This document shows, one piece after another, positions 1 to 64,000 of a stretch of DNA of 64,000 nucleotides. Under the pieces are notes generated by a model. The model was not told where the DNA came from. It did not search any database and worked only from the letters and a program-made list of their open reading frames with translations. Positions within the stretch are counted from its first letter, which is position 1, and each line of letters starts with the position of its first letter. Origin of the DNA: Escherichia coli (GTDB taxonomy: Bacteria > Pseudomonadota > Gammaproteobacteria > Enterobacterales > Enterobacteriaceae). The stretch lies in the NCBI RefSeq assembly GCF_030013205.1, contig NZ_CP122648.1; one strand, written 5' to 3'. The position numbers and the translations under genes were made by a program.

Positions 1-1083
1 TACGTTACCTCGAACGGACTTCATCTTAACGGCCACGCACTGGAATTGCGTACCTTCAACCTGCTGCACGTTATAGCTGCCGTATCCAGTGACATGCACT
101 GAGCCGCTAAAAGCGTCGCCAATCAGCATGCCATTTACCCACGAATACTGTAGCACCGTCAGGTCATCACGCCCCTGTTGAGGACCGAAATGCGCTCCTA
201 ATTTGAACTTCGCCCGGTGCGCAGTGAACATTTCCTCCCTGAGTGGAGTAAGAATACCGTACCGACCATTTCCGTTTTCCAGGCGAATCATGAATTTTCC
301 GATGTCGGTTTCTACCTGGGAATAACTGGACTCCGGGTAGCTAACGGCCAGACCTACGGTCGATGCTGAGTCAGCATCCTTCACGCATAACTGGGTTTCT
401 GTCCCAGCCGTATAAATTTTCACGCCATAGGGAACGGTTACGCACGCCGTTAGTGCGGAATCTCCTGTATGGTAGTTATCCATATCCAGAGAAACACCAT
501 TTGTAGGGCTCACCAGATATTTTCCTGCTGGCCAATAGAGTACCTTAGCTCCGCAATTGGACCAGCGGTTTAGGGCAAGAGTGTCATCTGCAATACCATC
601 TCCCTTTGCTCCGAAGTGGTAAGGGGTAAGGAGATAGGTGTTGTGCTGATGTTGAGTAATAGGTACAGAATCAGCATATGGCTGTTTAACAATAACAAGC
701 GCATCTCCTAGGCCAGTGTCAGGGTTTAATAATTGCTGTCGCAACTGATCCGGGTCATACTTCAGCACATTAGGAAAATAGAACTGCTGCACACCGTATG
801 CATCATAAACAGCCATCGAATGGCCTTGCACAGTTACGAACTTGGCAATCTGTCCGTTATATACCGGGTAACCAGCCGCATTAATGATGATTGGTTGCGA
901 AACAGGAACATGAGAACCGTCTTCGTTCTCTATATAAACCTGAATCTGGTTTTCAGGATTTACAGGGTCAGTGTCAATTTTACCGATATAAATTTTGCCA
1001 TTGGCTACGGCTTTAAAAGAACGCGCCATAGTGAAAAGTTGCGAAGGCATCGATACGATCACATTGGCTGTAATGTCTGTCAT
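1..1083 (-). CDS. Tailspike protein, partial (N-terminal 361 codons; gene runs off window start)
   Basis: ATG at 1083. N-terminus [59 protein letters not shown] matches the recalled head-binding domain of P22 gp9; the rest diverges. Confidence 0.8.
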
Positions 1084-1141
1084 TTAATTTGCTCCAGATA
1101 CAATGAATCGCCGCAGCGTGGCCACGGTGAATTTTGGGCAT

Positions 1142-1164
1142 AAAAAAACCCAGCCGAAGCTGGG
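1142..1164 (-). terminator. Intrinsic terminator between ant and tailspike
   Basis: Hairpin CCCAGC-CGAA-GCTGGG with a 7-nt U-tract on the minus strand. Confidence 0.55.
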
Positions 1165-1183
1165 TCGTTGCGTTGGTTATCTG

Positions 1184-2113
1184 TCAGTAGTTATGTACTG
1201 AAGGAGGTAATTCTTTATTCTTAAGTCTCATCCATGCAGAAAGATTCGTTGGTCCGCCTGGCTCATTGATATCAACATCTCGTGTGTGGTTGATTAAAAC
1301 GTCTCTCGCCATTCCGATAACATACGAGAATTCATGACCGTAGTCGTAGCATCTGCCGGAATAGTTCGATTGAATTTGTTTTAGCGCCGGATACAGTTCG
1401 CGGAATAATGCCTGTGAGCGGTTGGCATAATCCCATAACCATACAAGGCTGTTTGCTTCTTTTGCAGAAAGCTCGTTGGTTTTCTTCTCTTGTTTGCCAA
1501 TGAACTCACCTTCAAGTGGAACTCGAGCTGCAAGTGATAGTGCTTCGGTAAACTGCTCCTCACTGATTTCTTTGTACGAACATCCAAAATGGGATTTCAG
1601 TGACGACCACATGGTGATCATCGCCTTAGCCTGTTTTTCTTTTGGCAGAGACTGACCGCGACTCATGACGAGTTGTTTAATGGCTTCCTGCTGTTCAGTG
1701 GTGATTTTACCCGGCAACGCCTTTTTAGCTTTGCGTGGGTTAACTACATGGCCTTTAGTCCAGTATTCGTAGAGCACATCGTCACACTCTTCCTGATACT
1801 GGATTACCTTGTCGCGGATTTCAGGGCGTACTTTGTTAGGGCTAATGGTTTGCAGCCAACCTGCAAGTTTGCGAAGTGCCAAACAAATAATCTCACGGCG
1901 CTGTTCATCACCTGAAAGCTGCATTGTGATTTTCACAATGGAGGTTTTAAACCGCTGCTTCATTTTCGTAAACTGTGAAGCCCAATCCATACCCATACCT
2001 TCAACGATAGGTTTCATTGGGGTGTACGGCTCACCGTTGTGATTGACGACATAAAGCTCTGCGCCGTGGAATGGCACGTTGATAGTAGATACTGCTGTTG
2101 CTATACTTTTCAT
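1184..2113 (-). CDS. ant: Phage antirepressor (Ant-like)
   Basis: 309-aa ORF immediately downstream of the arc-like gene, in the position of P22 ant; N-terminus [47 protein letters not shown] resembles the AntA antirepressor family as recalled. Confidence 0.75.
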
Positions 2114-2179
2114 GTCAGTTTTTCCTCAAAATTTACTGGCGATTTAAGCCCGAGCTACTCGCAATAGCTTGGGCTTTAC

Positions 2180-2326
2180 TCATTCTGGACAAACAATTCC
2201 ATCCTTAGCTACTGACTCCTTTAGTCTCCTCAATACCTCATTACTGAACGACCGATCATCCTTTTTCGCGGACTGCTCCAAAGCCTTTTCCAGCCATTCT
2301 GGCATCCTTAATGTCTTAACTTTCAT
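2180..2326 (-). CDS. arc: Arc-like ribbon-helix-helix repressor, 48 aa (not in ORF track)
   Basis: Translated by hand: MKVKTLRMPEWLEKALEQSAKKDDRSFSNEVLRRLKESVAKDGIVCPE, with AAGGAG RBS 5 nt upstream. Sits between the divergent mnt-like gene and ant as in P22 immI. Confidence 0.7.
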   Translation of the reverse strand: MKVKTLRMPEWLEKALEQSAKKDDRSFSNEVLRRLKESVAKDGIVCPE

Positions 2327-2430
2327 TTTTGCTCCTTTGTATGTGGTACGCATACATAGTATTTAGGTACGCATTGATAGTCAATAGATACCTACATATC
2401 CTGTGGTAAAAAATTATTCAGGATGCGCCG

Positions 2431-2682
2431 ATGTCTGATCGTAAGTACAAAAACCCTCAAGTGAATCTGAGGCTTCCTGTAGAGATAAAGGAACGTCTTA
2501 TTGAACTGGCTGAGGCTAATTCTCGTTCATTAAATGCTGAGATGGTCGCAGCACTTGAAGCATGGACCGAAAAAAACAAACACATTCAAGCACTAGATCT
2601 TGCAACTATAGCATCGCGACTGATAGAGCTTGAGCATGATGTTGAGAAGTTAAAATGCATGCATGGCAATGGTGAAAAATGA
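2431..2682 (+). CDS. mnt: Mnt-like ribbon-helix-helix repressor
   Basis: 83 aa; N-terminal NLRLPVEIKERLIELAEANSRSLNAEMVAAL resembles the recalled P22 Mnt RHH motif; divergent from arc-ant. Confidence 0.7.
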   Translation: MSDRKYKNPQVNLRLPVEIKERLIELAEANSRSLNAEMVAALEAWTEKNKHIQALDLATIASRLIELEHDVEKLKCMHGNGEK

Positions 2683-2996
2683 AACGTATCGCTATCCTAT
2701 TGCTCCTGTGTCTCTCGAGCATAGCTAACGCAGAAACAAAATCAGACGATAGCAGTTTTGATGAAATACAAGGCCTCATGATAGCTTCGAAAATGGCTGG
2801 TATGTGTGGTGCAATCAAACAAATGGCAATATTCCAAGAATCTACAAACATGCCGGGTGGGAATGAATTCTTGCAGAGATTCCTTACTACAGAGCAAGCA
2901 AGGCTTGGGATGACTCCGCAGCAATTTCTTGAAGCATGTCAGAAATCAATCTCTATTTATACCACCTATTACAATATGAGCTCTGAGAAAAAATAG
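2679..2996 (+). CDS. Secreted protein of unknown function (moron)
   Basis: 105 aa with a signal peptide MKRIAILLLLCLSSIANA. Its ATG overlaps the mnt stop (ATGA). Confidence 0.55.
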   Translation: MKRIAILLLLCLSSIANAETKSDDSSFDEIQGLMIASKMAGMCGAIKQMAIFQESTNMPGGNEFLQRFLTTEQARLGMTPQQFLEACQKSISIYTTYYNMSSEKK

Positions 2997-3005
2997 ACTA
3001 GGATT

Positions 3006-3191
3006 TCAACAACTTCCGCGTCCCTGAGTAATTCTGTCGCGGATTTGCTTCTTACGGTGATTTAAGCTGGAGAGTTTGGCTTCTGCTTCTGATATTTGCG
3101 CATCCAGATCTTTAAGTTCAAGCTCTGAAAGTCGCTGGTCAAGCAGGGTTTGGTTTAACTCAATGTTGTTCAGACGTTCTTCTATAGTCAT
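3006..3191 (-). CDS. Small coiled-coil protein, hypothetical
   Basis: 61-aa ORF with AAGGT RBS; Leu/Glu heptad-rich sequence. Confidence 0.35.
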   Translation of the reverse strand: MTIEERLNNIELNQTLLDQRLSELELKDLDAQISEAEAKLSSLNHRKKQIRDRITQGRGSC

Positions 3192-3216
3192 ATTGTTACC
3201 TTAGTGGGAGATTAGT

Positions 3217-3441
3217 ATGATTTCTGCTATTTTATCGGTGCTGCTAGCGTCATTATTCATCGGAGTGGTGTTGATCTCCCCGATGCCAATAATATCAATA
3301 TTATTCATCTTGATGATCGGCTGGTTGTGGCTTAAAAAGGCAAGAAACGATTATTTTTTATCCATAAGAGATAAGCAATTAGAGCTTTTCCGCTTGGGGT
3401 ACACTGGCGACTTGCCATTCTTAACATACCAAAAAAAGTAA
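3217..3441 (+). CDS. Small membrane protein (2 predicted TM helices), hypothetical
   Basis: 74 aa, hydrophobic N-terminal two thirds and basic tail; GGGAG RBS; followed by a terminator hairpin. Confidence 0.5.
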   Translation: MISAILSVLLASLFIGVVLISPMPIISILFILMIGWLWLKKARNDYFLSIRDKQLELFRLGYTGDLPFLTYQKK

Positions 3442-3447
3442 TAATCA

Positions 3448-3470
3448 AGCCGGTTCACTCCGGCTTTTTG
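3448..3470 (+). terminator. Intrinsic terminator after the 74-aa membrane protein gene
   Basis: Hairpin AGCCGG-TTCACT-CCGGCT followed by TTTTT. Confidence 0.5.
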
Positions 3471-3820
3471 ATATGTCGCTCGCAGAACTCAACAAGCCTG
3501 CTCATTAAGTAGCAGTAAGTCTCGTTGGCTCTTCCTGGTTCAACATCAACACCTACCCTTGAGCAGATATCGAATGCCATGTGAGCGCACTCATGGGCAA
3601 TAGTAGATAGTTTGCCATTGAACACGCCTATCACATGCAAAACACCATTCTCGCTACTCATTGTATGAGACGCTCCGTTGGCGTCCGAGTCATGCACGTC
3701 AACGCCAAGTTTTTGATGCAGGCGTTGCCATTCTGGAAAGTCTCTACAAAACACAATTGTACCGCTCTCAAAGAGCGGAACGAGCATCTTTGGTACGTTT
3801 CCAATGTTAACTTTTTTCAT
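3455..3820 (-). CDS. Small HExxH-motif protein, putative zinc metallopeptidase-like (moron)
   Basis: 121 aa containing IAHECAHMAFD (HExxH) and several Cys/His residues; AGGA RBS. No homolog recalled. Confidence 0.55.
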   Translation of the reverse strand: MKKVNIGNVPKMLVPLFESGTIVFCRDFPEWQRLHQKLGVDVHDSDANGASHTMSSENGVLHVIGVFNGKLSTIAHECAHMAFDICSRVGVDVEPGRANETYCYLMSRLVEFCERHIKKPE

Positions 3821-3850
3821 GGTATCCTGCGCAAAACTAAGGAGGTTGGT

Positions 3851-4039
3851 GTGAAGAAAAAATTTGTAAACGTTGCAAAGTGCGCAATTTTTATATTTTT
3901 TATGACCTTTTACGGATTTAGTGCCGGAGAAGGTTTCGATCGTGATGCCAATGCATTCAGTTTCTTTTGTCTGTCTATAGTGGTCATAATTGTATGGGTG
4001 GAATTAAAGCAAACATTGTTTCATGTGCTAGGGAAATAA
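3851..4039 (+). CDS. Small membrane protein (about 62 aa, GTG start), hypothetical
   Basis: Strong RBS AAGGAGG 5 nt before GTG; two hydrophobic segments (AIFIFFMTFYGF, FFCLSIVVIIVWV); AT-rich. It is the 3' part of track ORF 3635..4039. Confidence 0.4.
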   Translation: MKKKFVNVAKCAIFIFFMTFYGFSAGEGFDRDANAFSFFCLSIVVIIVWVELKQTLFHVLGK

Positions 4040-4056
4040 CCATCCATGGCTTTCCG

Positions 4057-6321
4057 TTACTTCTGGTTATCATCACTGTTCATCCAGTACATGATGCCTA
4101 GCCTTGATATGGTTTTCTTATCTGATTCTGGAAGTGAGTTGTAAAACGAGCGCCAAGCAGAAGAGCGTCTTACAGTTGTATCAACGATGCTTTCTGGTGC
4201 TTGTTTTACTGCCAGCCTTGCTGCTTTCTGGAATTCTGGTGAGCTAATTAGCTTTTCTGCAGATTCAATTGATTCAGCGCCGCCCATCGCCCTGATTTTG
4301 CTGGCGACTTTTGCCCCAATTTCTGACCCAGCAACAGCACCTACTGCACTGAACGGTCCTGACACAGTTGAACCAACCGCAGTGCCAATGCGTTGGGCAT
4401 GGTTAGCAACAAATTCATTTGCCGCAGTGACGCGATTAAACCGTTTGACGAACTCGTTTAGTCTTCCTGTAGTTATCTCGTAAGATTTTGCGTCTTTGAT
4501 AGCCTTTGCGACCTTATATACATCGTTCAGACCTGACATAGTCTCTTTTGGTAAATGTCGGGCAAGATTGCGCATCTGCCCGTTTGCTAACATGTTTTGA
4601 TACCAGTCAGCAAACCCTGCAGGATTAAAATCAGCGCCACGTTTTCCGTTCGAAAGCATATCCCGAAGACCTGTTCCCAGTAGCTCGGTTCTTAGCTTCC
4701 TGGACGGCGTGTTTTGCATCAATTCACGAAATCCTTTGGCATCGCCTTTCGACATTGCCTGTAGTGCTGTAGTTGCTTTGCGAGAAACATCACCGTTCAG
4801 CGTTCTGCCAGTTAGATTAATCATTTGCTCTTCCATGCTTTTTCGCATCTGAACAAGCCTCTGAGCAACTTCAAAATCACGTAATGCATTTGTCTCTGAC
4901 AGCGCCGCCTTTTGATCATCGGCGAGCGAACCGTAAAGCCTCGATAAAGCAGCGCGATCAGCATCTTTATATGGTCCAGAATTCTTATGAAGTGCATCAC
5001 CAACAAGTCGTCGTTGCTTATTGAGATTTGCATAAGTTAATGCGCCGTTCTTGCCTGGATTAATTGCCCGAAAGACTCTCTTTTCAATAGGGTCAAGGTT
5101 TTTCATCCCGCCAAGATCTTCTGCCACCTGTTTGAGCATTGACCTTGTTGATGGCGCATCAATTTTTGCACCTGCAGGCATCGCCTTTTCAACATTGCGA
5201 TAAAGCTGGTCGCTTCGTTTCATCAGCGCAGACATTCTTCCATTGACCGTATCAATAAACTTGTCGCTCATACCAAGAGCATCTTTTGCACCGGAAACGC
5301 GATCAATTATCTCCCCCGCGCCCTGTGCTAGCTGCCTGATTGCTTCATTTTCCTGCACCTGTAGAGCAGAACCCGCACGGGACTTGATTGCTTGCTCAAC
5401 TGCCTTGTATTGCTCGTTCCCGGAAAAGTGTGAAGGGAGTAATGAATCAACATTAAGCCTTTCAGCAGACTCCAGAACTTCAGCCTGAGGATTGATATCT
5501 AGTTCATCAAGCGATGAAGCGAGATTTGGCCTTTTTTGTGCTGCTACTGTGCGAACGACTTCCTCTGGGTTCCTCGTCGCAGGAGTCATTGGTACACCTT
5601 GTGCTGCTCTTGCCTCTGCGGCATGAACCGCAGGATTTGTTGCCTCTGCGGCATCACCGGAGAATGGTGATGTTTCTGTTGGCGCAGTGGTCGCTCTCTG
5701 TGCAGATGTTTTATTGCCACTAATTATATTTGATGCACCACGAACACCACGGGTAACGCCATTTATCAGGCCATGCGTAGCAATGTTAAGTCCGGCATTA
5801 ATAGCGGCATTTTCGGCAAAATCACCCTCCTGATTTGCAGCATCAGCAAGAGAACCTGCAATCATGTTTCCTGCGGAACCGATGTCTCCTGCGAGCTTTG
5901 CTGGCGCTCCAGCAACTTTTGCCGCTGTGCCAATTGGCAGGAGATACCCACCAATTGTTTCACCGGCTTGCGCCCAAGGGTCTGTCGGTCGATCGACAGG
6001 GCGATAAACATCATCCAAAACCTTGGGGCCACCAAGCCCCTGGCTGATTGCATTAATCAGACTTGCGCCACCCTGCAATACGTCAAATGGTATGTTTACC
6101 AGACCACGACCAGCCTGTTCTGCAATTTGCCCTGCGCTTTGACCACCAGTGAGCCAGTCAGTAGCTTTTCCCACCAGAGATTGTTCTTCTGGCTGCGATT
6201 GGTTTTGAGTGGATTGATCACCAGAAGACAGCATCTGAGCAATGCGACGTGCTCCCTCAGTATCGCCGGCAGCATCAGCATTCCTTAACGCCGTCATCAA
6301 CTGTTCACGACTATAGGCCAT
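4057..6321 (-). CDS. DNA ejection/transfer protein (P22 gp16-like by synteny)
   Basis: 754-aa ORF directly downstream of the gp20-like gene; Gly/Ala-rich segments. Confidence 0.7.
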
Positions 6322-7706
6322 TACTGCTCTCCGAGATATTTGCTAATTAATTCGTCATCGGACAATTGCTGTTGAGGTTGGCTATCGCCATAACTTGAGG
6401 AAAGAAAACGTTTTGCCGCAGAGTTCAATGACTCACCCTTCTTAACATCCATCCCCATGATGTTTCGGTTGCGATCAGATTGTCCTGGGCTGCCATTTGC
6501 ACTCATCCACTCTGACTTAAACTCGTTGAACTTCGCGTTATTACTTTCCATTTTTGCCATACCCCTTAACCATCGAGCCATGACCATTGGATTATCCGTT
6601 TCGCTTGGAATGCCTTTCCTTGCAAACTCAATATCCTTATCTGATGCAGGGCCGGGAGGGAGAAGCTTGGTTGCCTGCGCATTGGCTAGTTGGTTGAATC
6701 TAATCCGCATATCTCGGAGGTAGTTATCTTGCCCCGTAAGCTTAGAGAACATATTTTCAGCGTTACCGAACAAACCAGGAGTTGGCTTCTCCTTCTCCAG
6801 CGTGTCAGCGAGCGTTGTCATTGAATCGGCAGCATTACGACTAGCTGCCGCATCACCTGCTGATTTTTCTATAGCCTTTTCCATGTTCACTGATAATTTT
6901 GGCGCTGCATTAATAAGTTTCTCGGCCTTTTTTTGTGCCTGTTGTACTTCAAAACCGAATTTCTGCTTATCAAGTGCCAGTCTTTCTGCTGCAAGTCCGT
7001 GTCCGGTCATTGCAGACTGATAGGAAAGGTTTTGCCCCCTAATAGCCCTCGCATTCGTCATGTCATTATTGCGAATGGTTTCGTTAATTCTTTGCTGTTC
7101 CTGCTGGCGACCAACCATCTTATCCTGAACAGCAAACGCCTTTTCTGGTCCAAGCGCACCGAGAGACATAGTAGTCAGCATGTGTGATAGCTGCTCTGGA
7201 TTCTGGATACCTGTCTGAATCATCCAGTCAGCATTAGCACCAACGCGATTTAACCTGTCCTTGTTGTCAGTAATGAATTTACTGTAGGCTTCCGGCCCCT
7301 GAGAAAGAGCGACGTTAGCTCTCATGGCTAAATCGCCCATATCGTTGCGTTGCTGATCATTAAGACCTGAAAAAGCCTGTTGTGCCTGTGCAACAAACGC
7401 TGGATTTTCCTGGGCAAACTTAAATAGTCCCGATGGATCACCAGAAGCCCATGCATCAGCGTGAACCTTATTGAACGCCCTAATCGCTTTCTGTTGCTGT
7501 TCCTGCTTATAAATATCAGCAACTCCAGCCAGACCACGTAACGCGGTCAGACTAACGTTATTTGCACCTGATCGAGACAGTTCATTGTTTTCGCGGATCA
7601 GACCAAGCGTTGCATTAATGTCGCTTGCCTTTGGCGCATTCTCGTTTTGCGCACCAATGCCAGCCAGAAAACCACCAGAATTAATACCCTGTTGCCACGT
7701 AGCCAT
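6321..7706 (-). CDS. DNA ejection/transfer protein (P22 gp20-like)
   Basis: 461 aa, the size of P22 gp20, in the gp7-gp20-gp16 order. Confidence 0.7.
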
Positions 7707-7716
7707 TGATTACCCC

Positions 7717-8409
7717 TTAAAACAGTGAACCAAGCAGACCAAGACCAGCACCGATACCAGCACCCCACGGAGTTGATAGCTCGAGAGCACTGGCTATGCC
7801 ACCACCCAAAAGCGCACCGGATGCAGCACCACTAACCCCCTGCTGCAATGCTGACGGTCGGTTGGCATTTGCCGCAGCCAGCGCCGCGCTTTGCTGTGAA
7901 ATCTGACTCATGTTGTTGGCATATGTTTGCCCGGCGTTTGCCTGCCCCTGAAGAGCGCCAAGACCGATATTTGCCAGGTTGTTGTAATTGTTCATTTGTC
8001 CAGATAGCCATTGCTGACCAAGCGTTGGTGCGATTGTTGCTAACTGATTACTGGTTGCGGTGGAACCCAATCCACCTGTTGCTTCCGCTGCCGCAAGACT
8101 CTGATAGCGAGCCTGACCTGAAAGGTCTTTATACTGCTGAGAGTTGTAATACTGGTTAAGTGCCTGACCTTGCCCTTCCAGAGACGATAAGTTCTCGAGG
8201 CTGCCGACATACTTATCAGCCAGAGGAGTAAACGGCTTCAGGTTGTTCATGATGGTGTTGAACTGCTGATTTTGCAGGTCTGCTGCATACTTCTGAGCTT
8301 CTGCGGCATACTTTGCACTTTTATCAGAACTGCCACCTTTCCCGCCTTTTTCAGGGCAATAAGGTTCCTCGCCGCGCAGTTTTCTGCCCAGCTTAAATGC
8401 ATATAACAT
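7717..8409 (-). CDS. DNA ejection/transfer protein (P22 gp7-like)
   Basis: 230 aa starting MLYAFKLGRKLRGEEP with a Gly-rich C-terminus, recalled as typical of P22-like gp7. Confidence 0.7.
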   Translation of the reverse strand: MLYAFKLGRKLRGEEPYCPEKGGKGGSSDKSAKYAAEAQKYAADLQNQQFNTIMNNLKPFTPLADKYVGSLENLSSLEGQGQALNQYYNSQQYKDLSGQARYQSLAAAEATGGLGSTATSNQLATIAPTLGQQWLSGQMNNYNNLANIGLGALQGQANAGQTYANNMSQISQQSAALAAANANRPSALQQGVSGAASGALLGGGIASALELSTPWGAGIGAGLGLLGSLF

Positions 8410-8411
8410 GG

Positions 8412-8870
8412 CTATCTCCCGTGCTTCAGGAAGTCGATTAGTTCTTCGCGTGTGGCGCTGTAAAACGTCACGTCATCCACGCCTTTGAAGTATTTCTTGA
8501 TGGTTCCTACACGCTTAAGGCCAATCATTGCGCAGTACATCTGCCCGTGGCGGAATTTGCGTGCAGCGAACGATGTGACGCACTGAACGGTGGTGTTAGT
8601 CAGAATGTATCGCCAGAACGCCAGCCCGATTTCCTTGCTGAAGCCGCGAATCTCTGGCAGGTACATGGCGTGGCAATCAAAGGTCAGCGGCTGAATCTCC
8701 TGATAGTAAACAATTCCGCCGAACTGCCCGTGCACGTTCACCTCAAAGTAACGGCATTCAGGCTTGTAGTCGTATCCATCGCCGTTGTTGCTCCCGGCGA
8801 TAATGTCAGGGTGATTTCCTACTGCTTCGATCAGGTCGATGTTTCGCGTTGGTTTGAAATGAATCATCAC
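8412..8870 (-). CDS. Phage protein between needle and ejection genes (gp14 position)
   Basis: 152-aa ORF, start overlapping the needle gene stop. Assignment is by synteny only. Confidence 0.5.
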
Positions 8871-9688
8871 TGCTCCGCGATTATCTTGATGGTTGTGGCA
8901 GTAAACGCCGCACCATTCGACTGAATGGTTAACGTGCTGCCATTTGTGGCAAGAAAGCCGTCTTTATCCACGCTGAAGAACGTAGCTAACAGGATGTTGT
9001 CGGTTGTTGTCGCTGAGTTGCGACTGCTTACCAGTGTGTCAGGAACAGAACCGGAAAATGTTAGCTGCATTGACCTGTTGGCGGTTCCGCTGGGCCACGT
9101 CCCGACGATCGACAGCTTGAAGAACAAGGTTTTGTTCTCGTTGAACACAACCATCTTGTTGTTAACGGTGTCGAAGAATGGTGCCAACGTGCCGGATGAC
9201 GGCGTGAGCGTTTTCAGCAGGCTAACAAGGTTGGTAGGCGCTGTCGGAATTGTTACCGATACCCCTGAGTAAACAACCTCTGATTTCTTGCGCGTGGTGG
9301 CATACTCAAGCGCAGATATTCTTGTTGCGTGATCACCAACTGTGCTTTGTAGCGTCGAAATACTTCCCTCTGCCGCTGTGAGCCTGGTATCAAGTGCGTC
9401 GATATCGGTTGTATTCTGAGTTATGCGCGCATCATGGTTTGCTAACTCAGATTCATTGGCAGCAATTCGCGTATCGTGATCAGCCAGCTCTGTTTCAGCA
9501 GCCGTAATCCTTGTTTCATGATCTGCAAGAGTGCTTTCCGCTGTTGCAATTCTATGTTCATGATTGATGAGAGTTGCTTCAGCAGCTTCAATTCTGGATT
9601 CATGGTCTGCAAGGGTGACATCCTGCTCATCGTTCCTAACCTGTGCATCATAAGCGCCCTGTCCGGCCTCGTTGGCTTTGTTAGCCAC
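8867..9688 (-). CDS. Tail needle (P22 gp26-like) with coiled-coil repeats and C-terminal knob
   Basis: GTG at 9688. [20 protein letters not shown] and ADHESRI heptads match recalled gp26. The frame stays open upstream to the coat stop, encoding [30 protein letters not shown] (gp26 N-domain-like) with no in-frame ATG. Confidence 0.75.
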
Positions 9689-9838
9689 GTTACCAACATC
9701 AGTGCCCTGTGCGATAACGTAAAGCAGATACGACTGCGAGAAGATATTGCGTGGAAGGACTGATGTGTCGAGCCGTGTAGAGCATTGTTCGTGCCATTGT
9801 CTTCTCCCAATAAAAATGGGGCCGAAGCCCCACCAAAA

Positions 9839-11092
9839 TTACTGCCCGGCAATAACGATGCCCGTATATTCAGGAACAAGTACAGAGCAACCGTACAGAG
9901 TGGTGAAACGCGCAGTGGTTACGCCTTTGATGTGGTCGAAGGCGTAAGACATGATCAGCGTAGCGCCCTGCTCGGTGGTTGCTGTCATTACCTGTGGACC
10001 CTGACCAGTCGGGAACGCCAGTTTGCCGTACATCAGCTCAACAGAACCATCAGCCCAGAACAGGTTGGCCGGTGCGGCATTCTTGTTGAGAATGGTGATT
10101 GCTGCGCTACTTGCCGCGTTAGCATCAACGTTTGCATATGGTCGGCTGGCGACATCCGCGTTGTCAGGCGGCAGAATTTTCGGGGAGATAGTTACTGTCG
10201 TTCCGCTTACTGCCAGAACGCGGAATACCTGCGGCTGCCCGGTGGTATCTTTGGTGATCTGGTGTACGGAATTAACCCCTGCAATGGTAAACGCATCGCC
10301 AACCTGCAAACCTTCAGCAGATACCGTAATGGTCCCCTGTCGGTTATCCACTGGCATATCGTTAGCATCTTTCGCTTCAACCTTGTGCGCAGGTGCTGCT
10401 GCCAGCGTAATGGAAGTTGCTGTACCCTTCGGAACACGACCAGAAATATCGGTCTTGTAGCTATCGAAGGACGCAACAGGAGGGATCTGCGCTTTTTCGT
10501 ATGCTGTCAGGGTTGCGCCCTGAGCATAGGCACGGTGACCAAGCTCGCCAGCAAGGTCTTTGTAGTTGAAGGGGTTCCAGAAAGAGCGACGATTGATACC
10601 CTGCGGTACACCAATCGCCGTCATGGTGGCATCAATACCTGCCGCACAGTTCCACAAATCACGGCCCTGTGTACCTGTGGTTGAGTCAGCCATCGTGATC
10701 ACGTTAGTAGCACGCTGCGTGACCATGGAAATCAGGTCCGAGTCAATCTGTGCAGCAAGGCGCATACCTGCGGCGCGACCAGCTTCAGTTTTATGTTCCG
10801 GGTCACGCATTTCACGCGCATCCAGAGTGTACAGAATGTTTTTCGGCTCCTTGAACACAGAAGGAACAAGGCGCTGAACCAGTGCTGTTGGCGTTTTGCT
10901 GCTGAGGTCGAGGCCTTCCTCAATGTTCATGTGGTAATGCTGCGGACGATACAGAACATCACCTGCTCGCTGCATTGCTGTATCACCGGGACGGAATTTT
11001 TTAGCGTTACGGGAAACTACGCAGGCGGCCTCAAAGCCTTCAACGTAGTTTTCGAACATGATTTCAAGGTCTTTTGCTAATTGGTTAGCCAT
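9839..11092 (-). CDS. Major capsid (coat) protein, P22 gp5-like
   Basis: 417 aa following scaffold; C-terminal region similar to recalled P22 coat. Confidence 0.8.
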   Translation of the reverse strand: MANQLAKDLEIMFENYVEGFEAACVVSRNAKKFRPGDTAMQRAGDVLYRPQHYHMNIEEGLDLSSKTPTALVQRLVPSVFKEPKNILYTLDAREMRDPEHKTEAGRAAGMRLAAQIDSDLISMVTQRATNVITMADSTTGTQGRDLWNCAAGIDATMTAIGVPQGINRRSFWNPFNYKDLAGELGHRAYAQGATLTAYEKAQIPPVASFDSYKTDISGRVPKGTATSITLAAAPAHKVEAKDANDMPVDNRQGTITVSAEGLQVGDAFTIAGVNSVHQITKDTTGQPQVFRVLAVSGTTVTISPKILPPDNADVASRPYANVDANAASSAAITILNKNAAPANLFWADGSVELMYGKLAFPTGQGPQVMTATTEQGATLIMSYAFDHIKGVTTARFTTLYGCSVLVPEYTGIVIAGQ

Positions 11093-11110
11093 GCTTAATG
11101 CTCCGATAGG

Positions 11111-12004
11111 TTATTTTTTTGCCTTTTTAGCGGCGAAATACGGCGTCCAGTCACCAGTTTCCAGCGCCTTGGCTTTCAGTTTGTCGAGGTTATTGATTAC
11201 TGCGCCGTTGCTCCCCTTAACTGTCGGGGTTGTGGCTGCCGTGGTTTTTGCTTTTGGCATGATTCTGGCCTTCGATTCGATACGTTCCAGCAGACGACCA
11301 ATTGCTACGGGGTTGGTAGCTTCTGCCAGTTGCTTGCGCAGTTCAGCGTTGCGACCGAGCGCCAGAACAACGATTTCCGGCTTCTCTGACTCAAACAGGA
11401 TCGCGTTTTGTGTCTCGATGGGGATTTCCTCGAGTACGGCCTGTTCTGCTTCCTGATAGCCAGGAACCTTGAGAGCCTTAACACGTTGCTGATATTTGGA
11501 TAATCGCTCTTGATAGGCAGCCTGAAGCTCCTGCTCCTTCTGCTTGCGAGCCATCTCCTGTTGCTGGTACTTGCCGTTATCCTCTGCCCACTTAGCCATG
11601 CGTTGCTGATAGATTTCTTCATCGAAACCGATGTCCTCATCATCCAGTTTTGGCATTCGCGGTGGTTGAGTGATTACCGGCTGCTGCTCGACAGGTTTCT
11701 GAGACTGACGCATCAGCTCTTTCAGCTCGCGGTCTTTCTCTTTAATCGTCTTGCGCAGGTGTTTTACCAGTCCATGCTCTGCGCTATCTTCACTGGTTGG
11801 CGAATCCAGCTTTTCGTCACCAAAGTAGAATTCCTGTTCTGATTCGTCGTCATCAGTTTCAGTAGCTTCCTCTGCATCATTGCCGGAGGACTCACTGCCA
11901 TCTTCTGTTTCGACTTCTTCAGCCAGTTCGACATCATCAGGAATCTGCTCTGATGTATCGGTTTCGATTTCAACTTCTGGTGTGTTTTCTGCCATCTGGT
12001 CCAT
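11111..12004 (-). CDS. Scaffolding protein
   Basis: 297 aa, highly acidic N-terminus, Lys/Glu-rich helical protein between portal and coat. Confidence 0.8.
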   Translation of the reverse strand: MDQMAENTPEVEIETDTSEQIPDDVELAEEVETEDGSESSGNDAEEATETDDDESEQEFYFGDEKLDSPTSEDSAEHGLVKHLRKTIKEKDRELKELMRQSQKPVEQQPVITQPPRMPKLDDEDIGFDEEIYQQRMAKWAEDNGKYQQQEMARKQKEQELQAAYQERLSKYQQRVKALKVPGYQEAEQAVLEEIPIETQNAILFESEKPEIVVLALGRNAELRKQLAEATNPVAIGRLLERIESKARIMPKAKTTAATTPTVKGSNGAVINNLDKLKAKALETGDWTPYFAAKKAKK

Positions 12005-12094
12005 TTGTTACCCCTGTTTACTCGATGTTCAGCCCATCGGAAGGCAATAGGGTGCCAGGCCTCATAAAGACAGCCATTGCACGTTATGGGTTAA

Positions 12095-14293
12095 TTACTG
12101 CTGTGGTTGTTGCTGAGTTGATTTTTGCAGGATGCTGCTGATGTCCATGCGCTGCGCATGGCCCTGTGCCTGACTTTTCAGGACAAGCTCTGCATCAGCA
12201 CGGGCATTGTCTCCTTGCTGTTGCTGGAACTGTCCGAGCAGTTTCAGCGCCTCACGGATATCAGATTTCTGCTGACTATCGGCAGATGCGAGTATTTTCA
12301 CAACATTTGCCGCTGCAACCTGAGCATCAGTCTGTGCCTGGAATGCTTTAACCTGAATGGCTGCCTGTTCGTTCTGCGCTTTCTGCAATTCAGCCTGACC
12401 AGCAAGAAGCTGACCTTGCGCTGCAACCATAGCCGGATCTGGCTGACTGGCCTGTTGTTGTTTCGCCTGTTCAACCATCTGCTGTTCTTCTGGCGTTCTC
12501 GGCTTGATAACTCCAGACAGAAGCAACTGATTGCGGTTGTATTCTTTAAGGTCGTCCATCCCTTCGCCGTCCATATTGTCGAGGATCATCGACGATACAA
12601 GGTCGTGTTTCGGCGTTCCGGGCGGGATAAGTGCCAGCATGGAAAGTAACGACTTAACCGTTGCATCACGGCGAGTAGCGAACGACTGACCAACATCGAC
12701 AGTCACTTCATAGTTACCCTGCGAAAGGTCGTTAAGCGCGATAACCTGCCCTGTCTGACGGTCAACCACTTCACCAGTCATCAGCGCCACGTCATCGCTG
12801 CCGTCCTCATTAACGATACGCATCGGCGTATCACTGCCATAGACCTCACGCGCCATAGAAAGCCACACAACGCCAGCGCGACGCATGGATTTAGCCATGT
12901 TGTCCATGTAGATATAGGACTGCGTGTCCATCCGGTTAAAAATGCTATCAACGGTATCGGTGGCGACGTTGCTCGGCATGTTCTCAAGCTGCGACGCACC
13001 TGTAATTTGCTGAATAGCCGTTCCGGTGTACTGCAATAGCCCGGCAAGAGCTGGAGGCATTTGTGTCGGAGGCGTATAACTGCTGACCTGAGCCTGCGCA
13101 GTAATATCTCCGTTTTTGTTTTTCAGACTGACCATCGGCAGGAACGCCGGGCGCTTTTTGTTGCGCTCCGCCCAATGAGTGGCGAGAGGACCAGGAATCA
13201 TGTCAACATCAACTACAGGAATGCCATCACCGCCAGCCTGAGTAGCGTTATCTGCAATCATGGAAACCATCAGGTTCTCAAGACGCTGTGCATCCATCGC
13301 TTTTGCTGCGTGACCTTCGATTCGCTCCTGATTATCAACAAATGATCGACGCCCATATACCGGGATGAGAGGAATATGTTCGCCCGGAATACGCTTCGGT
13401 TCTTCCAGCCATTCAGCGCCAGACAGAAGACCGCAATAAACGCGGCGCTTCTTCACCGTTCGCTCGCCAATCAGTTCGAATGCACCATCGGTCAGCTCGT
13501 CGACAATATCTTTGATTTGCTCTTCATCATAAATTGCCGTTTCTCCGCTAACAGGGTTGCGCCACGCCGTGAGCTTCACCTTCTCTATGCGAACTTCGTA
13601 GTAGCGTCCAACATAGATGGCATCGGGCGTTGACCAGTCATACTGAGTACCAGTGTCATCACGAGAAAGGCTTGCTGCGATGGAATCAGGGTATTCAGCC
13701 TCGAACGCTTTGGGCGTCATGGAGAACATTTCCATAGCCCACATAGCATCAGAGCGGTCATATTGCTTGCTGTCCTGATCGAAGAAGACGCATGTCGCTG
13801 GGTCGTAAACAGGAAGAAGGCTGATGCGTCGCTGCTCGTTACTCGGATCCATTTCATCTTCGTAATCGGCACACATGCGGAAACAACCGAATCCGCCCGT
13901 TACAGCATCATCAAATGCGTTATCACACGCTTCACCACCGGATGTTTCCTGATAGTCAGCGCGGAATTTACCATTCATCTTTTCGGCTAACGCTTCCGAT
14001 GCCTTATCGTCCTTCGGCCTGAATTTAACGCTGATGCGATTCTGTCGATACTCGCCAATGATGCGATCACATTCACGGGCAATCTTATTCAGTTCAAAGC
14101 GCGGGTAATGCTCAAACCTGCCTTCATCAAATGAGTAACCAGCGTTTGTGCTGCCTTCCCACTGTGCGCCGGATACCCGGACGAAACGTTGAGCCTCAAT
14201 AATCTGCTCACGCATATCCTGCGTTGCTGACCAGGCATTATCAAAGTTGCACAGCACCTTGCGATGCCAGTCAGTCATCTTTTTTTCTGCCAT
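12095..14293 (-). CDS. Portal protein, P22 gp1-like
   Basis: 732 aa; C-terminal PRTPEEQQMVEQAKQQQASQPDPAMVAAQGQLLAGQAELQKAQNEQ closely resembles the recalled P22 portal barrel region. Confidence 0.9.
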   Translation of the reverse strand: MAEKKMTDWHRKVLCNFDNAWSATQDMREQIIEAQRFVRVSGAQWEGSTNAGYSFDEGRFEHYPRFELNKIARECDRIIGEYRQNRISVKFRPKDDKASEALAEKMNGKFRADYQETSGGEACDNAFDDAVTGGFGCFRMCADYEDEMDPSNEQRRISLLPVYDPATCVFFDQDSKQYDRSDAMWAMEMFSMTPKAFEAEYPDSIAASLSRDDTGTQYDWSTPDAIYVGRYYEVRIEKVKLTAWRNPVSGETAIYDEEQIKDIVDELTDGAFELIGERTVKKRRVYCGLLSGAEWLEEPKRIPGEHIPLIPVYGRRSFVDNQERIEGHAAKAMDAQRLENLMVSMIADNATQAGGDGIPVVDVDMIPGPLATHWAERNKKRPAFLPMVSLKNKNGDITAQAQVSSYTPPTQMPPALAGLLQYTGTAIQQITGASQLENMPSNVATDTVDSIFNRMDTQSYIYMDNMAKSMRRAGVVWLSMAREVYGSDTPMRIVNEDGSDDVALMTGEVVDRQTGQVIALNDLSQGNYEVTVDVGQSFATRRDATVKSLLSMLALIPPGTPKHDLVSSMILDNMDGEGMDDLKEYNRNQLLLSGVIKPRTPEEQQMVEQAKQQQASQPDPAMVAAQGQLLAGQAELQKAQNEQAAIQVKAFQAQTDAQVAAANVVKILASADSQQKSDIREALKLLGQFQQQQGDNARADAELVLKSQAQGHAQRMDISSILQKSTQQQPQQ

Positions 14294-14294
14294 A

Positions 14295-15710
14295 TCAACC
14301 TACACCACAAGGAATTGAGTAACTGGAATAGTCGGGTTGCGCAGCCGACTCTGGGCAATGCATACACATCATCAGCGCATCAGCCAGGTTAGGAGATGGA
14401 ATACCGAGCTTCTGCTTCATTTCGACCTTAGTCATAAGCTCCAGCTTCCCGTTGTTATTGAATTTGCGCTGAATCTGCGTCAGTTCTGCAAACAGCTTCT
14501 CCAGCATCTTCTCGCCTATCGCTTCTTTGTCAAAACTCAGCATGTCGTCGGGGTCCGCATACTCACCGTGAACAACCGCCCGATATGTCAGATACAGCCT
14601 GTCAGCCAGCGCGTAATAGAATTGCGCTCGCTTATTGCGGAATACATCGCCAATAGTGCGAACGTTGTCGCCCTGTACGGCTTCATCAGCCCATGCTCCG
14701 GCCTGATAAGGCGAATCTTCATCAAATGGCGATTCGCTGCCCTTGAACATCGTGGCGGTGATTTTCTTACCGGAGAACGCTTCCGCTGTCTGTCTGCGTA
14801 GACCTGCACCAACACCATCACCATCCCACAGGTAATGGTCAGCGCCGTCTTCAATAGCCAGCGAAGTAGCCCAGTCAGCACCCTCGTTGATGTCCATCAG
14901 CAGGCCTTCGGCAATGCGCTTAACAACCGAACCGTGACGCGATGCATAACCTTTAGCATCTGGCCCTGTATCTGATGGGTCATGTGCAGAAACAACCGCG
15001 CCTTTCGCTTTCCATCCGAGTTTCTTGTGCGCATCGGTTGCGGCTTCAAGCCATTCACGTTTGATGATTGCCATATCACTTGCGCTTACTGGCTCACCAA
15101 GCCAGATGTGACGATACAGTGTCTGATTTCTGCGTTTACACTCTTCCATCTCCAGACGGAGAACTTCAGGAAAATGCGGGTTGTCGGTGTAGTTCACCGT
15201 CAGCAGGCAAATATCATCGGGAGGATTTACAACGAATCGCTGATAGGTATCGTCGAGGATGTTCTTCGGGTTAAAGCTCACCCATATTTCGGAAAACGGC
15301 TTGCGGATGGTTGGTATCAGGATGTCCCATGATTCCTTTGTTACCGCTTCCGCTTCTTCCACCCAGCAGATATCAATGCCTTCTAGCGATTTAATCTTCG
15401 TTGGGTTGTTTTTTATGCCGTAGAACATGAATTCAGCATTCGTTCCGAGATGACGAATCATTGAACGCTGAATTTCAAACTCAGCCGAATACCCTTCACG
15501 CTCGATGGTGTCTTCAAGCAACCGGATTACCGAATCGCTGATACTGTTTTGCAGTTCACGAGCGCAGAGAATACGCACAGGCTGCCGACGCGCCGCTTCA
15601 ACAAGCAGCCTCGCAATTGCCCATGACTTACCGCTACCTCGACCGCCTTTGGCGACTTTGTAGCGATGCGCCTCAATGAACGGTTCAAAGATAGGATTAA
15701 TCGAGGTCAT
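14295..15710 (-). CDS. Terminase large subunit
   Basis: 471 aa with Walker A-like KGGRGSGKS near the N-terminus; sits between terS and portal. Confidence 0.9.
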   Translation of the reverse strand: MTSINPIFEPFIEAHRYKVAKGGRGSGKSWAIARLLVEAARRQPVRILCARELQNSISDSVIRLLEDTIEREGYSAEFEIQRSMIRHLGTNAEFMFYGIKNNPTKIKSLEGIDICWVEEAEAVTKESWDILIPTIRKPFSEIWVSFNPKNILDDTYQRFVVNPPDDICLLTVNYTDNPHFPEVLRLEMEECKRRNQTLYRHIWLGEPVSASDMAIIKREWLEAATDAHKKLGWKAKGAVVSAHDPSDTGPDAKGYASRHGSVVKRIAEGLLMDINEGADWATSLAIEDGADHYLWDGDGVGAGLRRQTAEAFSGKKITATMFKGSESPFDEDSPYQAGAWADEAVQGDNVRTIGDVFRNKRAQFYYALADRLYLTYRAVVHGEYADPDDMLSFDKEAIGEKMLEKLFAELTQIQRKFNNNGKLELMTKVEMKQKLGIPSPNLADALMMCMHCPESAAQPDYSSYSIPCGVG

Positions 15711-16147
15711 TTTCCGAATAGAGTGCTCATCGGTGATGTTTCAATCTGAATTGCGCCGCCGTCTTTGCCTGTTAGCTCGTGATCAACCTTGTCGCGCCAT
15801 TTATCCTTCTGTCGGTTCTTAAGCCAGAAGATGGCAGCGGTTGTATCAGGCGGGTAATACTTCTCAAGCGGAGTTTCGACAATTCTGTTTTCAATAACAC
15901 GAATATCGATGTCTGGAGCCACGAAGCCCATAGCGCGTTGATAAAGACGATCACTAACTTCTGCATCAGCGACGGCCTTACCCTTTTTTATGGACTCCGA
16001 AAACTTAGGATAATCAATCTTCCACTTGTTAATAGTTGACTCACTGACTTCAAAGAAATCAGCAAGTTCTGCATCGGTGTAGCCCAGCAAGCACAGTTTG
16101 CGTGCCTGTTCGGCATACGCCTCTTGATACTTTGTTGGGCGCGCCAT
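15707..16147 (-). CDS. Terminase small subunit
   Basis: 146 aa with N-terminal HTH-like region, overlapping the terL start. Confidence 0.8.
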   Translation of the reverse strand: MARPTKYQEAYAEQARKLCLLGYTDAELADFFEVSESTINKWKIDYPKFSESIKKGKAVADAEVSDRLYQRAMGFVAPDIDIRVIENRIVETPLEKYYPPDTTAAIFWLKNRQKDKWRDKVDHELTGKDGGAIQIETSPMSTLFGK

Positions 16148-16149
16148 GT

Positions 16150-16392
16150 TTATGCTCCGGTGGTGAACAGGTCTAACGCTTCCTTCGATTTACGCACCGC
16201 TTCGATAGTGCGGGTCGTGATATCCGAATTAGCGCCGCCTGACTGGAAGTGAATTTTGAATAGTTCAAGCTTCAGCTCGTCAGTGCCAATGAACTGAAAT
16301 GCTTCTTCTGCGGCTGCGTTCTGGTTCATGACCAGTTTGTAAATCTCTAACTGGAATTTCTGTTCTTCAGTCATGGGAATAATCTCTGCCAT
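16150..16392 (-). CDS. Hypothetical phage protein upstream of terS
   Basis: 80-aa ORF tightly packed against terS. Confidence 0.45.
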   Translation of the reverse strand: MAEIIPMTEEQKFQLEIYKLVMNQNAAAEEAFQFIGTDELKLELFKIHFQSGGANSDITTRTIEAVRKSKEALDLFTTGA

Positions 16393-16495
16393 TGTTGGCT
16401 CCGTTTATCCGTTAAAAGGGATATCAGTTAAGTTATCCCGTGTAGGGTATAAGCCATTATCAAAGCCACTCTGTAGGGAATGGCTTTTGTAATAA

Positions 16496-16876
16496 CTACT
16501 GTTCGCTTAGCTTCTGCTTCAGCAAGTAACCTTCGAGCATCCAGATTTTGTTTACAGCATTCTGCCGGGCAATCTTCCGACCAATTTCTGCATCAAAGTT
16601 TTCCGGGCTTGCACAGGCACTCTCTCCGGTAACGGTGAAGCCATTCTTCAGCACCAGTACGCAGAAAGTGAGCAACTTCAATGGTGATAAATCACGATCG
16701 CCTTCTTCTGGTTTTTCCCTGCCACAATATTCGTTGCTGGAAATGGCACCATTTCGTCCATCATAAGCAGTAAAGTAATGCTCGCTTTTAATCACGTCTT
16801 CGATGTGCTGCGGGGTGATTCGCGGTGCCGTTTTGCCTTTCTCAACGATTTCTTTTTCGATTTGCTGGTCGTTCAT
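16496..16876 (-). CDS. Phage protein of unknown function (possibly Gp49/Sf6 gp66-like)
   Basis: 126-aa ORF between the lysis remnant and terS; family assignment is recalled from position only and is unverified. Confidence 0.5.
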   Translation of the reverse strand: MNDQQIEKEIVEKGKTAPRITPQHIEDVIKSEHYFTAYDGRNGAISSNEYCGREKPEEGDRDLSPLKLLTFCVLVLKNGFTVTGESACASPENFDAEIGRKIARQNAVNKIWMLEGYLLKQKLSEQ

Positions 16877-17114
16877 AATTATGACCCTGTGGAGTGGTTG
16901 CTTGATTAGGATGTCTTTCCATCAGTCCGCCACCACAAAGAATCTTTTTTGCCATAAGGCTGGAGGTTCATCTTTCAGTGGCTGCCAGTGTTATTTCCCC
17001 ACTTACTGGCTTGGGTTGTTTCGCTGTACTGCCGTAACTGGTTACCCAGAATAAATTTTGGTTTCATTATCAAGCCCATCCGTAGATAGGCTTTGTAATG
17101 AACTGGCTCTTATC

Positions 17115-17267
17115 TCAACGCAGCCCCTTACCGCGCGCCAGATGCTCAATATCAAGCATCAGCAATGAGATGTTTAATCTGGATTCACTCCAGAAGTGAT
17201 CACCACCCTGTCTACAGAGCCAGATGTGAAGGATGATGAGTAGAATTATCGCTATCATCGAAGGCAT
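17115..17267 (-). CDS. Possible small ORF (50 aa) downstream of Rz remnant
   Basis: Hand translation MPSMIAIILLIILHIWLCRQGGDHFWSESRLNISLLMLDIEHLARGKGLR with AGGA RBS; start overlaps the Rz stop. Could be spurious. Confidence 0.25.
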   Translation of the reverse strand: MPSMIAIILLIILHIWLCRQGGDHFWSESRLNISLLMLDIEHLARGKGLR

Positions 17268-17480
17268 TGCGTCCTGATGTACTCCTGCAGGTAGTTAACC
17301 TGCGCGGTTATCCTGTCGATTCCACTTCGGAGACGGTAATAATTGAGTTCAGCATCTGCTGTAAGTCTTGGGCTTTCTCCATCGCCCATGCCGCTGGCTC
17401 TGGTCGTTGACTTTGCACAGGTGGCGGCGACTTGCAGGCGCTTACGACCAGCAGAAACATCAGCACGGAGACTTTCGATA
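17255..17480 (-). pseudogene. Rz: Rz (i-spanin) remnant, C-terminal part only
   Basis: ESLRADVSAGRKRLQVAATCAKSTTRASGMGDGESPRLTADAELNYYRLRSGIDRITAQVNYLQEYIRTQCLR aligns with the recalled lambda Rz C-terminus. The upstream part of the ORF has no Rz-like TM/N-terminal region and overlaps xis antisense. Confidence 0.65.
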
Positions 17481-17499
17481 TCGAAGCAGAGGACATCAA
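17308..17499 (-). CDS. Rz1: Rz1-like o-spanin lipoprotein, embedded in Rz frame +1
   Basis: Signal peptide with lipobox (LLVVSAC) followed by a proline-rich segment KSPPPVQSQRPEPAAW; the true start may be an internal Met. Confidence 0.65.
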   Translation of the reverse strand: MMSSASISKVSVLMFLLVVSACKSPPPVQSQRPEPAAWAMEKAQDLQQMLNSIITVSEVESTG

Positions 17500-17587
17500 C
17501 GACTGCTATAACCACTGGATGATATGGGCGCAGATAGCGCATGCAGACGTAACAAATATTCGAATTGAAGAACTGAAAGAACACCAA

Positions 17588-17608
17588 ACCGCCTGATGGC
17601 GGTTTTTT
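17588..17608 (+). terminator. Terminator-like hairpin upstream of xis
   Basis: ACCGCC-TGAT-GGCGGT followed by TTTTTT. Confidence 0.4.
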
Positions 17609-17635
17609 CTTGCGTGTAATTGCGGAGACTTTGCG

Positions 17636-17854
17636 ATGTACTTGACACTTCAGGAGTGGAACGCACGCCAGCGGCGCCCAAGAAGCCTTGAAACAGTTCG
17701 TCGATGGGTACGCGAGTGCAGGATATTCCCTCCTCCGGTTAAGGATGGAAGAGAGTATCTGTTCCACGAATCAGCGGTAAAGGTTGACTTAAATCGACCA
17801 ATAACAGGTAGCCTTTTGAAGAGGATCGGAAATGGGAAGAAGGCGAAGTCATGA
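17636..17854 (+). CDS. xis: Excisionase, lambda Xis-type
   Basis: 72 aa, MYLTLQEWNARQRRPRSLETVRRWVRECRIFPPPVKDGREYLFHESAVKVDLNRPITGSLLKRIGNGKKAKS matches recalled lambda Xis; overlaps the int start. Confidence 0.93.
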   Translation: MYLTLQEWNARQRRPRSLETVRRWVRECRIFPPPVKDGREYLFHESAVKVDLNRPITGSLLKRIGNGKKAKS

Positions 17855-18902
17855 GCGCCGGGATTTACCCCCTAACCTTTATATAAGAAACAATGGATAT
17901 TACTGCTACAGGGACCCAAGGACGGGTAAAGAGTTTGGATTAGGCCGAGACAGGCGAATCGCAATCACTGAAGCTATACAGGCCAACATTGAGTTATTTT
18001 CAGGACACAAACACAAGCCTCTGACAGCGAGAATCAACAGTGATAATTCTGTTACGTTACATTCATGGCTTGATCGCTACGAAAAAATCCTCGCCAGCAG
18101 AGGAATCAAGCAGAAGACACTCATAAATTACATGAGCAAAATTAAAGCAATAAGGAGGGGGCTACCTGATGTTCCACTTGAAGACATCACCACAAAAGAA
18201 ATTGCGGCAATGCTCAATGGATACATAGACGAGGGCAAGGCGGCGTCAGCCAAGTTAATCAGATCAACACTGAGCGATGCATTCCGAGAGGCAATAGCTG
18301 AAGGCCATATAACAATAAACCCGGTCGCTGCCACTCGCGCTGCAAAATCAGAGGTAAGGAGATCAAGACTTACGGCTGACGAATACCTGAAAATTTATCA
18401 AGCAGCAGAATCATCACCATGTTGGCTCAGACTTGCAATGGAACTGGCTGTTGTTACCGGGCAGCGAGTTGGTGATTTATGCGAAATGAAGTGGTCTGAT
18501 ATCGTAGATGGATATCTTTATGTCGAGCAAAGCAAAACAGGTGTAAAAATTGCCATCCCTACAACATTGCATGTTGATGCTCTCGGGATATCAATGAAGG
18601 AAACACTTGATAAATGCAAAGAGATTCTTGGCGGAGAAACCATAATTGCATCTACTCGTCGTGAACCGCTTTCATCCGGCACAGTATCAAGGTATTTTAT
18701 GCGCGCACGAAAAGCATCAGGTCTTTCCTTCGAAGGGGATCCGCCCACCTTTCACGAGTTGCGCAGTTTGTCTGCAAGACTCTATGAGAAGCAGATAAGC
18801 GATAAGTTTGCTCAACATCTTCTCGGGCATAAGTCGGACACCATGGCATCACAGTATCGTGACGACAGAGGCAGGGAGTGGGACAAAATTGAAATCAAAT
18901 AA
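17832..18902 (+). CDS. int: Tyrosine integrase, lambda Int-type
   Basis: 356 aa, near-identical to recalled lambda Int from MGRRRSHERRDLPPNLYIRNNGYYCYRDPRTGKEFGLGRDRRIA to HLLGHKSDTMASQYRDDRGREWDKIEIK. Confidence 0.95.
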   Translation: MGRRRSHERRDLPPNLYIRNNGYYCYRDPRTGKEFGLGRDRRIAITEAIQANIELFSGHKHKPLTARINSDNSVTLHSWLDRYEKILASRGIKQKTLINYMSKIKAIRRGLPDVPLEDITTKEIAAMLNGYIDEGKAASAKLIRSTLSDAFREAIAEGHITINPVAATRAAKSEVRRSRLTADEYLKIYQAAESSPCWLRLAMELAVVTGQRVGDLCEMKWSDIVDGYLYVEQSKTGVKIAIPTTLHVDALGISMKETLDKCKEILGGETIIASTRREPLSSGTVSRYFMRARKASGLSFEGDPPTFHELRSLSARLYEKQISDKFAQHLLGHKSDTMASQYRDDRGREWDKIEIK

Positions 18903-18990
18903 TGATTTTATTTTGACTGATAGTGACCTGTTCGTTGCAACAAATTGATAAGCAATGCTTTTTTATAATGCCAACTTAGTATAAAAAAGC
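18903..18990. other. attL: lambda P' arm plus 15-bp core TTAGTATAAAAAAGC (core at 18976-18990)
   Basis: Sequence after the int stop matches the recalled lambda attP P' arm (GATTTTATTTTGACTGATAGTGACCTGTTCGTTGCAACAAATTGATAAGCAATGCTTTTTTATAATGCCAAC) and ends in the reverse complement of the GCTTTTTTATACTAA core; bacterial DNA toward ybhC follows. Confidence 0.85.
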
Positions 18991-19036
18991 AGGCTTCAAC
19001 GGATTCATTTTTCTATTTCATAGCCCGGAGCAACCT

Positions 19037-20320
19037 GTGAACACATTTTCAGTTTCCCGTCTGGCGCTGGCATTGGCTTTTGGCGTGACGCTGACCGCCT
19101 GTAGCTCAACACCGCCCGATCAACCTCCTTCTGATCAAACCGCGCCTGGTACCTCTTCTCGCCCGATTCTGTCGGCAAAAGAAGCGCAGAATTTCGATGC
19201 TCAACACTATTTTGCATCCCTGACACCAGGTGCGGCAGCGTGGAATCCTTCCCCGATTACCCTGCCTGCGCAACCTGACTTTGTTGTCGGCCCGGCGGGT
19301 ACTCAAGGTGTAACGCATACCACGATTCAGGCGGCGGTAGATGCGGCAATTATCAAGCGCACCAACAAGCGCCAGTATATTGCCGTGATGCCTGGTGAGT
19401 ATCAGGGAACGGTGTATGTCCCTGCCGCTCCGGGTGGAATTACTCTGTACGGTACAGGTGAAAAACCGATTGATGTGAAGATTGGGCTTTCCCTTGATGG
19501 TGGCATGAGCCCTGCCGACTGGCGTCACGACGTCAACCCGCGCGGCAAATATATGCCAGGTAAACCAGCGTGGTATATGTACGATAGCTGCCAGAGCAAA
19601 CGCAGCGACAGTATCGGCGTTCTCTGCTCTGCGGTCTTCTGGTCACAAAACAATGGCCTGCAACTGCAAAACCTGACCATCGAAAACACGCTGGGCGATA
19701 GCGTAGATGCGGGTAACCATCCGGCGGTGGCACTGCGTACTGATGGCGACAAAGTGCAGATCAATAACGTCAACATTCTCGGTCGTCAGAACACCTTCTT
19801 TGTTACCAACAGTGGTGTGCAAAACCGTCTGGAAACCAACCGTCAGCCGCGTACTCTGGTGACCAACAGTTACATTGAAGGGGATGTGGATATCGTTTCT
19901 GGTCGCGGCGCAGTGGTGTTCGATAATACCGAATTCCGCGTGGTGAACTCACGTACTCAGCAAGAAGCGTATGTGTTTGCACCGGCAACACTGTCTAACA
20001 TCTATTACGGTTTCCTCGCCGTAAACAGCCGTTTCAATGCTTCCGGTGATGGCGTGGCGCAACTGGGCCGCTCGCTGGATGTTGATGCTAATACCAACGG
20101 TCAGGTGGTGATCCGTGATAGCGCCATCAACGAAGGTTTTAACACGGCGAAACCGTGGGCCGATGCGGTGATTTCCAATCGTCCATTCGCAGGTAACACC
20201 GGCAGCGTTGACGATAGCGACGAAATACAGCGCAATCTGAATGACACTAACTACAACCGCATGTGGGAATACAATAACCGCGGCGTGGGTAGCAAAGTGG
20301 TTGCAGAGGCGAAGAAGTAA
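19037..20320 (+). CDS. ybhC: Outer-membrane lipoprotein, pectinesterase-like acyl-CoA thioesterase YbhC
   Basis: 427 aa, GTG start, lipoprotein signal LTACSS; K-12 synteny beside the lambda attachment site. Confidence 0.9.
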   Translation: MNTFSVSRLALALAFGVTLTACSSTPPDQPPSDQTAPGTSSRPILSAKEAQNFDAQHYFASLTPGAAAWNPSPITLPAQPDFVVGPAGTQGVTHTTIQAAVDAAIIKRTNKRQYIAVMPGEYQGTVYVPAAPGGITLYGTGEKPIDVKIGLSLDGGMSPADWRHDVNPRGKYMPGKPAWYMYDSCQSKRSDSIGVLCSAVFWSQNNGLQLQNLTIENTLGDSVDAGNHPAVALRTDGDKVQINNVNILGRQNTFFVTNSGVQNRLETNRQPRTLVTNSYIEGDVDIVSGRGAVVFDNTEFRVVNSRTQQEAYVFAPATLSNIYYGFLAVNSRFNASGDGVAQLGRSLDVDANTNGQVVIRDSAINEGFNTAKPWADAVISNRPFAGNTGSVDDSDEIQRNLNDTNYNRMWEYNNRGVGSKVVAEAKK

Positions 20321-20362
20321 AAAAGAAAACCCGATAGTCTGAACCATCGGGTTAATGAAACT

Positions 20363-20391
20363 GGGCGCTATATTTCATAGCGCCTTTTTTT
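20363..20391 (+). terminator. Intrinsic terminator after ybhC
   Basis: GGGCGCTAT-ATTTC-ATAGCGCC followed by TTTTTTT; probably bidirectional with convergent ybhJ. Confidence 0.6.
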
Positions 20392-22651
20392 ACATCTGAC
20401 GGTTTTTATTGAAGTTAATCAAACTACCCGCCTTGATAATCTCGCGCTCTTCGGCCGTCAGGCTTTCCATGTAAAGCGTAATTTCCGTTACCGGCGCATC
20501 TTCATGGATCACATAACCTTTAAACGTCGTACCCGGATTATCCAACGCTGCTTTAATGCCAGGGATGTAAATGTAATCCCCCACTTCAAACGTTGGTGCT
20601 TCCGCCATTTGCAGCGGTAACATCCCCCAGTTGATGACGTTAGAACGGTAGCGTTTAGTCGCGTATTCCTCGGCAATATTCGCCAGACCGCCAATCACAC
20701 GCTGGCAGCTCGCCGCCTGCTCACGCGCAGAACCATCGCCTGGTTTCACCGCATAGACCATGCTGCCAATTTCAGTTTGCAGCGGATCAATATGCTCCTG
20801 ACCAGCAATCTGCTTAATGCGCGCAAACACCTCTGTCAGCTCACTGACATTCCCCGCCAGACGCTGATTTTCCAGTTCAGCAGTCGCTTTACTTCTGCCA
20901 ACATAACCTGGATCGCGGCGTGACAGGGTAAACTCCGCCAGACCAATCGGATTTGAACGATAAGAAGAGGTTTCACCGGAAGGAATCAGTTCGTCGGTGG
21001 TGGTCACTTCGTCGAGGATCTTCGAGCACACTTTGAGGACGATATTGTCAGTCAGCGCACCCAATTCCGGCCAGTCTTTAATGTTCGGTCCGTAAATCAG
21101 CGGTTGCTGGGTCGCCCCTTTCACAAAGCCCTGATAAACACGGTTTTTATACGGCGTTACATCGAAGGCGTACTCCGGCACGTTGTCCCAGCAATCCAGC
21201 TCGCTGGCAGAGGTTAAATAGCCACCGTTTGCCGCAGTCGCAGCGATGGAACGAGCGTCCATCAACGCCACTGCTGACATCTGCCCATTGGCTGGCTTAG
21301 AGCCTTCGCGGTTCGGGAAGTTACGCGTGGTGTGGCGAATACTCAAACCGTTGTTGATTGGCGTATCGCCCGCGCCAAAGCATGGGCCGCAGAACGCGGT
21401 TCTGATGATTGCGCCTGCGCCAATCAAATCTGCTACCACGCCTTTTTTGGCTAAATCCATAAACACCGGCTGTGATGACGGGTAAACCGCCAGCGAGAAG
21501 GTGTCATTGCCACAGGATTGACCGCGCAGTGCATTCGCCGCCGCGATGACGTTTTCGTAGTTACCGCCAGAACAGCCCGCGATAATCCCCTGCTGCACTT
21601 TCAGGCGACCATTTTCCACTTTATCCAGCAGCGAGAGTTTGGCTTTACCGTGTGCCACGCGTTCGGACTCAATTTCAATCTCACGCAGAATGTCGGTCAG
21701 GTTCTGGCTCAGCGTGTCGATTTCATACACGTTGCTCGGGTGAAACGGCAGCGCAATCATTGGCTTGATGGCGCTTAAATCAACGCTGATGCAGCCATCG
21801 TAGTACGCCATCGGTTGAGGGTTAAGCTGGCAGTAATCCTGGCCGCGACCGTGCAGCGCCAGCCAGTTATGGACTTCTTCATCGGTTTGCCAGACAGAAC
21901 TTAAACAGGTCGTTTCAGTGGTCATAACGTCAACGCTGTTACGGAAATCGGTAGAGAGCGCAGCAACACCGGGACCTACGAATTCCATCACTTTGTTTTT
22001 GACGTAGCCGTTTTTGAACACGGCACCGATGATAGCCAGCTCCACATCCTGTGGCCCCACATACGGCGCAGGTTTTCCGGTCAAATGCACCGCAACCACG
22101 CCCGGATAGTCGATATCCCAGGTGTCATTAAGCAGCTGTTTTACCAACTCGCCGCCGCCCTCACCGACTGCCATTGTCCCTAATGCACCGTAACGGGTGT
22201 GGCTGTCTGACCCGAGGATCATTTTGCCGCCGCCTGCCATCATCTCACGCATATATTGATGGATGACCGCAATATGCGGAGGCACAAAAATACCGCCATA
22301 ACGCTGAGCCGCCGATAAACCAAAAACATGGTCATCACCGTTAATGGTGCCGCCGACGGCGCAAAGTGAGTTATGGCAGTTGGTCAGCACATACGGCAGC
22401 GGGAAACGTTCCATACCGGACGCTTTAGCGGTCTGTACAATACCAACAAAGGTAATATCGTGAGAGGCTAATGAATCAAACTTAATTTTAAGTTTATCCA
22501 TATTTCCGGACGTATTATGAGAAGAGAGAATAGACCAGGCAATAGTGCCTTTTTTTGCTTCTTCTTTTTTAATTTCGCCGGTGAAATGTTCTTCGGCAAT
22601 TATTTCGTTATTACTGGCGAGAAACACGCCTTTTTCAGATAACTTGATCAT
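20390..22651 (-). CDS. ybhJ: Aconitase-family hydratase YbhJ
   Basis: Aconitase-like 4Fe-4S cluster motifs ([15 protein letters not shown]); the K-12-length product (753 aa) starts at MIKLSEKG, 8 codons inside the track ORF. Confidence 0.9.
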
Positions 22652-22833
22652 CAAATGCTCCAGATATCTGCGCACCGAGAAGTGCGCAGAAAGATAATAA
22701 ATGGATATACTCTAAATAATTAGAGTTGCAGGAAGGCGACTAGCGAGTGAATCCCCAGGCGCTTACATAAGTAAGTGACTGGGGTGAGCGAACGCAGACG
22801 CAGCACATGCAACTTGAAGTATGACGAGTATAT

Positions 22834-24267
22834 TTACAGCATGTTCCAGCCGATCAGCATATTCCACCACCACACGCCGAGGGTGATATGCACCAGGAAG
22901 GTTAATATCGTCAGTACCGCACCGACCAACCACCAGGATTTAATATCGTTATAACCCACGCCAAAGATGACCGGACCTGCCGCGCCGCCATAGTGAGTAA
23001 CCATGCCGCCATAGGAGTTGGAGAACAACAGTGCCAGCGCGGTTAACATTAACGGTGCGCCGGAGACGTTCGCCAGCATGGCAAATACCGGTAACATAGC
23101 AACGATATAGGCACTACCGGAAGCGAAGAAATAACGAACGATGATGCTGAGGAAAATAATAACGAAGAAAGCAACGTTACCGTGACCATCAAATGCCAGG
23201 TTATTTTTAAAGACTTCAGCTAACCATTCGAAGAATTTAACTTTCGATAATAAGGAGCTTAAGCCGATAATACCGCCGTACCAGATTAAGGTATTCCAGC
23301 CGCCTTTATTTTTAACCACGTCTTCCCAGGTAACGATACCCAGCAGCAGCATGGTCGCCATAACAACGATTGCCACGGTGGATTCATCAACCCCCAGGGA
23401 CTTACTGAAAATCCAGCCCAGCAGCGCCAACACAAAGACACCGAGCAGCATTTTTTCGCGGATTTTCATCGGTCCCAGTTCGGCAAGGCCCGCTTTGGCG
23501 ATGGTTTTATTATCCACCTTCTTAATTTCTGGCGGATACATGGTGTAAATCACCAGCGGGGTGACCAGCAGCATAATGATGCCCGGCAATCCGGCGGCCA
23601 GCGCCCATCCACCCCAGCTAATTTGCAGGTGCAGAATGTCGTTGATCATTTTCAGCGCCAGAATGTTCCCCGCCATTGCGGTAAAGAACATATAGCTGGT
23701 GGTTTTGGTGACCATGTAAATGGACATCATCAGGTAATGTCCAACACGACGCGGACTTTTTTCCGGTTCTGACCCCAAAGCCACCGCCACGCTGTTGATG
23801 ATCGGTAACACAATGCCGCCCGCACGCGCGGTGTTAGACGGTGTTGCCGGAGCCAGTACCAGATCGAGGAATACCGTAACGTAACCCAGACCCAGCGTGG
23901 TGTTACCGATTTTACCAATCAGCAGATAGGCAATACGTTTACCTAAGCCGGTGGTCACAAATGCGGCGCTTAAGGTAAACGCCGAGAACACCAGCCAGGT
24001 GGTACCTGAAGAGTAACCGCTTAATACGGCGGTGGTCTTAAACGCACCGTCGGATAAGTTACCGACCACCACCATTGAGGCAGCAACGGCAATTAACAGT
24101 ACGACAGGTTCCGGGAAAGGCTTGATAACCAGCCCCACAATGGCCGCCAGGTAAATACCAAAAAGCACCCACGCCAGTTCGCTTAATCCTGCCGGAGCTG
24201 GCATAAAGCCAATAATACATGGGATCGCTAATATCAGAATTAGCTTCCATAACGATTTTTTATTCAT
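22834..24267 (-). CDS. ybhI: DASS-family anion transporter YbhI
   Basis: 477-aa polytopic membrane protein; K-12 synteny. Confidence 0.9.
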   Translation of the reverse strand: MNKKSLWKLILILAIPCIIGFMPAPAGLSELAWVLFGIYLAAIVGLVIKPFPEPVVLLIAVAASMVVVGNLSDGAFKTTAVLSGYSSGTTWLVFSAFTLSAAFVTTGLGKRIAYLLIGKIGNTTLGLGYVTVFLDLVLAPATPSNTARAGGIVLPIINSVAVALGSEPEKSPRRVGHYLMMSIYMVTKTTSYMFFTAMAGNILALKMINDILHLQISWGGWALAAGLPGIIMLLVTPLVIYTMYPPEIKKVDNKTIAKAGLAELGPMKIREKMLLGVFVLALLGWIFSKSLGVDESTVAIVVMATMLLLGIVTWEDVVKNKGGWNTLIWYGGIIGLSSLLSKVKFFEWLAEVFKNNLAFDGHGNVAFFVIIFLSIIVRYFFASGSAYIVAMLPVFAMLANVSGAPLMLTALALLFSNSYGGMVTHYGGAAGPVIFGVGYNDIKSWWLVGAVLTILTFLVHITLGVWWWNMLIGWNML

Positions 24268-24342
24268 TTAAAATCCTGTTCTTTCTGTATGACTCATACA
24301 GAAGTCCTTTATTGATTGTCCTTATCCTGACAACGAATTTTT

Positions 24343-25395
24343 TCAGGGAAGAAAAACTTCACCGGAAAATATTTTTCTGGTTGTCCGAATAACAGATGCG
24401 CGTAACGTCGTGGCATCCTGACCTTCATTACTTAAATGAACGTCGAGCGCACCACTGGGGTGTTCAATATTGATATTGCCGTATCCTACAGAAGGGACGA
24501 TTTGTCGGGTGACGGTGCCTTCCAATGCACAACTACTGGAAATGGCAATAGCACCGGTTATCGCCAGCGCGCGATGGCAAGAATGCGGCATAAAATAACG
24601 CACATTAATTGCTCCGCCTTTCTGCGCTGGAGAAATAAGCACAGGTTTAGGGATAACCATATTACTGACATCGCCTAAGCCCATTGCTTTACCCGCTTGT
24701 AGACGGATAGATTCAATGCGGGCTAATAATGCTTTGTCGGCATCCAGCTCCGCCGGTAATTCATAGCCTGTTTTTCCCAGATATTCAGCAGGAATAATGA
24801 CAACTGGCATCGCCATATCGATACAAGTCACCGGGACATCGTCAAAATAATCAATCTGATTATCAGTCGGGAAGATTTTTCCGGTTTTGGTTCCGGCGGC
24901 ATTCAGGAAAGTGAGCGCAACCGGTGCGGCAGTACCCGGTACGCCGTCAATTCTGGCGCTACCCTCGTACTCGACAACACCATTTGGCGTTTGCACATCA
25001 GCTTCGATGAACGTACCCGTATTGACGTTGCGGATACGTACGCGGGTTACTGGCGAAGTCGCTGCAATCAAACCATTTTCAATGGCGAATGCCCCAACCC
25101 CAGACAACATATTGCCGCAGTTTGGTGTTGTATCGACACGCTGCTCATGGACAATAACCTGAGCAAACAGATAATCGACATCAGCACGCGGATCGTCGGA
25201 ATGGCTAATAATGGCGACTTTACTGGTCAGCGGATTACCGCCGCCAATACCGTCAATTTCCAGATCGTTACCGGAACCCATAATTGCCATCAATATTTTA
25301 TCGCGCTGCGTTTGATCTTCGGGTAGATGTTCCGCTAACAGGAACGCGCCCCTCGAGGTTCCACCTCGCATCATCACGCAGGGTATTTTTTTCAT
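24343..25395 (-). CDS. ybhH: PrpF-family isomerase YbhH
   Basis: 350 aa; K-12 synteny. Confidence 0.9.
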   Translation of the reverse strand: MKKIPCVMMRGGTSRGAFLLAEHLPEDQTQRDKILMAIMGSGNDLEIDGIGGGNPLTSKVAIISHSDDPRADVDYLFAQVIVHEQRVDTTPNCGNMLSGVGAFAIENGLIAATSPVTRVRIRNVNTGTFIEADVQTPNGVVEYEGSARIDGVPGTAAPVALTFLNAAGTKTGKIFPTDNQIDYFDDVPVTCIDMAMPVVIIPAEYLGKTGYELPAELDADKALLARIESIRLQAGKAMGLGDVSNMVIPKPVLISPAQKGGAINVRYFMPHSCHRALAITGAIAISSSCALEGTVTRQIVPSVGYGNINIEHPSGALDVHLSNEGQDATTLRASVIRTTRKIFSGEVFLP

Positions 25396-25578
25396 AATAA
25401 TGCCCTCAATTTAAAAACATAACTTATTGCGATATGGTTACATTAAGGGCAAAGCATCTCTAATGACTTTAGCTCAACGATTAATAACATTTTTTCATTA
25501 ATTTAAGTTGGCTAAATGCAGTTAAAATTTTTAACGGCCAGCCACCCAAAATCGACGCTTCCATTTTCCGGAGTAATA

Positions 25579-26532
25579 ATGAAGCATGAATTATCAAGTA
25601 TGAAGGCATTTGTCATACTGGCAGAGTCCAGTTCATTTAACAATGCCGCTAAATTACTCAATATTACGCAACCTGCATTAACGCGAAGAATAAAAAAGAT
25701 GGAGGAAGATTTACATATTCAACTATTTGAGCGTACAACTCGCAAGGTTACGTTAACAAAAGCAGGAAAAAGATTGCTCCCGGAGGCGCGGGAATTAATA
25801 AAGAAATTCGATGAAACGCTTTTTAATATTCGTGATATGAATGCTTATCATCGTGGTATGGTGACATTAGCGTGTATTCCGACCGCAGTATTTTATTTTT
25901 TACCGCTGGCAATCGGTAAATTTAATGAGCTTTATCCCAATATTAAAGTGCGGATTCTGGAACAAGGTACGAATAATTGCATGGAATCGGTGCTGTGTAA
26001 CGAATCAGACTTTGGCATAAACATGAACAACGTCACAAATTCATCCATCGATTTTACCCCACTGGTCAACGAGCCGTTCGTGCTGGCCTGTCGGCGTGAC
26101 CATCCATTGGCCAAAAAGCAGCTTGTAGAATGGCAGGAGTTAGTGGGTTACAAAATGATTGGCGTACGCTCCTCCAGCGGCAACCGACTGTTGATAGAAC
26201 AACAGCTGGCCGACAAGCCCTGGAAGCTGAACTGGTTTTACGAAGTGCGTCATCTTTCGACGTCATTAGGACTGGTGGAGGCGGGACTGGGGATTTCGGC
26301 GCTTCCTGGTCTGGCAATGCCCCATGCACCCTATTCTTCGATTATTGGTATCCCGCTGGTGGAACCGGTTATACGTCGGACATTGGGGATTATTCGCCGC
26401 AAAGATGCCGTGCTTTCTCCGGCAGCTGAACGCTTTTTTGCCTTGCTGATTAATTTGTGGACTGACGATAAAGACAATTTGTGGACCAATATCGTCGAAC
26501 GCCAGAGACATGCGTTACAGGAGATAGGTTAA
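25579..26532 (+). CDS. ybhD: LysR-family transcriptional regulator YbhD
   Basis: HTH motif NITQPALTRRIKKMEEDL; start chosen at MKHELSSM (317 aa), 21 codons inside the track ORF. Confidence 0.85.
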   Translation: MKHELSSMKAFVILAESSSFNNAAKLLNITQPALTRRIKKMEEDLHIQLFERTTRKVTLTKAGKRLLPEARELIKKFDETLFNIRDMNAYHRGMVTLACIPTAVFYFLPLAIGKFNELYPNIKVRILEQGTNNCMESVLCNESDFGINMNNVTNSSIDFTPLVNEPFVLACRRDHPLAKKQLVEWQELVGYKMIGVRSSSGNRLLIEQQLADKPWKLNWFYEVRHLSTSLGLVEAGLGISALPGLAMPHAPYSSIIGIPLVEPVIRRTLGIIRRKDAVLSPAAERFFALLINLWTDDKDNLWTNIVERQRHALQEIG

Positions 26533-26572
26533 TACACCGGCGCAGAAGAGACTGCGCCGGGTAAATCAGCGG

Positions 26573-27604
<1,032 letters not shown>

Positions 27605-27722
27605 CTAAAATTAGTCGCTTTTGGCGGTGAATGCTGAATTAAAACGCAGAATTTTGTCCGATAGTGGTATCGGTGTACCATTCGCGCAGAAGAAAATTCT
27701 TAACCTTAATCTGGAATACGCC

Positions 27723-28541
27723 ATGACCACACGCGTGATTGCTCTCGACTTAGACGGCACCTTATTGACCCCGAAAAAGACCTTGCTTCCATCATCGATA
27801 GAAGCCCTGGCCCGCGCTCGCGAAGCAGGCTATCAATTAATCATCGTCACAGGTCGCCATCACGTCGCTATTCATCCTTTTTATCAGGCGCTGGCGCTGG
27901 ATACACCTGCTATTTGCTGTAATGGCACCTATTTGTATGATTATCATGCAAAAACCGTGCTGGAAGCGGACCCAATGCCCGTTAATAAAGCCCTGCAACT
28001 CATTGAGATGCTGAATGAACACCACATTCACGGTCTGATGTATGTCGATGATGCAATGGTCTATGAGCACCCGACCGGGCATGTCATTCGCACGTCTAAC
28101 TGGGCGCAAACCCTGCCGCCGGAACAGCGTCCGACTTTCACACAAGTCGCTTCTCTGGCTGAAACGGCGCAACAAGTTAACGCCGTATGGAAGTTCGCCC
28201 TGACGCACGATGACCTGCCGCAATTGCAGCATTTTGGTAAGCATGTCGAACATGAACTGGGACTGGAGTGTGAATGGTCCTGGCACGATCAGGTTGATAT
28301 TGCACGCGGCGGCAACAGCAAAGGTAAACGTTTGACGAAATGGGTTGAGGCACAAGGTTGGTCGATGGAAAACGTCGTGGCATTCGGCGATAACTTTAAT
28401 GATATCAGTATGCTGGAAGCCGCTGGTACAGGCGTGGCGATGGGCAACGCCGATGACGCGGTAAAAGCGCGCGCCAACATTGTGATTGGTGATAACACCA
28501 CCGACAGCATTGCCCGGTTCATTTATAGCCACCTGATTTAA
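27723..28541 (+). CDS. ybhA: HAD-family pyridoxal phosphate phosphatase YbhA
   Basis: HAD motif I IALDLDGTLL; start at MTTRVIALD (272 aa), 34 codons inside the track ORF. Confidence 0.9.
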   Translation: MTTRVIALDLDGTLLTPKKTLLPSSIEALARAREAGYQLIIVTGRHHVAIHPFYQALALDTPAICCNGTYLYDYHAKTVLEADPMPVNKALQLIEMLNEHHIHGLMYVDDAMVYEHPTGHVIRTSNWAQTLPPEQRPTFTQVASLAETAQQVNAVWKFALTHDDLPQLQHFGKHVEHELGLECEWSWHDQVDIARGGNSKGKRLTKWVEAQGWSMENVVAFGDNFNDISMLEAAGTGVAMGNADDAVKARANIVIGDNTTDSIARFIYSHLI

Positions 28542-29600
28542 TCAGGCGGTTATCGACACACTTTTAATTTGCGCGTACAGCCACAGGCCTGGTTTGATCG
28601 CCAGTTCATCCCTGGCCCACGGGCTGATACGCGCCCACAGCGTTTTACCGCCGACTTCCAGCTCCACTTCCACCTGGCCGTTGTCGTCATAACTATTAAC
28701 AACTTTTGCCCGCAATACGTTACGAATGCTGGTTTGCTGCGGCGGTTGTAAAACCAGCGAGACATCGGAAGCCTGAATGCGGATGCGTAGCGCAGCTTGC
28801 AGCGGTTCGTCCAGCTTATTGACCCACAAATGCTGATCGCCCAGCGCCAGCGCGGTCATCGCGTAATGCGGATGATGCTCAAGCACCGTCACTTTCAGAA
28901 TGCTACTTTGTTGCTCTTTCGGCAGCCACGGATTCATCACGCTACTGCCCCACACTTCCTCCAGCGCGCCAAAGGCTTTCACCTGACCGTTTTCCAGTAC
29001 CATCACTCTGTCTGCCAGATGGAGGATCTCATCCAGCGAATGGCTGACATACAACATCGGAATGTTGATTTCCCGTGTCAGCCGTTGCAGATAAGGCAAC
29101 AGTTCGCGTTTACGCGGAATATCCAGTGACGCCAGCGGTTCATCCAGCAACAGCAATTCCGGTGCTGTCAGCAAAGCCCGACCAATCGCCACACGCTGTT
29201 TTTCGCCTCCGGACAGGCTGCCTGGTAAACGGTCAAGCAACGGTTCAATGCCTAAAAGCGCCACCAGCTTATCGAACTGATCGACCATACTTTTCGACAT
29301 GCCGTAGCGCAGATTGCCACGCACTTTGTAATGCGGGAACAGCCGTGCATCCTGAAAAACATAGCCAACGCGACGCTTTTCTGGCGTCAGGCAGATACCT
29401 TTTTCGGCATCATTTAGTACCCGCCCATTGAGGACAATCCGCCCTTTTTGCGGGCGCGTCAGTCCACTGATGGCGTTAATCAGCGAAGTTTTTCCGGCAC
29501 CGGAGACGCCAAAGATAGCAGTGATGCCATTGGCGGGCAGCGTTTCATTAATGGTCAGGCAATGGTTGCCCAACGTCTGGGAAAAATTCAGTTCCAGCAT
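28542..29600 (-). CDS. modC: Molybdate ABC transporter ATP-binding protein
   Basis: 352 aa with Walker [10 protein letters not shown] and ABC signature LSGGEKQR. Confidence 0.93.
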
Positions 29601-29602
29601 GA

Positions 29603-30292
29603 TTAGCGCCCCGCCCGTTCACGGCTGATTCTGGCCAGCCATTCTGAAATCAACAGGGAGATCATCGCCAGCGCAATAGAAATAATGCACAGTCTCGCCG
29701 CGCCACTTTCCCCGCCGGGGGTCTGGATCAGGGTATACATGGCAGAGGGAATAGTTCGCGTTTCGCCAAGAATGTTCGACACAAAGGTGATGGTTGCACC
29801 AAACTCACCGAGAGAACGAGCAAAAGCCAGTACCGTACCAACAATAATGCCCGGTAAGGTCAGCGGTAACGTGATAGTAAAGAAAACTCGCCAGCGCCCG
29901 GCCCCCAGTGTTCTTGCGGCCTGCTCCAGTTTGATATCAACACCTTCCAGCGCCAGACGAATCGCCCGCACCATCAGCGGAAAAGACATGACAGCGGCAG
30001 CGAGAACCGCACCGCGCCAGCTAAACGCGAAAGAAAGACCAAACCAGTCATACAGACGTTCACCGATAAATCCGCGCCGTCCCATCGAAACTAATAATAA
30101 GTAACCGACGACCACGGGCGGTAACACCAGCGGTAGATGCAGTACGCTGTCGAGCAGAGCTTTGCCCGGAAACGTGCAACGCACCAGTAACCAGGCAAAA
30201 AAGATCCCAAACGGCAGGCTAAACAGCACAGCCAGGGAAGAAACTTTCAGGCTTAATAAAACTGCCTGCCATTCTGGATCGGTCAGTATCAT
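29603..30292 (-). CDS. modB: Molybdate ABC transporter permease
   Basis: 229-aa membrane protein between modA and modC. Confidence 0.93.
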
Positions 30293-31065
30293 TACTTGGT
30301 TGTAAATCCGTAACGTTTAAAGATTTCCGCAGCCTGCGGCCCTTTCAAATAATCATAAAATGCTTTCACTGTCGCATTGTTATGCCCTTCCACAACAGCA
30401 ACCGGATATTCCACTTTTTTATGTGAATCTTCCGGGAAGGTGGCAACCACTTTTACCCCTTTGCTGGCAACTGCGTCAGAACCGTAAACAATGCCCAACG
30501 GCGCTTCATTGCGTTCGACCAACGCCAGCGCGCCACGAACATCTTCCGCCGGAGCCAGTTTCGGGGAGAGCGTATCCCATGCGCCCAGTTTTTGCAGTGC
30601 TTCTTTTGCATAAATGCCAGCGGGAACATGTTCCGGATCGCCAACCGCCAGGCGACCGCCATTCAGCAGTGAAGTCCAATTGGTTTTGCTGTCGATGGTG
30701 AAATCTTTCTGCTCGCTGGCTTTCGGTGCTACAACGACCAGGCTATTGCCGAGCAGTGTCTGACGTGTAGCTGTATCGATCGCTTTTTTATCAACCGCAT
30801 AATCCATCCATTTCTGATCGGCAGAAATAAACAGATCCGCAGGCGCACCCGCTTCAATCTGACGGGCCAAAGTAGATGACGAAGCGAAAGAAGAAACCAC
30901 ATCCACGCCTTTCTCTTTTTTATACTGCGTAGCAATGTCCTGCATTGCGTTAGTCAGTGATGCGGCGGCGAACACCGTGATTTTCCCTTCATCTGCCAGT
31001 GCATTGCCAGCAACAGCGAAAGAGAGTGCCGCCCCGGCAAACAAGTTCAACCATTTACGAGCCAT
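30292..31065 (-). CDS. modA: Molybdate-binding periplasmic protein
   Basis: 257 aa with signal peptide MARKWLNLFAGAALSFAVAGNALA. Confidence 0.93.
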   Translation of the reverse strand: MARKWLNLFAGAALSFAVAGNALADEGKITVFAAASLTNAMQDIATQYKKEKGVDVVSSFASSSTLARQIEAGAPADLFISADQKWMDYAVDKKAIDTATRQTLLGNSLVVVAPKASEQKDFTIDSKTNWTSLLNGGRLAVGDPEHVPAGIYAKEALQKLGAWDTLSPKLAPAEDVRGALALVERNEAPLGIVYGSDAVASKGVKVVATFPEDSHKKVEYPVAVVEGHNNATVKAFYDYLKGPQAAEIFKRYGFTTK

Positions 31066-31078
31066 TGGTAACCCCTTA

Positions 31079-31108
31079 ATGTAACGTTATGTAGGCGTCA
31101 ATATAACG
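31079..31108. promoter_or_regulatory. ModE operator at the modA promoter
   Basis: ATGTAACGTTATGTAGGCGTCAATATAACG contains the recalled CGTTATATTG...TACATAACGTTACAT operator (reverse complement) just upstream of modA. Confidence 0.6.
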
Positions 31109-31230
31109 GCTAACTCAGAATTTTCCCAGCAGTTATTGCTAACCTTTGTGAGGTAGATGAGAAAAAATATCGGCAGGAAAAGCAGGAAGTTGAGCAAAAG
31201 AAATGCCCGACTAAGCGGGCATTCAGGGAA

Positions 31231-31398
<168 letters not shown>

Positions 31399-31508
31399 TC
31401 ATGAGACTATTCTAACCGCTAAGCACAGAAAAGCACTCCCCTTTTGTGCGGTCAGCTTTGCGTGGCGTTCGTTTTCCGTCACAATAAGACTTTTGCCAGG
31501 ACATTGTT

Positions 31509-32297
31509 ATGCAGGCCGAAATCCTTCTCACCCTTAAGCTCCAACAAAAATTATTCGCCGACCCGCGCCGCATTTCGCTACTAAAACACATTGCGCTTTC
31601 CGGTTCCATTAGCCAGGGAGCGAAAGATGCCGGTATCAGCTATAAAAGCGCCTGGGATGCCATTAACGAGATGAATCAGTTAAGTGAGCATATTCTGGTC
31701 GAGCGCGCAACAGGCGGTAAAGGTGGCGGCGGCGCAGTACTGACCCGCTATGGTCAGCGACTGATTCAGCTCTATGACTTACTGGCGCAAATCCAGCAAA
31801 AAGCCTTTGATGTGTTAAGTGACGATGACGCCCTGCCGCTGAACAGCCTGCTGGCCGCGATCTCACGTTTTTCACTGCAAACCAGCGCCCGTAACCAGTG
31901 GTTCGGTACCATCACCGCCCGCGATCATGATGACGTTCAACAGCATGTTGATGTCTTACTGGCTGATGGAAAAACACGCCTGAAAGTCGCAATTACCGCA
32001 CAAAGCGGCGCGCGTCTGGGGCTGGATGAAGGCAAAGAAGTGTTGATATTGCTAAAAGCGCCGTGGGTAGGCATTACTCAGGACGAAGCTGTCGCACAAA
32101 ACGCCGACAACCAATTACCGGGTATTATTAGTCATATTGAGCGCGGCGCAGAGCAGTGCGAAGTATTAATGGCGCTACCCGACGGGCAAACACTGTGCGC
32201 CACAGTGCCGGTAAATGAAGCGACTTCTCTTCAGCAAGGACAGAATGTCACGGCCTACTTTAATGCCGACAGCGTGATTATCGCCACGCTGTGCTAA
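31509..32297 (+). CDS. modE: Molybdate-responsive transcriptional regulator
   Basis: 262 aa; K-12 synteny. Confidence 0.93.
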   Translation: MQAEILLTLKLQQKLFADPRRISLLKHIALSGSISQGAKDAGISYKSAWDAINEMNQLSEHILVERATGGKGGGGAVLTRYGQRLIQLYDLLAQIQQKAFDVLSDDDALPLNSLLAAISRFSLQTSARNQWFGTITARDHDDVQQHVDVLLADGKTRLKVAITAQSGARLGLDEGKEVLILLKAPWVGITQDEAVAQNADNQLPGIISHIERGAEQCEVLMALPDGQTLCATVPVNEATSLQQGQNVTAYFNADSVIIATLC

Positions 32298-32364
32298 GCG
32301 TGTTGACAATTTGTTATGAAACACGTATCCCTGTCAGTAATCGCTGCACAAAATGGGATATAAA

Positions 32365-33837
32365 ATGTCATCGTTGCAAATTTTGCAAGGCACGTTTCGT
32401 CTTAGCGACACAAAAACGCTGCAATTGCCTCAGCTAACGTTAAACGCGGGTGATAGTTGGGCGTTTGTCGGTTCGAATGGAAGCGGGAAATCGGCCCTGG
32501 CCCGTGCGCTGGCGGGGGAACTTCCGCTTTTGAAAGGTGAACGGCAAAGCCAGTTTTCCCACATCACTCGTCTCTCCTTCGAGCAATTGCAAAAGCTCGT
32601 CAGCGACGAATGGCAGCGGAATAACACCGATATGCTCGGCCCTGGCGAAGATGACACCGGGCGTACCACGGCTGAAATCATTCAGGATGAAGTAAAGGAT
32701 GCACCGCGTTGTATGCAACTGGCGCAGCAGTTCGGTATTACCGCCCTCCTCGACCGACGCTTTAAATACCTTTCCACTGGCGAGACGCGAAAAACCCTGC
32801 TGTGTCAGGCGCTGATGTCGGAGCCTGACTTGTTGATTCTTGATGAGCCGTTCGATGGCCTGGATGTTGCCTCACGTCAGCAGCTGGCTGAGCTACTCGC
32901 CTCGTTACATCAGTCCGGTATTACTCTGGTACTGGTGCTCAATCGCTTCGATGAGATCCCGGAATTTGTCCAGTTTGCTGGCGTGCTGGCGGATTGTACG
33001 TTAGCGGAAACGGGCGCTAAAGAGGAACTGCTCCAACAAGCACTCGTTGCGCAACTGGCGCATAGCGAACAGCTTGAAGGTGTACAACTGCCGGAGCCGG
33101 ATGAACCTTCAGCACGTCACGCCTTACCCGCCAACGAACCGCGCATTGTGCTGAACAACGGCGTGGTTTCTTATAATGATCGCCCCATTCTTAATAACCT
33201 TAGCTGGCAGGTGAATCCAGGTGAACACTGGCAAATTGTCGGGCCAAATGGCGCGGGAAAATCGACGTTATTAAGCCTGATTACTGGCGATCATCCGCAA
33301 GGTTACAGCAACGATTTGACGCTTTTCGGACGACGTCGCGGCAGCGGCGAAACCATCTGGGATATCAAAAAGCATATCGGTTACGTCAGCAGTAGTTTGC
33401 ATCTGGATTACCGGGTCAGTACTACTGTGCGTAATGTGATTCTTTCTGGCTATTTTGATTCGATTGGCATTTATCAGGCCGTTTCGGATCGCCAGCAAAA
33501 ACTGGTGCAGCAGTGGCTGGATATTCTCGGCATTGATAAACGCACGGCTGACGCTCCGTTCCATAGTCTTTCCTGGGGGCAACAACGCCTGGCGCTGATC
33601 GTCCGCGCGCTGGTGAAACATCCGACGTTGCTTATTCTCGATGAACCACTACAGGGGCTTGATCCGCTCAATCGCCAGCTTATCCGCCGGTTTGTTGATG
33701 TGCTGATTAGCGAAGGTGAAACGCAATTGTTGTTTGTTTCGCACCACGCTGAAGATGCGCCTGCCTGTATTACCCATCGTCTTGAGTTCGTGCCAGACGG
33801 CGGACTCTATCGCTATGTGCTGACAAAAATAAATTGA
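32365..33837 (+). CDS. modF: ABC-family ATPase ModF (two ATPase domains)
   Basis: Two Walker A motifs (GSNGSGKS, GPNGAGKS); start at MSSLQILQG, 4 codons inside the track ORF. Confidence 0.9.
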   Translation: MSSLQILQGTFRLSDTKTLQLPQLTLNAGDSWAFVGSNGSGKSALARALAGELPLLKGERQSQFSHITRLSFEQLQKLVSDEWQRNNTDMLGPGEDDTGRTTAEIIQDEVKDAPRCMQLAQQFGITALLDRRFKYLSTGETRKTLLCQALMSEPDLLILDEPFDGLDVASRQQLAELLASLHQSGITLVLVLNRFDEIPEFVQFAGVLADCTLAETGAKEELLQQALVAQLAHSEQLEGVQLPEPDEPSARHALPANEPRIVLNNGVVSYNDRPILNNLSWQVNPGEHWQIVGPNGAGKSTLLSLITGDHPQGYSNDLTLFGRRRGSGETIWDIKKHIGYVSSSLHLDYRVSTTVRNVILSGYFDSIGIYQAVSDRQQKLVQQWLDILGIDKRTADAPFHSLSWGQQRLALIVRALVKHPTLLILDEPLQGLDPLNRQLIRRFVDVLISEGETQLLFVSHHAEDAPACITHRLEFVPDGGLYRYVLTKIN

Positions 33838-33900
33838 GTCGGTAGTGCTGACCGTGCCGGAGGCGGCCTAAGCGCCCTCTCCGGCCAACGGTTCGACGCA
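33838..33900. repeat. REP-like palindromic element after modF
   Basis: GCCGGAGGCGGC...GCCCTCTCCGGCC imperfect palindrome resembling the REP consensus. Confidence 0.35.
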
Positions 33901-34005
33901 TCCAGGCATGAAACCGCGTCTTTTTTTTCAGATAAAAAGCGCAATCATTCATAAACCCTCTGTTTTATAATCACTTAATCGCGCATAAAAAACGGCTAAA
34001 TTCTT

Positions 34006-34099
34006 GTGTAAACGATTCCACTAATTTATTCCATGTCACACTTTTCGCATCTTTGTTATGCTATGGTTATTTCATACCATAAGCCTAATGGAGCGAATT
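34006..34099 (+). promoter_or_regulatory. gal operon control region: GalR operator OE, CRP site, P2/P1 promoters
   Basis: GTGTAAACGATTCCAC (OE) then ...TTTGTTATGCTATGGTTATTTCATACC... with overlapping extended -10 elements, as recalled for galP1/P2. Confidence 0.8.
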
Positions 34100-35116
34100 A
34101 TGAGAGTTCTGGTTACCGGTGGTAGCGGTTACATTGGAAGTCATACCTGTGTGCAATTACTGCAAAACGGTCATGATGTCATCATTCTTGATAACCTCTG
34201 TAACAGTAAGCGCAGCGTACTGCCCGTTATCGAGCGTTTAGGCGGCAAACATCCAACGTTTGTTGAAGGCGATATCCGTAACGAAGCGTTGATGACCGAG
34301 ATCCTGCACGATCACGCTATCGACACCGTGATCCACTTCGCCGGGCTGAAAGCCGTTGGCGAATCGGTACAAAAACCGCTGGAATATTACGACAACAATG
34401 TTAACGGCACCCTGCGCCTGATTAGCGCCATGCGCGCCGCGAACGTCAAAAACTTTATCTTTAGCTCCTCCGCCACCGTTTATGGCGATCAGCCCAAAAT
34501 TCCATACGTTGAAAGCTTCCCGACCGGCACACCGCAAAGCCCTTACGGCAAAAGCAAACTGATGGTTGAACAGATCCTCACCGATCTGCAAAAAGCCCAG
34601 CCGGACTGGAGCATTGCCCTGCTGCGCTACTTCAACCCGGTTGGCGCACATCCGTCGGGCGATATGGGCGAAGATCCGCAAGGCATTCCGAATAACCTGA
34701 TGCCATACATCGCCCAGGTTGCTGTAGGCCGTCGCGACTCGCTGGCGATTTTTGGTAACGATTATCCGACCGAAGACGGTACTGGCGTACGCGATTACAT
34801 CCACGTAATGGATCTGGCGGACGGTCACGTCGTGGCGATGGAGAAACTGGCGAACAAGCCAGGCGTACACATCTACAACCTCGGCGCTGGCGTAGGCAGC
34901 AGCGTGCTGGACGTGGTTAATGCCTTCAGCAAAGCCTGCGGCAAACCAGTTAACTATCATTTTGCACCGCGTCGCGAGGGCGACCTTCCGGCCTACTGGG
35001 CGGACGCCAGCAAAGCCGACCGTGAACTGAACTGGCGCGTGACGCGCACACTCGATGAAATGGCGCAGGACACCTGGCACTGGCAGTCACGCCATCCACA
35101 GGGATATCCCGATTAA
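34100..35116 (+). CDS. galE: UDP-glucose 4-epimerase
   Basis: Starts MRVLVTGGSGYIGSH (Rossmann GxxGxxG), 338 aa; track ORF begins 14 codons upstream. Confidence 0.95.
   Translation: MRVLVTGGSGYIGSHTCVQLLQNGHDVIILDNLCNSKRSVLPVIERLGGKHPTFVEGDIRNEALMTEILHDHAIDTVIHFAGLKAVGESVQKPLEYYDNNVNGTLRLISAMRAANVKNFIFSSSATVYGDQPKIPYVESFPTGTPQSPYGKSKLMVEQILTDLQKAQPDWSIALLRYFNPVGAHPSGDMGEDPQGIPNNLMPYIAQVAVGRRDSLAIFGNDYPTEDGTGVRDYIHVMDLADGHVVAMEKLANKPGVHIYNLGAGVGSSVLDVVNAFSKACGKPVNYHFAPRREGDLPAYWADASKADRELNWRVTRTLDEMAQDTWHWQSRHPQGYPD
34119..34134. promoter_or_regulatory. GalR internal operator OI
   Basis: GTGGTAGCGGTTACAT inside the 5' end of galE, the recalled OI sequence. Confidence 0.75.
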
Positions 35117-35125
35117 GGAACGACC

Positions 35126-36172
35126 ATGACGCAATTTAATCCCGTTGATCATCCACATCGCCGCTACAACCCGCTCACCGGGCAATGGATTCTGGTTTCA
35201 CCGCACCGCGCTAAGCGCCCCTGGCAGGGGGCGCAGGAAACGCCAGCCAAACAGGTGTTACCTGCGCACGATCCAGATTGCTTCCTCTGCGCAGGTAATG
35301 TGCGGGTGACAGGCGATAAAAACCCCGATTACACCGGGACTTACGTTTTCACTAATGACTTTGCGGCCTTGATGTCTGACACGCCAGATGCGCCAGAAAG
35401 CAACGATCCGCTGATGCGTTGCCAGAGCGCGCGCGGTACCAGCCGGGTGATCTGCTTTTCACCGGATCACAGTAAAACGTTGCCAGAACTCAGCGTTGCG
35501 GCATTGACGGAAATCGTCAAAACCTGGCAGGAGCAAACCGCAGAACTGGGGAAAACATACCCATGGGTGCAGGTCTTTGAAAACAAAGGTGCGGCGATGG
35601 GCTGCTCTAACCCGCATCCGCACGGACAGATTTGGGCAAATAGCTTCCTGCCTAACGAAGCTGAGCGCGAAGACCGCCTGCAAAAAGAATATTTTGCCGA
35701 ACAGAAATCACCAATGCTGGTGGATTATGTTCAGCGCGAGCTGGCAGACGGTAGCCGTACCGTTGTCGAAACCGAACACTGGTTAGCCGTCGTGCCTTAC
35801 TGGGCTGCCTGGCCGTTCGAAACGCTACTGCTGCCCAAAGCCCACGTTTTACGGATCACCGATTTGACCGACGCCCAGCGCAGCGATTTGGCACTGGCGT
35901 TGAAAAAGCTGACCAGTCGTTATGACAACCTCTTCCAGTGCTCCTTCCCCTACTCTATGGGCTGGCACGGCGCGCCATTTAATGGCGAAGAGAATCAACA
36001 CTGGCAGCTGCACGCGCACTTTTATCCGCCTCTGTTGCGCTCCGCCACCGTACGTAAATTTATGGTTGGTTATGAAATGCTGGCAGAGACCCAGCGAGAC
36101 CTGACCGCAGAACAGGCAGCAGAGCGTTTGCGCGCAGTCAGCGATATCCATTTTCGCGAATCCGGAGTGTAA
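35126..36172 (+). CDS. galT: Galactose-1-phosphate uridylyltransferase
   Basis: 348 aa; gal operon synteny. Confidence 0.95.
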
Positions 36173-36175
36173 GAA

Positions 36176-37324
36176 ATGAGTCTGAAAGAAAAAACACAAT
36201 CTCTGTTTGCCAACGCATTTGGCTACCCTGCCACTCACACCATTCAGGCGCCTGGCCGCGTGAATTTGATTGGTGAACACACCGACTACAACGACGGTTT
36301 CGTTCTGCCCTGCGCGATTGATTATCAAACCGTGATCAGTTGTGCACCACGCGATGACCGTAAAGTTCGCGTGATGGCAGCCGATTATGAAAATCAGCTC
36401 GACGAGTTTTCCCTCGATGCGCCCATTGTCGCGCATGAAAGCTATCAATGGGCTAACTACGTTCGTGGCGTGGTGAAACATCTGCAACTGCGTAACAACA
36501 GCTTCGGCGGCGTGGACATGGTGATTAGCGGCAACGTGCCGCAGGGTGCCGGGTTAAGTTCTTCCGCTTCACTGGAAGTCGCGGTCGGAACCGTATTGCA
36601 GCAGCTTTATCATCTGCCGCTGGACGGCGCACAAATCGCGCTTAACGGCCAGGAAGCAGAAAACCAGTTTGTTGGCTGTAACTGCGGGATCATGGATCAG
36701 CTAATTTCCGCACTCGGCAAGAAAGATCATGCCTTGCTGATTGACTGCCGCTCACTGGGGACTAAAGCAGTTTCCATGCCGAAAGGTGTGGCTGTCGTCA
36801 TCATTAACAGTAACTTCAAACGTACCCTGGTTGGCAGCGAATACAACACCCGTCGTGAACAGTGCGAAACTGGTGCGCGTTTCTTCCAGCAGCCAGCGCT
36901 GCGCGATGTCACCATTGAAGAGTTCAACGCTGTTGCGCATGAACTGGACCCAATCGTGGCAAAACGCGTGCGTCATATCCTGACTGAAAACGCCCGCACC
37001 GTTGAAGCTGCCAGCGCGCTGGAGCAAGGCGACCTGAAACGTATGGGCGAGTTGATGGCGGAGTCTCATACCTCTATGCGCGATGATTTCGAAATCACCG
37101 TGCCGCAAATTGACACTCTGGTAGAAATCGTCAAAGCTGTGATTGGCGACAAAGGTGGCGTACGCATGACCGGCGGCGGATTTGGCGGCTGTATCGTCGC
37201 GCTGATCCCGGAAGAGCTGGTGCCTGCCGTACAGCAAGCTGTCGCTGAACAATATGAAGCAAAAACAGGTATTAAAGAGACTTTTTACGTTTGTAAACCA
37301 TCACAAGGAGCAGGACAGTGCTGA
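36176..37324 (+). CDS. galK: Galactokinase
   Basis: 382 aa; GHMP kinase motif GAGLSSSAS. Confidence 0.95.
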
Positions 37325-38358
37325 ACGAAACTCCCGCACTGGCACCCGATGGTCAGCCGTACCGACTGTTAACTTTGCGTAACAACGCAGGGATGGTAGT
37401 CACGCTGATGGACTGGGGTGCGACTTTACTTTCAGCCCGTATTCCGCTTTCCGATGGCAGCGTCCGCGAGGCGCTGCTTGGCTGCGCCAGCCCGGAATGC
37501 TATCAGGATCAGGCCGCGTTTCTGGGGGCCTCTATTGGTCGTTATGCCAACCGCATCGCCAATAGCCGTTATACCTTTGACGGTGAAACCGTGACGCTTT
37601 CGCCAAGCCAGGGCGTTAACCAGCTGCACGGCGGCCCGGAAGGGTTCGACAAACGTCGCTGGCAGATTGTGAACCAGAATGATCGTCAGGTGCTATTTGC
37701 CCTGAGTTCAGATGATGGCGATCAGGGCTTCCCGGGTAATCTCGGCGCGACGGTGCAATATCGTCTGACCGACGATAACCGTATCTCCATTACTTATCGC
37801 GCCACAGTTGATAAACCTTGCCCGGTGAATATGACTAATCACGTCTATTTCAATCTTGACGGCGAGCAGTCTGACGTGCGCAATCACAAGTTGCAGATTC
37901 TGGCGGACGAATATCTGCCGGTTGATGAAGGCGGCATTCCGCACGACGGCCTAAAATCTGTCGCTGGAACGTCTTTTGATTTCCGCAGCGCCAAAATCAT
38001 CGCCAGTGAGTTTCTTGCCGACGACGATCAGCGCAAAGTGAAAGGTTACGATCACGCGTTCTTGTTACAGGCCAAAGGCGATGGCAAGAAAGTGGCGGCG
38101 CATGTCTGGTCAGCAGATGAAAAATTGCAGCTGAAGGTCTACACCACCGCTCCGGCTCTGCAATTCTACTCCGGCAACTACCTCGGCGGCACACCGTCGC
38201 GGGGAACCGAACCTTACGCCGACTGGCAAGGGCTGGCGTTGGAAAGCGAGTTTCTGCCGGACAGCCCGAACCACCCTGAATGGCCGCAACCGGACTGCTT
38301 CCTGCGTCCTGGCGAAGAGTATTCCAGCCTGACGGAATATCAGTTTATTGCTGAGTAA
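37318..38358 (+). CDS. galM: Aldose 1-epimerase (mutarotase)
   Basis: 346 aa; overlaps the galK stop. Confidence 0.95.
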
Positions 38359-38362
38359 TGTT

Positions 38363-38383
38363 AAGCCCTCGTCATGAGGGCTT
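38363..38383 (+). terminator. Hairpin after galM
   Basis: AAGCCCTC-GTCAT-GAGGGCTT with a short T run. Confidence 0.45.
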
Positions 38384-38560
38384 TATCTTCATATTGTTCA
38401 AATCACCAGCAAACACCGACATATTTGCAACTCAATATTCACAACAACCTTACACTGCGACACTATTTTCGCTATGGTTATGCGTAAGCATTGCTGTTGC
38501 TTCGTCACGGCAATATAATGAGAATTATTATCATTAAAAGATGATTTGAGGAGTAAGTAT

Positions 38561-39313
38561 ATGGCTGTAACTAAGCTGGTTCTGGTTCGTCATGGCGAAA
38601 GTCAGTGGAACAAAGAAAACCGTTTCACCGGTTGGTACGACGTGGATCTGTCTGAGAAAGGCGTAAGCGAAGCAAAAGCAGCAGGTAAGCTGCTGAAAGA
38701 GGAAGGTTACAGCTTTGACTTTGCTTACACCTCTGTGCTGAAACGCGCTATCCATACCCTGTGGAATGTGCTGGACGAACTGGATCAGGCATGGCTGCCC
38801 GTTGAGAAATCCTGGAAACTGAACGAACGTCACTATGGTGCGTTGCAGGGTCTGAACAAAGCAGAAACCGCTGAAAAGTATGGCGACGAGCAGGTGAAAC
38901 AGTGGCGTCGTGGTTTTGCAGTGACTCCGCCGGAACTGACTAAAGATGATGAGCGTTATCCGGGTCACGATCCACGTTACGCGAAGCTGAGCGAGAAAGA
39001 ACTGCCACTGACGGAAAGCCTGGCGCTGACCATTGACCGCGTGATCCCTTACTGGAATGAAACCATTCTGCCGCGTATGAAGAGCGGTGAGCGCGTAATC
39101 ATCGCCGCACACGGTAACTCGTTACGTGCGCTGGTGAAATATCTCGATAACATGAGCGAAGAAGAGATTCTTGAGCTGAATATCCCGACTGGTGTGCCAC
39201 TGGTGTATGAGTTCGACGAGAATTTCAAACCGTTGAAACGCTATTATCTGGGTAATGCTGACGAGATCGCGGCGAAAGCAGCGGCCGTTGCGAACCAGGG
39301 TAAAGCGAAGTAA
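38561..39313 (+). CDS. gpmA: 2,3-bisphosphoglycerate-dependent phosphoglycerate mutase
   Basis: Starts [17 protein letters not shown] (catalytic RHGE motif), 250 aa. Confidence 0.95.
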
Positions 39314-39336
39314 ACGTCATTCGCTTAAAAATGAGA

Positions 39337-39365
39337 AAGCCGACTGCAAGTGAGTCGGCTTTTTT
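39337..39365 (+). terminator. Intrinsic terminator after gpmA
   Basis: AAGCCGACT-GCAAGTGA-GTCGGCTT followed by TTTTTT. Confidence 0.65.
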
Positions 39366-39394
39366 GTTTGTCGTTGCTAACAATGGAGCACATT

Positions 39395-39465
39395 GCCTGA
39401 TGCGACGCTGCGCGTCTTGTCAGGGCTACGGTGATTCATCGGATACGCCACTCTGACGGCGCATC
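39395..39465. repeat. REP/BIME element between gpmA and aroG
   Basis: GCCTGATGCGACGCTGCGCGTCTTGTCAGGGCTACGG is a canonical REP; an inverted partial copy follows. Confidence 0.6.
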
Positions 39466-39478
39466 CGACAATTAAACC

Positions 39479-40531
39479 TTACCCGCGACGCGCTTTTACT
39501 GCATTCGCCAGTTGACGTAACAGAGCATCGGTATCTTCCCAGCCGATGCAGGCATCAGTGATGCTCTTGCCATAGGCCAGCGGTTCCCCACTCTCGAGGC
39601 TCTGATTGCCTTCCACCAGATGGCTTTCCACCATCACGCCAATAATGGCCTTTTCGCCACCGGCAATCTGCTGGCAAACGTCAGCACAAACATCCATCTG
39701 CTTTTTGAATTGTTTTGACGAGTTAGCATGGCTGAAATCGATCATCACCTGTGCTGGCAGGCCTGCTTTGTTCAGCCCTTCTTTCACTTCAGCAACGTGC
39801 TTCGCGCTGTAGTTAGGCTCTTTACCACCGCGCAGAATGATATGGCAATCGCCGTTACCGCTGGTATTCACAATCGCCGAATGCCCCCATTTCGTTACGG
39901 ACAGGAAGCAGTGCGGCGCACCGGCGGCATTAATGGCATCGATAGCCACTTTAATCGTACCGTCGGTGCCATTTTTGAAGCCGACCGGACAAGAAAGACC
40001 AGACGCCAGTTCGCGGTGCACCTGCGATTCCGTAGTACGTGCGCCAATTGCCCCCCAACTCATCAGGTCCGCGAGATATTGTGGGGTGATCATATCGAGA
40101 AATTCACCCGCTGCTGGCAAACCGCTGTCGTTAATATCAAGCAGCAATTTACGGGCAATACGCAGACCGTCGTTGATCTGGAAGCTGTTATCCATATGCG
40201 GATCATTAATCAGCCCTTTCCAGCCCACCGTTGTACGCGGCTTTTCAAAATAGACGCGCATTACGATTTCCAGCTCATCTTTCAGCTCTTCACGCATCGT
40301 CAGCAAGCGAGTGGCATACTCTTTTGCTGCGACAGGATCATGAATTGAGCATGGGCCAATCACCACCAGCAGGCGATCATCATTACCTTTCAGGATCTTA
40401 TGGATCGCTTTTCGGGCATGGGCAACCGTATTCGCGGCATTTTCAGTAGCGGGGAATTTTTCCAGCAATGCGACAGGAGGAAGTAACTCTTTGATTTCTT
40501 TGATGCGTAAATCGTCGTTCTGATAATTCAT
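39479..40531 (-). CDS. aroG: Phe-sensitive DAHP synthase
   Basis: 350 aa starting MNYQNDDLRIKEIKELLPP. Confidence 0.95.
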   Translation of the reverse strand: MNYQNDDLRIKEIKELLPPVALLEKFPATENAANTVAHARKAIHKILKGNDDRLLVVIGPCSIHDPVAAKEYATRLLTMREELKDELEIVMRVYFEKPRTTVGWKGLINDPHMDNSFQINDGLRIARKLLLDINDSGLPAAGEFLDMITPQYLADLMSWGAIGARTTESQVHRELASGLSCPVGFKNGTDGTIKVAIDAINAAGAPHCFLSVTKWGHSAIVNTSGNGDCHIILRGGKEPNYSAKHVAEVKEGLNKAGLPAQVMIDFSHANSSKQFKKQMDVCADVCQQIAGGEKAIIGVMVESHLVEGNQSLESGEPLAYGKSITDACIGWEDTDALLRQLANAVKARRG

Positions 40532-40601
40532 GTCTGTTCCAGTGTTGCCATACTTATCTTAGTGAATGCAATACTTCCAATCTATATCTTCCGTCAGAAT
40601 G

Positions 40602-40619
40602 TGTAAACGGGGTTTTACA
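40602..40619. promoter_or_regulatory. TyrR box upstream of aroG
   Basis: TGTAAACGGGGTTTTACA fits TGTAAA-N6-TTTACA. Confidence 0.7.
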
Positions 40620-40846
40620 CTATGAACGGATTAATCCTGGAATTAGCAAGAAAAACGCCAGATTGTCGCGAAAAACGAGATCTCTCCTACAATTTCTAAC
40701 TGTAACTCCTTTGTTTGTTAATTATTTCAAGATTCTCTGCTGGGTATCTTTGCCTGGCTGAAATCTTAAACCATTGCCTTATATTCACCTGCAAATGCAC
40801 TGTTGGAAGAGGTTATCCGACATAACGACCATAACAGGAGCATCCT

Positions 40847-41227
40847 ATGAAAATGACAAAACTGGCCACACTATTTTTGACTACCACTCTAAGCCTTGCC
40901 AGCGGTGCCGCACTGGCTGCCGATAGCGGAGCGCAAAGCAATAACGGCCAGGCAAACGCCGCAGCTGATGCGGGCCAGATAGCCCCTGATGCCCGTGAAA
41001 ATGTCGCGCCAAATAACGTCGACAATAACGGGGTAAATACCGGTTCTGGCGGCACAATGCTGCATCCGGATGGTTCTTCAATGAACAATGACGGCATGAC
41101 CAAAGATGAAGAGCACAAGAACACCATGTGCAAAGATGGTCGCTGCCCGGATATCAATAAAAAAGTCCAAACCGGTGATGGCATCAACAATGATGTCGAT
41201 ACCAAAACCGACGGTACCACGCAGTAA
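40847..41227 (+). CDS. ybgS: Secreted protein YbgS
   Basis: 126 aa with a signal peptide; Asn/Gly/Asp-rich; K-12 synteny. Confidence 0.85.
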
Positions 41228-41340
41228 CCCTGCGAAATAGCCAATAATGGGAGAGCGGAGTCTCTCCCTTTTAATTTTTCCCTTCTAAAAGCAGTATGAT
41301 GTCATAAAGTTAAGTGAGAATAATTAAGGGATGACTCGTC

Positions 41341-42282
41341 ATGGCGCACTCACACTCACACACTTCCTCACACCTGCCAGAAGATAATAATGCTCGTCGC
41401 TTGTTGTATGCTTTCGGCGTGACTGCCGGGTTTATGCTCGTAGAAGTCATTGGTGGTTTTCTTTCCGGTTCTCTGGCATTGCTGGCCGATGCGGGTCATA
41501 TGTTGACCGATACTGCCGCCCTGCTTTTCGCCCTACTCGCAGTGCAATTTTCCCGTCGTCCTCCCACCATTCGCCACACTTTCGGTTGGCTAAGATTGAC
41601 CACGCTCGCGGCGTTTGTGAATGCCATCGCCCTGGTGGTGATTACTATTTTGATTGTCTGGGAGGCGATAGAACGCTTCCGCACTCCGCGTCCGGTCGAG
41701 GGCGGCATGATGATGGCAATTGCCGTGGCTGGGCTGCTGGCAAATATACTTTCTTTCTGGTTACTTCATCACGGCAGCGAAGAGAAAAACCTCAACGTGC
41801 GAGCAGCGGCACTGCATGTGCTCGGGGACCTGCTGGGTTCGGTTGGGGCTATTATTGCCGCGTTGATTATTATCTGGACCGGCTGGACACCTGCTGACCC
41901 CATTCTCTCAATACTGGTGTCGCTTCTGGTTCTGCGTAGCGCGTGGCGACTGTTGAAAGATAGCGTGAATGAATTACTTGAAGGTGCACCGGTATCGCTG
42001 GATATCGCCGAACTGAAGCGTCGTATGTGCCGGGAAATCCCGGAAGTCCGCAATGTGCACCATGTACATGTATGGATGGTAGGCGAGAAGCCGGTGATGA
42101 CGCTGCATGTGCAGGTGATCCCGCCACACGATCACGATGCCTTGTTAGATCAGATCCAACACTACCTGATGGATCACTATCAGATTGAGCACGCCACTAT
42201 TCAGATGGAATATCAACCTTGTCATGGGCCAGACTGCCACCTGAATGAAGGGGTGTCTGGCCATTCACATCATCACCATTAA
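41341..42282 (+). CDS. zitB: Zinc efflux transporter (cation diffusion facilitator)
   Basis: 313 aa, His-rich N- and C-termini (HSHSH, HSHHHH), six TM segments. Confidence 0.93.
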
Positions 42283-42998
42283 TGGGACAGCGCGCGTGAA
42301 CCTCTTTCGCGTGCGCTGTTGATCCACATCCGGCTGCCGTTGAGGGCAATAAAGGTCAGGATGATGTACTCCAGAGACATGGCGTAAACGCCCTGAAGTG
42401 CAAAAATAACGACGCTAATCACGTTAATAATCACCCACAACAGCCAGTTTTCCACATACTTACGCGTCATCAGAATCATTGCCACGATAGATAACACCAT
42501 CATGCATGAATCCCAGAACGGGAAAGCGTCCGGTTGCAGTTCAGGCATCACAACCTGTAATCCTAATGCTTGCATGATCATGACTGCCACGCGGGTCAAA
42601 AATGCAAACACCGGATTGATAAATACCGTCATCAGACCAATCGAAACAACGCAAACCGCCAACCAGCTTAGCGCCTTCGGCAATGGCAACCAGCGAATTT
42701 TCAACTCCGCCTCGTTCTGACTGGTTTGTCGCGACCACGCATACCAACCGTAAATATTCGCGGCAAAGAAAAACACCTGTAATAGCAGGCTGGCATACAG
42801 CTGAATCTGAAAGAAAATAATGCCAAACAAGGTGACGTTGATCAGGCCAAAGAAGTAGTTGCTGATCTTCTCCAGACTGGCAAGGCCAATACACAGCAAC
42901 CCGGCGATCGTGCCTACCGCTTCGATCCATGAGAGATCATAACCGCCTGCTCCTATTGGTATATGTACCAGGATATTCTGCACACTAAAAAAATCCAT
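42279..42998 (-). CDS. pnuC: Nicotinamide riboside transporter
   Basis: 239-aa membrane protein downstream of nadA. Confidence 0.93.
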
Positions 42999-43035
42999 CT
43001 TTCCCCCAAAGCGTAACGTTACGCCTTATTATTCG

Positions 43036-44079
43036 TTATCCACGTAGTGTAGCCGCAAAATCCAGCATACGATTGAGCGGCACCAGCGCCCTCTCTCGCA
43101 GCCTTTCATCAACATGAACCTCGTGATTGCTTCCTTCCTGTTCTAATGCCTCTGCGATGGCCTGAAGGCCATTCATGGCCATCCACGGACAATGCGCGCA
43201 GCTGCGGCAGGTTGCACCCTCACTTGCGGTTGGTGCTTCCAGTAACTCTTTATCTGGCACCGCCTGCTGCATTTTGTAGAAAATACCCCGATCGGTTGCC
43301 ACAATAAGCCTCTGATGTGGCAATGTTTTCGCAGCAGCGATCAGTTGACTGGTGGAACCGACCGCATCCGCCATATCGACAATAGCTTGTGGTGATTCTG
43401 GATGCACCAGTATGGCAGCATCCGGGTATTCTTCTTGCAAGCGGGTTAACGCCTGAGTCTTAAATTCATCATGCACAATGCAGGCACCCTGCCAGCATAA
43501 AATGTCTGCGCCCGTCTGTTTTTGCACGTAACGCCCCAGATGTTTGTCGGGAGCCCAGATGATTTTTTCACCCAAACTATCCAGATGATCAATAAGTTCG
43601 ACAGCAATGCTTGAAGTTACCACCCAATCTGCCCGCGCTTTTACCGCAGCAGAAGTGTTGGCGTAGACGACGACAGTATGATCGGGATGGGCATCGCAAA
43701 ATGCGTTAAATTCTTCAACTGGGCAGCCGAGATCCAGTGAACATTCAGCCTGAAGTGTCGGCATCAGAATTGTTTTTTCCGGACTGAGAATTTTGGCGGT
43801 TTCTCCCATAAATCTCACCCCAGCGACTAACAACGTAGAAGCGGGATGCTTTGCACCGAAGCGCGCCATTTCCAGAGAATCAGAAATACAGCCACCGGTT
43901 TCTTCTGCCAGTTGTTGAATTTCGGGATCGGTATAGTAATGGGCAACCATCACCGCATTACGTTCTTTTAGCAGACGTTTTATCTTCTCGCGGTAATACG
44001 CTTTTTCATCAATGCTTAACGGCGTCGGCTTCGGGGGGAAAGGATAAATCGCCGTGTCTGGATCAAACATCACGCTCAT
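43036..44079 (-). CDS. nadA: Quinolinate synthase A
   Basis: 347 aa starting [18 protein letters not shown]. Confidence 0.95.
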
Positions 44080-44151
44080 CTTACCATCTCGTTTTACAGG
44101 CTTAACGTTAAAACCGACATGAGCGTAATATTCGCTGTTATCGGTGTAATT

Positions 44152-44169
44152 TGTTTTATATGCTAAACA
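44152..44169. promoter_or_regulatory. NadR operator upstream of nadA
   Basis: TGTTTTATATGCTAAACA palindrome (TGTTTA...TAAACA). Confidence 0.65.
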
Positions 44170-44356
44170 AGATAGTCGAATGGTGGGGAAAAGTCACTCG
44201 AATTACGTATGAGATGCCGAATGCCACACTTTGCGTCTTATTTCTCCGACGTAAAGTTGTTTACGCAGCAAACGCGGAGTATGTCATCTGGGTTAAGAAT
44301 TGAAATTGAGAGATGCCTGAATAGCAAAAAAGCGCCTTTAGGGCGCTTTTTTACAT

Positions 44357-44432
44357 TGGTGGGTCGTGCAGGATTCGAACCTGCGACCAATTGATTAAAA
44401 GTCAACTGCTCTACCAACTGAGCTAACGACCC
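44357..44432 (-). tRNA. tRNA-Lys(UUU)
   Basis: Reverse complement equals the recalled E. coli tRNA-Lys (GGGTCGTTAGCTCAGTTGGTAGAGCAGTTGACTTTTAATCAATTGGTCGCAGGTTCGAATCCTGCACGACCCACCA). Confidence 0.95.
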
Positions 44433-44465
44433 CTTGCGGGATTATGCTGCTTTAATCATTCAGGA

Positions 44466-44541
44466 TGGTGGGTCGTGCAGGATTCGAACCTGCGACCAAT
44501 TGATTAAAAGTCAACTGCTCTACCAACTGAGCTAACGACCC
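44466..44541 (-). tRNA. tRNA-Lys(UUU)
   Basis: Identical copy of the 76-nt tRNA-Lys sequence. Confidence 0.93.
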
Positions 44542-44590
44542 ATACGGGTGTTACCTGAAAGATTTCTACTCGAAACCAATCTTTAAGATT

Positions 44591-44660
44591 GGTGGGTCGT
44601 GCAGGATGACTCGCTTCGCTCGCCCTACGGGCCGTTGCTGGCGCAACGTTATCCTTCACG
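44591..44660 (-). repeat. Spacer unit: truncated tRNA-Lys 3' end (17 nt) fused to a ~55-bp conserved repeat
   Basis: TGGTGGGTCGTGCAGGA followed by TGACTCGCTTCGCTCGCCCTACGGGCCGTTGCTGGCGCAACGTTATCCTTCACG; second copy at 44877-44950. Confidence 0.5.
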
Positions 44661-44687
44661 CTTAACATCTGAGTTTGATGTTAAAAC

Positions 44688-44763
44688 TGGTGGGTCGTGC
44701 AGGATTCGAACCTGCGACCAATTGATTAAAAGTCAACTGCTCTACCAACTGAGCTAACGACCC
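44688..44763 (-). tRNA. tRNA-Lys(UUU)
   Basis: Identical copy of the 76-nt tRNA-Lys sequence. Confidence 0.93.
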
Positions 44764-44765
44764 GG

Positions 44766-44841
44766 TGGTGGGTGATGACGGGATCGAACCGCCGACCCCC
44801 TCCTTGTAAGGGAGGTGCTCTCCCAGCTGAGCTAATCACCC
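44766..44841 (-). tRNA. tRNA-Val(UAC)
   Basis: Reverse complement equals the recalled E. coli tRNA-Val1 (GGGTGATTAGCTCAGCTGGGAGAGCACCTCCCTTACAAGGAGGGGGTCGGCGGTTCGATCCCGTCATCACCCACCA); 2 nt from the adjacent tRNA-Lys. Confidence 0.93.
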
Positions 44842-44876
44842 GATACTACGCTGGATACTACAACTAACTAGGTTAG

Positions 44877-44950
44877 TGGTGGGTCGTGCAGGATGACTCG
44901 ACTTCGTCTCGCCCTTCGGGCCGTTGCTGACGCAACGTTATCCTTCACGT
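44877..44950 (-). repeat. Spacer unit: truncated tRNA-Lys 3' end fused to the conserved repeat (second copy)
   Basis: TGGTGGGTCGTGCAGGA followed by TGACTCGACTTCGTCTCGCCCTTCGGGCCGTTGCTGACGCAACGTTATCCTTCACG. Confidence 0.5.
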
Positions 44951-44976
44951 TTTACTACCGCTTCCACCTTAGCGAT

Positions 44977-45052
44977 TGGTGGGTCGTGCAGGATTCGAAC
45001 CTGCGACCAATTGATTAAAAGTCAACTGCTCTACCAACTGAGCTAACGACCC
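44977..45052 (-). tRNA. tRNA-Lys(UUU), first gene of the operon
   Basis: Identical 76-nt tRNA-Lys sequence. Confidence 0.93.
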
Positions 45053-45089
45053 ACTTTTTCGTTGCTTTCGGTTTGTTTGATATCCCGTG

Positions 45090-45125
45090 GCAACGGCGGC
45101 ATATATTACTGATTTCAGACTTGAG
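45090..45125 (-). promoter_or_regulatory. Putative tRNA operon promoter
   Basis: On the minus strand: TTGCGC, 16-bp spacer, TAATAT, then GC-rich discriminator, with an AT-rich upstream region. Confidence 0.4.
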
Positions 45126-45216
45126 CGCAACAAAAATTTCGATGTAGATCACTCAACTGCTTATGATTCGCACGACACGACCAGAAATAATGCGACTTCT
45201 GGTCGTGTGTTATGCA

Positions 45217-46008
45217 TTACATCGCGTTCAGACGTTTTTGCGCCTGTTTAGCGCCATCAGTACCAGGGTATTTACTGATAACCTGCTGGTATACGGCTTT
45301 CGCTTTTGCGGTGTCACCTTTGTCCTGCATGATGACGCCGACTTTAAACATCGCATCTGCAGCCTTCGGTGACTTCGGATAGTTTTTCACTACCGAAGCA
45401 AAATAATACGCAGCGTCATCTTTTTTACCCTTGTTGTAGTTTAACTGACCCAGCCAATAATTGGCGTTTGGCAGGTAAGTTGAATCAGGGTAATTTTTGA
45501 TGAAATTCTGAAATGCCACCATTGCGTCATCCTGGCGGGATTTATCCTGCACCAGCGCAATAGCTGCATTGTAATCCGTGTTTGCATCACCGCTTTTCAC
45601 CGGCGCGCCAGCATTCGCAGTACCAGCATCAGCTGTCGGCGTCGTTGATGCCGCCGCACCGCTTTGATCGCCGCTGGTTGATTGCGCCGCTGCACCACCG
45701 CTGCTGAGGCTATCGATCTGCAACAGGATCTGCTTTTGCCGCTCCATGACCTGATTCAGTTGATACTGATTTTCCTGAATCTGACCACGCAGGGAATCAA
45801 TATCGGATTGATTATCAGAGAGTTGTTGCTGGAGTTGGGTTAAAAGCTGGCTGTGAGCATTTGAAATACGCTCAAGTTGAGTGACGCGGTCTTCGACCGA
45901 GCCTGAGCCGACACTACTGATTGGTGCCTGAGCAAAAGCGGCCCAGGGGGCCGCTATACCAACCAGTAACGACAGACTCAATAGTTGATGTCTGAAGTTA
46001 CTGCTCAT
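45217..46008 (-). CDS. cpoB: Cell division coordinator CpoB (YbgF), TPR protein
   Basis: 263 aa with signal peptide, coiled coil and TPR-like C-terminus; last gene of the tol-pal cluster. Confidence 0.93.
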   Translation of the reverse strand: MSSNFRHQLLSLSLLVGIAAPWAAFAQAPISSVGSGSVEDRVTQLERISNAHSQLLTQLQQQLSDNQSDIDSLRGQIQENQYQLNQVMERQKQILLQIDSLSSGGAAAQSTSGDQSGAAASTTPTADAGTANAGAPVKSGDANTDYNAAIALVQDKSRQDDAMVAFQNFIKNYPDSTYLPNANYWLGQLNYNKGKKDDAAYYFASVVKNYPKSPKAADAMFKVGVIMQDKGDTAKAKAVYQQVISKYPGTDGAKQAQKRLNAM

Positions 46009-46017
46009 GCAATTCTC

Positions 46018-46563
<546 letters not shown>

Positions 46564-46573
46564 TTAATTATTA

Positions 46574-47866
46574 TCACAGATACGGCGACCAGGCAGGGAA
46601 TTTGACCTGTCCATCAGTTGCCGGAAGACGCGCTTTGAAACGCCCATCTGTAGAAACCAAATTCAGCACGGATCCCATCCCCTGAGAAGAGCTGTAGATT
46701 ACCATAGTGCCGTTAGGTGCCAGACTTGGCGTTTCATCCAGGAACGTGGACGACAGAACTTGTACGCCTCCCGTTGCCAGATCTTGTTTGGCAATGTGCT
46801 GCTGCCCACCATTGGAGCTGACCATTACCATAAATTTACCGTCGCTGCTGACATCCGCATCCTGGTTCTGCGAACCTTCCCAGGTAATACGTTGTGGCGC
46901 ACCGCCGTTGATATTCACTTTATAAACCTGTGGACGACCGGCCTGGTCAGAAGTAAATGCCAGGTTCTGGCTGTCCGGGAACCAGGTCGGTTCGGTATTG
47001 TTACTGCGACCATCCGTCACCTGGCGGATCTGACCAGAAGCCAAATCCATTACGTACAGGTTCAGACTACCGGTTTTCGACAAGGCGAATGCCAGTTTGC
47101 TGCCGTCTGGCGAGAATGCAGGTGCACCGTTGTGACGCGGGAATGAAGCCACCTGACGTACAGCGCCATTTGCCAGCGTTTGGATGACCAGCGCGGAACG
47201 ACCGCTTTCGAAGGTCACATAAGCCAGTTTAGAACCGTCTGGTGACCACGCCGGAGACATCAGCGGCTGCGGTGAACGGTGAACGACAAACTGGTTGTAA
47301 CCGTCATAGTCAGATACGCGCAGTTCATACGGGAACTGACCGCCGTTGGTCTGAACAACGTAGGCAATACGGGTACGGAACGCACCTTTAATGCCGGTCA
47401 GTTTTTCAAACACTTCATCACTGGCGGTATGACCAGCATAACGCAGCCACTGCTTGTTCACTTTGTACGAGTTCTGAGCAAGTACAGTACCCGGTGCGCC
47501 GCCAGTGTCAACAAGTTGATAAGCAACATTGTAAGAACCATCCGGATTCGGAGTGACCTGACCGACAACTACAGCGTCAATGCCCAGTGCGGACCATGCA
47601 GCTGGTTGTACTTCCTGCGCACTACCCGGCTGCTGTGGCAGACGAGCGCGATCTAACGGATTAAATTTACCGCTGTTACGCAAGTCGGCAGCAACGATGC
47701 CGCCAATATCTTCAGGTGCCGCACCAGGGCCCGCCCACTGGAAAGGAACAACTCCAATAGGACGACCGGAATCTACACCGCTGTCGATCACAATGCGGAC
47801 TTCAGCATGCAGAACTGATGCCCACAGTATGAGAAAACCAAATGCTACTCGTAATGCCTGCTTCAT
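46574..47866 (-). CDS. tolB: Tol-Pal system periplasmic protein TolB
   Basis: 430-aa beta-propeller protein with signal peptide; start at MKQALRVAF, one codon inside the track ORF. Confidence 0.93.
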
Positions 47867-47998
47867 CATATCTCCCTTATCTGGACCGATGGCCCACGAT
47901 AATTTAGCAGAATGTTAACAAACTAAAATACACAAAACTACCAGAACCCCGTGGCAACCGGTGCCTGATGTTGACCGTCGGAACAGTCAACATCGCGA

Positions 47999-49264
47999 TT
48001 ACGGTTTGAAGTCCAATGGCGCGTTTTTGAACACTTCATATACTGCCTGGCTTGGTGGTTTCGGGATCTTCGCAAGTTTAGCTGCTGCCAACGCAGCCTG
48101 ACAAAGTGCGGGATCGCCACCTTCAGGTTTGATATCCAGTAACATACCATCGGGTGCCAGTTTTATGCGCAGCGTACAGGTTTTGCCTGCATAGGACGAT
48201 GCGTCGTAGAACTTACTTTCGATAGCAGATTTAATCTGCCCGGCATAGTTATTGATATCGGCCCCTGATGCGCCATTGTTTTTAGTATTACCACTCCCAG
48301 CAGGCGAAGCATTGTTCCCTTTCGCCCCTCCCCCCGTTTTCGGTGCATTCTTACCAGAGCTTAGCTCACCGAAAATATCATCTGCCTCTGCGGCAGCTTT
48401 TGCTGCAGCGGCTTTTTCAGCTGCTGCTTTTGCCGCTGCCGCTTTTTTGTCTGCGGCGGCTTTTTCTGCCGCTGCTTTTTTATCAGCTGCTGCCTTTTCA
48501 GCAGCCGCTTTTTCTGCTGCTTTTTTGTCGGCTGCAGCTTTCTCTGCTGCCGCTTTCTTATCAGCTGCAGCCTTTTCAGCAGCCGCTTTCTTCTCAGCTT
48601 CTGCCTTGGCTTTTTCAGCAGCTTCAGTTGCTGCTTTCTTTCTTGCTTCAGCTGCAGCTGCTTCTGCCGCTTCCGCTTTCTTCTTCAGTGCCGCCGCGGC
48701 TGCCTCGGCTTTTTTCTGCGCTTCGGCTGCGGCTTTGGCGGCTTCTGCTTCTGCTTTTTTCTTCGCGTCTGCAGCCGCTTTCTTCGCTGCTTCTTCCGCA
48801 GCTTTAGCATCCGCTTCGGCCTTCGCTTTAGCATCTGCCGCCGCTTTCGCTGCCGCTTCTTCCGCTTGCTTCTGCTTTAACTCGGCCTGTTTTGCGGCTT
48901 CTTCAGCCTGCTTTTTCTGTTCCTGAGCAGCTAACCGCTCTTTCTCAAGTTGCTTCAGGCGTTCCTGTTCAGCCGCTTGTTTCTCACGCAGTTCTTCAGC
49001 AGCCTGCTGTTCCTTCATCTTGCGCTGCTCATCAGAACGCTTCGCGCTTGATTCCTGGCTTTGCATGCGTTTGTACTGCTCAACTACCGCACCTGAATCA
49101 ACCATGACAGCGTCGATGGATGAACCACCGCCGCCTCCGGCTGAAGCTTCTATATTCTCATCGAACGAACTCCAGATCAGCGCCGCAAATAAGATGACAT
49201 GCAGCACTGCTGAAATAATTATCGCCCGCTTGAGCTTGTCGTTTTGTTCGGTTGCCTTTGACAC
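47999..49264 (-). CDS. tolA: Tol-Pal system protein TolA
   Basis: 421 aa: N-terminal TM anchor, long Ala/Lys/Glu-rich helical domain II, C-terminal domain III. Confidence 0.93.
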   Translation of the reverse strand: MSKATEQNDKLKRAIIISAVLHVILFAALIWSSFDENIEASAGGGGGSSIDAVMVDSGAVVEQYKRMQSQESSAKRSDEQRKMKEQQAAEELREKQAAEQERLKQLEKERLAAQEQKKQAEEAAKQAELKQKQAEEAAAKAAADAKAKAEADAKAAEEAAKKAAADAKKKAEAEAAKAAAEAQKKAEAAAAALKKKAEAAEAAAAEARKKAATEAAEKAKAEAEKKAAAEKAAADKKAAAEKAAADKKAAEKAAAEKAAADKKAAAEKAAADKKAAAAKAAAEKAAAAKAAAEADDIFGELSSGKNAPKTGGGAKGNNASPAGSGNTKNNGASGADINNYAGQIKSAIESKFYDASSYAGKTCTLRIKLAPDGMLLDIKPEGGDPALCQAALAAAKLAKIPKPPSQAVYEVFKNAPLDFKP

Positions 49265-49328
49265 TCTCGGTTTCCAAAAACTGTTCGCCTGTTACCCGCT
49301 CTCTTTCAAGCAAGGGAAACGCAGATGT

Positions 49329-49757
49329 TTAGATAGGCTGCGTCATTAAACCAACCGATTTCACACCCGCACTATGTAACAAGTTCAGTGCTTTAATTAT
49401 TTCATCGTAAGGCACATCTTTTGCGCCACCGATCAGAAAGACCGTTTTCGGGTTGGCCTTGAAACGGCTGGACACTTCCGCCACCACCTGCTCTGGTGGT
49501 AAACGCTCCAGGCGATCTTTCTCAACCACCACGGTGTACTGACCAATACCAGACACTTCAACAATCACTGGCGGATTATCGTTACTGCTCACCGCCTGTG
49601 ATTCAGTAGCGTCTGGCAGATCGACCTCCACGCTCTGGGTGATGATGGGCGCTGTCGCCATAAAGATCAGCAACAGCACCAGCAGTACGTCCAGCAACGG
49701 TACAATGTTGATTTCGGACTTGAGATCGCGACGACCTCGTCCACGCGCTCTGGCCAT
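49329..49757 (-). CDS. tolR: Tol-Pal system protein TolR
   Basis: 142 aa, single TM; ExbD/TolR family. Confidence 0.93.
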   Translation of the reverse strand: MARARGRGRRDLKSEINIVPLLDVLLVLLLIFMATAPIITQSVEVDLPDATESQAVSSNDNPPVIVEVSGIGQYTVVVEKDRLERLPPEQVVAEVSSRFKANPKTVFLIGGAKDVPYDEIIKALNLLHSAGVKSVGLMTQPI

Positions 49758-49760
49758 GGC

Positions 49761-50854
<1,094 letters not shown>

Positions 50855-50952
50855 TTTACATCCCGGTAATGCAACAAAAGTTAGAGCTTTTAAACGCTGC
50901 TACTATACGCGCGCGATTGAGGTTTGGGAATGAGGGCAAGTTAAGGGAGCGT

Positions 50953-50988
50953 AAAAATTTATGGGCCTGAAGCGGCCCATAAATTTTT
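50953..50988 (-). terminator. Intrinsic terminator after ybgE
   Basis: ATTTATGGGCC-TGAAGC-GGCCCATAAAT flanked by T/A tracts (bidirectional shape). Confidence 0.6.
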
Positions 50989-51003
50989 AAAGAGAATTCT
51001 GAT

Positions 51004-51297
51004 TTAAAAGAAGAAGAAAATCAGCCCGACAATGAGAACAATATCGGCAAGCAAAGGGCAAAAAATCCCTTGCCAGAGAACCTTCTGCGGACGAAAGCCC
51101 ACGCCGTGAATAACACCAGCACAGACGGCCCACATCAGCAATAAACCATGCCAGATTTCCAGTTCACTGGTCTTCGCGGCGAAACGTGACGGGTCCCAAA
51201 ACATACATCCTGCTAACAGAAGCGCCATCACGAAGGAAAGCGCCCGCAGGGGGCGCTTGTCCATTACCGCATACAAGGTTGCGATAATCTTACTCAT
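51004..51297 (-). CDS. ybgE: Small membrane protein YbgE
   Basis: 97 aa, downstream of cydX. Confidence 0.9.
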   Translation of the reverse strand: MSKIIATLYAVMDKRPLRALSFVMALLLAGCMFWDPSRFAAKTSELEIWHGLLLMWAVCAGVIHGVGFRPQKVLWQGIFCPLLADIVLIVGLIFFFF

Positions 51298-51410
51298 CAG
51301 ATGTCTTCTTGACCGGCTTTGCCTGATTCGACGTGCTCAAGCGCCAGCGCGGTGATTACCCCAAACGAACAGGCAAGAAGCGTTCCCAGAATCCATGCGA
51401 AATACCACAT
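51297..51410 (-). CDS. cydX: Cytochrome bd-I accessory subunit CydX, 37 aa (not in ORF track)
   Basis: Hand translation MWYFAWILGTLLACSFGVITALALEHVESGKAGQEDI; 14 bp after the cydB stop, overlapping the ybgE start by 1 nt. Confidence 0.85.
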   Translation of the reverse strand: MWYFAWILGTLLACSFGVITALALEHVESGKAGQEDI

Positions 51411-51424
51411 TTTTAGCTCCTTAC

Positions 51425-52564
51425 TTAGTACAGAGAGTGGGTGTTACGTTCAATATCTTCTTTGGTGATACGACCGAACATTTTCCAGTAACACCAGGCG
51501 GTGTAGAGCAGAATGATCGGTACCAGAACCACCGCAACCCAGGTCATGACGTTAAGTGTCAGCTGGCTGGAAGTTGCATCCCACATTGTCAGACTTGCGT
51601 TCATCATGGTGCTGGACGGCATCACAAACGGGAACATTGCGATACCGGCAGTCAGGATGATGCAGGCCAGCGTCAGGGAGGAGAACACAAACGCCCACGC
51701 GGCTTTATCCATACGTGCAGTCAGGATGGTCAGCAGCGGCAGAACCACACCCAGTGCCGGAATAGCCCACAGAATTGGCGTGTTGTTGAAGTTTACCAGC
51801 CATGCGCCAGCTTCACGAACCACTTCTTTATTCAGCGGGTTAGAGGCTGCGTAATGGTCCATTGTCGATTTCACGACATAACCATCGATACCGTACATCA
51901 CCCATACGCCAGCCAGTGCGAAGCAGACCAGTGTCACCAGTGCCGCCACCTGAGCCGTTGCACGGGTACGCAGGTGCAGTTCGCCCACGGTACGCATTTG
52001 CAGGTAAGTCGCGCCCTGAGTAATGATCATTCCTACGCTCACCACGCCAGCCAGCAGGCCGAACGGGTTAAGCAGCTGGAAGAAGTTACCGGTGTAGTAC
52101 AGACGCAGATATTCATCAACGTTGAACGGTACGCCCTGCAACAGGTTACCGAACGCCACACCAATCACCAGCGGCGGAACGAAGCTACCAATGAAGATGC
52201 CCCAGTCCCACATGTTACGCCAGCGGGTTTCTTCAATCTTGGAGCGGTAGTCAAAACCGACCGGACGGAAGAACAAAGATGCCAGCACGAGGATCATCGC
52301 CACATAGAAGCCGGAGAACGCAGCGGCATAGACCATCGGCCAGGCAGCAAAGAGTGCGCCGCCCGCGGTGATCAGCCAAACCTGGTTACCGTCCCAGTGT
52401 GGTGCAATGGAGTTAATCATAATTCGACGCTCGGTGTCGTTACGACCGAGGAAACGGGTGAGCATGCCCACCCCCATGTCGAAACCGTCAGTGACTGCAA
52501 AACCAATCAGCAGAACGCCAACCAGCAGCCACCAGATAAAACGCAATACTTCATAATCGATCAT
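51425..52564 (-). CDS. cydB: Cytochrome bd-I ubiquinol oxidase subunit II
   Basis: 379-aa polytopic membrane protein. Confidence 0.95.
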   Translation of the reverse strand: MIDYEVLRFIWWLLVGVLLIGFAVTDGFDMGVGMLTRFLGRNDTERRIMINSIAPHWDGNQVWLITAGGALFAAWPMVYAAAFSGFYVAMILVLASLFFRPVGFDYRSKIEETRWRNMWDWGIFIGSFVPPLVIGVAFGNLLQGVPFNVDEYLRLYYTGNFFQLLNPFGLLAGVVSVGMIITQGATYLQMRTVGELHLRTRATAQVAALVTLVCFALAGVWVMYGIDGYVVKSTMDHYAASNPLNKEVVREAGAWLVNFNNTPILWAIPALGVVLPLLTILTARMDKAAWAFVFSSLTLACIILTAGIAMFPFVMPSSTMMNASLTMWDATSSQLTLNVMTWVAVVLVPIILLYTAWCYWKMFGRITKEDIERNTHSLY

Positions 52565-52579
52565 TTGACGACTCCTGTC

Positions 52580-54148
52580 TTAGCGTGCCGGCTGAGTAGT
52601 CGTGGAAGACTGCTCAAAGTGATAGCGACCGGTTTTCAGGCTGCTTGGGCCGAGGCGTGCATACTTGAACATTAAGAACAATTCTGCCACCAGGAACAGG
52701 GTATACAGGCCGCAAATCAGCACCATTGAGAAGATGAGATCGCCTGCGGTCAGTGACGAGTTCGCCACAGCTGTCGGCAGCACTTCACCGATAGCCCACG
52801 GTTGGCGGCCATATTCAGCCACGAACCAGCCCGCTTCTACAGCAATCCACGGCAGCGGAATACCGTACAGCGCGGCGCGCAGCAGCCATTTTTTCTCGCC
52901 AATGCGGTTGCGGATGACACTCCAGAAAGAGAGCGCGATGATTGCCAGCAGCAGGAAGCCACACGCCACCATGATACGGAACGCGAAGTACAGCGGCGCT
53001 ACACGCGGAATGGAGTCTTTGGTTGCCTGTTGAATCTGCGCTTCAGTCGCATCCGCCACGTTTGGCGTATAGCGTTTCAGCAGCAGACCGTAACCGAGGT
53101 CTTTCTTCATGCTATTGAACTGGTCACGAACCGCCTGGTCGGTAGAACCAGAACGCAGTTGTTCGAGCAGAGAGTACGCCTTCATCCCGTTACGAATGCG
53201 TTCTTCATGCTGCACCATCAGCTCTTTCAGGCCGATAACCGGGGTATCCACGGAACGCGTTGCAATGATGCCCAGTGCGTAAGGGATCTGGATTGCAAAT
53301 TTGTTCGTCTCCTCTTCCTGATCAGGAATGCCGAACAGAGTAAAGGCAGCAGGTGCAGGTTGCGTTTCCCACTCGGCTTCAATAGCAGCCAGTTTGGTTT
53401 TCTGCACGTCGCCCATTTCGTAACCAGATTCATCACCCAGAACAATAACAGACAGAACGGCAGCCATACCGAAGCTGGCAGCGATAGCAAAGGAGCGTTT
53501 AGCGAAGGCGAAGTCACGACCTTTCAGCATATACCATGCGCTGATACCGAGGATGAACATCGCGCCAGTCACATAACCAGAGGCTACAGTGTGAACGAAT
53601 TTCACCTGAGCAACCGGGTTAAGCACCAGCTCGGAGAAGCTCACCATCTCCATACGCATAGTTTCAAAGTTGAAATCGGATGCGATTGGGTTTTGCATCC
53701 AGCCGTTCGCAACCAGAATCCACAGTGCGGACAGGTTTGAACCGAGCGCCACCAGCCAGGTGACACACATATGCTGAACTTTACCCAGACGATCCCAACC
53801 GAAGAAGAACAGACCTACAAAGGTGGATTCGAGGAAGAAGGCCATCAGACCTTCGATTGCCAGCGGCGCACCGAAGATATCCCCTACATAGTGGGAATAG
53901 TAAGACCAGTTAGTCCCGAACTGGAACTCCATGGTCAGACCGGTAGCCACACCCAGAGCGAAGTTGATACCAAACAACTTGCCCCAGAACTTGGTCATAT
54001 CTTTATAAATCTGTTTGCCGGAAAGGACGTAGACCGTTTCCATAATGGCCAGCAGGAACGCCATACCGAGCGTCAGTGGCACAAAAAGGAAGTGGTACAT
54101 CGCGGTCAAGGCAAACTGTAAGCGCGACAGTTCGACTATATCTAACAT
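52580..54148 (-). CDS. cydA: Cytochrome bd-I ubiquinol oxidase subunit I
   Basis: Start at [12 protein letters not shown] (522 aa), one codon inside the track ORF. Confidence 0.95.
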
Positions 54149-54953
54149 CATGACTCCTTGCTCATCGCATGAAGACTCCGAGAGTGAACCCCGTTAGAAA
54201 GGGTCACACGCATGCCCCAATACAAAATTATTTGCTCGCCTCTATCGTTGCCATTTCATCAAAAGAGGAAAAGACAATGATAAAAAAGTTACAAATATGT
54301 TAATGAATAAACCAAATTGATCCCGTAATTATATTACGCCGCAAAATCCTTACAATAAACAGGTTTTTATTGAGCAAATTTGCATTTTTCGACAGTGATC
54401 AATTTATAGCGAAATTGTCACGATCTCACCAATTTGATCTACGACAATTTATCGTGTTTTGCAGATTTTTTTCAAGAATTAAAAATTGATTTATATCAAA
54501 ACCAACCAAATATGTTAATTATGTATAAACCATAGATCATTGGTGATTTTATTGTTAATTTATTGTGAAATATTTATGCAACACAATTATTACAATGAAA
54601 AGGTATAGATAAAAAACCAGTGTTTTATTTAACAGAACCGCCTTATCCACTTTTTATAATACCAATTGATTAGATTAGCCAATTTGTTGCTATTTTACAT
54701 AACATATTTTTATCAAAGTTAATTGATTGTTGCGTTTATGAGCACCGGCCGTAAGCCCGTTATGTTATTGTTTCATTAGTAATAATCACTTAAATGTATC
54801 GATGAAACAGGTATGACTTAGCGGGAGTGATTGTTTCTGAGTGAACAGAGACCACTTTCGCCTGATAAATGAAAAATGAGCGATTTTTGCAAGTTAGTTT
54901 TTCTATAGCCGAGTACGCTCAGCGCCTCGCTTGATTACAATGAGGTTGCTGCT
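54149..54953. promoter_or_regulatory. Long AT-rich region upstream of cydA (cydAB control region) merging into accessory DNA
   Basis: About 800 bp of AT-rich non-coding DNA with TTGAT-containing motifs; cydAB is known to have a complex FNR/ArcA-regulated promoter. Individual sites not resolved. Confidence 0.4.
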
Positions 54954-55898
54954 ATGAGTCCTGATAATATCAGTTCTGCTGTCAATCGCTTCTCAGGTTG
55001 GCCATCTAATGATCCTCTAAAAACAGATAAAGAATCAATGACATCACCCATGACTGTGCAGGTAATAAAGATGATTGCCGCCATCCTTGACCCACATCGG
55101 ATAGTCGTTGGAATCGATACACTTTATACAACGCAGCGCGAAACATTTACCTCAGAGAGTCAACAGCTCATTGAATCAGCATTGCAAACACTTCATGTGA
55201 TGAATTTAAATAACCTGGAAACAAATCTCGATGAGGAAGGTCACTATCTGGCTTTTGGATATAACGTTGACACTCCTGACAGAATAACCGTTTCTGCTTA
55301 TAATGAAAAAAAGCCTGGCTGCTATGGCCAATGTCTTTTAATACAGGATGACGAAACAGACTTATTTAACCTGATAAAAGTTAAAATTTTTGAAGCCAGA
55401 CATAATTATGTCGCTCAATTGATGAGCGATCCGGAATTTATGTTCAAATTTAGTTATAGCGCTCAACAAAATAGATTAGAACCTCATCTTCTGGTTCCCA
55501 CTTATTTCCCTCTAAAAACAAACGAACCGGTTACGCAAGAGGATGTACTGTTACTTTATCGTTTCTTTAAAATGGATGGTGATTTTAATATATTAACATC
55601 AGATGAATACATGAGCATCATGACACCTCTGATGAAGTGTGAGCGCAGCATCCACGACCACAACAGGTATGTGACGGGCAAAGATACCCTTCTTCTGGAC
55701 TATCCTCCTTCTGGTAACCAGATATATTTCCATATTTTTCCTGACGAATCAGCAACACTAGTCCTTTATTTTTCAAACAATGACATTGAATGTTTCGTCT
55801 TTGAAAGAGATATTCCGAGCCAGTATCGCTTTTTCAAAATGTTTACCAATCTGGCACTGGTTATTGATCAGTTAACCGATGCCAATCAAATACTTTAA
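54954..55898 (+). CDS. Hypothetical protein (AT-rich accessory gene)
   Basis: 314-aa ORF with GAGG RBS; AT-rich codon usage unlike the flanking core genes; no motif recognised. Confidence 0.55.
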   Translation: MSPDNISSAVNRFSGWPSNDPLKTDKESMTSPMTVQVIKMIAAILDPHRIVVGIDTLYTTQRETFTSESQQLIESALQTLHVMNLNNLETNLDEEGHYLAFGYNVDTPDRITVSAYNEKKPGCYGQCLLIQDDETDLFNLIKVKIFEARHNYVAQLMSDPEFMFKFSYSAQQNRLEPHLLVPTYFPLKTNEPVTQEDVLLLYRFFKMDGDFNILTSDEYMSIMTPLMKCERSIHDHNRYVTGKDTLLLDYPPSGNQIYFHIFPDESATLVLYFSNNDIECFVFERDIPSQYRFFKMFTNLALVIDQLTDANQIL

Positions 55899-55978
55899 TT
55901 TTTATATATTCCCTGTGGCAAATATTGCTAAACAATGCCCGGGGATTAATTTTTATTACTCACGGAAAGATTTAAATA

Positions 55979-56401
55979 ATGATCCCATCTCAAATCTCTT
56001 TCAACACCCTTCCTGTCAATGCAACATACGCTTCAGAGACAACAGTTGACACACAAAAATTCTCTGACATCCTCTACTCAGCGGGGTGTTCCCTAAAGGA
56101 TCTGGCTTATCTGAGCAGATGTCTGGCATCAATACATCCGACTATCGCCAAAAACATTTATGAAACAGAAAATCTCAGCGATCAAAAATTACTACATATT
56201 GATTGCCGTAGTACAAATGAAATCAAGATAAATATCTTTTTTGGTCAACAACGAGAAGGATTAATTGAAATTAGTTCTGACACAGTCATTTTTTCGATAC
56301 TGTCTTCATTGATTGACTCCACCATTTCTAAATTTCAACACCAAAACCCCGTTAACGGTTCTGTAAATCCTGACCTATTGTATGAGGATTATACTGATTA
56401 A
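55979..56401 (+). CDS. Hypothetical protein (AT-rich accessory gene)
   Basis: 140-aa ORF immediately downstream, same strand, acidic C-terminus; no motif recognised. Confidence 0.5.
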   Translation: MIPSQISFNTLPVNATYASETTVDTQKFSDILYSAGCSLKDLAYLSRCLASIHPTIAKNIYETENLSDQKLLHIDCRSTNEIKINIFFGQQREGLIEISSDTVIFSILSSLIDSTISKFQHQNPVNGSVNPDLLYEDYTD

Positions 56402-56948
56402 ATCCCTCCTGTCGCGAAAAATGGCCTGCGTTATTGCCAGACGTAATAAAACTTTTGATTAACGTTTCTCGTACTGGTAGCACCTTCATGTACTTTTCTT
56501 TTTTACGAAAAATCAAAAGAGCTAACAAAGGTCATAATTCGCATGAATCATTAATTATTTGTTATTTTCAACATTATTTTTACATTAAGCAGAGATGAAT
56601 TGCTGTGAAATTCGACTTAACTTTTATGAAATGCATTTACTCATGGCTAAAGCCACGTCACAAAAATGCAAATTAGAAGTTGATCACAATTATCTCAATA
56701 CATCAAATCAAGTTAATTTTAAAAATTTAACATTCATGACATCAGTTGACATAACACACTGAATTAAAATGAGAATTTGAAAACACACTTTAAACAATCA
56801 TTTCCCGAAAGACATTTTGAAAATAGATCAATTGCAACATTACGGTCAGATAAAGACACTCCTGTGATATTAAACCTGTGCCGTTATGAACGGCCATAAA
56901 TACGACGTGTGTAACTTATTTTACTCTCTGTCTTACAAAGGATTACCC

Positions 56949-57398
56949 ATGAAGAAAGCAACACTTGTGATTGGCGTTATTGGCGCGGACTGCCATGCAG
57001 TAGGCAATAAAGTTCTGGACCGCGTTTTTAGCAACCATGGCTTCAGAGTCATTAATCTGGGCGTAATGGTCAGCCAGGACGAATATATTGATGCGGCCAT
57101 TGAAACTGGCGCTGACGCGATTGTCGTCTCCTCTATCTATGGGCATGGCGATATCGATTGTCTGGGCATGCGCGAACGCTGCATTGAGCGTGGGCTGGGT
57201 AACATCCTGCTCTATGTGGGCGGTAACCTGGTGGTCGGAAAACATGACTTCGCTGACGTGGAAACCAAGTTCAAAGAGATGGGATTTGATCGCGTCTTTT
57301 CCCCAAGTCATGACTTAGAAGATGTTTGTCAGCTGATGGCCCACGATATCAACCAACGTCATGACGTTGATACTCGCATTCTTGAAGAGGCAATCTGA
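56949..57398 (+). CDS. Glutamate mutase S (sigma) subunit, B12-binding
   Basis: Starts [23 protein letters not shown] (cobalamin-binding DxHxxG-type motif); about 149 aa; track ORF begins 21 codons upstream. Confidence 0.85.
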
Positions 57399-58786
57399 TG
57401 CAAATCGTCTCTGTCGATATTGGTTCGACGTGGACCAAAGCAGCCCTCTTCACCCGGGAGGGGGACGCGTTAACGTTGGTTAACCACGTTCTGACCCCAA
57501 CCACCACCCATCATCTGGCGAAGGGGTTTTTCTCCAGCCTGGACCAGGTGTTAAACGTAGATGATGCCCTCCCCCTGTTAAACAGTGGTGAGGTTGCATT
57601 GAAGTATTCCTCCTCTGCCAAAGGTGGGCTGGCGGTTGCCGCAATGGGATTGGTGCCTTCTATCACCCTGGAAACCGCGAAAGTAACCGCTCACTCTGCG
57701 GGTGCTAAAATTGCGCAATATTACGCCTACAAGCTGAACCGCCGTGATATCCAGGCACTGGAAGAAACGCAGCCCGATATTCTCTTGTTCACCGGCGGCA
57801 CCGATGGCGGAGAAGAAAGCTACGGACTGAATAACGCCCGTGTGTTGGCAGAATCCAAACTCGACTGCGCCATTATTTATGCCGGAAACCGGGATATTCA
57901 GGACGAGGTGCAGGAGGTCCTCGGGCATAAAGACCTGACCATCGTCGACAACGTTCTGCCCGATCTTGACCATCCGAACCCTTTAGCCGCACGCCAGGCT
58001 ATTTGCGACATATTCCTTAAACGCATCGTTAAAGGGAAAGGGCTGGATGTCATTGTTGATAAAACAGGCGAAGAACCAATGCCGACACCATGGACGGTCT
58101 TTGAACTGGTTAAGGCAATCAGTAACGTCGATCACAGCTGGAAAGAGTTCATGCTGATCGACATGGGCGGCGCAACCACCGATGTTTATTCCGCCTGTGC
58201 CAACACGCTCTCGCCCGACACCGTTCTACACGGCGTACCGGAACCCTTCGTGAAACGGACGGTGGAAGGCGATCTGGGAATGCGCGTCTCGGCAATGGTG
58301 GTTGGTGAAAGTGCGAAAGAGTTAGTCAATGTGAATTTTGCTCAGCAACCCGCACAGCTGGACGCTTTTTATCATTACCTCCGCCATCTAGTCGCTCATC
58401 CCGACTACTTACCCGCGAATGCAGAAGAAAAATATTTCGATACCGTCCTGGCCGGAGTGTGTGTGGGTTATGCCACCGAAAGACATGCGGGCACCAAAAA
58501 AGAGGTCTGCACCTGCGTCGGCAATGTCGATTTACAGATGGGACGTGATCTGACAACCGTGCGTAAAGTCGTGGGTTCCGGCGGATGGCTCTCGCGTGCC
58601 AGTCAGTTCGATATGCATCACTGGTTGAAATACCGCGAGTTAAACGACGACGGTAAACGCATTCTCTTACCGACCGAATTTGAATATTACCGCGATTCCC
58701 GGGGGCTATTACCACTGCTGGCAAACGTCGCCAGAGTCGATCCGCTGGCCGCCGCGCGCACCAGTATTCAATGCTTAACCCTATAA
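57398..58786 (+). CDS. Glutamate mutase accessory protein (GlmL/MutL-like)
   Basis: 462-aa ORF between the S and E subunit genes, the position of glmL in clostridial glutamate mutase operons. Confidence 0.75.
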   Translation: MQIVSVDIGSTWTKAALFTREGDALTLVNHVLTPTTTHHLAKGFFSSLDQVLNVDDALPLLNSGEVALKYSSSAKGGLAVAAMGLVPSITLETAKVTAHSAGAKIAQYYAYKLNRRDIQALEETQPDILLFTGGTDGGEESYGLNNARVLAESKLDCAIIYAGNRDIQDEVQEVLGHKDLTIVDNVLPDLDHPNPLAARQAICDIFLKRIVKGKGLDVIVDKTGEEPMPTPWTVFELVKAISNVDHSWKEFMLIDMGGATTDVYSACANTLSPDTVLHGVPEPFVKRTVEGDLGMRVSAMVVGESAKELVNVNFAQQPAQLDAFYHYLRHLVAHPDYLPANAEEKYFDTVLAGVCVGYATERHAGTKKEVCTCVGNVDLQMGRDLTTVRKVVGSGGWLSRASQFDMHHWLKYRELNDDGKRILLPTEFEYYRDSRGLLPLLANVARVDPLAAARTSIQCLTL

Positions 58787-58804
58787 CAATTAAGGCTGCA
58801 ATCA

Positions 58805-60250
58805 ATGGAACTTCGAAATAAGAAATTAACCCATGACGAATTCATGACCGAGCGGCAACAGGTACTGAAAACCTGGGAAACCGGCAAGGATGTTGAAAAC
58901 TTTGAAGATGGCGTTAAATACCAACAAACCATCCCTGAGCATAAACGCTTCTCTCTTGCGCTGCTGAAAGCAGACAAGGAAGGTAAAACCCTTAGCCAAC
59001 CGCGCGCAGGTGTGGCGCTGATGGACGAACACATCGAACTACTGAAAACACTACAAGAAGAGTGCGATCTGCTGCCGAGCACTATCGATGCATATACCCG
59101 TCTGAATCGGTACGAAGAAGCGGCTGTAGGGATTAAAAAATCCATCGAAGCCGGAACCTCTAAACTGAACGGTTTGCCGGTAGTTAACCATGGCGTCGCA
59201 GCTTGCCGTCGCCTCACCGAAGCCCTGCAAAAACCGCTACAGATCCGCCACGGCACGCCAGATGCGCGTCTGCTGGCTGAAATCTCGATGTCCAGCGGCT
59301 TTACCAGTTACGAAGGCGGCGGCATTTCCTACAACATTCCGTATGCCAAACGCGTAACGCTGGAAAAATCGATCCGCGACTGGCAGTACTGCGACCGTTT
59401 AATGGGGATGTATGAAGAACACGGGATCCGCATCAACCGCGAACCGTTTGGCCCACTAACGGGTACGCTGATCCCGCCGTTTATCTCGCACTCTATCGCG
59501 ATCATCGAAGGCTTGCTGGCGCTGGAACAGGGTGTGAAATCTATCACCGTTGGTTATGGACAGGTCGGCAGCCTGACGCAGGATGTTGCGGCGATCCAGT
59601 CTCTGCGTGAACTTGCACACGAATATTTTCAGAGCTATGGCTATACCGACTATGAATTAAGTACCGTGTTTCACCAGTGGATGGGCGGCTTTCCGGAAGA
59701 CGAATCGAAAGCGTTCGCTATTATCTCCTGGGGCGCAGCCGTCGCGGGGATGTCTGGTGCCACCAAAGTCATCACCAAAAGTCCGCACGAAGCCTGGGGT
59801 ATCCCGACTGCCGCTGCCAACATTCAGGGGCTGAAAGCCTCCCGCCAGATGCTCAACATGGTCAACGAGCAGAAATTCCCGCCGTGCCCTGCGGTTGAAC
59901 TGGAAATTGAACTGATTAAGAGCGAGGTTCGCGCAGTACTGAATAAAGTGTTCGAACTGGGTAATGGTGATATTGCGCGCGGTACGGTGCTGGCATTTGA
60001 AGCGGGCGTACTGGATGTGCCGTTTGCACCAGCCGCGTGTAACGCGGGCAAAATTCTTCCGGTCCGTGACAACACCGGCGCGATACGCGTACTGGAAGCC
60101 GGAGCCGTTCCATTGCCAAAAGATATTCTCGACCTCCACCACGATTACGTTGCTGAACGCGCACGCTTTGAAGGACGCCAACCGACATTCCAGATGGTTG
60201 TAGATGACATCAATGCTGTATCCCACAGTAAATTAATAGGAAGACCATAA
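58805..60250 (+). CDS. Glutamate mutase E (epsilon) subunit
   Basis: 481-aa ORF following the glmL-like gene; operon context. Confidence 0.8.
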   Translation: MELRNKKLTHDEFMTERQQVLKTWETGKDVENFEDGVKYQQTIPEHKRFSLALLKADKEGKTLSQPRAGVALMDEHIELLKTLQEECDLLPSTIDAYTRLNRYEEAAVGIKKSIEAGTSKLNGLPVVNHGVAACRRLTEALQKPLQIRHGTPDARLLAEISMSSGFTSYEGGGISYNIPYAKRVTLEKSIRDWQYCDRLMGMYEEHGIRINREPFGPLTGTLIPPFISHSIAIIEGLLALEQGVKSITVGYGQVGSLTQDVAAIQSLRELAHEYFQSYGYTDYELSTVFHQWMGGFPEDESKAFAIISWGAAVAGMSGATKVITKSPHEAWGIPTAAANIQGLKASRQMLNMVNEQKFPPCPAVELEIELIKSEVRAVLNKVFELGNGDIARGTVLAFEAGVLDVPFAPAACNAGKILPVRDNTGAIRVLEAGAVPLPKDILDLHHDYVAERARFEGRQPTFQMVVDDINAVSHSKLIGRP

Positions 60251-61491
60251 TGAAAATAAAACAGGCCCTGTTCACCGCTGGCTACTCCTCATTCTATTTC
60301 GATGACCAGCAGGCGATAAAAAACGGAGCGGGTCATGACGGCTTTTTTTATACCGGGGAGCCAGTAACACAGGGGTTTAACGCCGTACGTCAGGCCGGGG
60401 AGTGCGTATCGGTACAGTTGATTCTGGAAAACGGCGCGGTCGCCGTAGGTGACTGTGCTGCCGTACAGTATTCCGGGGCAGGTGGTCGCGATCCACTGTT
60501 CCTCGCGGAGCACTTTATTCCGTTCCTCAACGACCATATCAAGCCATTACTGGTAGGCCGCGATGTGGATACTTTCCTGCCGAATGCCCGTTTCTTCGAC
60601 AAATTGCGTATTGACGGCAACTTGCTGCATACCGCCGTGCGCTACGGATTATCACAGGCGCTGCTTGATGCTACCGCGCTGGCAACCGGCCGTCTGAAAA
60701 CTGAAGTGGTCTGTGATGAATGGCAGTTGCCACGCGTGGCGGAATCCATTCCATTATTTGGTCAGAGCGGCGACGATCGATATATCGCCGTCGATAAGAT
60801 GATCCTTAAGGGCATCGACGTGCTGCCCCATGCACTGATTAATAACGTCGAAGAGAAACTGGGCTTTAAAGGTGAAAAACTGCGCGAATATGTCCGCTGG
60901 CTGTCGGATCGTATTCTGAGCAAGCGCACCAGCGCACGCTACCACCCTACCCTGCACATCGATGTATACGGCACTATCGGTCTGATCTTCGATATGGATC
61001 CGCTTCGCTGTGCGCAATACATCGCCAGCCTGGAAAAAGAAGCGCAAGGCCTGCCGCTCTACATTGAAGGTCCGGTCGATGCCGGTAACAAGCCCGATCA
61101 AATTCGCCTGCTGACCGCGATTACCAAAGAGCTGACGCGCCTCGGTTCCGGCGTGAAACTAGTGGCCGATGAATGGTGTAACACCTACCAGGATATTGTT
61201 GATTTCACCGATGCCGCCAGTTGCCACATGGTGCAAATCAAAACCCCGGATCTGGGCAGTATTCACAACATCGTCAATGCAGTTCTTTATTGCAACAGCC
61301 ACAGCATGGAAGCGTACCAGGGCGGCACCTGCAATGAAACTGATGTCAGTGCCCGCACCTGTGTCCACGTCGCCCTTGCCGCTCGCCCCATGCGTATGCT
61401 GGTAAAACCAGGGATGGGCTTTGACGAAGGCCTCGATATCGTCTTCAACGAAATGAATCGTACTATCGCGCTGTTGCAGGCTAAGGATTAA
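60250..61491 (+). CDS. 3-methylaspartate ammonia-lyase
   Basis: 413-aa enolase-superfamily-size ORF immediately after the mutase genes, overlapping the glmE-like stop. Confidence 0.8.
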   Translation: MKIKQALFTAGYSSFYFDDQQAIKNGAGHDGFFYTGEPVTQGFNAVRQAGECVSVQLILENGAVAVGDCAAVQYSGAGGRDPLFLAEHFIPFLNDHIKPLLVGRDVDTFLPNARFFDKLRIDGNLLHTAVRYGLSQALLDATALATGRLKTEVVCDEWQLPRVAESIPLFGQSGDDRYIAVDKMILKGIDVLPHALINNVEEKLGFKGEKLREYVRWLSDRILSKRTSARYHPTLHIDVYGTIGLIFDMDPLRCAQYIASLEKEAQGLPLYIEGPVDAGNKPDQIRLLTAITKELTRLGSGVKLVADEWCNTYQDIVDFTDAASCHMVQIKTPDLGSIHNIVNAVLYCNSHSMEAYQGGTCNETDVSARTCVHVALAARPMRMLVKPGMGFDEGLDIVFNEMNRTIALLQAKD

Positions 61492-61494
61492 CAA

Positions 61495-62865
61495 ATGGCT
61501 CGTTCTTTTAAAGTCTTATCGCCTACGGCAATCCTCGGGTATGGATTCCCGGAGGAGAGCTTCCGCAAAGCGATGGCAGAATCGCCCGATCTGATCGCCG
61601 TTGATGCTGGCTCTTCCGATCCTGGCCCCCACTACCTCGGGGCGGGCAAACCGTTTACCGATCGCGCAGGGGTCAAGCGCGATCTGCGCTATATGATCAC
61701 CGCAGGCGTGCAAAATAATATACCGGTGGTGATCGGAACGGCCGGCGGTTCTGGTGCCGCTCCACACCTGGAGTGGTGCCGAGAAATAATTCATGAGATT
61801 GCCCGGGAAGAGCACCTCTCGTTCTCGATGGCGCTGATCCCGGCAGACGTTGACAAAGCCATCGTCCACCAGGCGCTGGATAACGGCAAAATCACGGCGC
61901 TGGATTTTGTCCCGCCGTTAACCCACGACGCGATTGACGAAAGTACGTATATCGTCGCGCAAATGGGCATCGAACCCTTCCAGCAGGCGCTGAAAGAAGG
62001 CGCGCAAGTGGTGCTGGGCGGGCGCGCTTACGACCCGGCCTGCTTTGCTGCGCTACCGATCATGCAAGGCTTTGATGAAGGTCTGGCGCTGCATTGTGGG
62101 AAAATCCTTGAATGCGCGGCAATCGCCGCAACGCCCGGCTCAGGCTCTGACTGTGCGATGGGCATCATTGATGACAACGGCTTTACGCTGAAGACATTTA
62201 ATCCGAAGCGTAAATTTACCGAAACGTCAGCAGCTGCACACACACTGTATGAGAAATCCGATCCCTACTTCCTGCCAGGACCTGGCGGCGTGTTGAACCT
62301 GAAAAGCTGCACATTTAAAGCGGTCAATGACGGCGAAGTGTACGTCAGCGGTTCTAAGCATGAAGAAACGCCGTATTCCCTGAAACTGGAAGGTGCGCGA
62401 CGGGTGGGCTTCCGCTGTCTGACCATCGCCGGAACGCGCGACCCGATCATGATCGCCGGGATCGATAAAATCATCGATGAAGTCAAAACCAGCGTTTCGC
62501 GTAACCTGTCGCTCGACGATGACAGCATTCACATCAATTTCCACCTGTACGGCAAAAACGGGGTGATGGGCGACCATGAACCGATGCAAACTGCCGGGCA
62601 TGAGCTGGGGATTGTCCTTGATGTAGTTGCACCGACCCAGGAAATTGCCAACAGCGTTTGCTCGCTGGTGCGCTCTACCATGCTGCACTACGGCTATGAA
62701 AACCGCATCGCTACCGCAGGTAATCTGGCGTTCCCGTTCTCCCCTTCTGATATTCAGGGCGGGCCGGTATACGAATTTTCCATATATCACCTGATTGAAG
62801 CCAACGACGCTCTGCGTTTTGATTTCCATATTGAACAGGTGACGCCAGAAGGAGTTCAGGCATGA
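61495..62865 (+). CDS. DUF1446 / AtuA-like protein, function unknown
   Basis: 456-aa ORF 3 bp after the ammonia-lyase gene; family assignment recalled, not verified. Confidence 0.6.
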   Translation: MARSFKVLSPTAILGYGFPEESFRKAMAESPDLIAVDAGSSDPGPHYLGAGKPFTDRAGVKRDLRYMITAGVQNNIPVVIGTAGGSGAAPHLEWCREIIHEIAREEHLSFSMALIPADVDKAIVHQALDNGKITALDFVPPLTHDAIDESTYIVAQMGIEPFQQALKEGAQVVLGGRAYDPACFAALPIMQGFDEGLALHCGKILECAAIAATPGSGSDCAMGIIDDNGFTLKTFNPKRKFTETSAAAHTLYEKSDPYFLPGPGGVLNLKSCTFKAVNDGEVYVSGSKHEETPYSLKLEGARRVGFRCLTIAGTRDPIMIAGIDKIIDEVKTSVSRNLSLDDDSIHINFHLYGKNGVMGDHEPMQTAGHELGIVLDVVAPTQEIANSVCSLVRSTMLHYGYENRIATAGNLAFPFSPSDIQGGPVYEFSIYHLIEANDALRFDFHIEQVTPEGVQA

Positions 62866-63061
62866 AACAGTCAATTGTCTCACTGGCGCAAGTCATTCGT
62901 TCGAAAAATGCCGGACCTTACGAACTGGTTTTAGATATTTTATTTAAAACCAAAGAAAACTATGAGCGAGTCAAATCATCAGGGCAATTAACCCCAGAAC
63001 TGATTGGGTGATGCTGCCAACTTACTGATTTAGTGTATGATGGTGTTTTTGAGGTGCTCCA

Positions 63062-63337
63062 GTGGCTTCTGTTTCTATCAGCTGTCCCTCCTGTTCAGCT
63101 ACTGACGGGGTGGTGCGTAACGGCAAAAGCACCGCCGGACATCAGCGCTATCTCTGCTCTCACTGCCGTAAAACATGGCAACTACAGTTCACTTACGCCG
63201 CCTCTCAGCCCGGTACGCACCAGAAAATCATTGATATGGCCATGAATGGCGTCGGATGTCGCGCCAGTGCACGCATTATTGGCGTTGGCCTCAACACGAT
63301 TTTCCGCCACTTAAAAAACTCAGGCCGCAGTCGGTAA
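63062..63337 (+). CDS. insA: IS1 InsA
   Basis: 91 aa [43 protein letters not shown] (zinc finger). Confidence 0.93.
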
Positions 63338-63759
63338 CCTCGCGCATACAACCGGGCAGTGATGTGATTGTCTGCGCTGAAATGGACGAACAGTGGGGCT
63401 ACGTCGGTGCTAAATCACGTCAGCGCTGGCTGTTTTACGCGTATGACAGGATGCGGAGGACGGTTGTGGCGCACGTCTTCGGTGAACGCACTCTGGCCAC
63501 ACTGGAGCGTCTTCTGAGCCTGCTGTCGGCCTTTGAGGTCGTGGTATGGATGACGGATGGCTGGCCGCTGTATGAATCACGCCTGAAGGGAAAGCTGCAC
63601 GTTATCAGCAAGCGTTATACTCAGCGCATTGAGCGGCATAACCTGAATCTGAGACAACATCTGGCAAGGCTGGGACGGAAGTCACTGTCGTTCTCAAAAT
63701 CGGTGGAGCTGCATGACAAGGTCATCGGGCATTATCTGAACATAAAACACTATCAGTAA
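63256..63759 (+). CDS. insB: IS1 InsB frame (expressed as InsAB' by -1 frameshift)
   Basis: 167-aa frame overlapping the insA 3' end; A-run slippery site before the insA stop. Confidence 0.9.
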
Positions 63760-64000
63760 GTTGGAGTCATTACCACTGATTGCGCGCTTATATCATGTTG
63801 AACCTGACTTTATTCACCGTATTGTCTGGTTTGATCCTTCTAACGCAGTAAAAATCGTCATGCCACGAGATATTATCTCCGGGAATGTAGGTGACAATGA
63901 TGTCTATGGTGCACAGCAACATGCACCTTTATTAAATATGAGTTTCGATTTGTAAAAATCCGAATACTTTTAGCCAACTGACATCCCGTCACTTATTGCA

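Follow-up and report, generated by a model that had tools for sequence, protein, structure and literature searches.

Short-form RtT repeats ending in a copy of the tRNA-Lys 3' terminus in two spacers of an Escherichia coli lysT operon

Small RNAs derived from the spacers of tRNA operons are known from the leuZ 3' external spacer and the metZWV internal spacers. Like these, the elements described below would be by-products of tRNA operon processing that can persist, but the leuZ and metZWV RNAs act as base-pairing sponges and do not belong to a repeated family that carries a tRNA 3' end. A closer relative is found in the tyrT-tyrV operon of E. coli, the 178-bp repeats of which, termed RtT, yield an rtT RNA, as recorded in the annotation and in papers that cite the original description; the same citations ascribe to rtT an effect on the amino-acid starvation response (Bosl and Kersten, 1991). 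In tyrT, the annotated rttR RNA begins 7 nt downstream of tyrV, and its 3' boundary coincides precisely with the CCA of a partial tRNA-Tyr copy. For the lysT operon, RNase P is described as the main processing enzyme, and Northern blots with spacer probes revealed few intermediates in the wild type and no small spacer species, as described in the text (Agrawal et al., 2014). The words "repeat" and "rtT" are likewise absent from the main paper on lysT-operon processing.

We analysed a 64,000-nt stretch of E. coli DNA (the window), in which ARAGORN placed five tRNA genes between cpoB and nadA, all of them on the minus strand; positions 44300-45110 are 100% identical to E. coli strain ETEC4079. 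Read in the direction of transcription, the operon begins with the equivalent of lysT, encoding tRNA-Lys(UUU) (44977-45052; ARAGORN, 79.2 bits with the Rfam tRNA model, aligned with K-12 lysT), the 3' end of which is the sequence that is copied in the RtT elements. This gene is followed by a 27-nt spacer segment A (44950-44976), a 73-nt short-form RtT (copy 2, 44877-44949; Rfam RF00391 and predicted fold), a 35-nt spacer segment B (44842-44876), and the valT equivalent, encoding tRNA-Val(UAC) (44766-44841; ARAGORN and Rfam). A gap of only 2 nt separates tRNA-Val (44766) from the next gene, a tRNA-Lys(UUU) (44688-44763; ARAGORN) which, by alignment, represents lysW and lysY of K-12 merged via a 304-bp difference. 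Downstream of it lie a 26-nt segment A (44662-44687) with a predicted hairpin of its own, UUAACAUC-AAACUCA-GAUGUUAA, a 72-nt short-form RtT (copy 1, 44590-44661; Rfam RF00391, fold, and K-12 comparison), and a 48-nt segment B (44542-44589). The remainder of the operon comprises the lysZ equivalent (tRNA-Lys(UUU), 44466-44541), a 33-nt spacer without an RtT element as judged from the K-12 alignment (44433-44465), the lysQ equivalent as the last gene (tRNA-Lys(UUU), 44357-44432; both genes by ARAGORN and K-12 alignment), and a single copy of an intrinsic terminator segment (AUGUAAAAAAGCGCCCUAAAGGCGCUUUUUUGCUAU; 44321-44356; sequence and K-12 comparison). The two long spacers, which hold the RtT elements, measure 135 nt (from tRNA-Lys at 44977 to tRNA-Val at 44841) and 146 nt (from tRNA-Lys at 44688 to tRNA-Lys at 44541).

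Outside the tRNA genes, the plus-strand sequence TGGTGGGTCGTGCAGGAT, which is the reverse complement of the tRNA-Lys 3' end, is present at 44590-44607 and 44877-44894. On the minus strand these two sites are exact copies of AUCCUGCACGACCCACCA, the last 18 nt of tRNA-Lys, and the copied portion starts at nucleotide 59, in the T loop. An earlier sequence-only reading had described truncated tRNA-Lys ends joined to a common repeat in these two spacers, and this observation was confirmed by the sequence itself, by the RtT E-values given below and by conservation. The reading had taken the copy to be 17 nt long; the copy is real, but it spans 18 nt and starts one base earlier at each site. Each copy lies 80-82 nt from the tRNA-Lys gene upstream of it, in the same orientation and within the operon, and is preceded, in the RNA sense, by a conserved structured segment of ~55 nt. 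The repeat shared by the two spacers covers 48 nt at 92% identity (44619-44666 vs. 44908-44955), and the 12-14-nt stretch that adjoins the partial tRNA end differs between the copies by an indel. The GCCC-TAC-GGGC stem-loop that had been assigned to both units is present as such in copy 1 (plus strand, 44622-44632), and copy 2 carries the variant GCCC-TTC-GGGC (44911-44921).

Both elements have the same order of parts: a 10-nt 5' arm (CGUGAAGGAU), the hairpins H2 (CGUUGC-N4-GCAACG), H3 (GCCC-GNA-GGGC) and H4 (a variable GNA hairpin), the sequence CGAGUC, and the 18-nt tRNA-Lys end. In copy 2 (minus strand), these are the 5' arm CGUGAAGGAU at 44940-44949, H2 (CGUUGC-GUCA-GCAACG) at 44922-44937, H3 (GCCC-GAA-GGGC) at 44911-44921, H4 (GAC-GAA-GUC) at 44900-44908 and the tRNA-Lys end at 44877-44894; in copy 1 (minus strand), the 5' arm is at 44651-44660, H2 at 44633-44648, H3 (GCCC-GUA-GGGC) at 44622-44632, H4 (GC-GAA-GC) at 44613-44619 and the partial tRNA-Lys 3' end at 44590-44607. 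Nine of the ten positions of the 5' arm pair with the opening ten nucleotides of the copied tRNA end, so that the element is closed by this helix and the tail ACCCACCA left single-stranded. The closing stem, H2 and H3 are all present in the predicted folds, for which z-scores ranged from -2.0 to -3.8; for copy 2, the fold has -28.5 kcal/mol and z = -3.8. Neither window copy contains an ATG and, therefore, neither harbors a tpr-like reading frame.

Next, we compared the two spacers with Rfam. In their genomic context, copy 2 and copy 1 matched the RtT family (RF00391) with 60.6 and 54.4 bits (E-values 4e-11 and 1e-9), above the gathering score of 45, in alignments that placed the first ~55 model positions on the real tRNA-Lys upstream and bridged the distance with a 44-nt insert. 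When the spacers were searched alone, the scores were just below that threshold (copy 2: 42.3 bits, model positions 51-130; copy 1: 41.0 bits, model positions 46-130; E-values about 1e-7). Since the spacer-only match covers the 3' two-thirds of the model, the elements are clear RtT relatives without the 5' third, to which we refer as the short form. The part that is missing in comparison to a full-length RtT, model positions 1-45/50, comprises the closing-stem 5' strand in its modelled position, the T-arm-like hairpin and the first small hairpin; a 5' arm is present and directly abuts H2. It should be mentioned that covariance matches to RtT in tRNA arrays are reported with a length of ~167 nt against a true element of 72-73 nt, coordinates that are overstated because the model borrows the neighboring tRNA. 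Matches to other Rfam families, including Y-RNA-like ones, were all below threshold and were produced by the tRNA genes themselves. The spacer repeats are not chance matches.

The window copies were also compared with the RtT of tyrT. Shared features are the core CGUUGC-N4-GCAACG followed by GRCCCGNAGGGYGAG, a variable hairpin and CGAGUM; a 3' end in which the final 18-19 nt of the neighboring tRNA are repeated, together with a 5' arm complementary to that end; and a position downstream of a tRNA inside an operon, in the same orientation. The differences are that the partner is tRNA-Tyr in tyrT and tRNA-Lys in the window, and that the window copies are of the short form and without the tpr-like frame. 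The units belong to a family that is already catalogued and known and is ordinary in E. coli, and the finding amounts to a rediscovery of a repeat family that is present in K-12.

A different origin could be imagined, in which the units are decayed tRNA-Lys pseudogenes, of which unequal crossing-over or a deletion spared only the 3' end, and the 55 nt are a duplicated remainder. The identity of the 3' 18 nt to tRNA-Lys would fit such a history, as would the similarity of the 5' arm to a fusion of the terminal part of the acceptor 5' strand with the 5' strand of the T stem (CGU-GAAGG vs. CGU-GCAGG). However, the core has no similarity to tRNA-Lys and is shared, at about 70-78% identity, with elements associated with Tyr, Arg, Pro and Gln tRNAs; the units are kept between genera rather than decaying; and neither ARAGORN nor the Rfam tRNA model (RF00005), even at E <= 10, found a tRNA in either long spacer. 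By both methods, these spacers are consequently devoid of complete, diverged tRNA genes, the finding that would have overturned the sequence-only reading, and we regard descent from broken tRNA genes as exceedingly improbable. The best explanation of the units as a whole, to which we assign a probability of roughly 0.85, is that they are short-form RtT elements, i.e., old inherited spacer modules that would undergo tRNA-type 3' processing.

We then asked how the window differs from the lysT operon of K-12, in which seven tRNA genes are accompanied by five RtT matches and every tRNA-Lys is followed by one of these; the corresponding numbers in the window are five and two. K-12 carries ten RtT copies in total, namely five in the lysT operon, four in tyrT and one after lysV, in agreement with the 10 places at which the core search detects the element in K-12-like genomes. 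The fifth RtT of the K-12 lysT operon is of full length and is flanked by two copies of one 36-nt terminator segment, and the same terminator-flanked arrangement of a full-length RtT is seen after lysV of K-12, in the valU operon. By inspection, the K-12 lysY unit is identical to window copy 1 together with its upstream segment A (44590-44687), and the K-12 lysT unit matches window copy 2 apart from the loop of H2. Aligning the window with K-12 left three clean gaps of 304, 99 and 156 bp, all of them bounded by direct repeats. The 304-bp gap is one Lys-RtT-Val unit and has its end points in identical Val-Lys repeats; the 99-bp gap corresponds to the fourth K-12 RtT, with its end point inside an 18-nt repeat; and the 156-bp gap comprises one terminator copy and the fifth RtT, with its end point inside a 54-nt repeat. 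The 33-nt spacer at 44433-44465 corresponds, with a single mismatch, to the stretch downstream of the partial tRNA end in the fourth K-12 RtT.

The count of five tRNA genes in the window against seven in K-12, which had been put forward earlier, was upheld by ARAGORN and by the K-12 operon. The further proposal that the RtT units are the cause of this reduced number did not survive the comparison: K-12 has five elements beside all seven tRNA genes, and it is the missing 304-bp unit that by itself accounts for five genes rather than seven. RtT units are no replacement of tRNA genes. As to direction, the differences in length could reflect loss in the window or gain in K-12; for the full-length copy, its absence here is most simply a loss, because many members of other genera have a full copy downstream of tRNA-Lys together with a doubled terminator. 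The length differences from K-12 all have their end points at direct repeats that the element creates as a by-product (18 nt, or 54 nt with the terminator) or at the identical Val-Lys units, and recombination between such repeats is the likely source of the many lysT operon variants among E. coli strains, the present one with five tRNAs and two RtT elements included. The suggestion that the units are recombination footprints was accordingly right in one respect, in that strain differences start and stop at the repeats, and wrong in another, as no recent event left these units behind: they belong to an old family and are conserved from E. coli to Citrobacter and Pluralibacter. RtT repeats thus mark the end points of length differences among natural variants of the lysT operon, and the natural deletion variants found here would be convenient material for tests of RtT function.

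In 5,426 complete E. coli genomes, the RtT core was found at 1-13 places per genome, apart from 136 genomes with none. Of the 5,426 genomes, 3,074 carry a full-length copy of the Lys type, which PGAP labels "RtT sRNA". Spacer copies of this kind are annotated by pipelines in other genomes as well; one annotation of Klebsiella pneumoniae, for example, lists "RtT RNA" features of 166-170 nt that lie few locus tags apart.

To look beyond E. coli, we scanned species-representative genomes with the core motif and obtained at least 120 stretches, about half of which are chance matches in high-GC genomes. Among the matches listed, at least 91 are distinct real elements, and the taxonomic census given here is a sample. 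The short form is found after lysT in Citrobacter, Pluralibacter and Pseudescherichia. At least eight tRNAs serve as partners (Lys-UUU, Tyr-GUA, Arg-ACG, Pro-CGG, Pro-UGG, Arg-CCG, Gln-CUG and Gln-UUG), with Pro-UGG in Gilliamella and Pseudescherichia, Arg-CCG in Marinobacterium, and Gln-CUG and Gln-UUG in uncultured gammaproteobacteria. A non-tRNA partner, 5S rRNA, is used in Superficieibacter, Siccibacter, Pantoea and Budvicia, with 13-14 nt copied; these 5S-associated copies received no RtT call from Rfam at threshold.

Nearly all tRNA-associated elements terminate in a sequence identical to the 3' end of a tRNA at the same locus, over 18-19 nt from A58/A59 of the T loop; a few tRNA-associated copies are degenerate at this tRNA-derived end. 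The best match of the 5' arm was always the antisense of the element's own partner. In the full form, the parts follow the order antisense of the last ~25 nt of the partner, loop, sense 5' strand of the T stem plus UUCGA, core, and sense 3' end, and the 5S version follows the same logic. The position of the core is fixed: with tRNA partners it follows A58 of the T loop, and with 5S it is placed between GGGA and ACUGCC. The sequence GGTTCGAATCC is common to the five partner tRNAs that were compared, which places the junction at the point from which these tRNAs begin to differ. Arrays of tRNA-Arg genes contain the short form in their spacers too, with a closing helix that reaches to the discriminator base and leaves ACCA. 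We also noted a conserved core, ACG-GCCCGNAGGGC-GAG. Tandem repeats of the same hairpin module without a tRNA-derived end are present in Brenneria, and Arsukibacterium carries copies of a related unit.

These architectures raise the possibility, which we put forward tentatively and hold to be somewhat doubtful, that RtT is one face of a wider modular family residing on the 3' flanks of gammaproteobacterial stable-RNA genes and built by inverted duplication of the partner's 3' end. If this were true, there would have to be either a general mechanism by which the element is copied or retargeted to new stable RNAs, or a general function that requires mimicry of the neighboring 3' terminus; to our knowledge, neither such a retargeting mechanism nor such a terminus-mimicry function has been described. 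Ends matched to the partner on eight tRNA species and on 5S rRNA are the aspect that possibly goes beyond prior descriptions.

A direct repeat that runs from the T loop to the CCA end is the classic shape of an attachment site in tRNA genes. We therefore considered whether the units are scars or miniatures of integrative elements, in which a T-loop recombinase inserted DNA that brought a substitute tRNA 3' end, the displaced 3' end stayed behind as an 18-nt repeat, and the rest decayed to ~55-120 bp. RtT units and attachment sites of the T-loop class have in common the direct repeat of the tRNA 3' end from the T loop (18 nt in the window) and presence or absence between strains: the partial copy runs from the T loop through CCA, over 18-19 nt, in every case, at lysQ and lysV of K-12 the repeat continues through the terminator to 54 nt, and strain differences have clean borders at the repeats. 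Against this, the repeats are separated by no more than 55-120 bp, which contain a conserved structured core and neither an integrase or other recombinase nor cargo or phage DNA. The element is essentially absent from phages: 50,697 phage records yielded three short partial matches (29-34% of the query) and one match in a misplaced Salmonella genome contig, where it is annotated as RtT RNA. Moreover, the same core adjoins varied tRNAs and also 5S rRNA across several orders, its internal hairpins covary, and tandem arrays of three or four elements occur. Cores cluster by partner across genera, which argues for long residence and not for repeated insertion. An integrative origin is for these reasons very unlikely in our view, and the short-form RtT remains the preferred description of the units. 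An analogy to the primer-binding sites of retroelements, prompted by the 18 nt that reach to position 58, was also considered and dropped, as the orientation of the copy does not fit tRNA-primed synthesis.

Conservation of pairing bears on the age of these RtT elements and on the level at which they are constrained. H4 is present in 61 variants, nearly all of which retain a stem of 2-5 bp, and the summed stem length of 194 compares with 34 ± 7 for shuffled sequences; H2 and H3, being part of the search pattern, were invariant and carry no information on covariation. Pairs of the closing stem are compensatory between the Lys and Arg types, and also within the Arg type, where the arm has a G-to-A change that compensates for C-to-U in the tRNA end. 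A published covariation analysis supported a tandem G-A motif in RtT, and this motif matches the CGAG...CGAG flanks around H1 and H4. When cores were compared across genomes, the nearest neighbor of 67 of 86 cores had the same partner tRNA. No recent spread between partners within a genome was seen, the similarity of cores with different partners being 0.70 in the same genome and 0.72 in different genomes. Clustering by partner without likeness within the genome suggests that the lineages are old and resident and were not recently mobile.

It is conceivable that these repeats are DNA elements of a selfish or structural kind, much like REP or miniature inverted repeats, with hairpins that act in single-stranded DNA and without any role as RNA, and that recombination lets them persist and multiply in stable-RNA operons. 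GNA triloops are very stable in single-stranded DNA too, and GCGAAGC is an exceptionally stable DNA mini-hairpin; each element has three GNA triloops, GCGAAGC among them, and the z-scores of the DNA folds were -2.9 and -3.9. The highly variable copy number in E. coli (1-13 places per genome and none in 136), the tandem arrays, the Brenneria repeats devoid of a tRNA-derived end and the related unit of Arsukibacterium point in the same direction. REP and miniature inverted-repeat elements are dispersed at many unrelated intergenic sites in either orientation; the RtT copies that were examined closely all adjoin a tRNA or 5S gene in the sense orientation of that stable-RNA gene. In addition, folding is more favorable for the transcribed strand than for the opposite one, an element with a different partner has a 5' arm that is again complementary to the 3' end of that partner, recent transfer from one partner type to another in the same genome is not apparent, and an RNA product is documented for tyrT in the annotation and in citations. 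The counts of G-U against A-C pairs (H4: 4 vs. 1; closing stem: 31 vs. 17) do not separate constraint on RNA from constraint on DNA. A DNA-level role is conceivable; on balance, a purely DNA-level repeat is an unlikely account of the family, and we favor short-form RtT elements that are transcribed.

Acceptor/T-arm minihelices are the minimal substrates of RNase P and of the CCA-adding enzyme. Like such a minihelix, the short-form element would consist of a helix of acceptor- and T-stem sequences followed by a single-stranded CCA end, with the differences that a core of ~45 nt stands in place of the T loop and that the helix of the Lys copies is 4 bp short, leaving an 8-nt tail. By analogy, the most likely role of the RtT units is that of spacer modules, transcribed along with the operon, that direct 3' processing of the tRNA type through their tRNA-like terminus. 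The unit would be transcribed together with the tRNAs; its tRNA-like terminus (the closing stem and ...CCA) would be treated by the 3'-end maturation machinery like that of a tRNA; and the spacer would be cut out as a discrete module, which would shorten the trailer of the upstream tRNA, as is documented for the rtT RNA in tyrT. Of the three interpretations that had been offered for the units, i.e., processing signals, recombination footprints, or the cause of the lower tRNA gene number, that of processing signals is plausible and, by the same analogy, the best supported. The copies in tRNA-Arg spacers, the helix of which extends to the discriminator base and leaves ACCA, resemble a tRNA minihelix.

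Matches to the RtT covariance model (Rfam RF00391) in the window spanned 44590-44756 and 44877-45045, which amounts to 167-169 nt apiece, and they ran over the upstream tRNA. RtT matches in tRNA arrays extend this far because the T arm of the tRNA takes the place of the missing 5' hairpin. The 166-170-nt "RtT RNA" features annotated in tRNA arrays, for example in K. pneumoniae, probably overstate the element likewise. We also observed a separate 8-bp hairpin, UUAACAUC-AAACUCA-GAUGUUAA, at 44662-44687 (minus strand), in the part of the spacer that separates tRNA-Lys from RtT copy 1; the stem of this hairpin is retained, with a different loop, in the K-12 unit that follows lysW.

Tandem arrays of at least three full-length RtT units were seen in Pantoea (L051), Klebsiella (L043), Superficieibacter (L024) and the K-12 tyrT locus (L005). 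Since every unit in these arrays carries its own terminator or downstream-spacer copy, the arrays show that the amplified unit is "tRNA 3' end + flank + RtT". Comparison of the K-12 valU operon after lysV (L126, 630-830) with the K-12 lysT operon region after lysQ (L002, 2154-2354) revealed almost identical blocks of terminator, RtT, partial end and terminator, suggesting that the two tRNA-Lys loci of K-12 have undergone gene conversion with each other. The stretch that separates the operon terminator from the nadA promoter region (window positions 44250-44310) stood out for its divergence, with 16 mismatches to K-12 (L002, 2355-2415) in 61 nt, as opposed to about 1% elsewhere. The K-12 version of this stretch includes CATCCTGCAC, a match to the RtT/tRNA-Lys junction that may be a decayed additional copy.

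In Superficieibacter, Siccibacter, Pantoea and Budvicia, relatives of the RtT core, the conserved hairpin module, directly follow 5S rRNA genes (retrieved loci L025, 80-225; L114, L116 and L117; L050; and L067). These relatives copy the final 13-14 nt of the 5S gene (AACUGCCAGGCAU), their 5' arm is antisense to the 5S 3' region, and Rfam made no RtT call on them at the gathering score. The hairpin-plus-GGCCCGNAGGGCGA module of the RtT core was found, in addition, in units that have no tRNA-derived end, in which an AAAAnnn...nnnUUUU hairpin precedes the module. Such units are repeated in tandem, with a period of about 77 nt, in Brenneria (L103, about 6940-7100), lie within near-identical flanks on four contigs in Arsukibacterium (L121-L124), and occur at the further loci L101, L107 and L102, the last with one unit and a 5S gene directly downstream. 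They may represent a family that is sister to the RtT core.

Elsewhere in the window, Rfam strongly matched 45979-46117 (minus strand), upstream of cpoB, to the CpoB/ybgF RNA thermometer at 142 bits, which is the expected result for E. coli.

Follow-up and report, generated by a model that had tools for sequence, protein, structure and literature searches.

Genomic organization of the cydX locus

The window, i.e., the whole 64-kb stretch of Escherichia coli DNA analysed here, carries the genes cydA, cydB, cydX and ybgE on its minus strand, and their coordinates are collected in Table 1. The cydX reading frame is composed of 37 sense codons and TGA, with the ATG at 51410-51408 and the stop codon at 51299-51297; the reverse complement of 51297-51410 runs ATGTGGTATTTC...GACATCTGA, and its translation is MWYFAWILGTLLACSFGVITALALEHVESGKAGQEDI (37 aa). 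The original prediction, which was made from the letters alone, had placed a 37-aa ORF 14 bp after cydB, and this proved exact, while the strand, left unstated there, is minus. The reading frame lies directly 3' of cydB and on the same strand as the bd-I-type (long Q-loop) cydAB pair. The cydB ORF ends in ...TCTCTGTAC and a TAA stop codon at 51427-51425, and the spacer that separates it from cydX is 14 nt long (GTAAGGAGCTAAAA, 51424-51411). This spacer includes TAAGGAG, whose 7 bases match the Shine-Dalgarno consensus and which is predicted from its sequence to act as the ribosome-binding site for cydX. At the other end of the gene, the one-base overlap with the ybgE start that had also been claimed is present, base 51297 being common to the TGA of cydX and the ATG of ybgE. 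As for ybgE itself, a canonical Shine-Dalgarno sequence is absent 5' of its ATG in GCCGGTCAAGAAGACATCTG.

Table 1. Features of the cyd locus and a further small-protein gene in the window (window coordinates).
Feature	Coordinates	Strand	Description and evidence
cydA	52580..54148	-	bd-I subunit I, haem-bearing partner of CydX; PF01654, 572 bits; RefSeq start 54148, 522 aa
cydB	51425..52564	-	bd-I subunit II, 379 aa; directly upstream of cydX; PF02322, 369.5 bits; RefSeq
Shine-Dalgarno TAAGGAG of cydX	51417..51423	-	inside the 14-nt spacer, 6 nt (CTAAAA) 5' of the ATG
cydX CDS	51297..51410	-	subunit X, single-helix, of cytochrome bd-I oxidase; ORF, PF08173, TIGR02106, 6rko_X, RefSeq WP_000270282.1
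TGATG junction	51295..51299	-	cydX stop 51299-51297 and ybgE start 51297-51295 (cTGATGa)
ybgE	51004..51297	-	97 aa; closes the cydABX-ybgE operon; PF09600, 116.1 bits; RefSeq
acrZ	31231..31380	-	AcrB-associated efflux-pump accessory protein, 49 aa; PF10766, 102.9 bits

The neighbouring genes were assigned with the NCBIfam models. cydB scores 867.9 against the bd-I CydB equivalog NF011579 (cut-off 718), and cydA reaches 1178.4 bits against the bd-I equivalog NF011677 (cut-off 968). The bd-II models, on the other hand, stay below their cut-offs for cydA as well as for cydB, the latter scoring 513.7 against the bd-II subunit II model NF011602 (cut-off 681). ybgE exceeds the cut-off of NF007881 (185.2 bits vs 116), and it is followed downstream by ybgC-tolQRA-tolB-pal-cpoB. 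Between pal and cpoB, a full-length match to the Rfam family RF02782, the CpoB/ybgF intercistronic RNA thermometer, is located at 45979-46117 on the minus strand (142 bits vs a gathering score of 51). The cydA ORF opens with two ATG codons (MML..., 54148-54151, minus strand); of these, the second (54148) is the start in RefSeq and in the NF011677 profile alike, and it is also the one preceded by AAGGAG. A promoter/terminator scan of 50300-55500 gave counts of 10 against 7.0 +/- 2.7 and 10 against 5.6 +/- 2.3 in shuffled sequence, which is not clearly above expectation.

Identity of the encoded peptide

The 37-aa peptide matches PF08173 (YbgT_YccB) in Pfam with 53.9 bits, where the gathering score is 26.2 (E = 1.8e-14, profile positions 1-26/27), and the NCBIfam equivalog TIGR02106, "cytochrome bd-I oxidase subunit CydX", with 70.7 bits against a cut-off of 31.6 (E = 9.1e-20, profile positions 1-29/30). 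A PDB search revealed that 37/37 residues are identical to chain X of 6RKO, 6RX4 and seven later entries (E = 8.9e-22); all nine matching entries are cryo-EM structures of E. coli bd-I, in which the chain is named "Cytochrome bd-I ubiquinol oxidase subunit X". Judging by this identity to the structure chains, the polypeptide would be part of the purified oxidase complex. Residues 1-25 of the peptide have a GRAVY of 1.59 and residues 26-37 one of -1.02, with a mean hydropathy of 2.05 in the best 19-residue window; a hydrophobic stretch of residues 1-25 and a polar one of residues 26-37 thus fit a single transmembrane helix followed by a short soluble tail.

Taken together, the ORF at 51297-51410 is almost certainly cydX, once named ybgT, which stands third in the cydABX-ybgE operon and encodes a subunit of the bd-I oxidase; no observation speaks against this reading. 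The original prediction had named the product as CydX, the accessory subunit of cytochrome bd, and this identity is borne out by scores above the cut-offs of PF08173 and TIGR02106, by the 37/37 match to 6rko_X and by the RefSeq annotation as cydX; a translation that failed to match CydX had been put forward as the outcome that would speak against it, and the translation does match. The gene is an already known, annotated and structurally solved one, so its recognition here is correct and adds nothing new.

Conservation of cydX across E. coli

Of 5,426 complete E. coli genomes, 5,425 contain the 1-kb stretch spanning cydX, and the same number contain the 437-bp stretch spanning it; over the 1-kb stretch, at least 10 genomes are 100% identical. 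cydX is annotated in every record among the matches listed or fetched, and seven fetched records, K-12 NCM3722 included, carry it at matching coordinates as WP_000270282.1. In the RefSeq record of strain C4, cydX at 4398-4511 corresponds to 51297-51410 on the minus strand of the window and is separated from cydB by a 14-nt gap, while ybgE occupies 4105-4398 and shares one base with it. RefSeq shows the cydB-cydX-ybgE arrangement described in the original prediction, its 14-nt gap and 1-base overlap unchanged, for all the E. coli genomes inspected, among them K-12.

Sequence variation was sampled in six genomes besides C4, which were taken down the identity ranking of the matches and include K-12 NCM3722. 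Across these six genomes, the cydX DNA shows one difference, a synonymous change of codon 25 from GAG to GAA, at which K-12 NCM3722 differs, and the Shine-Dalgarno spacer is invariant. With 1 synonymous substitution (26 sites) and 0 non-synonymous ones (85 sites), the variation in cydX agrees with a coding gene and is too low for purifying-selection statistics. In the same six genomes, 13 distinct codons of ybgE are changed, 12 of them synonymously and 1 non-synonymously. As well, ybgE of E. coli NIPH17_0036 (301-557 of the record) is annotated as a frameshifted pseudogene, and cydX and cydB are intact in this strain, a hint that loss of ybgE need not affect cydX.

Function of CydX according to previous studies

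According to the part of a review that cites Hoeser et al. [quoted passage not shown] Alanine scanning at the native cydX locus revealed no single essential residue, while the start mutant M1P was deletion-like; the N-terminal residues W2, Y3, W6 and G9 acted cooperatively, with double and triple mutants losing function, and the last six residues were dispensable (PMC6005532). Published K-12 data contradict wild-type bd-I activity and beta-mercaptoethanol resistance in a cydX start-codon mutant. A cryo-EM study from 2026 demonstrated that CydX forms the interface of the bd-I dimer via a leucine zipper together with a Met1-Trp2 motif, and that, where CydA and CydX meet, its Thr10 touches a structural ubiquinone (PMC13189123). 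All residues named in the cited mutagenesis and cryo-EM work are present in the peptide studied here, the functionally implicated M1, W2, Y3, W6, G9 and T10 being found in its start, MWYFAWILGT.... Ribosome profiling had been suggested as a check on the gene, and published data do label E. coli cydX as translated: it was so labelled in a manual curation of Ribo-seq data and called by DeepRibo, REPARATION_blast and SPECtre (PMC8921622).

Based on these reports and on the organization of the locus, cydX would share a minus-strand transcript with cydA and cydB, and its translation would start from a strong ribosome-binding site of its own in the 14-nt spacer after the cydB stop. The first ~25 of the 37 residues are predicted to form one transmembrane helix, which, if the literature on the identical protein is followed, would pack on transmembrane helices of CydA near haem b558. 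According to the same literature, CydX would be needed for the bd-I quinol oxidase, its haem b595/d active site included, to assemble stably and be active, and in dimeric bd-I it would provide the protomer-protomer interface and part of a ubiquinone pocket. From what is known of the identical K-12 protein, CydX is presumably translated in vivo and required for bd-I activity, and cydX is probably expressed in this particular strain.

Possible translational coupling to ybgE and alternative readings

Because the cydX stop and the ybgE start overlap in TGATG and no canonical Shine-Dalgarno sequence precedes ybgE, it was considered that ybgE might be translated only by ribosomes terminating on cydX (termination-reinitiation), a mechanism that we regard as possible rather than probable. 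Such coupling may exist in addition to the subunit role of CydX. If true, the amount of YbgE would be tied to CydX synthesis, which would be a property of an already known operon and nothing new in the window. The overlap and the lack of a canonical Shine-Dalgarno sequence before ybgE would also suit a more radical view, in which cydX is intact and serves mainly to pass ribosomes on to ybgE by translational coupling, with a peptide that is a dispensable by-product. This is highly improbable, since the peptide is a structural subunit, the natural strain with a frameshifted ybgE keeps an intact cydX, and published triple mutants are not phenotypically silent (PMC6005532).

The size of the reading frame was also evaluated against chance. 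A six-frame search of the 64-kb window yielded 510 ORFs with a length of 37 aa or more, of which 277 fall in the range of 37-60 aa, and several meaningless ORFs in other frames overlap the cydX interval; by size alone, an ORF like cydX is not above chance. These numbers would agree with an untranslated chance ORF, the interval being only an intercistronic region between cydB and ybgE. The cydX ORF nevertheless stands above chance because of its family HMM match (E = 9e-20), its 37/37 identity to a solved chain, its strong Shine-Dalgarno sequence and its position; AAGGAG occurs at Shine-Dalgarno distance before ATG ORFs of at least 30 aa only 6 times in the whole window, cydA and cydX being among them. 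An untranslated chance ORF is exceedingly improbable in view of E-values of 1.8e-14 and 9.1e-20 with scores above curated cut-offs, the optimal spacing of the Shine-Dalgarno sequence, the Ribo-seq translation (PMC8921622) and the M1P phenotype (PMC6005532), and it is already refuted by the identical polypeptide in nine PDB entries of the purified enzyme.

Finally, the probability that the peptide is AppX/CbdX (formerly YccB), the small subunit of the bd-II paralogue, is close to nil: it has the N-terminal MWY..W..G.LL.CS motif in common with AppX and matches the CbdX model and the PDB AppX chains weakly, but it reaches only 21.7 bits (residues 1-17 aligned) against the cut-off of 57 in the CbdX/AppX equivalog NF011333, compared with 70.7 in TIGR02106, and E = 0.015-0.19 over residues 1-24 against the AppX chains, compared with 8.9e-22 over the full length against CydX, and this score comparison, together with an operon context in which the adjoining large subunits score above the equivalog cut-offs for bd-I and below those for bd-II, refutes it.

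With the reading as cydX retained, its absence from the ORF track that accompanied the sequence, as claimed in the original prediction, would presumably result from a length below the threshold. Such an omission is plausible because the ORF tool has a default minimum of 60 aa, and the cydX ORF shows up only when this minimum is lowered. Among small membrane proteins, CydX is a textbook case, and cytochrome bd serves as a target for antibiotics. ORF tracks with a length threshold drop real small genes that are essential for function, such as cydX and acrZ in the same window. Small genes like cydX can be recovered by reading the raw sequence, and the value of doing so is one of quality control only; the cydX locus described here gives no new information on CydX or cytochrome bd.

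Comparison with known small subunits

The closest known counterpart is CydX of E. coli K-12 (YbgT; WP_000270282.1; chain X of 6RKO and 6RX4), which has the same 37 aa, operon position, 14-nt Shine-Dalgarno spacer and 1-base ybgE overlap. No difference exists at the protein level, and the DNA of NCM3722 differs by one synonymous base (codon 25, GAG vs GAA). AppX/CbdX (YccB; chain C of 7OSE and chain X of 7OY2) is a further member of YbgT_YccB in Pfam, carries the N-terminal MWY-W-G-LL-CS motif and takes an equivalent position against the subunit I homologue (PMC8951039). Its tail, however, differs from that of CydX, its match to the peptide is weak (E = 0.015, residues 1-23), and it is encoded after appB instead of cydB.

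Other single-helix accessory subunits on CydA, like CydX, are CydS of the Geobacillus thermodenitrificans bd oxidase and CydH/CydY (YnhF) of E. coli bd-I (PMC8951039). [quoted passage not shown] The PDB search with the peptide gave no match to CydS or CydH. AcrZ and similar E. coli proteins resemble CydX in having fewer than 50 aa and one transmembrane helix, in binding a large membrane complex and in being easily dropped by ORF length thresholds; unlike CydX, AcrZ belongs to the unrelated family PF10766 and has AcrB as its partner.

Other features of the window

The gene acrZ is a second known small-protein gene in the window that is liable to loss under an ORF length threshold. Other small ORFs with an AAGGAG were considered as candidates for additional missed genes. 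The one at 32430-32564 on the minus strand lies antisense within modF and looks like chance, and the one at 62862-63011 on the plus strand is a truncated DUF4387 gene. A prophage ORF of 48 aa at 2180-2326 on the minus strand, in the left part of the window that differs from strain C4, possesses a strong AAGGAG Shine-Dalgarno sequence and a match to the Arc-like DNA-binding domain (PF03869, 25.1 bits).

The left 17.6 kb of the window (1-17598) is unaligned to strain C4, in which a lambdoid prophage occupies the same integrase-ybhC junction, and an integrase is encoded at 17832-18902 on the plus strand. The missing alignment of 1-17598 to C4 therefore indicates a different prophage or island at the integrase-ybhC site.

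A lysT-type tRNA cluster at 44357-45052 on the minus strand contains 5 tRNAs (Lys, Val, Lys, Lys, Lys in transcription order), compared with 7 in strain C4. Collinearity with C4 breaks within the tRNA repeat region, and two RtT-family Rfam matches overlap the cluster. The difference in tRNA number from C4 probably reflects copy-number variation, or assembly collapse, between the repeated units.

A 314-aa ORF that is divergent from cydA, and upstream of it, is located at 54954-55898 on the plus strand; it is annotated as "hypothetical protein" in RefSeq, and a Pfam search with it gave no match. It is followed at 56948-62865, also on the plus strand, by a cluster encoding methylaspartate mutase (glmS/glmL/glmE), methylaspartate ammonia-lyase, AtuA and DUF4387. 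The position of the 314-aa ORF and the methylaspartate mutase cluster is one that we take to be occupied by mngR-mngAB in K-12.

An IS1 element at ~63003-63790, whose transposase ORF spans 63256-63759 (PF03400, 249 bits), interrupts the DUF4387 gene 3' of the AtuA-family gene. The DUF4387 remnant at 62862-63011 on the plus strand, which has an AAGGAG site, keeps 49 N-terminal aa in frame, compared with 105 aa in strain C4. Over 62600-64000, the window is 100% identical only to the pig ETEC strain ETEC4079.

Follow-up and report, generated by a model that had tools for sequence, protein, structure and literature searches.

The 64,000-nucleotide stretch of Escherichia coli DNA analysed here (the window) carries, in order, tol-pal, ybgC, the ybgE-cydX-cydB-cydA genes, a gap, ORF314, ORF140, a methylaspartate island, and sucD. 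The island comprises glmS, glmL, glmE, mal, an AtuA-family gene, a DUF4387 gene, a transporter gene, fumD, cobO, and a LysR-family gene. The gap separates cydA from the divergently oriented ORF314 and contains no coding sequence, and the original prediction of an AT-rich non-coding region of about 0.8 kb upstream of cydA was right in both its coordinates and its description (805 bp, 33.2% GC; Table 1). The GC content reaches a minimum of 25–26% (300-bp windows, 54300–54749), compared to about 50–57% in the genes on either side. No RefSeq E. coli genome with this sequence has an annotated feature within it, and the only repeats found in the gap are short ArcA-core repeats, mobile-element ends being absent. 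The spacer had also been called unusually long. It is indeed the longest gap within 25 kb of annotated neighbourhood, but the mngB-cydA spacer of K-12 is likewise long (846–847 bp), so this length is not peculiar to the window strain. For K-12, the spacer has been described as 847 bp long, containing five promoters and binding H-NS (PMC3946193).

At the cydA edge, the open reading frame reaches 54151 (MMLDIV...), whereas in strain 118UI, whose sequence is identical here, RefSeq begins the gene at the second ATG, 54148, giving a protein of 522 amino acids. This start is supported by the first ATG being ATA in three other genera. The control DNA described below adjoins cydA directly and runs on into the cydA leader; together, these can account for about 585 of the 805 bp, as far as sequence features allow such an assignment. 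About 100–200 bp at the far end of the gap would serve the divergent 314-amino-acid gene. Here, a GAGG Shine-Dalgarno motif is located at 54942–54945, 8 nt ahead of the ATG of ORF314, and the plus strand of the gap, which reads towards ORF314, showed no match to a promoter consensus.

The dN/dS of ORF314 (0.34–0.42) marks it as a genuine gene that evolves fast. A Pfam search returned nothing above the cut-off, only five homologues were found among 5.8 billion proteins, all of them apparently E. coli-type sequences, and its AlphaFold model (pLDDT 43) is too low in confidence for a fold search. A literature search with the locus tags of the orphan genes gave no match.

Table 1. Features of the cydA-ORF314 intergenic region and its flanks. 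Positions refer to the window, and distances to the cydA ATG; binding boxes, promoter, and RNA structures are predictions.
Feature	Position	Strand	Remarks
cydA, cytochrome bd-I subunit I	52580..54148	-	start taken as ATG at 54148
Whole divergent intergenic region cydA-ORF314	54149..54953		805 bp, 33% GC
Leader segment GAGUCUUCAUGCGAUGAGCAAGGAGUC, invariant; possible hairpin 2	54152..54178	-	CUUC..UGC may pair with GCA.AGGAG, including the Shine-Dalgarno
Leader hairpin 1 (GUGACCC...GGGGUUCAC)	54184..54207	-	about 36-59 nt upstream of ATG; compensatory changes
ArcA box cluster III, proximal (AAGTTACAAATATGTTAA, 20.5 bits)	54286..54303		138 bp from ATG; counterpart of K-12 cydA3
Sigma-70 promoter TTGTAA-16-TATAAT	54328..54355	-	predicted start ~54323; matches K-12 start site 770,509
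FNR box 2, TTGTCGTAGATCAA in cydA direction	54434..54447		counterpart of K-12 site 770,385 (TTGTTCTCGATCAA)
FNR box 1, perfect TTGAT-N4-ATCAA (TTGATTTATATCAA)	54486..54499		counterpart of K-12 site 770,333 (TTGATATTTATCAA)
ArcA box cluster II, middle	54512..54595		four matches, 13.9-20.5 bits, 364-430 bp from ATG; counterpart of K-12 cydA2
ArcA box cluster I, distal	54699..54733		17.3 + 14.0 bits, 551-568 bp from ATG; positional counterpart of K-12 cydA1
Most variable stretch, spacer between the two control regions	54736..54849		50-bp windows: 56-70% identity to L086, 70-90% to L087
Conserved DNA upstream of ORF314	54850..54953	+	83-90% identity to L086 vs. 77% for ORF314 itself
ORF314, divergent 314-aa orphan gene	54954..55898	+	distal edge of the gap

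The gap is rich in predicted ArcA sites. Using a weight matrix derived from the 115 ArcA boxes retrievable from Table S3 of Park 2013, we found seven matches scoring 12 bits or more within the 805-bp gap, compared to 0.5 ± 0.75 in composition-matched shuffles, and eight matches of at least 9 bits, compared to 28 in the whole 64-kb window. They form three clusters, and their positions were unchanged after the three K-12 cydA sites had been dropped from the matrix. In K-12, cydA has three ArcA ChIP-seq regions, cydA1–3 (Park 2013 supplement), and the K-12 matches are located at 135 bp (III), 370–401 bp (II), and 573–618 bp (I) from the ATG. Cluster I is conserved in position though the DNA around it no longer aligns with K-12. 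Cluster III occurs at 133–141 bp in 13 of 15 Enterobacteriaceae sequences, and a distal ArcA match in the same orientation is present at 549–605 bp in 12 of the 15. The predicted strengths differ between the window and K-12 (20.5 vs. 15.3 bits for cluster III and 20.5 vs. 13.0 bits for cluster II).

Two FNR boxes, spaced 52 bp apart as in K-12, are found about 338 and 285 bp upstream of the ATG, and their K-12 counterparts at 770,333 and 770,385 are listed FNR sites of cydA (Myers 2013 supplement). In all 15 Enterobacteriaceae sequences, box 1 lies 328–341 bp from the ATG. The predicted sigma-70 promoter is the counterpart of the K-12 promoter with the mapped start at 770,509. This start yields a 172-nt leader (Kim 2012 supplement, PMC3415461) and coincides with the anaerobic sigma-70 peak in K-12 ChIP data (Myers 2013 supplement). 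The block around this promoter is almost unchanged across genera and is shared with K-12, with a −10 hexamer of TATAAT in the window vs. TATATA in K-12. In contrast, the DNA underlying the distal aerobic sigma-70 peak of K-12 (770,039) has no counterpart in the window. Promoter consensus matches in the gap show no excess over shuffled sequences (4 vs. 4.9), and of the several cydAB promoters of K-12, one, the counterpart of the 770,509 start, was located here by sequence. The two FNR boxes of K-12 are reportedly centred at −53.5 and −1.5 of cydAB promoter P1, as placed by Cotter in 1997. Given the 52-bp spacing, and supposing that FNR box 1 is centred at −53.5, the position given in Table 1 of Myers 2013, the start of P1 in the window would be close to 54439.

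A complex, oxygen-responsive cydAB promoter had been proposed for this DNA together with a scan for FNR and ArcA motifs, and that description fits well: the scan placed two FNR boxes and three ArcA clusters at K-12-like distances from the ATG, and the arrangement of FNR sites, ArcA sites, and promoter recurs in K-12, in the Escherichia-like assembly L086, in a B2-like class of E. coli, and in 11 other Enterobacteriaceae genera. We therefore consider it very likely that 54149–54953 comprises the cis-acting control DNA and the 5′ leader of cydABX-ybgE, the operon for cytochrome bd-I, with the far end serving ORF314. K-12 has a control region of this kind at the same locus, and the two do not differ over the 76 bp next to the ATG.

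The working of the region may be sketched from K-12, on the supposition that protein binding, start sites, and regulation of the window allele resemble those of the K-12 operon. According to the work of Cotter 1997, Govantes 2000, and Lynch & Lin 1996 as cited in PMC3798270 and PMC3688515, cydAB of K-12 has promoters P1–P5 and is controlled by ArcA, FNR, and H-NS. The same papers describe a lowering of expression by FNR under anaerobiosis (PMC3798270, PMC3688515), and ArcA is presented as an H-NS anti-repressor (as cited in PMC3798270). By analogy, H-NS would coat and silence the AT-rich DNA upstream of cydA in the window; such binding would be in keeping with the AT-richness (25–33% GC) and the K-12 literature. 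Under microaerobic conditions, ArcA-P bound to the three clusters would relieve the repression by H-NS, and at full anaerobiosis FNR occupying both boxes would damp expression. Transcripts would be initiated from several promoters, one at 54328–54355 of the type with a leader of about 172 nt and another, P1, near 54439. Hairpin 1 and the invariant segment around the Shine-Dalgarno motif lie in the last ~70 nt of the leader, and any role of these elements is one we infer.

The leader itself is strongly conserved. Its last ~70 nt before the ATG are identical among the E. coli alleles and Citrobacter, and the last ~35 nt are near-identical as far as Yersinia, Serratia, and Photorhabdus. RNAalifold predicted two hairpins, and a covariance model was built to which 33 Enterobacterales leaders were realigned. 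Hairpin 1 shows compensatory changes in all eight of its pairs, a count biased towards structure by the fitting of the alignment to the model. Its covariation score is 0.217, compared to 0.088 ± 0.013 in shuffles (0 of 500 reach 0.217) and to at most 0.057 when the pairing partners were slid. The hairpin is present in both the MFE and the centroid fold of the 182-nt leader, and it matches no Rfam family. Hairpin 2 has eight predicted pairs, none of which varies among 30 distinct Enterobacterales sequences, so it displays no covariation and its structure is a prediction. The leader has no extra folding stability relative to shuffled sequences (z = +0.4 to −1.4). Given this shuffle-like folding and an alignment made to fit the model, we treat the base pairs of hairpin 1 as supported by covariation and hairpin 2, around the Shine-Dalgarno motif, as a hypothesis. 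A partial literature search returned no report of a cydA leader hairpin.

This extreme conservation of the last 70 nt before cydA, together with the length of the gap, its lack of annotation, and the 16 ORFs of 20–50 amino acids that overlap it, could also be taken as signs of a separate small RNA or small protein gene, as the original prediction had allowed for. We regard such a concealed gene as highly improbable. An Rfam scan of the gap at a permissive E-value gave no match at the gathering score (best E-value 0.42, to a eukaryotic miRNA family), and all that it returned were chance-level matches to miRNA and snoRNA families of eukaryotes. A scan of both strands of the gap for terminator-like sites was negative. 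The marks of an independent small RNA, i.e. a terminator of its own, a known family, and a conserved structured unit apart from the leader, were not found. Six small ORFs were followed through the aligned regions of 12 genomes and rejected as candidates: none keeps its frame outside Escherichia and Citrobacter, and all have frameshifts or stops. Finally, the conserved 70 nt run directly into the start codon of cydA and therefore fit a leader better than a gene of their own. The element is the already known cydAB control region, an ordinary one with no hidden gene, and as a long control region is expected for cydAB, no new biology is required to explain it.

In this region, the window is 100% identical to E. 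coli strain 118UI, the layout is the same in O157:H7, and contigs encoding the exact CydA were found in island-type contexts only. In K-12, mngR-mngA-mngB lies between sucD and cydA, so that the upstream neighbour is the co-directional mngB with a REP element, in contrast to the divergent orphan gene of the window. A third class (e.g. FDAARGOS_1261) has only a TPR pseudogene between sucD and cydA. As the island, mngRAB, or the TPR pseudogene may occupy it, the sucD-cydA interval is a replaceable slot, with a long cydA spacer in every version.

The methylaspartate (glutamate fermentation) island described for O157:H7 (Kronen & Berg 2015, PMC4682846) is likewise located beside the gap in the window, which raises the question whether roughly half of the gap, the part without alignment to K-12, is foreign DNA brought in together with this island. 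Such an arrival would fit three observations: low-GC orphan genes and the island directly adjoin the gap, the K-12 homology breaks off near 54524, and that to the B2-like class, which lacks the island, does so at 54789. The assembly L086 argues strongly against it. This Escherichia-like assembly, obtained from SRR11658232, is 90.4% identical to the window over 6 kb (SucD 99.7% at the protein level, cydA 94.4% at the nucleotide level) and contains a colinear gap of 804 bp followed by an ORF314 homologue (65% amino acid identity). Between this homologue and sucD, only one gene, of 258 amino acids, was found, and the island is absent. Thus, the gap and ORF314 are older than the island, and the gap is not part of it. 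In addition, some 1,100 E. coli genomes without the island contain 54149–54789, and the part that cannot be aligned with K-12 still has ArcA clusters II and I at their family-wide positions. The full-length gap is found only in 1,135–1,138 island-bearing E. coli genomes, and the remaining ~165 bp (54790–54953) travel with ORF314. An arrival of part of the gap with the island is thus improbable, and for 54149–54789 it is largely refuted. The earlier suggestion that part of the region may be acquired DNA was correct on its contiguity with the island and is otherwise mostly unsupported, as L086 is colinear across the gap and ORF314 without the island.

A colinear alignment of the whole interval with K-12, which would have counted against the original prediction, was not found. 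Only 54149 to ~54524 (~376 bp) aligns, at about 80% identity, with no BLAST-level homology beyond, and in the core of the control region (54234–54499) the identity is about 74%. The reason for this mismatch is that K-12-type strains carry a deeply diverged allele linked to mngRAB. Within the core, the proportion of sites differing from the window is 0.8% for the B2-like class, 5.3% for L086 (94.4% identity), 19.6% for Citrobacter werkmanii, and 26.3% for K-12. The cydA coding sequences of the window and K-12 differ at only 15 of 1,566 nucleotides (dS 0.038). Among 5,425 E. coli genomes, 2,245 have a core at least 95% identical to that of the window, none falls between 90% and 95%, and 3,180 fall between 80% and 90%. 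E. coli has two discrete alleles of this region, with no intermediates: allele A, found in the window and shared with L086, and allele K, found in K-12 and linked to mngRAB. The K allele reaches 99% identity or more in 3,177 genomes, and in 3,172 it extends in full to mngB. In a tree of the region, the window, the B2-like class, and L086 form a clade without K-12 in 200 of 200 bootstraps, and the K allele is placed as sister to this A clade with 53% bootstrap support. A partial literature search returned no report of two cydA upstream alleles.

The most plausible history, which we hold to be probable rather than firmly established, is that the mngRAB cassette and the cydA upstream region attached to it were brought in by recombination and took the place of the ancestral version on the line of descent to K-12-like strains, a direction that we infer from sequence comparison. 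The breakpoint can be placed no more closely than between ~76 bp upstream of the ATG and the cydA start, because this leader segment is invariant anyway. Our reserve about the direction has three causes: the mngB-cydA arrangement is widespread, the K allele is weakly placed in the tree, and the sample has no named Escherichia or Salmonella species. mngB is located directly upstream of cydA also in Kluyvera, Enterobacter cloacae, strain RIT691, and Superficieibacter, where the relatives compared are the genera among the matches listed for the CydA N-terminus. The mng arrangement is therefore old in the family as well.

Its being common in the family would also suit a history in which A was imported and K is native to E. 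coli, or the two alleles might have diverged in place through rapid evolution of AT-rich DNA. AT-rich, H-NS-bound DNA evolves fast, the distal gap is only 79–80% identical between A-allele classes, and the K allele and Citrobacter share some character states in the block 100–166 bp from the ATG. These scenarios are rather unlikely in view of the strict bimodality, with no intermediates among the 5,425 genomes, and of the abrupt drop from ~26% divergence in the gap to ~1% in cydA. Moreover, the A allele is only 5.3% away from L086 in the core, and the K allele shows almost no variation, in keeping with a single recent origin. We thus favour a replacement in the K-12-like lineage.

Horizontal regulatory switching in bacteria was reportedly described by Oren in 2014. 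Near-identical core genes with highly divergent upstream regions within one species are also the pattern of switched intergenic regions described with the Piggy tool (Thorpe 2018, PMC5890482), and the cydA case resembles it: the upstream alleles are discrete and less than 90% identical beside a near-identical coding sequence. As both alleles keep the arrangement of binding sites, the swap at cydA appears to involve a diverged orthologue and not unrelated DNA. The adjacent gene cassette is exchanged as well, as in the 'upstream' type of the Piggy scheme and unlike the 'gene-pair' type. In a partial literature search, we found no paper naming cydA among switched intergenic regions.

The dimorphism of the alleles and the conserved leader structure are of modest interest. 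The A and K haplotypes might be old and non-recombining and could set different O2/ArcA thresholds, and the leader could act throughout the Enterobacterales as a post-transcriptional control element of cydA not described so far; we offer both as tentative ideas, with the odds against them. The covarying hairpin and the invariant ribosome-binding segment of the leader are kept from Escherichia to Yersinia without belonging to an Rfam family. As cytochrome bd-I matters for gut growth at low oxygen, the allele differences in predicted ArcA strength and in the −10 hexamer mean that lineages could differ in their oxygen response. The textbook K-12 cydAB promoter is one of two deeply diverged alleles, with about 26% of the core sites being different, and the A allele, carried by O157:H7, O145, and many strains of extraintestinal type, accounts for about 41% of the species. 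If such differences in regulation are real, knowledge gained with K-12 would not be quantitatively transferable to these ~41% of E. coli.

The part of the cydAB control region closest to cydA contains a leader whose hairpin shows compensatory changes in 8/8 pairs when compared across the Enterobacterales; it has no match among Rfam families. The invariant segment of this leader could sequester the Shine-Dalgarno sequence. GGA motifs spaced approximately 20 nt apart make the leader a candidate CsrA target. A two-codon mini-ORF (AUG CGA UGA) in the leader is probably not a conserved upstream ORF, because its AUG is replaced by CUG in Yersinia, Serratia, and others.

Features in and around the cydAB control region (window positions unless stated otherwise)
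Feature	Position	Strand	Remarks
Conserved cydA leader	54152-54207	minus	Hairpin and invariant 27-nt segment
Two-codon mini-ORF	54162-54170	minus	Within invariant leader; own GGAG upstream
Direct repeat CAAATATGTTAAT	54292-54304 and 54507-54519		Exact, 13 nt; copies 215 bp apart
Third FNR-like site TCGACAGTGATCAA	54389-54402		Weaker; 2 mismatches; ~241 bp from ATG
ORF314	54954-55898	plus	Orphan gene, 314 aa, low GC
140-aa ORF	55979-56401		Orphan gene, low GC
Second long AT-rich gap	56402-56948		Between 140-aa ORF and glmS; GC minimum 27%
cydA1	L001 (K-12 locus) 3719-3750		Strongest K-12 ArcA site; 19.8-20.2 bits

Further upstream, the two copies of the direct repeat form the cores of the predicted ArcA-box clusters III and II, and 13 of 15 sequences from Enterobacteriaceae have a site similar to the third FNR-like site at a distance of 231-244 bp from the ATG. 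In K-12, cydA1 and an aerobic sigma-70 peak at 770,039 both lie in K-12-specific distal DNA; the window allele has no sequence counterpart of this DNA. In other strains, IS elements are inserted at the gap upstream of cydA (L092, 1920-3148; H61, NZ_AP027520.1). An IS3-family transposase separates a truncated ORF314 from cydA, and an IS1 is inserted within a K-12-type spacer; thus, the AT-rich spacer tolerates insertions.

Neither orphan product beside the gap contains a Pfam domain, and the ORF314 protein has only five homologues among 5.8 billion proteins. Its AlphaFold model (pLDDT 43) is of insufficient quality for use. A homologue with 65% amino acid identity (dN/dS 0.42) adjoins cydA in a divergent Escherichia-like genome lacking the glutamate island (the methylaspartate-pathway genes beyond the orphan ORFs), so ORF314 predates this island. 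The second AT-rich gap lies upstream of the glutamate mutase operon, where the glmS start is placed at ~56949 in RefSeq vs. 56886 for the longest ORF.

Kluyvera, strain RIT691, Superficieibacter, and Enterobacter cloacae (L008, L009, L010, and L014) carry mngB, encoding mannosylglycerate hydrolase, directly upstream of cydA, with 72%–79% amino acid identity to K-12, and sucD occupies this position in other genera. The sucD-cydA slot is variable family-wide.

Follow-up and report, generated by a model that had tools for sequence, protein, structure and literature searches.

Two old, slowly eroding and probably silenced orphan genes of Escherichia between cydA and the glutamate mutase operon

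The taxonomically restricted genes (ORFans) of Escherichia coli, reportedly described by Daubin and Ochman in 2004, are a descriptive class rather than a functional one, and a phage origin is often ascribed to them. The two genes described here, A and B, resemble them in having narrow-clade homologues, AT-rich sequences of short to medium length, elevated dN/dS, poor expression and a location in a variable spot of the chromosome. They differ in having no phage, plasmid or viral-contig relative and in being comparatively old, predating the split between E. coli and E. albertii. There is also a likeness to the xenogeneic islands silenced by H-NS, such as the bgl operon and the LEE, since A and B lie in a tract of 24–45% GC within a genome of roughly 50% GC and their transcription in strain EDL933 is almost nil in laboratory conditions. 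With two-gene toxin–immunity, toxin–antitoxin (TA) or defence modules they share the arrangement of adjacent, co-directional large and small genes at an accessory locus and small acidic products, and with non-LEE type III secretion system (T3SS) effectors and their class I chaperones the low GC content, the Ser/Thr/Asn/Pro-rich N-termini and an acidic second protein, here of 15.7 kDa. However, A and B have no toxin, enzyme or defence domain, do not co-vary and are separated by an uncoupled 80-nt gap, unlike the former, and have neither family membership nor a prophage context, unlike the latter, with A being independent of B. Our best reading of A and B is of two orphan genes that are old, slowly eroding and probably silenced, with a function that is probably non-enzymatic.

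The two genes are co-directional and occupy the cydA–glmS interval, within the variable sucD–cydA spot of the E. coli chromosome. Their surroundings are listed below by position in the window, by which we mean the entire 64,000-nt stretch of DNA that was analysed.

52580–54151, minus strand: cydA, the left flank
54152–54789, no strand assigned: AT-rich upstream (control) region of cydA, 24–39% GC, common to E. coli strains without A and B (from alignment)
54790–54953, plus strand: segment confined to A-carrying haplotypes (from alignment), the left edge of the variable segment and presumed promoter and 5′ UTR of A
54942–54945, plus strand: GAGG Shine–Dalgarno sequence of A, 8 nt 5′ of the ATG (read from the sequence)
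54954–55898, plus strand: gene A, 314 aa, ATG start, RefSeq CDS WP_001305591.1, ECs0767 in the O157 strain Sakai
55899–55978, plus strand: A–B spacer, 80 nt, 30% GC
55979–56401, plus strand: gene B, 140 aa, ATG start, RefSeq CDS WP_000613115.1, ECs0766 in strain Sakai
56402–56948, plus strand: B–glmS spacer, 547 nt, AT-rich (32% GC), presumed control region of the glm operon
56949 onwards, plus strand: glmS, the right flank, followed by glmL, glmE and methylaspartate ammonia-lyase

The original prediction, made from the sequence, had been of two co-directional ORFs of 314 and 140 aa, far more AT-rich than the flanking genes and bordered on either side by AT-rich intergenic DNA, between the cydA side and the glutamate mutase (glm) operon. 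All of this was borne out. Both ORFs coincide with RefSeq CDSs, which are labelled hypothetical protein in a strain 100% identical across positions 54200–56900, and the flanking genes are indeed cydA and glmS. The GC content is 38.2% for A and 37.1% for B, against 52.8% for cydA, 49–53% for glmS, glmL and glmE, and 49.6% for the whole window, while the spacers to the left (54152–54953) and right (56402–56948) of the pair have 33% and 32%. At the 1448-nt scale, 2.2% of the tiles in the window were as AT-rich as the A/B region, and the tiles with ≤40% GC fused into a single tract at 53651–57449. The sole tract with ≤40% GC in the window lies at about 54150–56900, and the AT excess extends over at least 1 kb. 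The upstream region of cydA aligned with 93% identity to that of strains of the TPR type, as far as position 54789, and with 86% identity to that of strains of the K-12 type, as far as 54524. Homology to the A-less E. coli alleles ends at 54789 and continues beyond it in E. albertii and in the locus L009. On the other side, the B–glmS spacer is 91% conserved in L021, a divergent allele from E. coli.

The pair was found in 1134 of 5426 complete E. coli genomes (21%), always with the glm island, and the carriers include O157:H7; in other strains the sucD–cydA spot holds mngRAB or a TPR gene instead. Orthologues lie beside cydA at the same position in E. albertii strains that have the glm island, in those that lack it, and in Escherichia sp. 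MOD1-EC7003, and the pair thus predates the E. coli/E. albertii split. Judged from these positions, A and B already adjoined cydA before the lineages of E. coli, E. albertii and MOD1-EC7003 diverged. The further proposal that the DNA was horizontally acquired holds in so far as the pair is compositionally foreign, AT-rich and accessory, occupying a variable spot in about one-fifth of complete E. coli genomes, but the acquisition cannot be recent, since E. albertii and Escherichia sp. have the genes in the same place.

Between E. coli and E. albertii, A has accumulated 214 substitutions and no indel (dS = 0.52, dN = 0.22, ω = 0.42; Fisher p = 9 × 10−8), and the probability that neutral placement of these substitutions would give no stop codon is 0.0002. 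Constraint is strongest at residues 41–100 and weak over most of the gene (ω = 0.4–0.7); ω was above 1 in no window of a sliding-window analysis. For B, ω within E. coli was 0.07–0.41, with 0.07–0.3 in most comparisons and 0.41 against the divergent L021 allele (Fisher p = 0.007). The control genes cydA and glmE gave ω values of 0.01 and 0.02, respectively, and protein evolution at the locus is fast, with dN about 90 times that of cydA. In both genes the ORF is maintained and dN is smaller than dS. These substitution patterns indicate that A is maintained as a coding gene by selection that is purifying, although relaxed (dN/dS about 0.4). Constraint on B within E. coli is similar or somewhat stronger, yet B is dispensable, being a pseudogene or deleted in E. 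albertii. Within E. albertii, the substitutions were too few for dN/dS to inform on the current constraint of A.

Decay into pseudogenes, which the original prediction had named as evidence that would count against it, is not seen in the window, where both ORFs are intact, as they are in almost every E. coli carrier inspected. Such decay has affected B in E. albertii, and in Escherichia sp. MOD1-EC7003 it has affected A as well as B. Among the E. albertii loci examined, A was intact at 314 aa in 9 of 10, which is also the length of most of the listed E. albertii A-cluster members, whereas B was a pseudogene or mostly deleted in every one. E. albertii strains with the glm island have an in-frame stop at codon 36 of B and a shortened C-terminus, and in those without the island only about 70 nt of B are left. 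Since A remains intact where B is nonsense-mutated or deleted, A and B are not an obligate pair. The locus L009 has a broken B and ERIC insertions. Elsewhere the genes are disrupted by IS insertions; strain 100416 carries an internal stop and the E. albertii type strain a frameshift, and a fragment is present in Shigella dysenteriae. Loss has been sporadic and has followed several routes: nonsense mutation, IS elements, ERIC insertions and replacement of the cassette by mngRAB, the TPR gene or a 258-aa gene.

Both products are acidic and soluble, A having a pI of 4.7 and a net charge of about −19, and B a pI of 4.65 and a mass of 15.7 kDa. No catalytic motif or signal peptide was detected in either, nor any transmembrane segment (maximum Kyte–Doolittle 19-residue window 1.25 for A and 1.52 for B), in agreement with the original prediction that neither protein has a recognizable motif, signal peptide or transmembrane segment. 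Searches of Pfam, NCBIfam, PADLOC, PHROGs and PDB sequences gave no family or PDB match for A, which had no phage or plasmid match either. The best family matches of B were non-significant (PHROG E = 0.056, Pfam E = 9.2), and it had no PDB, phage or plasmid match. Over both proteins, the best family hits were to a PHROG without known function (E = 0.056) and to Pfam DNTTIP1_dimer (E = 0.14), neither of them significant. In a check for the defence system that had been proposed, no HMM of PADLOC-DB 2.0 matched A or B at E ≤ 1. An exhaustive hmmsearch (HMMER) with A over 1.84 billion protein representatives returned only fragments of A itself, and a word-indexed search with A and B of 5.8 billion proteins (clusters) returned only Escherichia/Shigella proteins. 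Homologues beyond a narrow lineage were thus found for neither protein, this result resting for B on the word-indexed search, as the exhaustive HMMER run covered A.

Relatives of A and B are known only from E. coli/Shigella, E. albertii and one Escherichia sp. strain. Among the GTDB species genomes they were present in E. albertii and Escherichia sp., plus two MAG contigs that are probably mis-binned. Two apparent ‘distant’ homologues of B, P0046 and P0047, were rejected as frameshifted calls out of noisy assemblies. Neither tblastn against phages and plasmids nor two viral-contig scans gave a relative, and a phage or plasmid origin was rejected on these grounds. Three ‘plasmid’ matches were to non-mobilizable E. 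coli records of 0.73–4.9 Mb, 99–100% identical, which we take to be chromosomal sequence. We found no literature on the A/B pair.

AlphaFold2 models built from shallow alignments had pLDDT values of 43 (A) and 41 (B), too poor for fold assignment, and Foldseek searches of the PDB with these low-confidence models gave no match below E = 0.02. SH2-domain entries were frequent among the weak Foldseek matches of A but reflect merely an alpha-beta3-alpha topology; inspection by eye showed no Arg-containing FLVRES-like motif, and the SH2 idea was rejected. The predicted secondary structure has an alpha-alpha-beta3-alpha order in A and B alike, and A might therefore have consisted of two tandem copies of a B-like domain. 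This was not supported by Smith–Waterman alignment with shuffling (z ≤ 1.1) or by hhalign (probability 1%).

The A/B tract directly adjoins the control region of cydAB, reportedly bound by H-NS; in contrast to the known silenced islands, no counter-silencer or regulator is encoded beside A and B, and the comparison here draws on composition and RNA-seq. In published RNA-seq of the O157 strain EDL933, none of the four ORFs annotated in the glmS–cydA interval exceeded an RPKM of 12 in 11 laboratory/environmental conditions, against up to 212 for cydA (PMC4048457, supplement 3). This near-silence is compatible with silencing. The A/B genes are not listed in the supplements of the H-NS/Pch ChIP paper on strain Sakai.

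A toxin/antitoxin, toxin/immunity or anti-phage module, in which one product would be harmful to the cell or to an invader and the other would keep it in check, had been suggested in the original prediction, together with an effector/chaperone pair. The adjacent, co-directional genes of large and small size, their AT-rich, variable chromosomal spot, the acidity of both proteins, as in many immunity proteins, and the rapid protein evolution would fit such a module. However, PADLOC, Pfam, NCBIfam and PHROGs (best E = 0.056) gave no toxin, nuclease, ATPase or defence match, no toxin, antitoxin or immunity domain is recognizable, phage and plasmid relatives are absent, and the genes of TA pairs usually overlap or are tightly coupled, in contrast to the 80-nt gap seen here. 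A toxic A with B as its antidote is excluded, as many E. albertii keep A with B nonsense-mutated or deleted, while a toxic B with A as its immunity protein is unsupported, as B has no delivery or toxin domain. The suggestion was thus answered in the negative, and we consider a module of this kind highly unlikely. Export of A and/or B by the LEE or ETT2 injectisome, with or without B as a chaperone, also appears very unlikely to us, even though the first 30 residues of each protein are about half Ser/Thr/Asn/Pro/Gln with a single Leu, and polar, Leu-poor N-termini rich in these residues resemble T3SS export signals. The low GC content is as in nle genes, B falls in the class I chaperone range by size and pI, and the pair occurs in LEE-positive O157:H7 and E. 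albertii. Against this, no CesT/SycE-type chaperone or effector family was matched in Pfam or NCBIfam (the B model, at pLDDT 41, is too poor for a CesT/SycE fold comparison), E. albertii retains A without B, and the polar N-termini may be mere disordered tails of AT-rich genes. IAI39 and similar carriers of the intact pair are presumably not LEE pathotypes, and Nle effectors usually occur in a prophage or island context, whereas A and B are chromosomal.

The adjacent operon suggests another role, that of accessory or regulatory parts of the B12-dependent glutamate mutase/mesaconate pathway. A and B lie directly upstream of glmS–glmL–glmE in the same orientation, and the pair invariably co-occurs with the glm island in E. 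coli. We find this role hardly plausible, as E. albertii strains without the island retain A, B is broken in L009 and in E. albertii strains that have the island, a 547-nt spacer precedes glmS, and the GC content of the pair (37–38%) is set apart from that of the operon (49–53%). The glm cluster has been reported in Klebsiella, Citrobacter, Salmonella, Yersinia and others (PMC4682846), yet no A/B homologue was found outside Escherichia, and there was no conserved co-occurrence of A/B with glmS/L/E and mal across taxa. The genes might instead be leftovers of an ancient insertion that persist through slow decay, with no protein function maintained. Their near-silence, an ω that is high relative to core genes and the repeated independent disruptions (the 100416 stop, IS elements, the type-strain frameshift, ERIC insertions in L009, the B nonsense mutation of E. 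albertii and the S. dysenteriae fragment) all point this way. We nevertheless judge it unlikely, because A has kept a 314-codon frame free of stops and indels with dN significantly below dS, B has a low ω in most E. coli comparisons (0.41 against L021), and the E. coli carriers inspected nearly all have A and B intact.

We prefer the reading of A and B as Escherichia-restricted orphan genes, and give the full explanation, including the silencing and protein roles proposed here, a probability of roughly 0.55. That the genes are real, Escherichia-restricted, weakly constrained, nearly silent and not an obligate pair we jointly regard as very probable. The 2.75-kb tract of 24–45% GC would be xenogeneically silenced by H-NS/StpA, and A and B may be expressed only in a niche outside the conditions sampled so far. 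A would be a strongly acidic cytoplasmic protein, two-lobed and alpha/beta as judged solely from predicted secondary structure, and B an independent or accessory small acidic protein, and not an antidote or chaperone required by A. The non-enzymatic reading is an argument from absence; that A works by binding another macromolecule, and not by catalysis, can be offered only as a tentative proposal. More speculatively, and improbably in our estimation, A and B could be the founders of two novel protein families whose folds may also be new and which originated, or diverged past recognition, within Escherichia, with a specific, niche-induced role, for example as an as yet unrecognized inhibitor or immunity-like factor, a secreted protein directed at a host or competitor, or a modulator tied to microaerobic (cydAB-adjacent) physiology; their fast evolution would then reflect an arms race and not mere relaxed constraint.

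This family-less pair lies beside a central respiratory operon and is carried by E. albertii and by roughly one-fifth of the sequenced E. coli, O157:H7 among them. A and B offer no new mechanism at present, but are clean, datable examples of lineage-restricted genes, with an orthologous position in three Escherichia lineages, weak but measurable purifying selection and several independent loss routes. This combination makes them a usable test case for the retention, silencing and erosion of orphan genes.

With regard to control elements, a terminator scan found no terminator-like site in the A–B spacer, and co-transcription of A and B is possible. Over the locus as a whole, promoter and terminator scans gave counts no higher than in shuffled sequence, and Rfam had no match, including no cobalamin riboswitch 5′ of glmS. 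Signatures of mobility at the locus were limited to short repeats of low identity. An inverted repeat of 24 nt, 75% complementary, flanks the A/B pair and is probably due to chance.

Genes A and B form an old, AT-rich, nearly silent and fast-evolving orphan pair, restricted to Escherichia and situated at a variable spot of the chromosome, next to the glutamate mutase/mesaconate pathway genes (the glm island).

Genes A and B and their neighbours (window coordinates)
52580..54151, − strand: cydA, left neighbour
54954..55898, + strand: gene A, 314 aa (WP_001305591.1; O157:H7 Sakai ECs0767)
55979..56401, + strand: gene B, 140 aa (WP_000613115.1; Sakai ECs0766)
56949 onwards, + strand: glmS, right neighbour, then glmL, glmE, methylaspartate ammonia-lyase and others

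The two co-directional ORFs match the original prediction exactly in position and size, and both products carry the RefSeq label hypothetical protein. Gene A has a ribosome-binding site (GAGG) 8 nt 5′ of its ATG, that of B is weak, and the gap between the genes is 80 nt. The predicted AT-richness relative to flanking core genes was borne out: A has a GC content of 38.2% and B one of 37.1%, whereas cydA has 52.8%, glmS, glmL and glmE have 49–53% and the window as a whole has 49.6%; the spacers flanking the pair, also expected to be AT-rich, have 33% and 32%. Among 1448-nt tiles, the A/B tract was the sole stretch with GC ≤40% in the 64 kb, and its AT content exceeds even that of the window's prophage. 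Both proteins are acidic (pI 4.69 for A and 4.65 for B; D+E/K+R 43/24 and 17/9). As had been claimed, neither has a hydrophobic segment sufficient for a transmembrane helix or signal peptide, the segments in both being too short. A 24-nt inverted repeat (75% complementary; 54813–54836 and 56792–56815) flanks both genes; in AT-rich DNA of 2.9 kb such a repeat is probably due to chance, and no accompanying target-site duplication was observed.

The window is part of the E. coli chromosome, and its positions 54200–56900 are 100% identical to strain K_EC180. The sucD–cydA interval of E. coli (window 54152–64000 and beyond) is hypervariable and holds one of at least three alternative cassettes (comparison loci L001, L002 and L003): mngR-mngA-mngB (K-12 type), a lone TPR-protein gene, or a ∼13.7-kb segment holding A, B, glmS, glmL, glmE and methylaspartate ammonia-lyase, together with genes for an AtuA-family protein, a DUF4387 protein, a symporter, a class I fumarase, cobO and a LysR regulator. 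The fumarase, annotated as fumA in Sakai (ECs0757), has been characterised as mesaconase FumD (PMC4682846). The cydA-upstream DNA common to the other alleles stops at 54524 (K-12 type) or 54789 (TPR type). Thus, A and B come first among the genes of the variable segment, and the cydAB control region common to the alleles spans 54152–54789. Of 5426 complete E. coli genomes, 1134–1135 (21%) carry the pair, practically always accompanied by glmS-proximal DNA; identity across E. coli is 95.7–100% among the matches listed, with 19 records in the 90–95% band.

No family match to A or B was obtained in Pfam, NCBIfam, PADLOC or PHROGs, no sequence match in the PDB, and no relative in phage genomes, plasmids or IMG/VR contigs. 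A search of 5.8 billion protein clusters with both proteins gave matches in E. coli/Shigella and E. albertii only. Exhaustive HMMER with the A profile against 1.84 billion representatives gave 14 matches, all short fragments of A; the orphan status of B refers to a word-indexed search, as the exhaustive one covered the A profile only. Among GTDB species genomes, matches were confined to E. albertii and Escherichia sp. MOD1-EC7003, apart from two MAG contigs named as ‘Collinsella sp.’ (L006) and ‘Citrobacter sp.’ (L007), which are 99–100% identical to E. coli, are most likely mis-binned E. coli and do not point to a wider distribution. Three ‘plasmid’ matches (99–100% identical) lie in non-mobilizable E. 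coli records of 0.73–4.9 Mb and were taken to be chromosomal sequence. Since all matches are confined to Escherichia/Shigella, the two probably mis-binned MAGs apart, A and B are genus-restricted orphan genes. No functional literature on either was found.

In E. albertii, A lies at the same position, divergent from cydA, with 65% amino acid identity and a length of exactly 314 codons, without indels. In E. albertii strains that possess the glm island, A is intact, and B is both interrupted in frame by a stop at codon 36 and shortened at its C-terminus; in those lacking the island, A is likewise intact and is followed by only ∼70 nt of B and then by an unrelated 258-aa gene. Thus, A is kept where B is lost. 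Disruption also affects A: it is frameshifted in the E. albertii type strain, has an internal stop in E. coli strain 100416, and is split in Escherichia sp. MOD1-EC7003 (L009) by an ERIC/IRU element (8349–8470; exact ERIC1R match, one mismatch to the ERIC2 primer). A second ERIC in L009, in opposite orientation (∼9090–9215), takes the place of the A–B junction together with the 5′-most two thirds of B. Disruption within E. coli is sporadic: besides the stop in strain 100416, ISVsa5/IS4 insertions disrupt the locus in Br_112_kylling, and B is a fragment in Shigella dysenteriae; in the remaining E. coli carriers inspected, both genes are intact. The shared locus and varied disruptions indicate that the pair predates the E. 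coli/E. albertii split and has been eroded piecemeal. In E. coli MEI003 (L027 2271–2375) the 3′ end of B is duplicated downstream of an intact B and annotated as a partial hypothetical protein. The 258-aa gene (L004 11786–12562, also L015 and L018) lies between the B remnant and sucD and has no Pfam match; its N-terminus resembles, by eye, a possible signal peptide. In other E. albertii it is split (L019), absent (L017, L020) or has an IS66 transposase alongside (L016).

Between E. coli and E. albertii, dS, dN and omega for A were 0.52, 0.22 and 0.42, and between the window and E. coli allele L021 they were 0.175, 0.056 and 0.32; omega for B within E. coli was 0.07–0.41. The controls gave dS 0.26–0.27, dN 0.003 and omega 0.01 (cydA) and dS 0.117, dN 0.003 and omega 0.02 (glmE). 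For A, dN is below dS (Fisher p = 9e-8), and random placement of its 214 substitutions left the frame stop-free in only 0.02% of simulations. Thus, A and B are maintained coding sequences, although very fast-evolving: dN of A is ∼90-fold higher than that of cydA, its dS is ∼2-fold that of cydA (0.27), and its nucleotide identity to E. albertii (77%) is below that of the adjacent non-coding cydA–A spacer (54152–54953; 85%). Residues 41–100 of A are the most constrained (ratio ∼0.16) and the rest only weakly so (0.4–0.9), with no sliding window of A above 1. The pair also exists in E. coli as a divergent allele (L021/L022; B 84–85% identical), present on >900 contigs. Its dS to the window allele is 0.18, with lower values for the neighbours (cydA 0.06; glmS, glmL and glmE 0.05–0.12), which suggests that old allelic lineages or introgression may be present at the locus.

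In published RNA-seq of O157 EDL933, the four ORFs annotated between glmS and cydA had RPKM values of 0–12 in 11 of 11 conditions, the glm genes were about as silent, and cydA reached 212 (PMC4048457). The low expression is consistent with xenogeneic silencing of the entire AT-rich tract. No H-NS binding at A/B was found in accessible published data. Silencing by H-NS is inferred from the tract's composition and from the cydAB control region, which is described as H-NS-bound. Composition, variable locus and transcriptional silence fit the horizontal origin and silencing proposed originally, but any acquisition would be ancient within the genus.

The toxin/immunity, effector/chaperone and defence modules put forward in the original prediction were not upheld. 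No HMM for defence or toxin proteins matched either product, a gap of 80 nt separates the genes, and A persists without B, so B is not an antidote or chaperone required by A; a toxin/antitoxin, toxin/immunity or two-gene anti-phage module is thus very improbable. Type III secretion of A and/or B, with or without B as chaperone, is scarcely more probable: the sole hint is that both N-termini are polar and Ser/Thr/Asn/Pro-rich, which is non-specific, and the survival of A after loss of B argues against an effector/chaperone pair. A role in the glm (mesaconate) pathway is unlikelier still, as A remains in E. albertii lacking the glm genes, and the cluster, reported from many other genera (PMC4682846), occurs there without any A/B homologue.

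AlphaFold2 models from shallow alignments had mean pLDDT values of 43 (A) and 41 (B), the better-modelled part being parts of residues 190–290 of A (60–84), and Foldseek of these low-confidence models against the PDB gave nothing significant. Given the poor models and lack of a fold match, function cannot be read from the sequence. Predicted secondary structure suggests a helix-helix, three strands, long helix pattern, with two copies in A and one in B; a common origin of these has no backing from sequence or profile similarity. In the most likely account, A and B would be soluble, strongly acidic, cytoplasmic proteins, expressed solely under some particular condition, with A working alone. 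The same account has them act through binding of another macromolecule and not catalysis, a doubtful point argued from absence. The pair belongs to a well-defined, ordinary class of object. Its products already appear in annotations as hypothetical proteins, and nothing pointing to a new mechanism was found; the proteins are nevertheless families without known relatives, borne by important pathogens.

Elsewhere in the window, a degraded P22-like prophage (∼1489–18746) lies between ybhB and ybhC, the position of the lambda attachment site. It encodes an integrase, an excisionase, RecT, Arc-family repressors, an antirepressor, DNA ejection proteins, a head-binding (tailspike-like) protein and a Panacea-domain protein, and contains several truncated genes.

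Follow-up and report, generated by a model that had tools for sequence, protein, structure and literature searches.

A conserved probable promoter region with candidate LysR-type regulator sites upstream of the glutamate mutase operon in an Escherichia coli genomic island

The window analysed here is a stretch of 64,000 nucleotides of E. coli DNA (contig NZ_CP122648.1 of assembly GCF_030013205.1), in which a genomic island carries the glutamate mutase operon. Upstream of the operon lies a non-coding gap of 547 bp (56402-56948), bounded on one side by a 140-aa ORFan, whose stop codon ends at 56401, and on the other by the annotated ATG of glmS at 56949. Downstream of the gap, glmS is followed by glmL, glmE and genes that encode methylaspartate ammonia-lyase, an AtuA-like protein and a DUF4387 protein; a dicarboxylate/amino-acid symporter gene, a class I fumarase gene (FumD mesaconase) and cobO then end the glutamate mutase operon region. 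The gene for a LysR-type transcriptional regulator (LTTR), located on the opposite strand, comes after cobO and is followed by sucD. The segment 54100-57400 is 100% identical to pig ETEC/O139 strains, and of 5426 complete E. coli genomes 1135 (21%) carry the island, none of them with an annotated feature inside the gap.

A reading made from the sequence alone (hereafter the sequence-only reading) had described an AT-rich gap of about 550 bp before a glutamate mutase operon. The gap is real, and the gene content confirms the name given to the operon. GC content is ~0.30 overall and 0.28-0.33 along the length of the gap, versus 0.50-0.59 in the operon coding sequence. A GlmS-based scan of species-representative genomes yielded 80 loci, among which an AT-rich stretch 5' of glmS proved general in Enterobacterales, the closest ORF of 90 aa or more lying ~200-1400 bp away and the GC content being ~0.25-0.42. 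A literature search by locus tag and topic returned no study of the glmS promoter, no start-site data and no small RNA at this locus. An in-frame ATG at 56886, absent from other genera, would lengthen GlmS by 21 aa; it is probably not used as the GlmS start, since the annotated start has a good Shine-Dalgarno sequence. The features of the gap are collected in Table 1.

Table 1. Features of the region upstream of glmS, in window coordinates; positions relative to transcription refer to the predicted start.
Feature	Position	Strand	Basis
Distal half of gap (256 bp), tail of E. coli-specific insert 54795-56657	56402-56657		Comparison with other Escherichia
Proximal half of gap (291 bp), ancestral glmS upstream (regulatory) region	56658-56948	+	78% identity to E. 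whittamii and Escherichia sp. E1V33
Far block, AAATAAGA-N6-TCACAAA	56670-56691	+	Alignment across genera; TCACAAA at least 85% conserved in 32 species
Far-upstream CRP-like block, AAATTAGAAGTTGATCACAATT	56670-56691	+	16/22 positions of the CRP consensus
Conserved TGA	56760-56762		Alignment
Distal imperfect dyad, ATCATTTcccGAAAGAc (ATC-N11-GAT in most genera), candidate regulator site	56797-56813		Centre ~-62
Conserved TTTT..GAAnGAT	~56801-56814		Alignment
Invariant 18-mer, TGAAAATAGATCAATTGC	56818-56835		Identical in 32 non-redundant Enterobacteriaceae species and 24 aligned sequences
Predicted -35 hexamer, TTGCAA	56832-56837	+	TTG invariant; fixed 17-bp distance in 52/53 Enterobacterales loci
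Predicted -10 hexamer, GACACT	56855-56860	+	Constant spacing, freely diverging spacer
Conserved GACACTC	56855-56861		Alignment
Predicted 5' UTR, ~82 nt	56867-56948	+	Start inferred from -10
Conserved ATTAA	56869-56873		Alignment
Small hairpin near predicted 5' end, GCCGTT-atg-AACGGC	56881-56895	+	In minimum-energy fold
Shine-Dalgarno region, AAAGGA (AGAGGA in most genera), 6 nt before ATG	56937-56942	+	AGAGGATT at least 85% conserved
glmS, methylaspartate/glutamate mutase subunit S, first gene of operon	56949-57398	+	RefSeq annotation of identical sequence

Comparison of the whole cydA-glmS interval with other Escherichia species divided the gap into two halves. Positions 54152-54794 represent the cydA upstream region common to other Escherichia species, while the following segment, up to 56657, is almost wholly E. 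coli-specific and holds both ORFan genes together with the first 256 bp of the gap. With the exception of one 42-bp piece, the distal half has no homology in E. whittamii or Escherichia sp. E1V33, and homology restarts at 56658-56660. Among 7 Escherichia alleles, variable columns amounted to 23% of the distal gap, which also has several 1-bp indels, compared with 13% of the proximal gap and 17% of the glmS coding sequence. An IS1 lies directly upstream of the distal half in one strain, and no conserved elements were found in the distal half. By these comparisons, the distal half came in with the two ORFan genes and is unrelated to the ancestral control region. The gene 5' of the glmS region differs by taxon (cydA, a GntR-family gene or cobalamin-related genes), and the blocks of the proximal half are kept in Citrobacter, Klebsiella, Salmonella, Enterobacter, Buttiauxella and others; the proximal half travels with the operon regardless of its upstream neighbour.

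Both ORFan genes (54954-55898, 314 aa; 55979-56401, 140 aa) are low in GC, and their proteins had no match in Pfam, NCBIfam, PADLOC or PHROGs. E. whittamii and Escherichia sp. E1V33 lack the segment bearing them, Escherichia sp. MOD1-EC7003 has lost part of it, and in some E. coli strains it has been hit by IS1 or IS3.

Alignments of the proximal half revealed islands of conservation set in otherwise unalignable DNA upstream of glmS. No column varies among the 7 Escherichia alleles in the 45 bp from 56793 to 56837, a stretch that includes the 18-mer. Species that share this invariant 18-mer have GlmS proteins only 84-93% identical to that of the window. The 18-mer/19-mer block occurs a single time in the 64-kb window, and each Enterobacteriaceae locus contains it once, on the sense strand and always 5' of glmS. 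Absolute invariance over 18 bp across genera is the one unusual feature of the element. Such a length exceeds the usual need of one transcription-factor site and may reflect a second factor or some other constraint.

The conserved blocks also define a promoter-like pattern, ATCA[AT]-TTGnnn-17 bp-nAnAnT, of which 52 of the 53 Enterobacterales loci have a single copy, on the sense strand and no more than 400 bp upstream of glmS; the 53rd deviates by one position. It was found nowhere else in 1.2 Mb of fetched loci searched on both strands, and in none of the 24 loci outside Enterobacterales (other phyla/classes). The spacer is always 17 bp long and its sequence is unrelated between genera. Variants of the -10-like hexamer in other loci include GAAACT, CACACT, CACATT and CATATT, always with A at position 2 and T at position 6, the two bases that sigma-70 recognises most stringently. 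We assigned the -35 and -10 hexamers on account of this fixed spacing and the conserved TTG, A2 and T6. The hexamers are 17 bp apart, within the 17 ± 1 bp of sigma-70 promoters, and TTG, A at -11 and T at -7 are conserved. This architecture is probably that of a weak sigma-70 promoter with a start near 56867. Because GACACT matches just 3 of the 6 consensus positions, a simple promoter scan missed it on the plus strand; in fact, the consensus promoter/terminator scan gave promoter-like matches on the minus strand only, at chance level. A promoter this poor probably needs an activator. An alternative -10, TATTAA (56868-56873), would shift the start ~13 nt downstream and place the two dyads described below near -56 and -75; it was ranked second because it is conserved only in Enterobacteriaceae and its distance to the -35 varies in Yersinia and Morganella.

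These results bear on the sequence-only reading in two ways. Its suggestion that the gap could hold a promoter with regulator sites gains support from the promoter-like element in the proximal half, conserved in all but one of the Enterobacterales loci, and from strongly conserved motifs, the opposite of the motif-free region that would have spoken against it. Its view of the whole gap as a long leader, however, does not agree with the conserved promoter, which implies a predicted 5' UTR of only ~82 nt, or with the lineage-specific character of the distal 256 bp, acquired with the two ORFan genes.

The invariant 18-mer contains TGA-N7-TCA, a T-N11-A dyad at 56818-56830 with its centre at 56824 (~-43 from the predicted start), which abuts and overlaps the predicted -35. 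A CTGA-N7-TCAATTG form of this proximal dyad is kept in Yersinia, Hafnia and Budvicia. Its left half-site varies among motif-bearing genera as TGA, CTGA, CTTA or TTCA. In the distal dyad TTTT and GAAnGAT are conserved, and AAGAT is retained in Yersinia, Morganella and Hafnia. The centres of the two dyads, ~-62 and ~-43 from the predicted start, compare with LTTR recognition and activation sites near -65 and -35. A dyad of the T-N11-A type in the promoter region and a linked LTTR gene are both present at this locus.

The island LTTR is a protein of 301 aa with HTH_1 and LysR_substrate domains, encoded at the opposite end of the island, at a distance of ~10 kb. Its best family match was GcvA, at 221.8 bits and below the cut-off of 288, which places it, as judged from its sequence, in the GcvA/DsdC/AmpR branch rather than as GcvA itself. 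Orthologues 62-64% identical are encoded within 4 kb of glmS in five Yersinia species, and orthologues 42-45% identical are divergent from and adjacent to glmS in Aromatoleum and Rhodoferax; LTTR genes are classically placed in this way, divergent and next to their targets. E. coli and Yersinia agree exactly in the recognition helix of the LTTR, TQSAVFRQ, and in the DNA core ATCAATTG of the upstream region. The E. coli LTTR gene is neither adjacent to nor divergent from glmS, and upstream of the LTTR gene, where a motif copy would point to autoregulation, one sequence alone came near it, differing at 1 position from a degenerate pattern, as expected by chance. In the Aromatoleum LTTR-glmS intergenic region (positions 3505-3520 of locus L072), GGATAAATTGCCAC resembles the enterobacterial AGATCAATTGCAAC at 11 of 13 positions, a similarity that may be due to chance.

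The most likely candidate to bind the invariant 18-mer is this GcvA/DsdC-like LTTR of the island. We consider it fairly probable that the gap is the control region of the operon, enlarged by unrelated DNA, with a weak sigma-70 promoter activated by the LTTR. In the proposed mechanism, the LTTR would bind both dyads within the frozen ~45-bp stretch and, given some effector, would turn on the weak promoter; the CRP-like far block would add catabolite control, and AT-richness, a likely target of H-NS, would add silencing. Both the identity of the binding protein and its action as an activator rather than a repressor are what we infer from the conserved DNA and the linked gene. An LTTR has been listed in the enterobacterial cluster (PMC4682846). 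In O157:H7, no tested condition switched on these genes (PMC4682846), which fits a weak, activator-dependent and possibly silenced promoter.

The proposed control region shares several traits with known LTTR-dependent promoters, of which gcvTHP/GcvA, ampC/AmpR and benA/BenM are examples. It has a predicted weak sigma-70 promoter, a T-N11-A dyad abutting the -35 and, some two helical turns farther upstream, another dyad, and the predicted positions of the two dyads resemble those of activation and recognition sites; moreover, the operon has a linked LTTR gene from the GcvA/DsdC/AmpR branch, divergent and adjacent in Betaproteobacteria. Unlike at such promoters, the E. coli LTTR gene lies at the far end of the island, convergent with the last gene of the operon, and the stronger dyad is the promoter-proximal one and not that near -65. 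In base composition the setting also resembles H-NS-silenced islands, the upstream region having ~30% GC in a genome of ~51% GC; the island occurs in only about a fifth of E. coli genomes, and the operon was silent under every condition tested (PMC4682846). Judging from its base composition, the glmS promoter is probably H-NS-silenced.

A different explanation accepts the promoter and assigns the invariant block not to the island LTTR but to a global regulator or nucleoid protein of the chromosome (one of the CRP/FNR family, IHF, Nac or H-NS) or to an UP-element contact of RNA polymerase, which we regard as possible, though rather unlikely. The A/T-rich block sits where UP elements and class II activators do, the LTTR gene in E. 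coli is 10 kb distant, and invariance across genera would suit a conserved host factor. Moreover, ATCAA-N4-TT, present in most genera, partly fits the IHF consensus WATCAANNNNTTR; however, the fit breaks down at both end positions of that consensus and, in E. coli, at TT as well. The TTGA-N7-TCAA spacing is likewise wrong for CRP and for FNR (N6 in the same frame), and no FNR-like site with up to 2 mismatches was found near the promoter, the only such match in the gap (56680-56693) not being conserved as an FNR site. Sites of global factors are normally degenerate rather than invariant, and the motif was confined to this promoter across the window and every fetched locus, as would suit a local regulator dedicated to it. 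Sigma-54, ArgR, Nac and IHF, compared by their consensus sequences, were each rejected, their key positions or spacing not fitting or not being conserved in E. coli or Yersinia. At 54486-54499 the cydA upstream region contains a perfect FNR consensus, TTGATTTATATCAA; other genera have this region too, and it presumably belongs to the known oxygen-responsive control region of cydAB.

As to CRP, the far block has a perfect right half (TCACA) and a left half of TTAGA, with its centre at 56680.5, ~186 bp upstream of the predicted start. No other sequence of the window matches with at most 3 mismatches, for which chance alone predicts 0.44 per 64-kb window, and the block is not significant by itself. 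CRP usually activates from positions between -41.5 and -92.5, and the block lies farther upstream than standard activation by CRP at this promoter would allow. It may bind CRP on behalf of an upstream promoter that has escaped recognition, or it may be a distal LTTR site; GcvA has far-upstream sites at gcvT. A second, CRP-driven promoter upstream found no support, there being no conserved -10 at a suitable distance. Relative to CRP-dependent catabolic promoters, the resemblance lies in the consensus match with its perfect half-site and in the catabolic nature of the operon, and the difference in the distance and the degenerate left half-site. Yokenella and Enterobacter sp. ENT03 have a perfect TGTGA-N6-TCACA, TGTGATTGAAATCACA or TGTGATTGATATCACA, ~250-300 bp upstream of glmS, and these cores support, at the level of sequence, catabolite control of the operon somewhere in the order.

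Two GATC (Dam) sites, 56681-56684 and 56826-56829, lie 145 bp apart, one in each of the two conserved blocks in Enterobacteriaceae; they are not kept in Yersinia, Morganella and Hafnia, where AATC or TATC is found instead. OxyR and Dam give heritable ON/OFF expression at agn43, and GcvA loops DNA at gcvT. A two-site switch, of which the invariant 18-mer would form part beyond the role of a simple operator and in which the LTTR would compete with Dam methylation at both GATCs to produce heritable ON/OFF glutamate fermentation, or alternatively a looping of the far block to the promoter by the LTTR on a gut-specific signal, is conceivable by analogy, and we regard it as speculative and improbable. 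If true, either version would explain the lack of known inducing conditions.

It is very unlikely that the gap is a functionless spacer left by insertion of the island, with the real promoter elsewhere, for example by read-through from the ORFan genes. The distal half is indeed variable and indel-bearing, an IS insertion is tolerated nearby, and no terminator is predicted after the 140-aa ORF, but the blocks of the proximal half are more conserved than coding sequence and species without the ORFan genes keep the same blocks.

Equally slight is the probability that the gap hides an unannotated gene for a small protein or a small RNA. The gap contains small ORFs of 54, 55, 40 and 58 aa, distributed over both strands; they had no family match, they are disrupted by single-base indels among E. 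coli alleles, and none is retained in other genera. Outside the motif blocks the sequence is unalignable between genera, and the invariant block has no 3-base periodicity, nor was a terminator or an Rfam match found. Locus-tag numbering omits one tag between the 140-aa ORFan and glmS in two strains (an E. coli 86-24 derivative and FDAARGOS_448), which favours a hidden gene to the extent that the skipped RefSeq tag suggests a feature once called in the gap and later withdrawn.

The search for RNA structure was negative throughout. With E values up to 10 allowed, the best Rfam matches of the window region had E values of at least 1.2, belonged to eukaryotic snoRNA, miRNA and lncRNA models and fell far below gathering scores; across 18 orthologous loci nothing reached a gathering score, the cobalamin riboswitch included. 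Folding energy relative to shuffled sequences gave z = -0.03 for the predicted UTR, and it was z = -1.1 for the whole gap, and UTR folding across 41 species gave a mean z of +0.14, that is, no signal. RNAalifold on 24 species returned a 4-pair consensus of -0.18 kcal/mol in which no change was compensatory, and the promoter/terminator scan found no terminator-like sites in the gap. A riboswitch or structured leader is rejected. The sequence-only reading had allowed for a structured leader, which the Rfam search, the folding z-scores and the RNAalifold consensus contradict; its expectation that the gap would hold no compact riboswitch was borne out in the window and in the 18 orthologous loci. 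Hairpins of unrelated sequence do recur within the first 50 nt after the -10 in several genera (seven loci), with a mean z of -0.84 over 35 non-independent species; E. coli alone gave z = -0.37, which is not significant. Such a 5' hairpin is at most a stabilising stem, and its significance is doubtful.

That the B12-dependent mutase genes are under a long structured leader (for example an attenuator, or a riboswitch for adenosylcobalamin or an amino acid) is scarcely tenable. In its favour, glutamate mutase needs adenosylcobalamin, the gap has the length, several genera have a small hairpin close to the predicted 5' end, and cobalamin riboswitch leaders (RF00174) likewise form a long region 5' of genes for B12-dependent enzymes. 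The Rfam, folding, RNAalifold and terminator analyses, all empty, largely refute it; unlike RF00174 leaders, the region has neither a match, in the window or in the 18 orthologous loci, nor a conserved structure, and its conservation consists of ungapped invariant DNA blocks at fixed spacing rather than of paired columns.

With the LTTR-activated promoter as the favoured reading, the main correction to the sequence-only reading is twofold: unrelated inserted DNA makes up half of the supposed leader, and the gap contains no RNA device. The glmS control region is an uncharacterised example of a familiar class of element, otherwise routine. Genes of the methylaspartate pathway occur in about one in five complete E. 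coli genomes, O157:H7 and pig ETEC among them, and many opportunistic Enterobacterales carry them too. A single published attempt at inducing them, made in O157:H7, was unsuccessful (PMC4682846), so that their regulation poses a question, though a niche one. The analysis provides a defined promoter candidate, a frozen control element of 45 bp and a named candidate regulator, and with them a practical route toward learning how this silent pathway gets switched on.

Follow-up and report, generated by a model that had tools for sequence, protein, structure and literature searches.

The closest described system is the enterobacterial cluster reported by Kronen & Berg in 2015 (PMC4682846), which comprises, in this order, glmS, glmL (= mutL), glmE, mal, a DUF1446 gene, gltP, fumD, cobA/cobO and an LTTR gene. 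FumD of the O157:H7 cluster was characterised in that study as a mesaconase/fumarase, whereas no function was assigned to the DUF1446 gene and what becomes of citramalate was left open; neither methylaspartase activity nor growth on glutamate was found in O157:H7 ATCC 700728. PDB entries 9ERQ/9EVF now name the pair of DUF1446 and DUF4387 proteins citramalate lyase CmlAB, which has been described for Raoultella planticola (bioRxiv 10.64898/2026.01.16.699985).

The glutamate mutases of C. cochlearium and C. tetanomorphum (GlmS/MutS, GlmL/MutL, GlmE/MutE; 1CCW, 1I9C, 6H9E) and methylaspartase (1KCZ) are encoded by the same four genes in the same order. In clostridia, however, mesaconase consists of two subunits (MesAB) and citramalate lyase is of the CitDEF type, with CitCXG (PMC4682846), whereas the enterobacterial cluster features the single-chain FumD and CmlAB, the latter unrelated to the CitDEF-type lyase. 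The haloarchaeal methylaspartate cycle also begins with glutamate mutase and methylaspartase, but mesaconate is converted to mesaconyl-CoA for acetate assimilation (PMC4682846). In contrast, the E. coli cluster has mesaconase and citramalate lyase genes as neighbours and contains no CoA-transferase gene.

We analysed a window of 64,000 nucleotides from E. coli strain ETEC4079, i.e., the whole stretch of DNA to which all positions below refer; it agrees with the ETEC4079 chromosome at 100% identity. The locus under study is very probably the 5' half of the known enterobacterial cluster for glutamate fermentation by the methylaspartate pathway. As the cluster has already been published (PMC4682846) and its genes are routinely named by PGAP, it is a known and ordinary one. 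Compared with the published cluster, it differs in that cmlB, the DUF4387 gene, is split by an IS1 element. O157:H7 strains match positions 56949-62998 at 98.2-98.3% nucleotide identity.

Glutamate mutase and methylaspartase genes

The four genes of the original prediction are complete open reading frames in one direction:

56949-57398, + strand: glmS, B12-binding sigma subunit of glutamate (methylaspartate) mutase, 149 aa (NF002612 equivalog)
57398-58786, + strand: glmL, glutamate mutase accessory protein, 462 aa (TIGR01319, NF040745)
58805-60250, + strand: glmE, catalytic epsilon subunit of glutamate mutase, 481 aa (TIGR01503)
60250-61491, + strand: mal, 3-methylaspartate ammonia-lyase, 413 aa (TIGR01502)

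Proteins were assigned to families according to the curated NCBIfam equivalog cut-offs. GlmS scores 252 bits against NF002612 (cut-off 110) and 246 bits against TIGR01501 (cut-off 136). GlmL, described as a reactivating chaperone, scores 510 bits against the equivalog NF040745 (cut-off 475) and 890 bits against the GlmL family model TIGR01319 (cut-off 204). The equivalog models TIGR01503 and TIGR01502 are matched by GlmE (863 bits, cut-off 390) and Mal (542 bits, cut-off 286), respectively. E-values range from 1e-76 to 1e-268, and the family matches are therefore not due to chance.

Alignment to the clostridial enzymes, proposed at the outset as a check, was not poor: identity is 61% for GlmS (C. 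cochlearium, 1I9C), 59% over the full length for GlmE (6H9E_B/1CCW_B) and 56% for Mal (C. tetanomorphum, 1KCZ). DxHxxG, the base-off/His-on cobalamin-binding motif of mutase S subunits, is kept in GlmS as D14-x-H16-x-x-G19 in the alignment to 1I9C_A. In C. cochlearium GlmE, R66, R100 and R149 are the substrate-binding arginines. This arginine claw, along with E171 and Y181, is fully kept in the E. coli protein (R67, R99, R148, E170 and Y180). Mal residues K331, H194, Q329, Q172, D238, E273, D307, C361 and L384 are kept with the same numbering; K331 and H194 are the catalytic bases of MAL, and D238, E273 and D307 are the Mg2+ ligands. The cobalamin motif, the claw with Glu171, and the MAL bases and ligands are thus common to the clostridial and E. 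coli enzymes. The MAL of Citrobacter amalonaticus (1KKO/1KKR) is an orthologue, 93% identical to Mal in a gap-free alignment of 413/413 residues, and none of the 29 substitutions falls at a checked active-site position.

Family models and conserved residues agree with the original identification of the four genes as mutase S, GlmL, mutase E and methylaspartase. glmS and glmE encode a predicted AdoCbl-dependent mutase interconverting glutamate and (2S,3S)-3-methylaspartate, and the mal product is a predicted 3-methylaspartate ammonia-lyase of the enolase superfamily.

The genes had been described as co-directional and overlapping. Their orientation is as described, but overlap is limited to two of the three junctions, glmS/glmL and glmE/mal (1 nt each), and 18 nt lie between glmL and glmE. 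In the alignment, the glmS start at 56949 coincides with the first residue of clostridial GlmS, and it is preceded by an AAGGA ribosome-binding site; a longer frame from 56886 was rejected for these reasons. The operon had also been proposed to end at 61491, but cmlA begins only 3 nt past the end of mal and in turn shares 4 nt with cmlB. Beyond the window, the PGAP table of the source genome lists a GltP-like symporter, FumD, CobO and a LysR regulator. FumD is a class I fumarate hydratase (NCBIfam NF011921, 1282 bits, cut-off 1060). The full order is glmS-glmL-glmE-mal-cmlA-cmlB-gltP(like)-fumD-cobO, plus a convergent LysR-family regulator gene. Of the two activities originally expected beyond the window, mesaconase is found there (fumD), while the citramalate lyase genes lie in the window itself, directly after mal.

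A single strong hairpin is located immediately 3' of cobO, and no promoter-like site was seen between cmlB and gltP. Together with the tight junctions, these features suggest that the cluster genes form one transcription unit; the genes are presumed to be expressed. Upstream of glmS, neither a promoter above chance level nor a B12 riboswitch was found.

In the proposed pathway, glutamate would enter via the GltP-like symporter and be rearranged to (2S,3S)-3-methylaspartate by the AdoCbl-dependent mutase (GlmS and GlmE), kept active by GlmL, with CobO adenosylating salvaged corrinoid. Methylaspartase would then release ammonia to yield mesaconate, the class I fumarase FumD would hydrate mesaconate to (S)-citramalate, and CmlAB would split citramalate directly into pyruvate and acetate. 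E. coli is not known to make B12 de novo, and the pathway would therefore depend on external corrinoids. Gene identities, integrity, catalytic residues, order and distribution come from the present analysis, whereas the FumD mesaconase and CmlAB activities rest on published work and PDB entries.

Citramalate lyase genes and the IS1 insertion

All cluster genes except cmlB are full length in ETEC4079. The region downstream of mal is organised as follows:

61495-62865, + strand: cmlA, AtuA/DUF1446-family large subunit of CmlAB citramalate lyase, intact (PDB 9ERQ/9EVF chain A)
62862-63006, + strand: cmlB 5' fragment, codons 1-48 of 105, DUF4387 small subunit (comparison with the SC418 gene)
62999-63006, + strand: left target duplication copy, ACTGATTG, which ends the cmlB 5' fragment at the IS1 junction
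63007-63774, + strand: IS1, 768 bp, insA/insB on the + strand, inside cmlB, with terminal inverted repeats and an 8-bp direct duplication
63775-63955, + strand: cmlB 3' fragment; the right target duplication copy is 63775-63782

CmlA is 91.4% identical over 456/456 residues (E = 4e-290) to chain A of 9ERQ/9EVF, 'Citramalate lyase, subunit A (cmlA)'. The intact cmlB gene of strain SC418 (L002, 20763-21080), used as reference, encodes a protein matching 9ERQ chain B, 'Citramalate lyase, subunit B (cmlB)' (E = 5e-57). As judged from the PDB molecule names and a statement in one preprint, CmlAB would cleave (S)-citramalate to pyruvate and acetate.

IS1, the terminal inverted repeats of which are GGTGATGCTGCCAACTTACTGAT and GGTAATGACTCCAACTTACTGAT, is annotated by PGAP as an IS1 family transposase with programmed frameshift, and cmlB is marked as a pseudogene. 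Translation of the 5' fragment meets a stop just within IS1, and the complete 105-aa CmlB frame is recovered once IS1 and one 8-bp copy are taken out. The element is missing from 100%-identical relatives (H9-H25), the matches of which are exactly 776 bp shorter, and the insertion in ETEC4079 is recent. ETEC4079 lacks an intact DUF4387 small subunit: CmlB is cut off after residue 48, and this locus therefore cannot supply the heteromeric enzyme. The final citramalate lyase step is thus probably lost, while the four genes for the first two steps are genetically intact. IS1 is generally polar on downstream genes, and gltP-fumD-cobO may be under-expressed as a result.

Distribution and genomic site of the cluster

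The pathway had been said to occur in only some E. coli lineages, and the cluster is indeed found in 1135 of 5426 complete E. coli genomes; an earlier figure is 26.5% of E. coli (Kronen & Berg 2015, PMC4682846). At least 80% of the cluster is kept, at 95-100% identity, in 1121 carrier genomes, and less than 80% in the remaining 14. By a tight spacing criterion, the glmSLE-mal-cmlAB order is conserved in 53 of 54 loci, ranging from Enterobacterales to Dictyoglomaceae; in the one exception, L065, the genes follow the identical order at slightly wider spacing.

In E. coli, the cluster lies on a strain-variable 14.7-kb segment in the cydA-sucD interval, a position shared with Klebsiella, Citrobacter, Salmonella and Pseudescherichia. 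K-12 carries mngR-mngA-mngB at this site. It had been proposed that accessory DNA next to cydA replaces the K-12 content. The segment is strain-variable, but replacement is too simple a description: in E. coli O169:H41 the cluster and mngRAB are adjacent, and EPEC E2348/69 holds remnants of both. The cydA-sucD interval is therefore an old variable locus.

That E. coli recently acquired the cluster from clostridia by horizontal transfer, beside cydA, has virtually no credibility. The pathway is classically clostridial, and K-12 lacks it, as do about 79% of complete E. coli genomes. Nevertheless, clostridial GlmS, GlmE and MAL are only 56-61% identical to their E. coli counterparts, whereas cluster proteins share 83-97% identity with their Escherichia, Klebsiella, Citrobacter and Salmonella counterparts. 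Operon GC (0.50-0.56) is enterobacterial, FumD and CmlAB differ from the clostridial MesAB/CitDEF set, and no integrase or att-type repeat was found at the segment borders. Low clostridial identity, enterobacterial GC and the cross-genus location effectively refute such an import.

The left part of the segment comprises:

54525-56948, + strand: left end of the strain-variable segment, AT-rich module, 35% GC; K-12 homology upstream of cydA ends at 54524
54954-55898: hyp1, ORFan, 314 aa, without family match
55979-56401: hyp2, ORFan, 140 aa, without family match

An AT-rich spacer of 547 bp separates hyp2 from glmS. Neither ORFan matched a Pfam, NCBIfam, PADLOC or PHROGs family, and a search of 5.8 billion proteins gave only 5 close protein clusters. 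The module is present in 1138 E. coli genomes, a number close to that of cluster carriers, and was not detected at the fetched loci from other genera.

Decay, truncation and silence of the cluster

It is conceivable, though on balance unlikely, that in E. coli the cluster is a cryptic, decaying remnant which looks intact but goes unused; in ETEC4079, IS1 would then mark one step of ongoing loss, and the four genes would play no physiological role. In O157:H7, none of the conditions tried revealed expression or activity, and the AT-rich upstream region features no recognisable promoter. Independent disruptions also point to decay: ISEc13 and a deletion have left glmS alone in EPEC E2348/69, IS1 is found at another cmlB site in VE-T9, with a deletion through lysR, and a simple IS1 insertion occurs in ETEC4079. 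Carriers with less than 80% of the cluster are, however, few (14/1135) compared with the 1121 well-conserved ones, and the frames in the window run their full length, with every checked catalytic residue kept. Moreover, the same order and cydA-sucD position are maintained across several genera at 73-93% protein identity, implying long-term purifying selection, and the dedicated LysR regulator points to expression that is inducible, not missing.

Since cmlB is split while glmS, glmL, glmE, mal and cmlA are intact, ETEC4079 might alternatively run a truncated pathway, converting glutamate to excreted mesaconate or (S)-citramalate. Citramalate secretion was raised as a possibility by Kronen & Berg (PMC4682846). 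According to the literature, E. coli FumA and FumB also hydrate mesaconate, and citramalate could thus form even if fumD were hit by polarity. This route is nonetheless improbable: it presupposes expression of a cluster that is not known to be expressed in E. coli, and polarity could also cut the transporter and CobO, reducing flux. Since only one genome among the 100%-identical relatives carries it, the insertion looks like a recent accident and not an adaptation.

ETEC4079 is a natural cmlB null, and its sisters lacking IS1 are otherwise identical. The Escherichia-restricted ORFan pair at 54954-56401, located between the cydA control region and glmS, shows near-perfect linkage to the cluster (1138 against 1135 genomes). 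A further reading built on these two points is quite improbable. If the cluster were expressed in the pig gut, ETEC4079 would convert glutamate to mesaconate or (S)-citramalate and excrete it, where its sisters would form pyruvate and acetate. The ORFan pair could be a lineage-specific regulatory or silencing module and might thus account for the laboratory silence of the E. coli cluster.

Gene content and conservation of the glm operon

The glm cluster begins with four complete, co-directional open reading frames, which appear in the ORF list at exactly the coordinates given in the original prediction.

56949-57398, glmS, complete ORF
57398-58786, glmL, complete ORF, same direction
58805-60250, glmE, complete ORF, same direction
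60250-61491, mal, complete ORF, same direction
61495-62865, cmlA, 456-aa AtuA/DUF1446-family gene starting 3 bases after mal

The glmS/glmL and glmE/mal junctions overlap by 1 base, and glmL and glmE are separated by 18 nt. At 100% identity, the window corresponds to the chromosome of the porcine E. coli strain ETEC4079 (NZ_CP122643.1), in which glmS, glmL, glmE and mal have already been named by PGAP.

GlmS, GlmL, GlmE and Mal all exceed the curated NCBIfam equivalog cut-offs by wide margins (E-values 1e-76 to 1e-268). GlmS and GlmE are 61% and 59% identical to their Clostridium cochlearium counterparts, and Mal is 56% identical to the C. tetanomorphum methylaspartase, all proteins of solved structure; Mal is also 93% identical to the Citrobacter amalonaticus enzyme (1KKO). 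Alignment to the solved structures revealed that GlmS retains D14, H16 and G19 of the cobalamin-binding motif, GlmE retains the equivalents of R66, R100, R149, E171 and Y181, and Mal retains K331, H194, Q329, D238, E273 and D307. From the structure papers, we take these residues to be functionally essential. The equivalog matches, the 56-61% identity to clostridial proteins and the residue conservation together confirm the predicted assignment to the glutamate mutase and methylaspartase families.

The operon had been predicted to end at 61491, but cmlAB, a symporter gene, fumD and cobO carry on beyond this point. CmlA shares 91.4% identity, across its full length, with the PDB entries 9ERQ/9EVF, "Citramalate lyase, subunit A (cmlA)". 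The intact product of cmlB, a 105-codon DUF4387 gene overlapping the end of cmlA by 4 nt, matches "subunit B (cmlB)" of the same entries (E = 5e-57). The RefSeq/PGAP label of 61495-62865 is "acyclic terpene utilization AtuA family protein", which places genome annotation behind the structural data; no model for cmlA or DUF4387 was found in NCBIfam. In the source genome, the window is followed by a GltP/DctA-like symporter gene, a class I fumarate hydratase gene of the FumD type (NF011921, 1282 bits), cobO, a convergent LysR-family regulator gene and then sucD. Of the mesaconase and citramalate lyase genes, both expected beyond the window, only fumD is found there, while cmlAB lies inside. A strong hairpin is located directly 3' of cobO, and no promoter-like site was seen between cmlB and the symporter gene. 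Both features are consistent with a single glmS-to-cobO unit, as read from the sequence, but fall short of proof.

CmlA was used to scan one genome per species, yielding 61 loci. Of these, 54 include enough sequence 5' of cmlA to show its neighbours. With tight spacing required, the glmS-glmL-glmE-mal genes lie directly upstream of cmlA in 53 of them, and the remaining locus differs only in its slightly wider spacing. The cmlB gene is 3' of cmlA in 58/58 loci. Given this constant order, the six-gene core glmSLE-mal-cmlAB is a conserved module. The loci include those of Citrobacter, Klebsiella, Raoultella, Salmonella arizonae/diarizonae, Enterobacter, Yersinia, Hafnia, Morganella and Budvicia, and of the more distant Azoarcus/Aromatoleum, Telmatospirillum, Desulfotomaculum, Clostridiales MAGs and Dictyoglomaceae.

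Predicted pathway and earlier work

The identity of the cluster and the logic of the pathway make it very probable that these genes encode the B12-dependent methylaspartate route. Glutamate mutase and methylaspartase (glmS, glmL, glmE and mal) would catalyse the first two steps, FumD the third and CmlAB the fourth, converting glutamate overall into pyruvate, acetate and ammonia. A role in the methylaspartate cycle was ruled out, as the cluster lacks CoA-transferase and hydratase genes.

Much of this has been known since 2015, and PGAP annotates the genes routinely. Kronen and Berg (PLoS One 2015, PMC4682846) described the co-localisation of glutamate mutase and methylaspartase genes with the additional class I fumarase FumD, demonstrated that FumD is a mesaconase/fumarase, and put the frequency of the cluster with FumD at 26.5% in E. 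coli and 90.6% in O157:H7 strains. The same authors did not assign a function to the DUF1446 gene downstream of mal, nor did they find what becomes of (S)-citramalate. According to a 2026 preprint (bioRxiv 10.64898/2026.01.16.699985), in which Raoultella planticola Cml (cmlAB, a gift of I. Berg) was used, Cml converts citramalate directly into pyruvate and acetate. A literature search on DUF1446/DUF4387 and CmlAB returned the 2015 paper and this preprint, and no primary CmlAB paper. The fate of citramalate, unsettled in 2015, would thus be encoded within the glm operon itself. What is new here amounts to the IS1 disruption in this one strain and a few details of context.

Genomic site, distribution and flanking DNA

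At window 54524, which is 373 bp upstream of cydA, homology to K-12 stops; it restarts outside the window, at the sucD/sdhX terminator. The intervening segment spans 14.7 kb (14.0 kb without IS1) and features neither an integrase nor border repeats; its K-12 counterpart is the 5.9-kb mngR-mngA-mngB cassette. The glm cluster is present in 1135 of 5426 complete E. coli genomes (20.9%), as expected for a pathway predicted in only some lineages, and mngAB is present in 3884. O157:H7 strains share ~98.3% nucleotide identity with the cluster. The cluster was predicted to replace the K-12 DNA upstream of cydA, and it does stand where K-12 has mngRAB, but one cassette does not exclude the other. Their coexistence in some genomes rules out simple replacement. 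For instance, E. coli O169:H41 (positions 1-18470 of its fetched locus) has the order cydA ... glm cluster-lysR-rtcB-mngB-mngA-mngR-sucD, and in Citrobacter amalonaticus S646 (1-4800) mngBAR is followed by the glm cluster. In some E. coli, hut genes (hutH) adjoin the LysR gene. The cydA-sucD interval is a mosaic hotspot.

The cydA-sucD position is common to Klebsiella, Citrobacter, Salmonella, Pseudescherichia and other Escherichia species, to which the proteins are 83-97% identical, and the GC content of the operon (0.50-0.56) is enterobacterial. Together, these features indicate a long-standing enterobacterial locus that has been lost repeatedly. It does not resemble a recent insertion, and a recent clostridial import was rejected.

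Two ORFans (35% GC) separate the cydA control region from glmS.

54954-55898, ORFan, 314 aa
55979-56401, ORFan, 140 aa

In E. coli, the pair and the glm cluster occur together (1138 vs 1135 genomes), and the loci fetched for other genera yielded no homologues. Searches of 5.8 billion proteins returned only 5 near-identical clusters, and neither ORFan has a significant family match in Pfam, NCBIfam, PADLOC or PHROGs. AlphaFold2 models (mean pLDDT 48 and 47) were too poor for a fold search, and comparison of the two ORFans gave no evidence of paralogy (E = 2.1). The 547-bp spacer preceding glmS is very AT-rich and contains only short repeats at chance level. An Rfam scan of 54000-64000 (E <= 1) returned no match, hence neither a cobalamin riboswitch nor any other known RNA 5' of glmS. 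Promoter and terminator consensus counts in 54100-64000 equal the shuffled expectation, and therefore no promoter can be assigned to glmS.

Elsewhere in the window, a P22-like prophage (1-18902) abuts ybhC. It carries portal, terminase, P22-type capsid, tail needle, Arc-family repressor and excisionase genes, a tyrosine integrase gene (17832-18902), and several pseudogenised genes, including those for a lytic transglycosylase and Rz/Rz1. The tRNA array by nadA (44357-45052) consists of 5 genes (Lys, Lys, Lys, Val, Lys); that of E. coli SC418 features 7 genes and the RtT sRNA. Copy number presumably varies via recombination between the repeated tRNA genes.

IS1 disruption of cmlB and its implications

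In ETEC4079, cmlB is interrupted after codon 48.

63007-63774, IS1, 768 bp, with typical terminal inverted repeats

The 8-bp target sequence ACTGATTG is duplicated on either side of the element (62999-63006 and 63775-63782), and taking out IS1 together with one of the two copies gives back the complete CmlB frame. Seventeen genomes with essentially 100% identity to the window (at least 99.98% by bit score) match it exactly 776 bp shorter. The insertion is therefore recent and unique to ETEC4079 among complete genomes. IS1 insertions are polar, and judging from this general behaviour the downstream symporter, fumD and cobO genes may also be affected.

The fourth step is genetically broken in this strain, which presumably cannot make the heteromeric citramalate lyase. 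A pathway cut short in ETEC4079 and yielding citramalate would fit the break, with the four upstream genes complete, but we consider it improbable. Somewhat less doubtful, yet still unlikely, is that the cluster is a cryptic remnant in E. coli: in its favour, Kronen and Berg (PMC4682846) found no condition for expression of its genes in O157:H7, and the retained catalytic residues and module order speak against it. The methylaspartate route remains the preferred reading of the cluster.

The cluster was damaged independently in other lineages. In EPEC E2348/69 (5901-8291 of its fetched locus), only glmS is left, adjoining ISEc13 and an mngA fragment. VE-T9 (14763-16104) carries IS1 elsewhere in cmlB and a deletion of gltP-fumD-cobO-lysR extending into rtcB. 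These independent IS-mediated losses suggest weak or conditional selection for the pathway in E. coli. ETEC4079 and K_EC180 with its related strains constitute a natural isogenic pair for testing the pathway in vivo.
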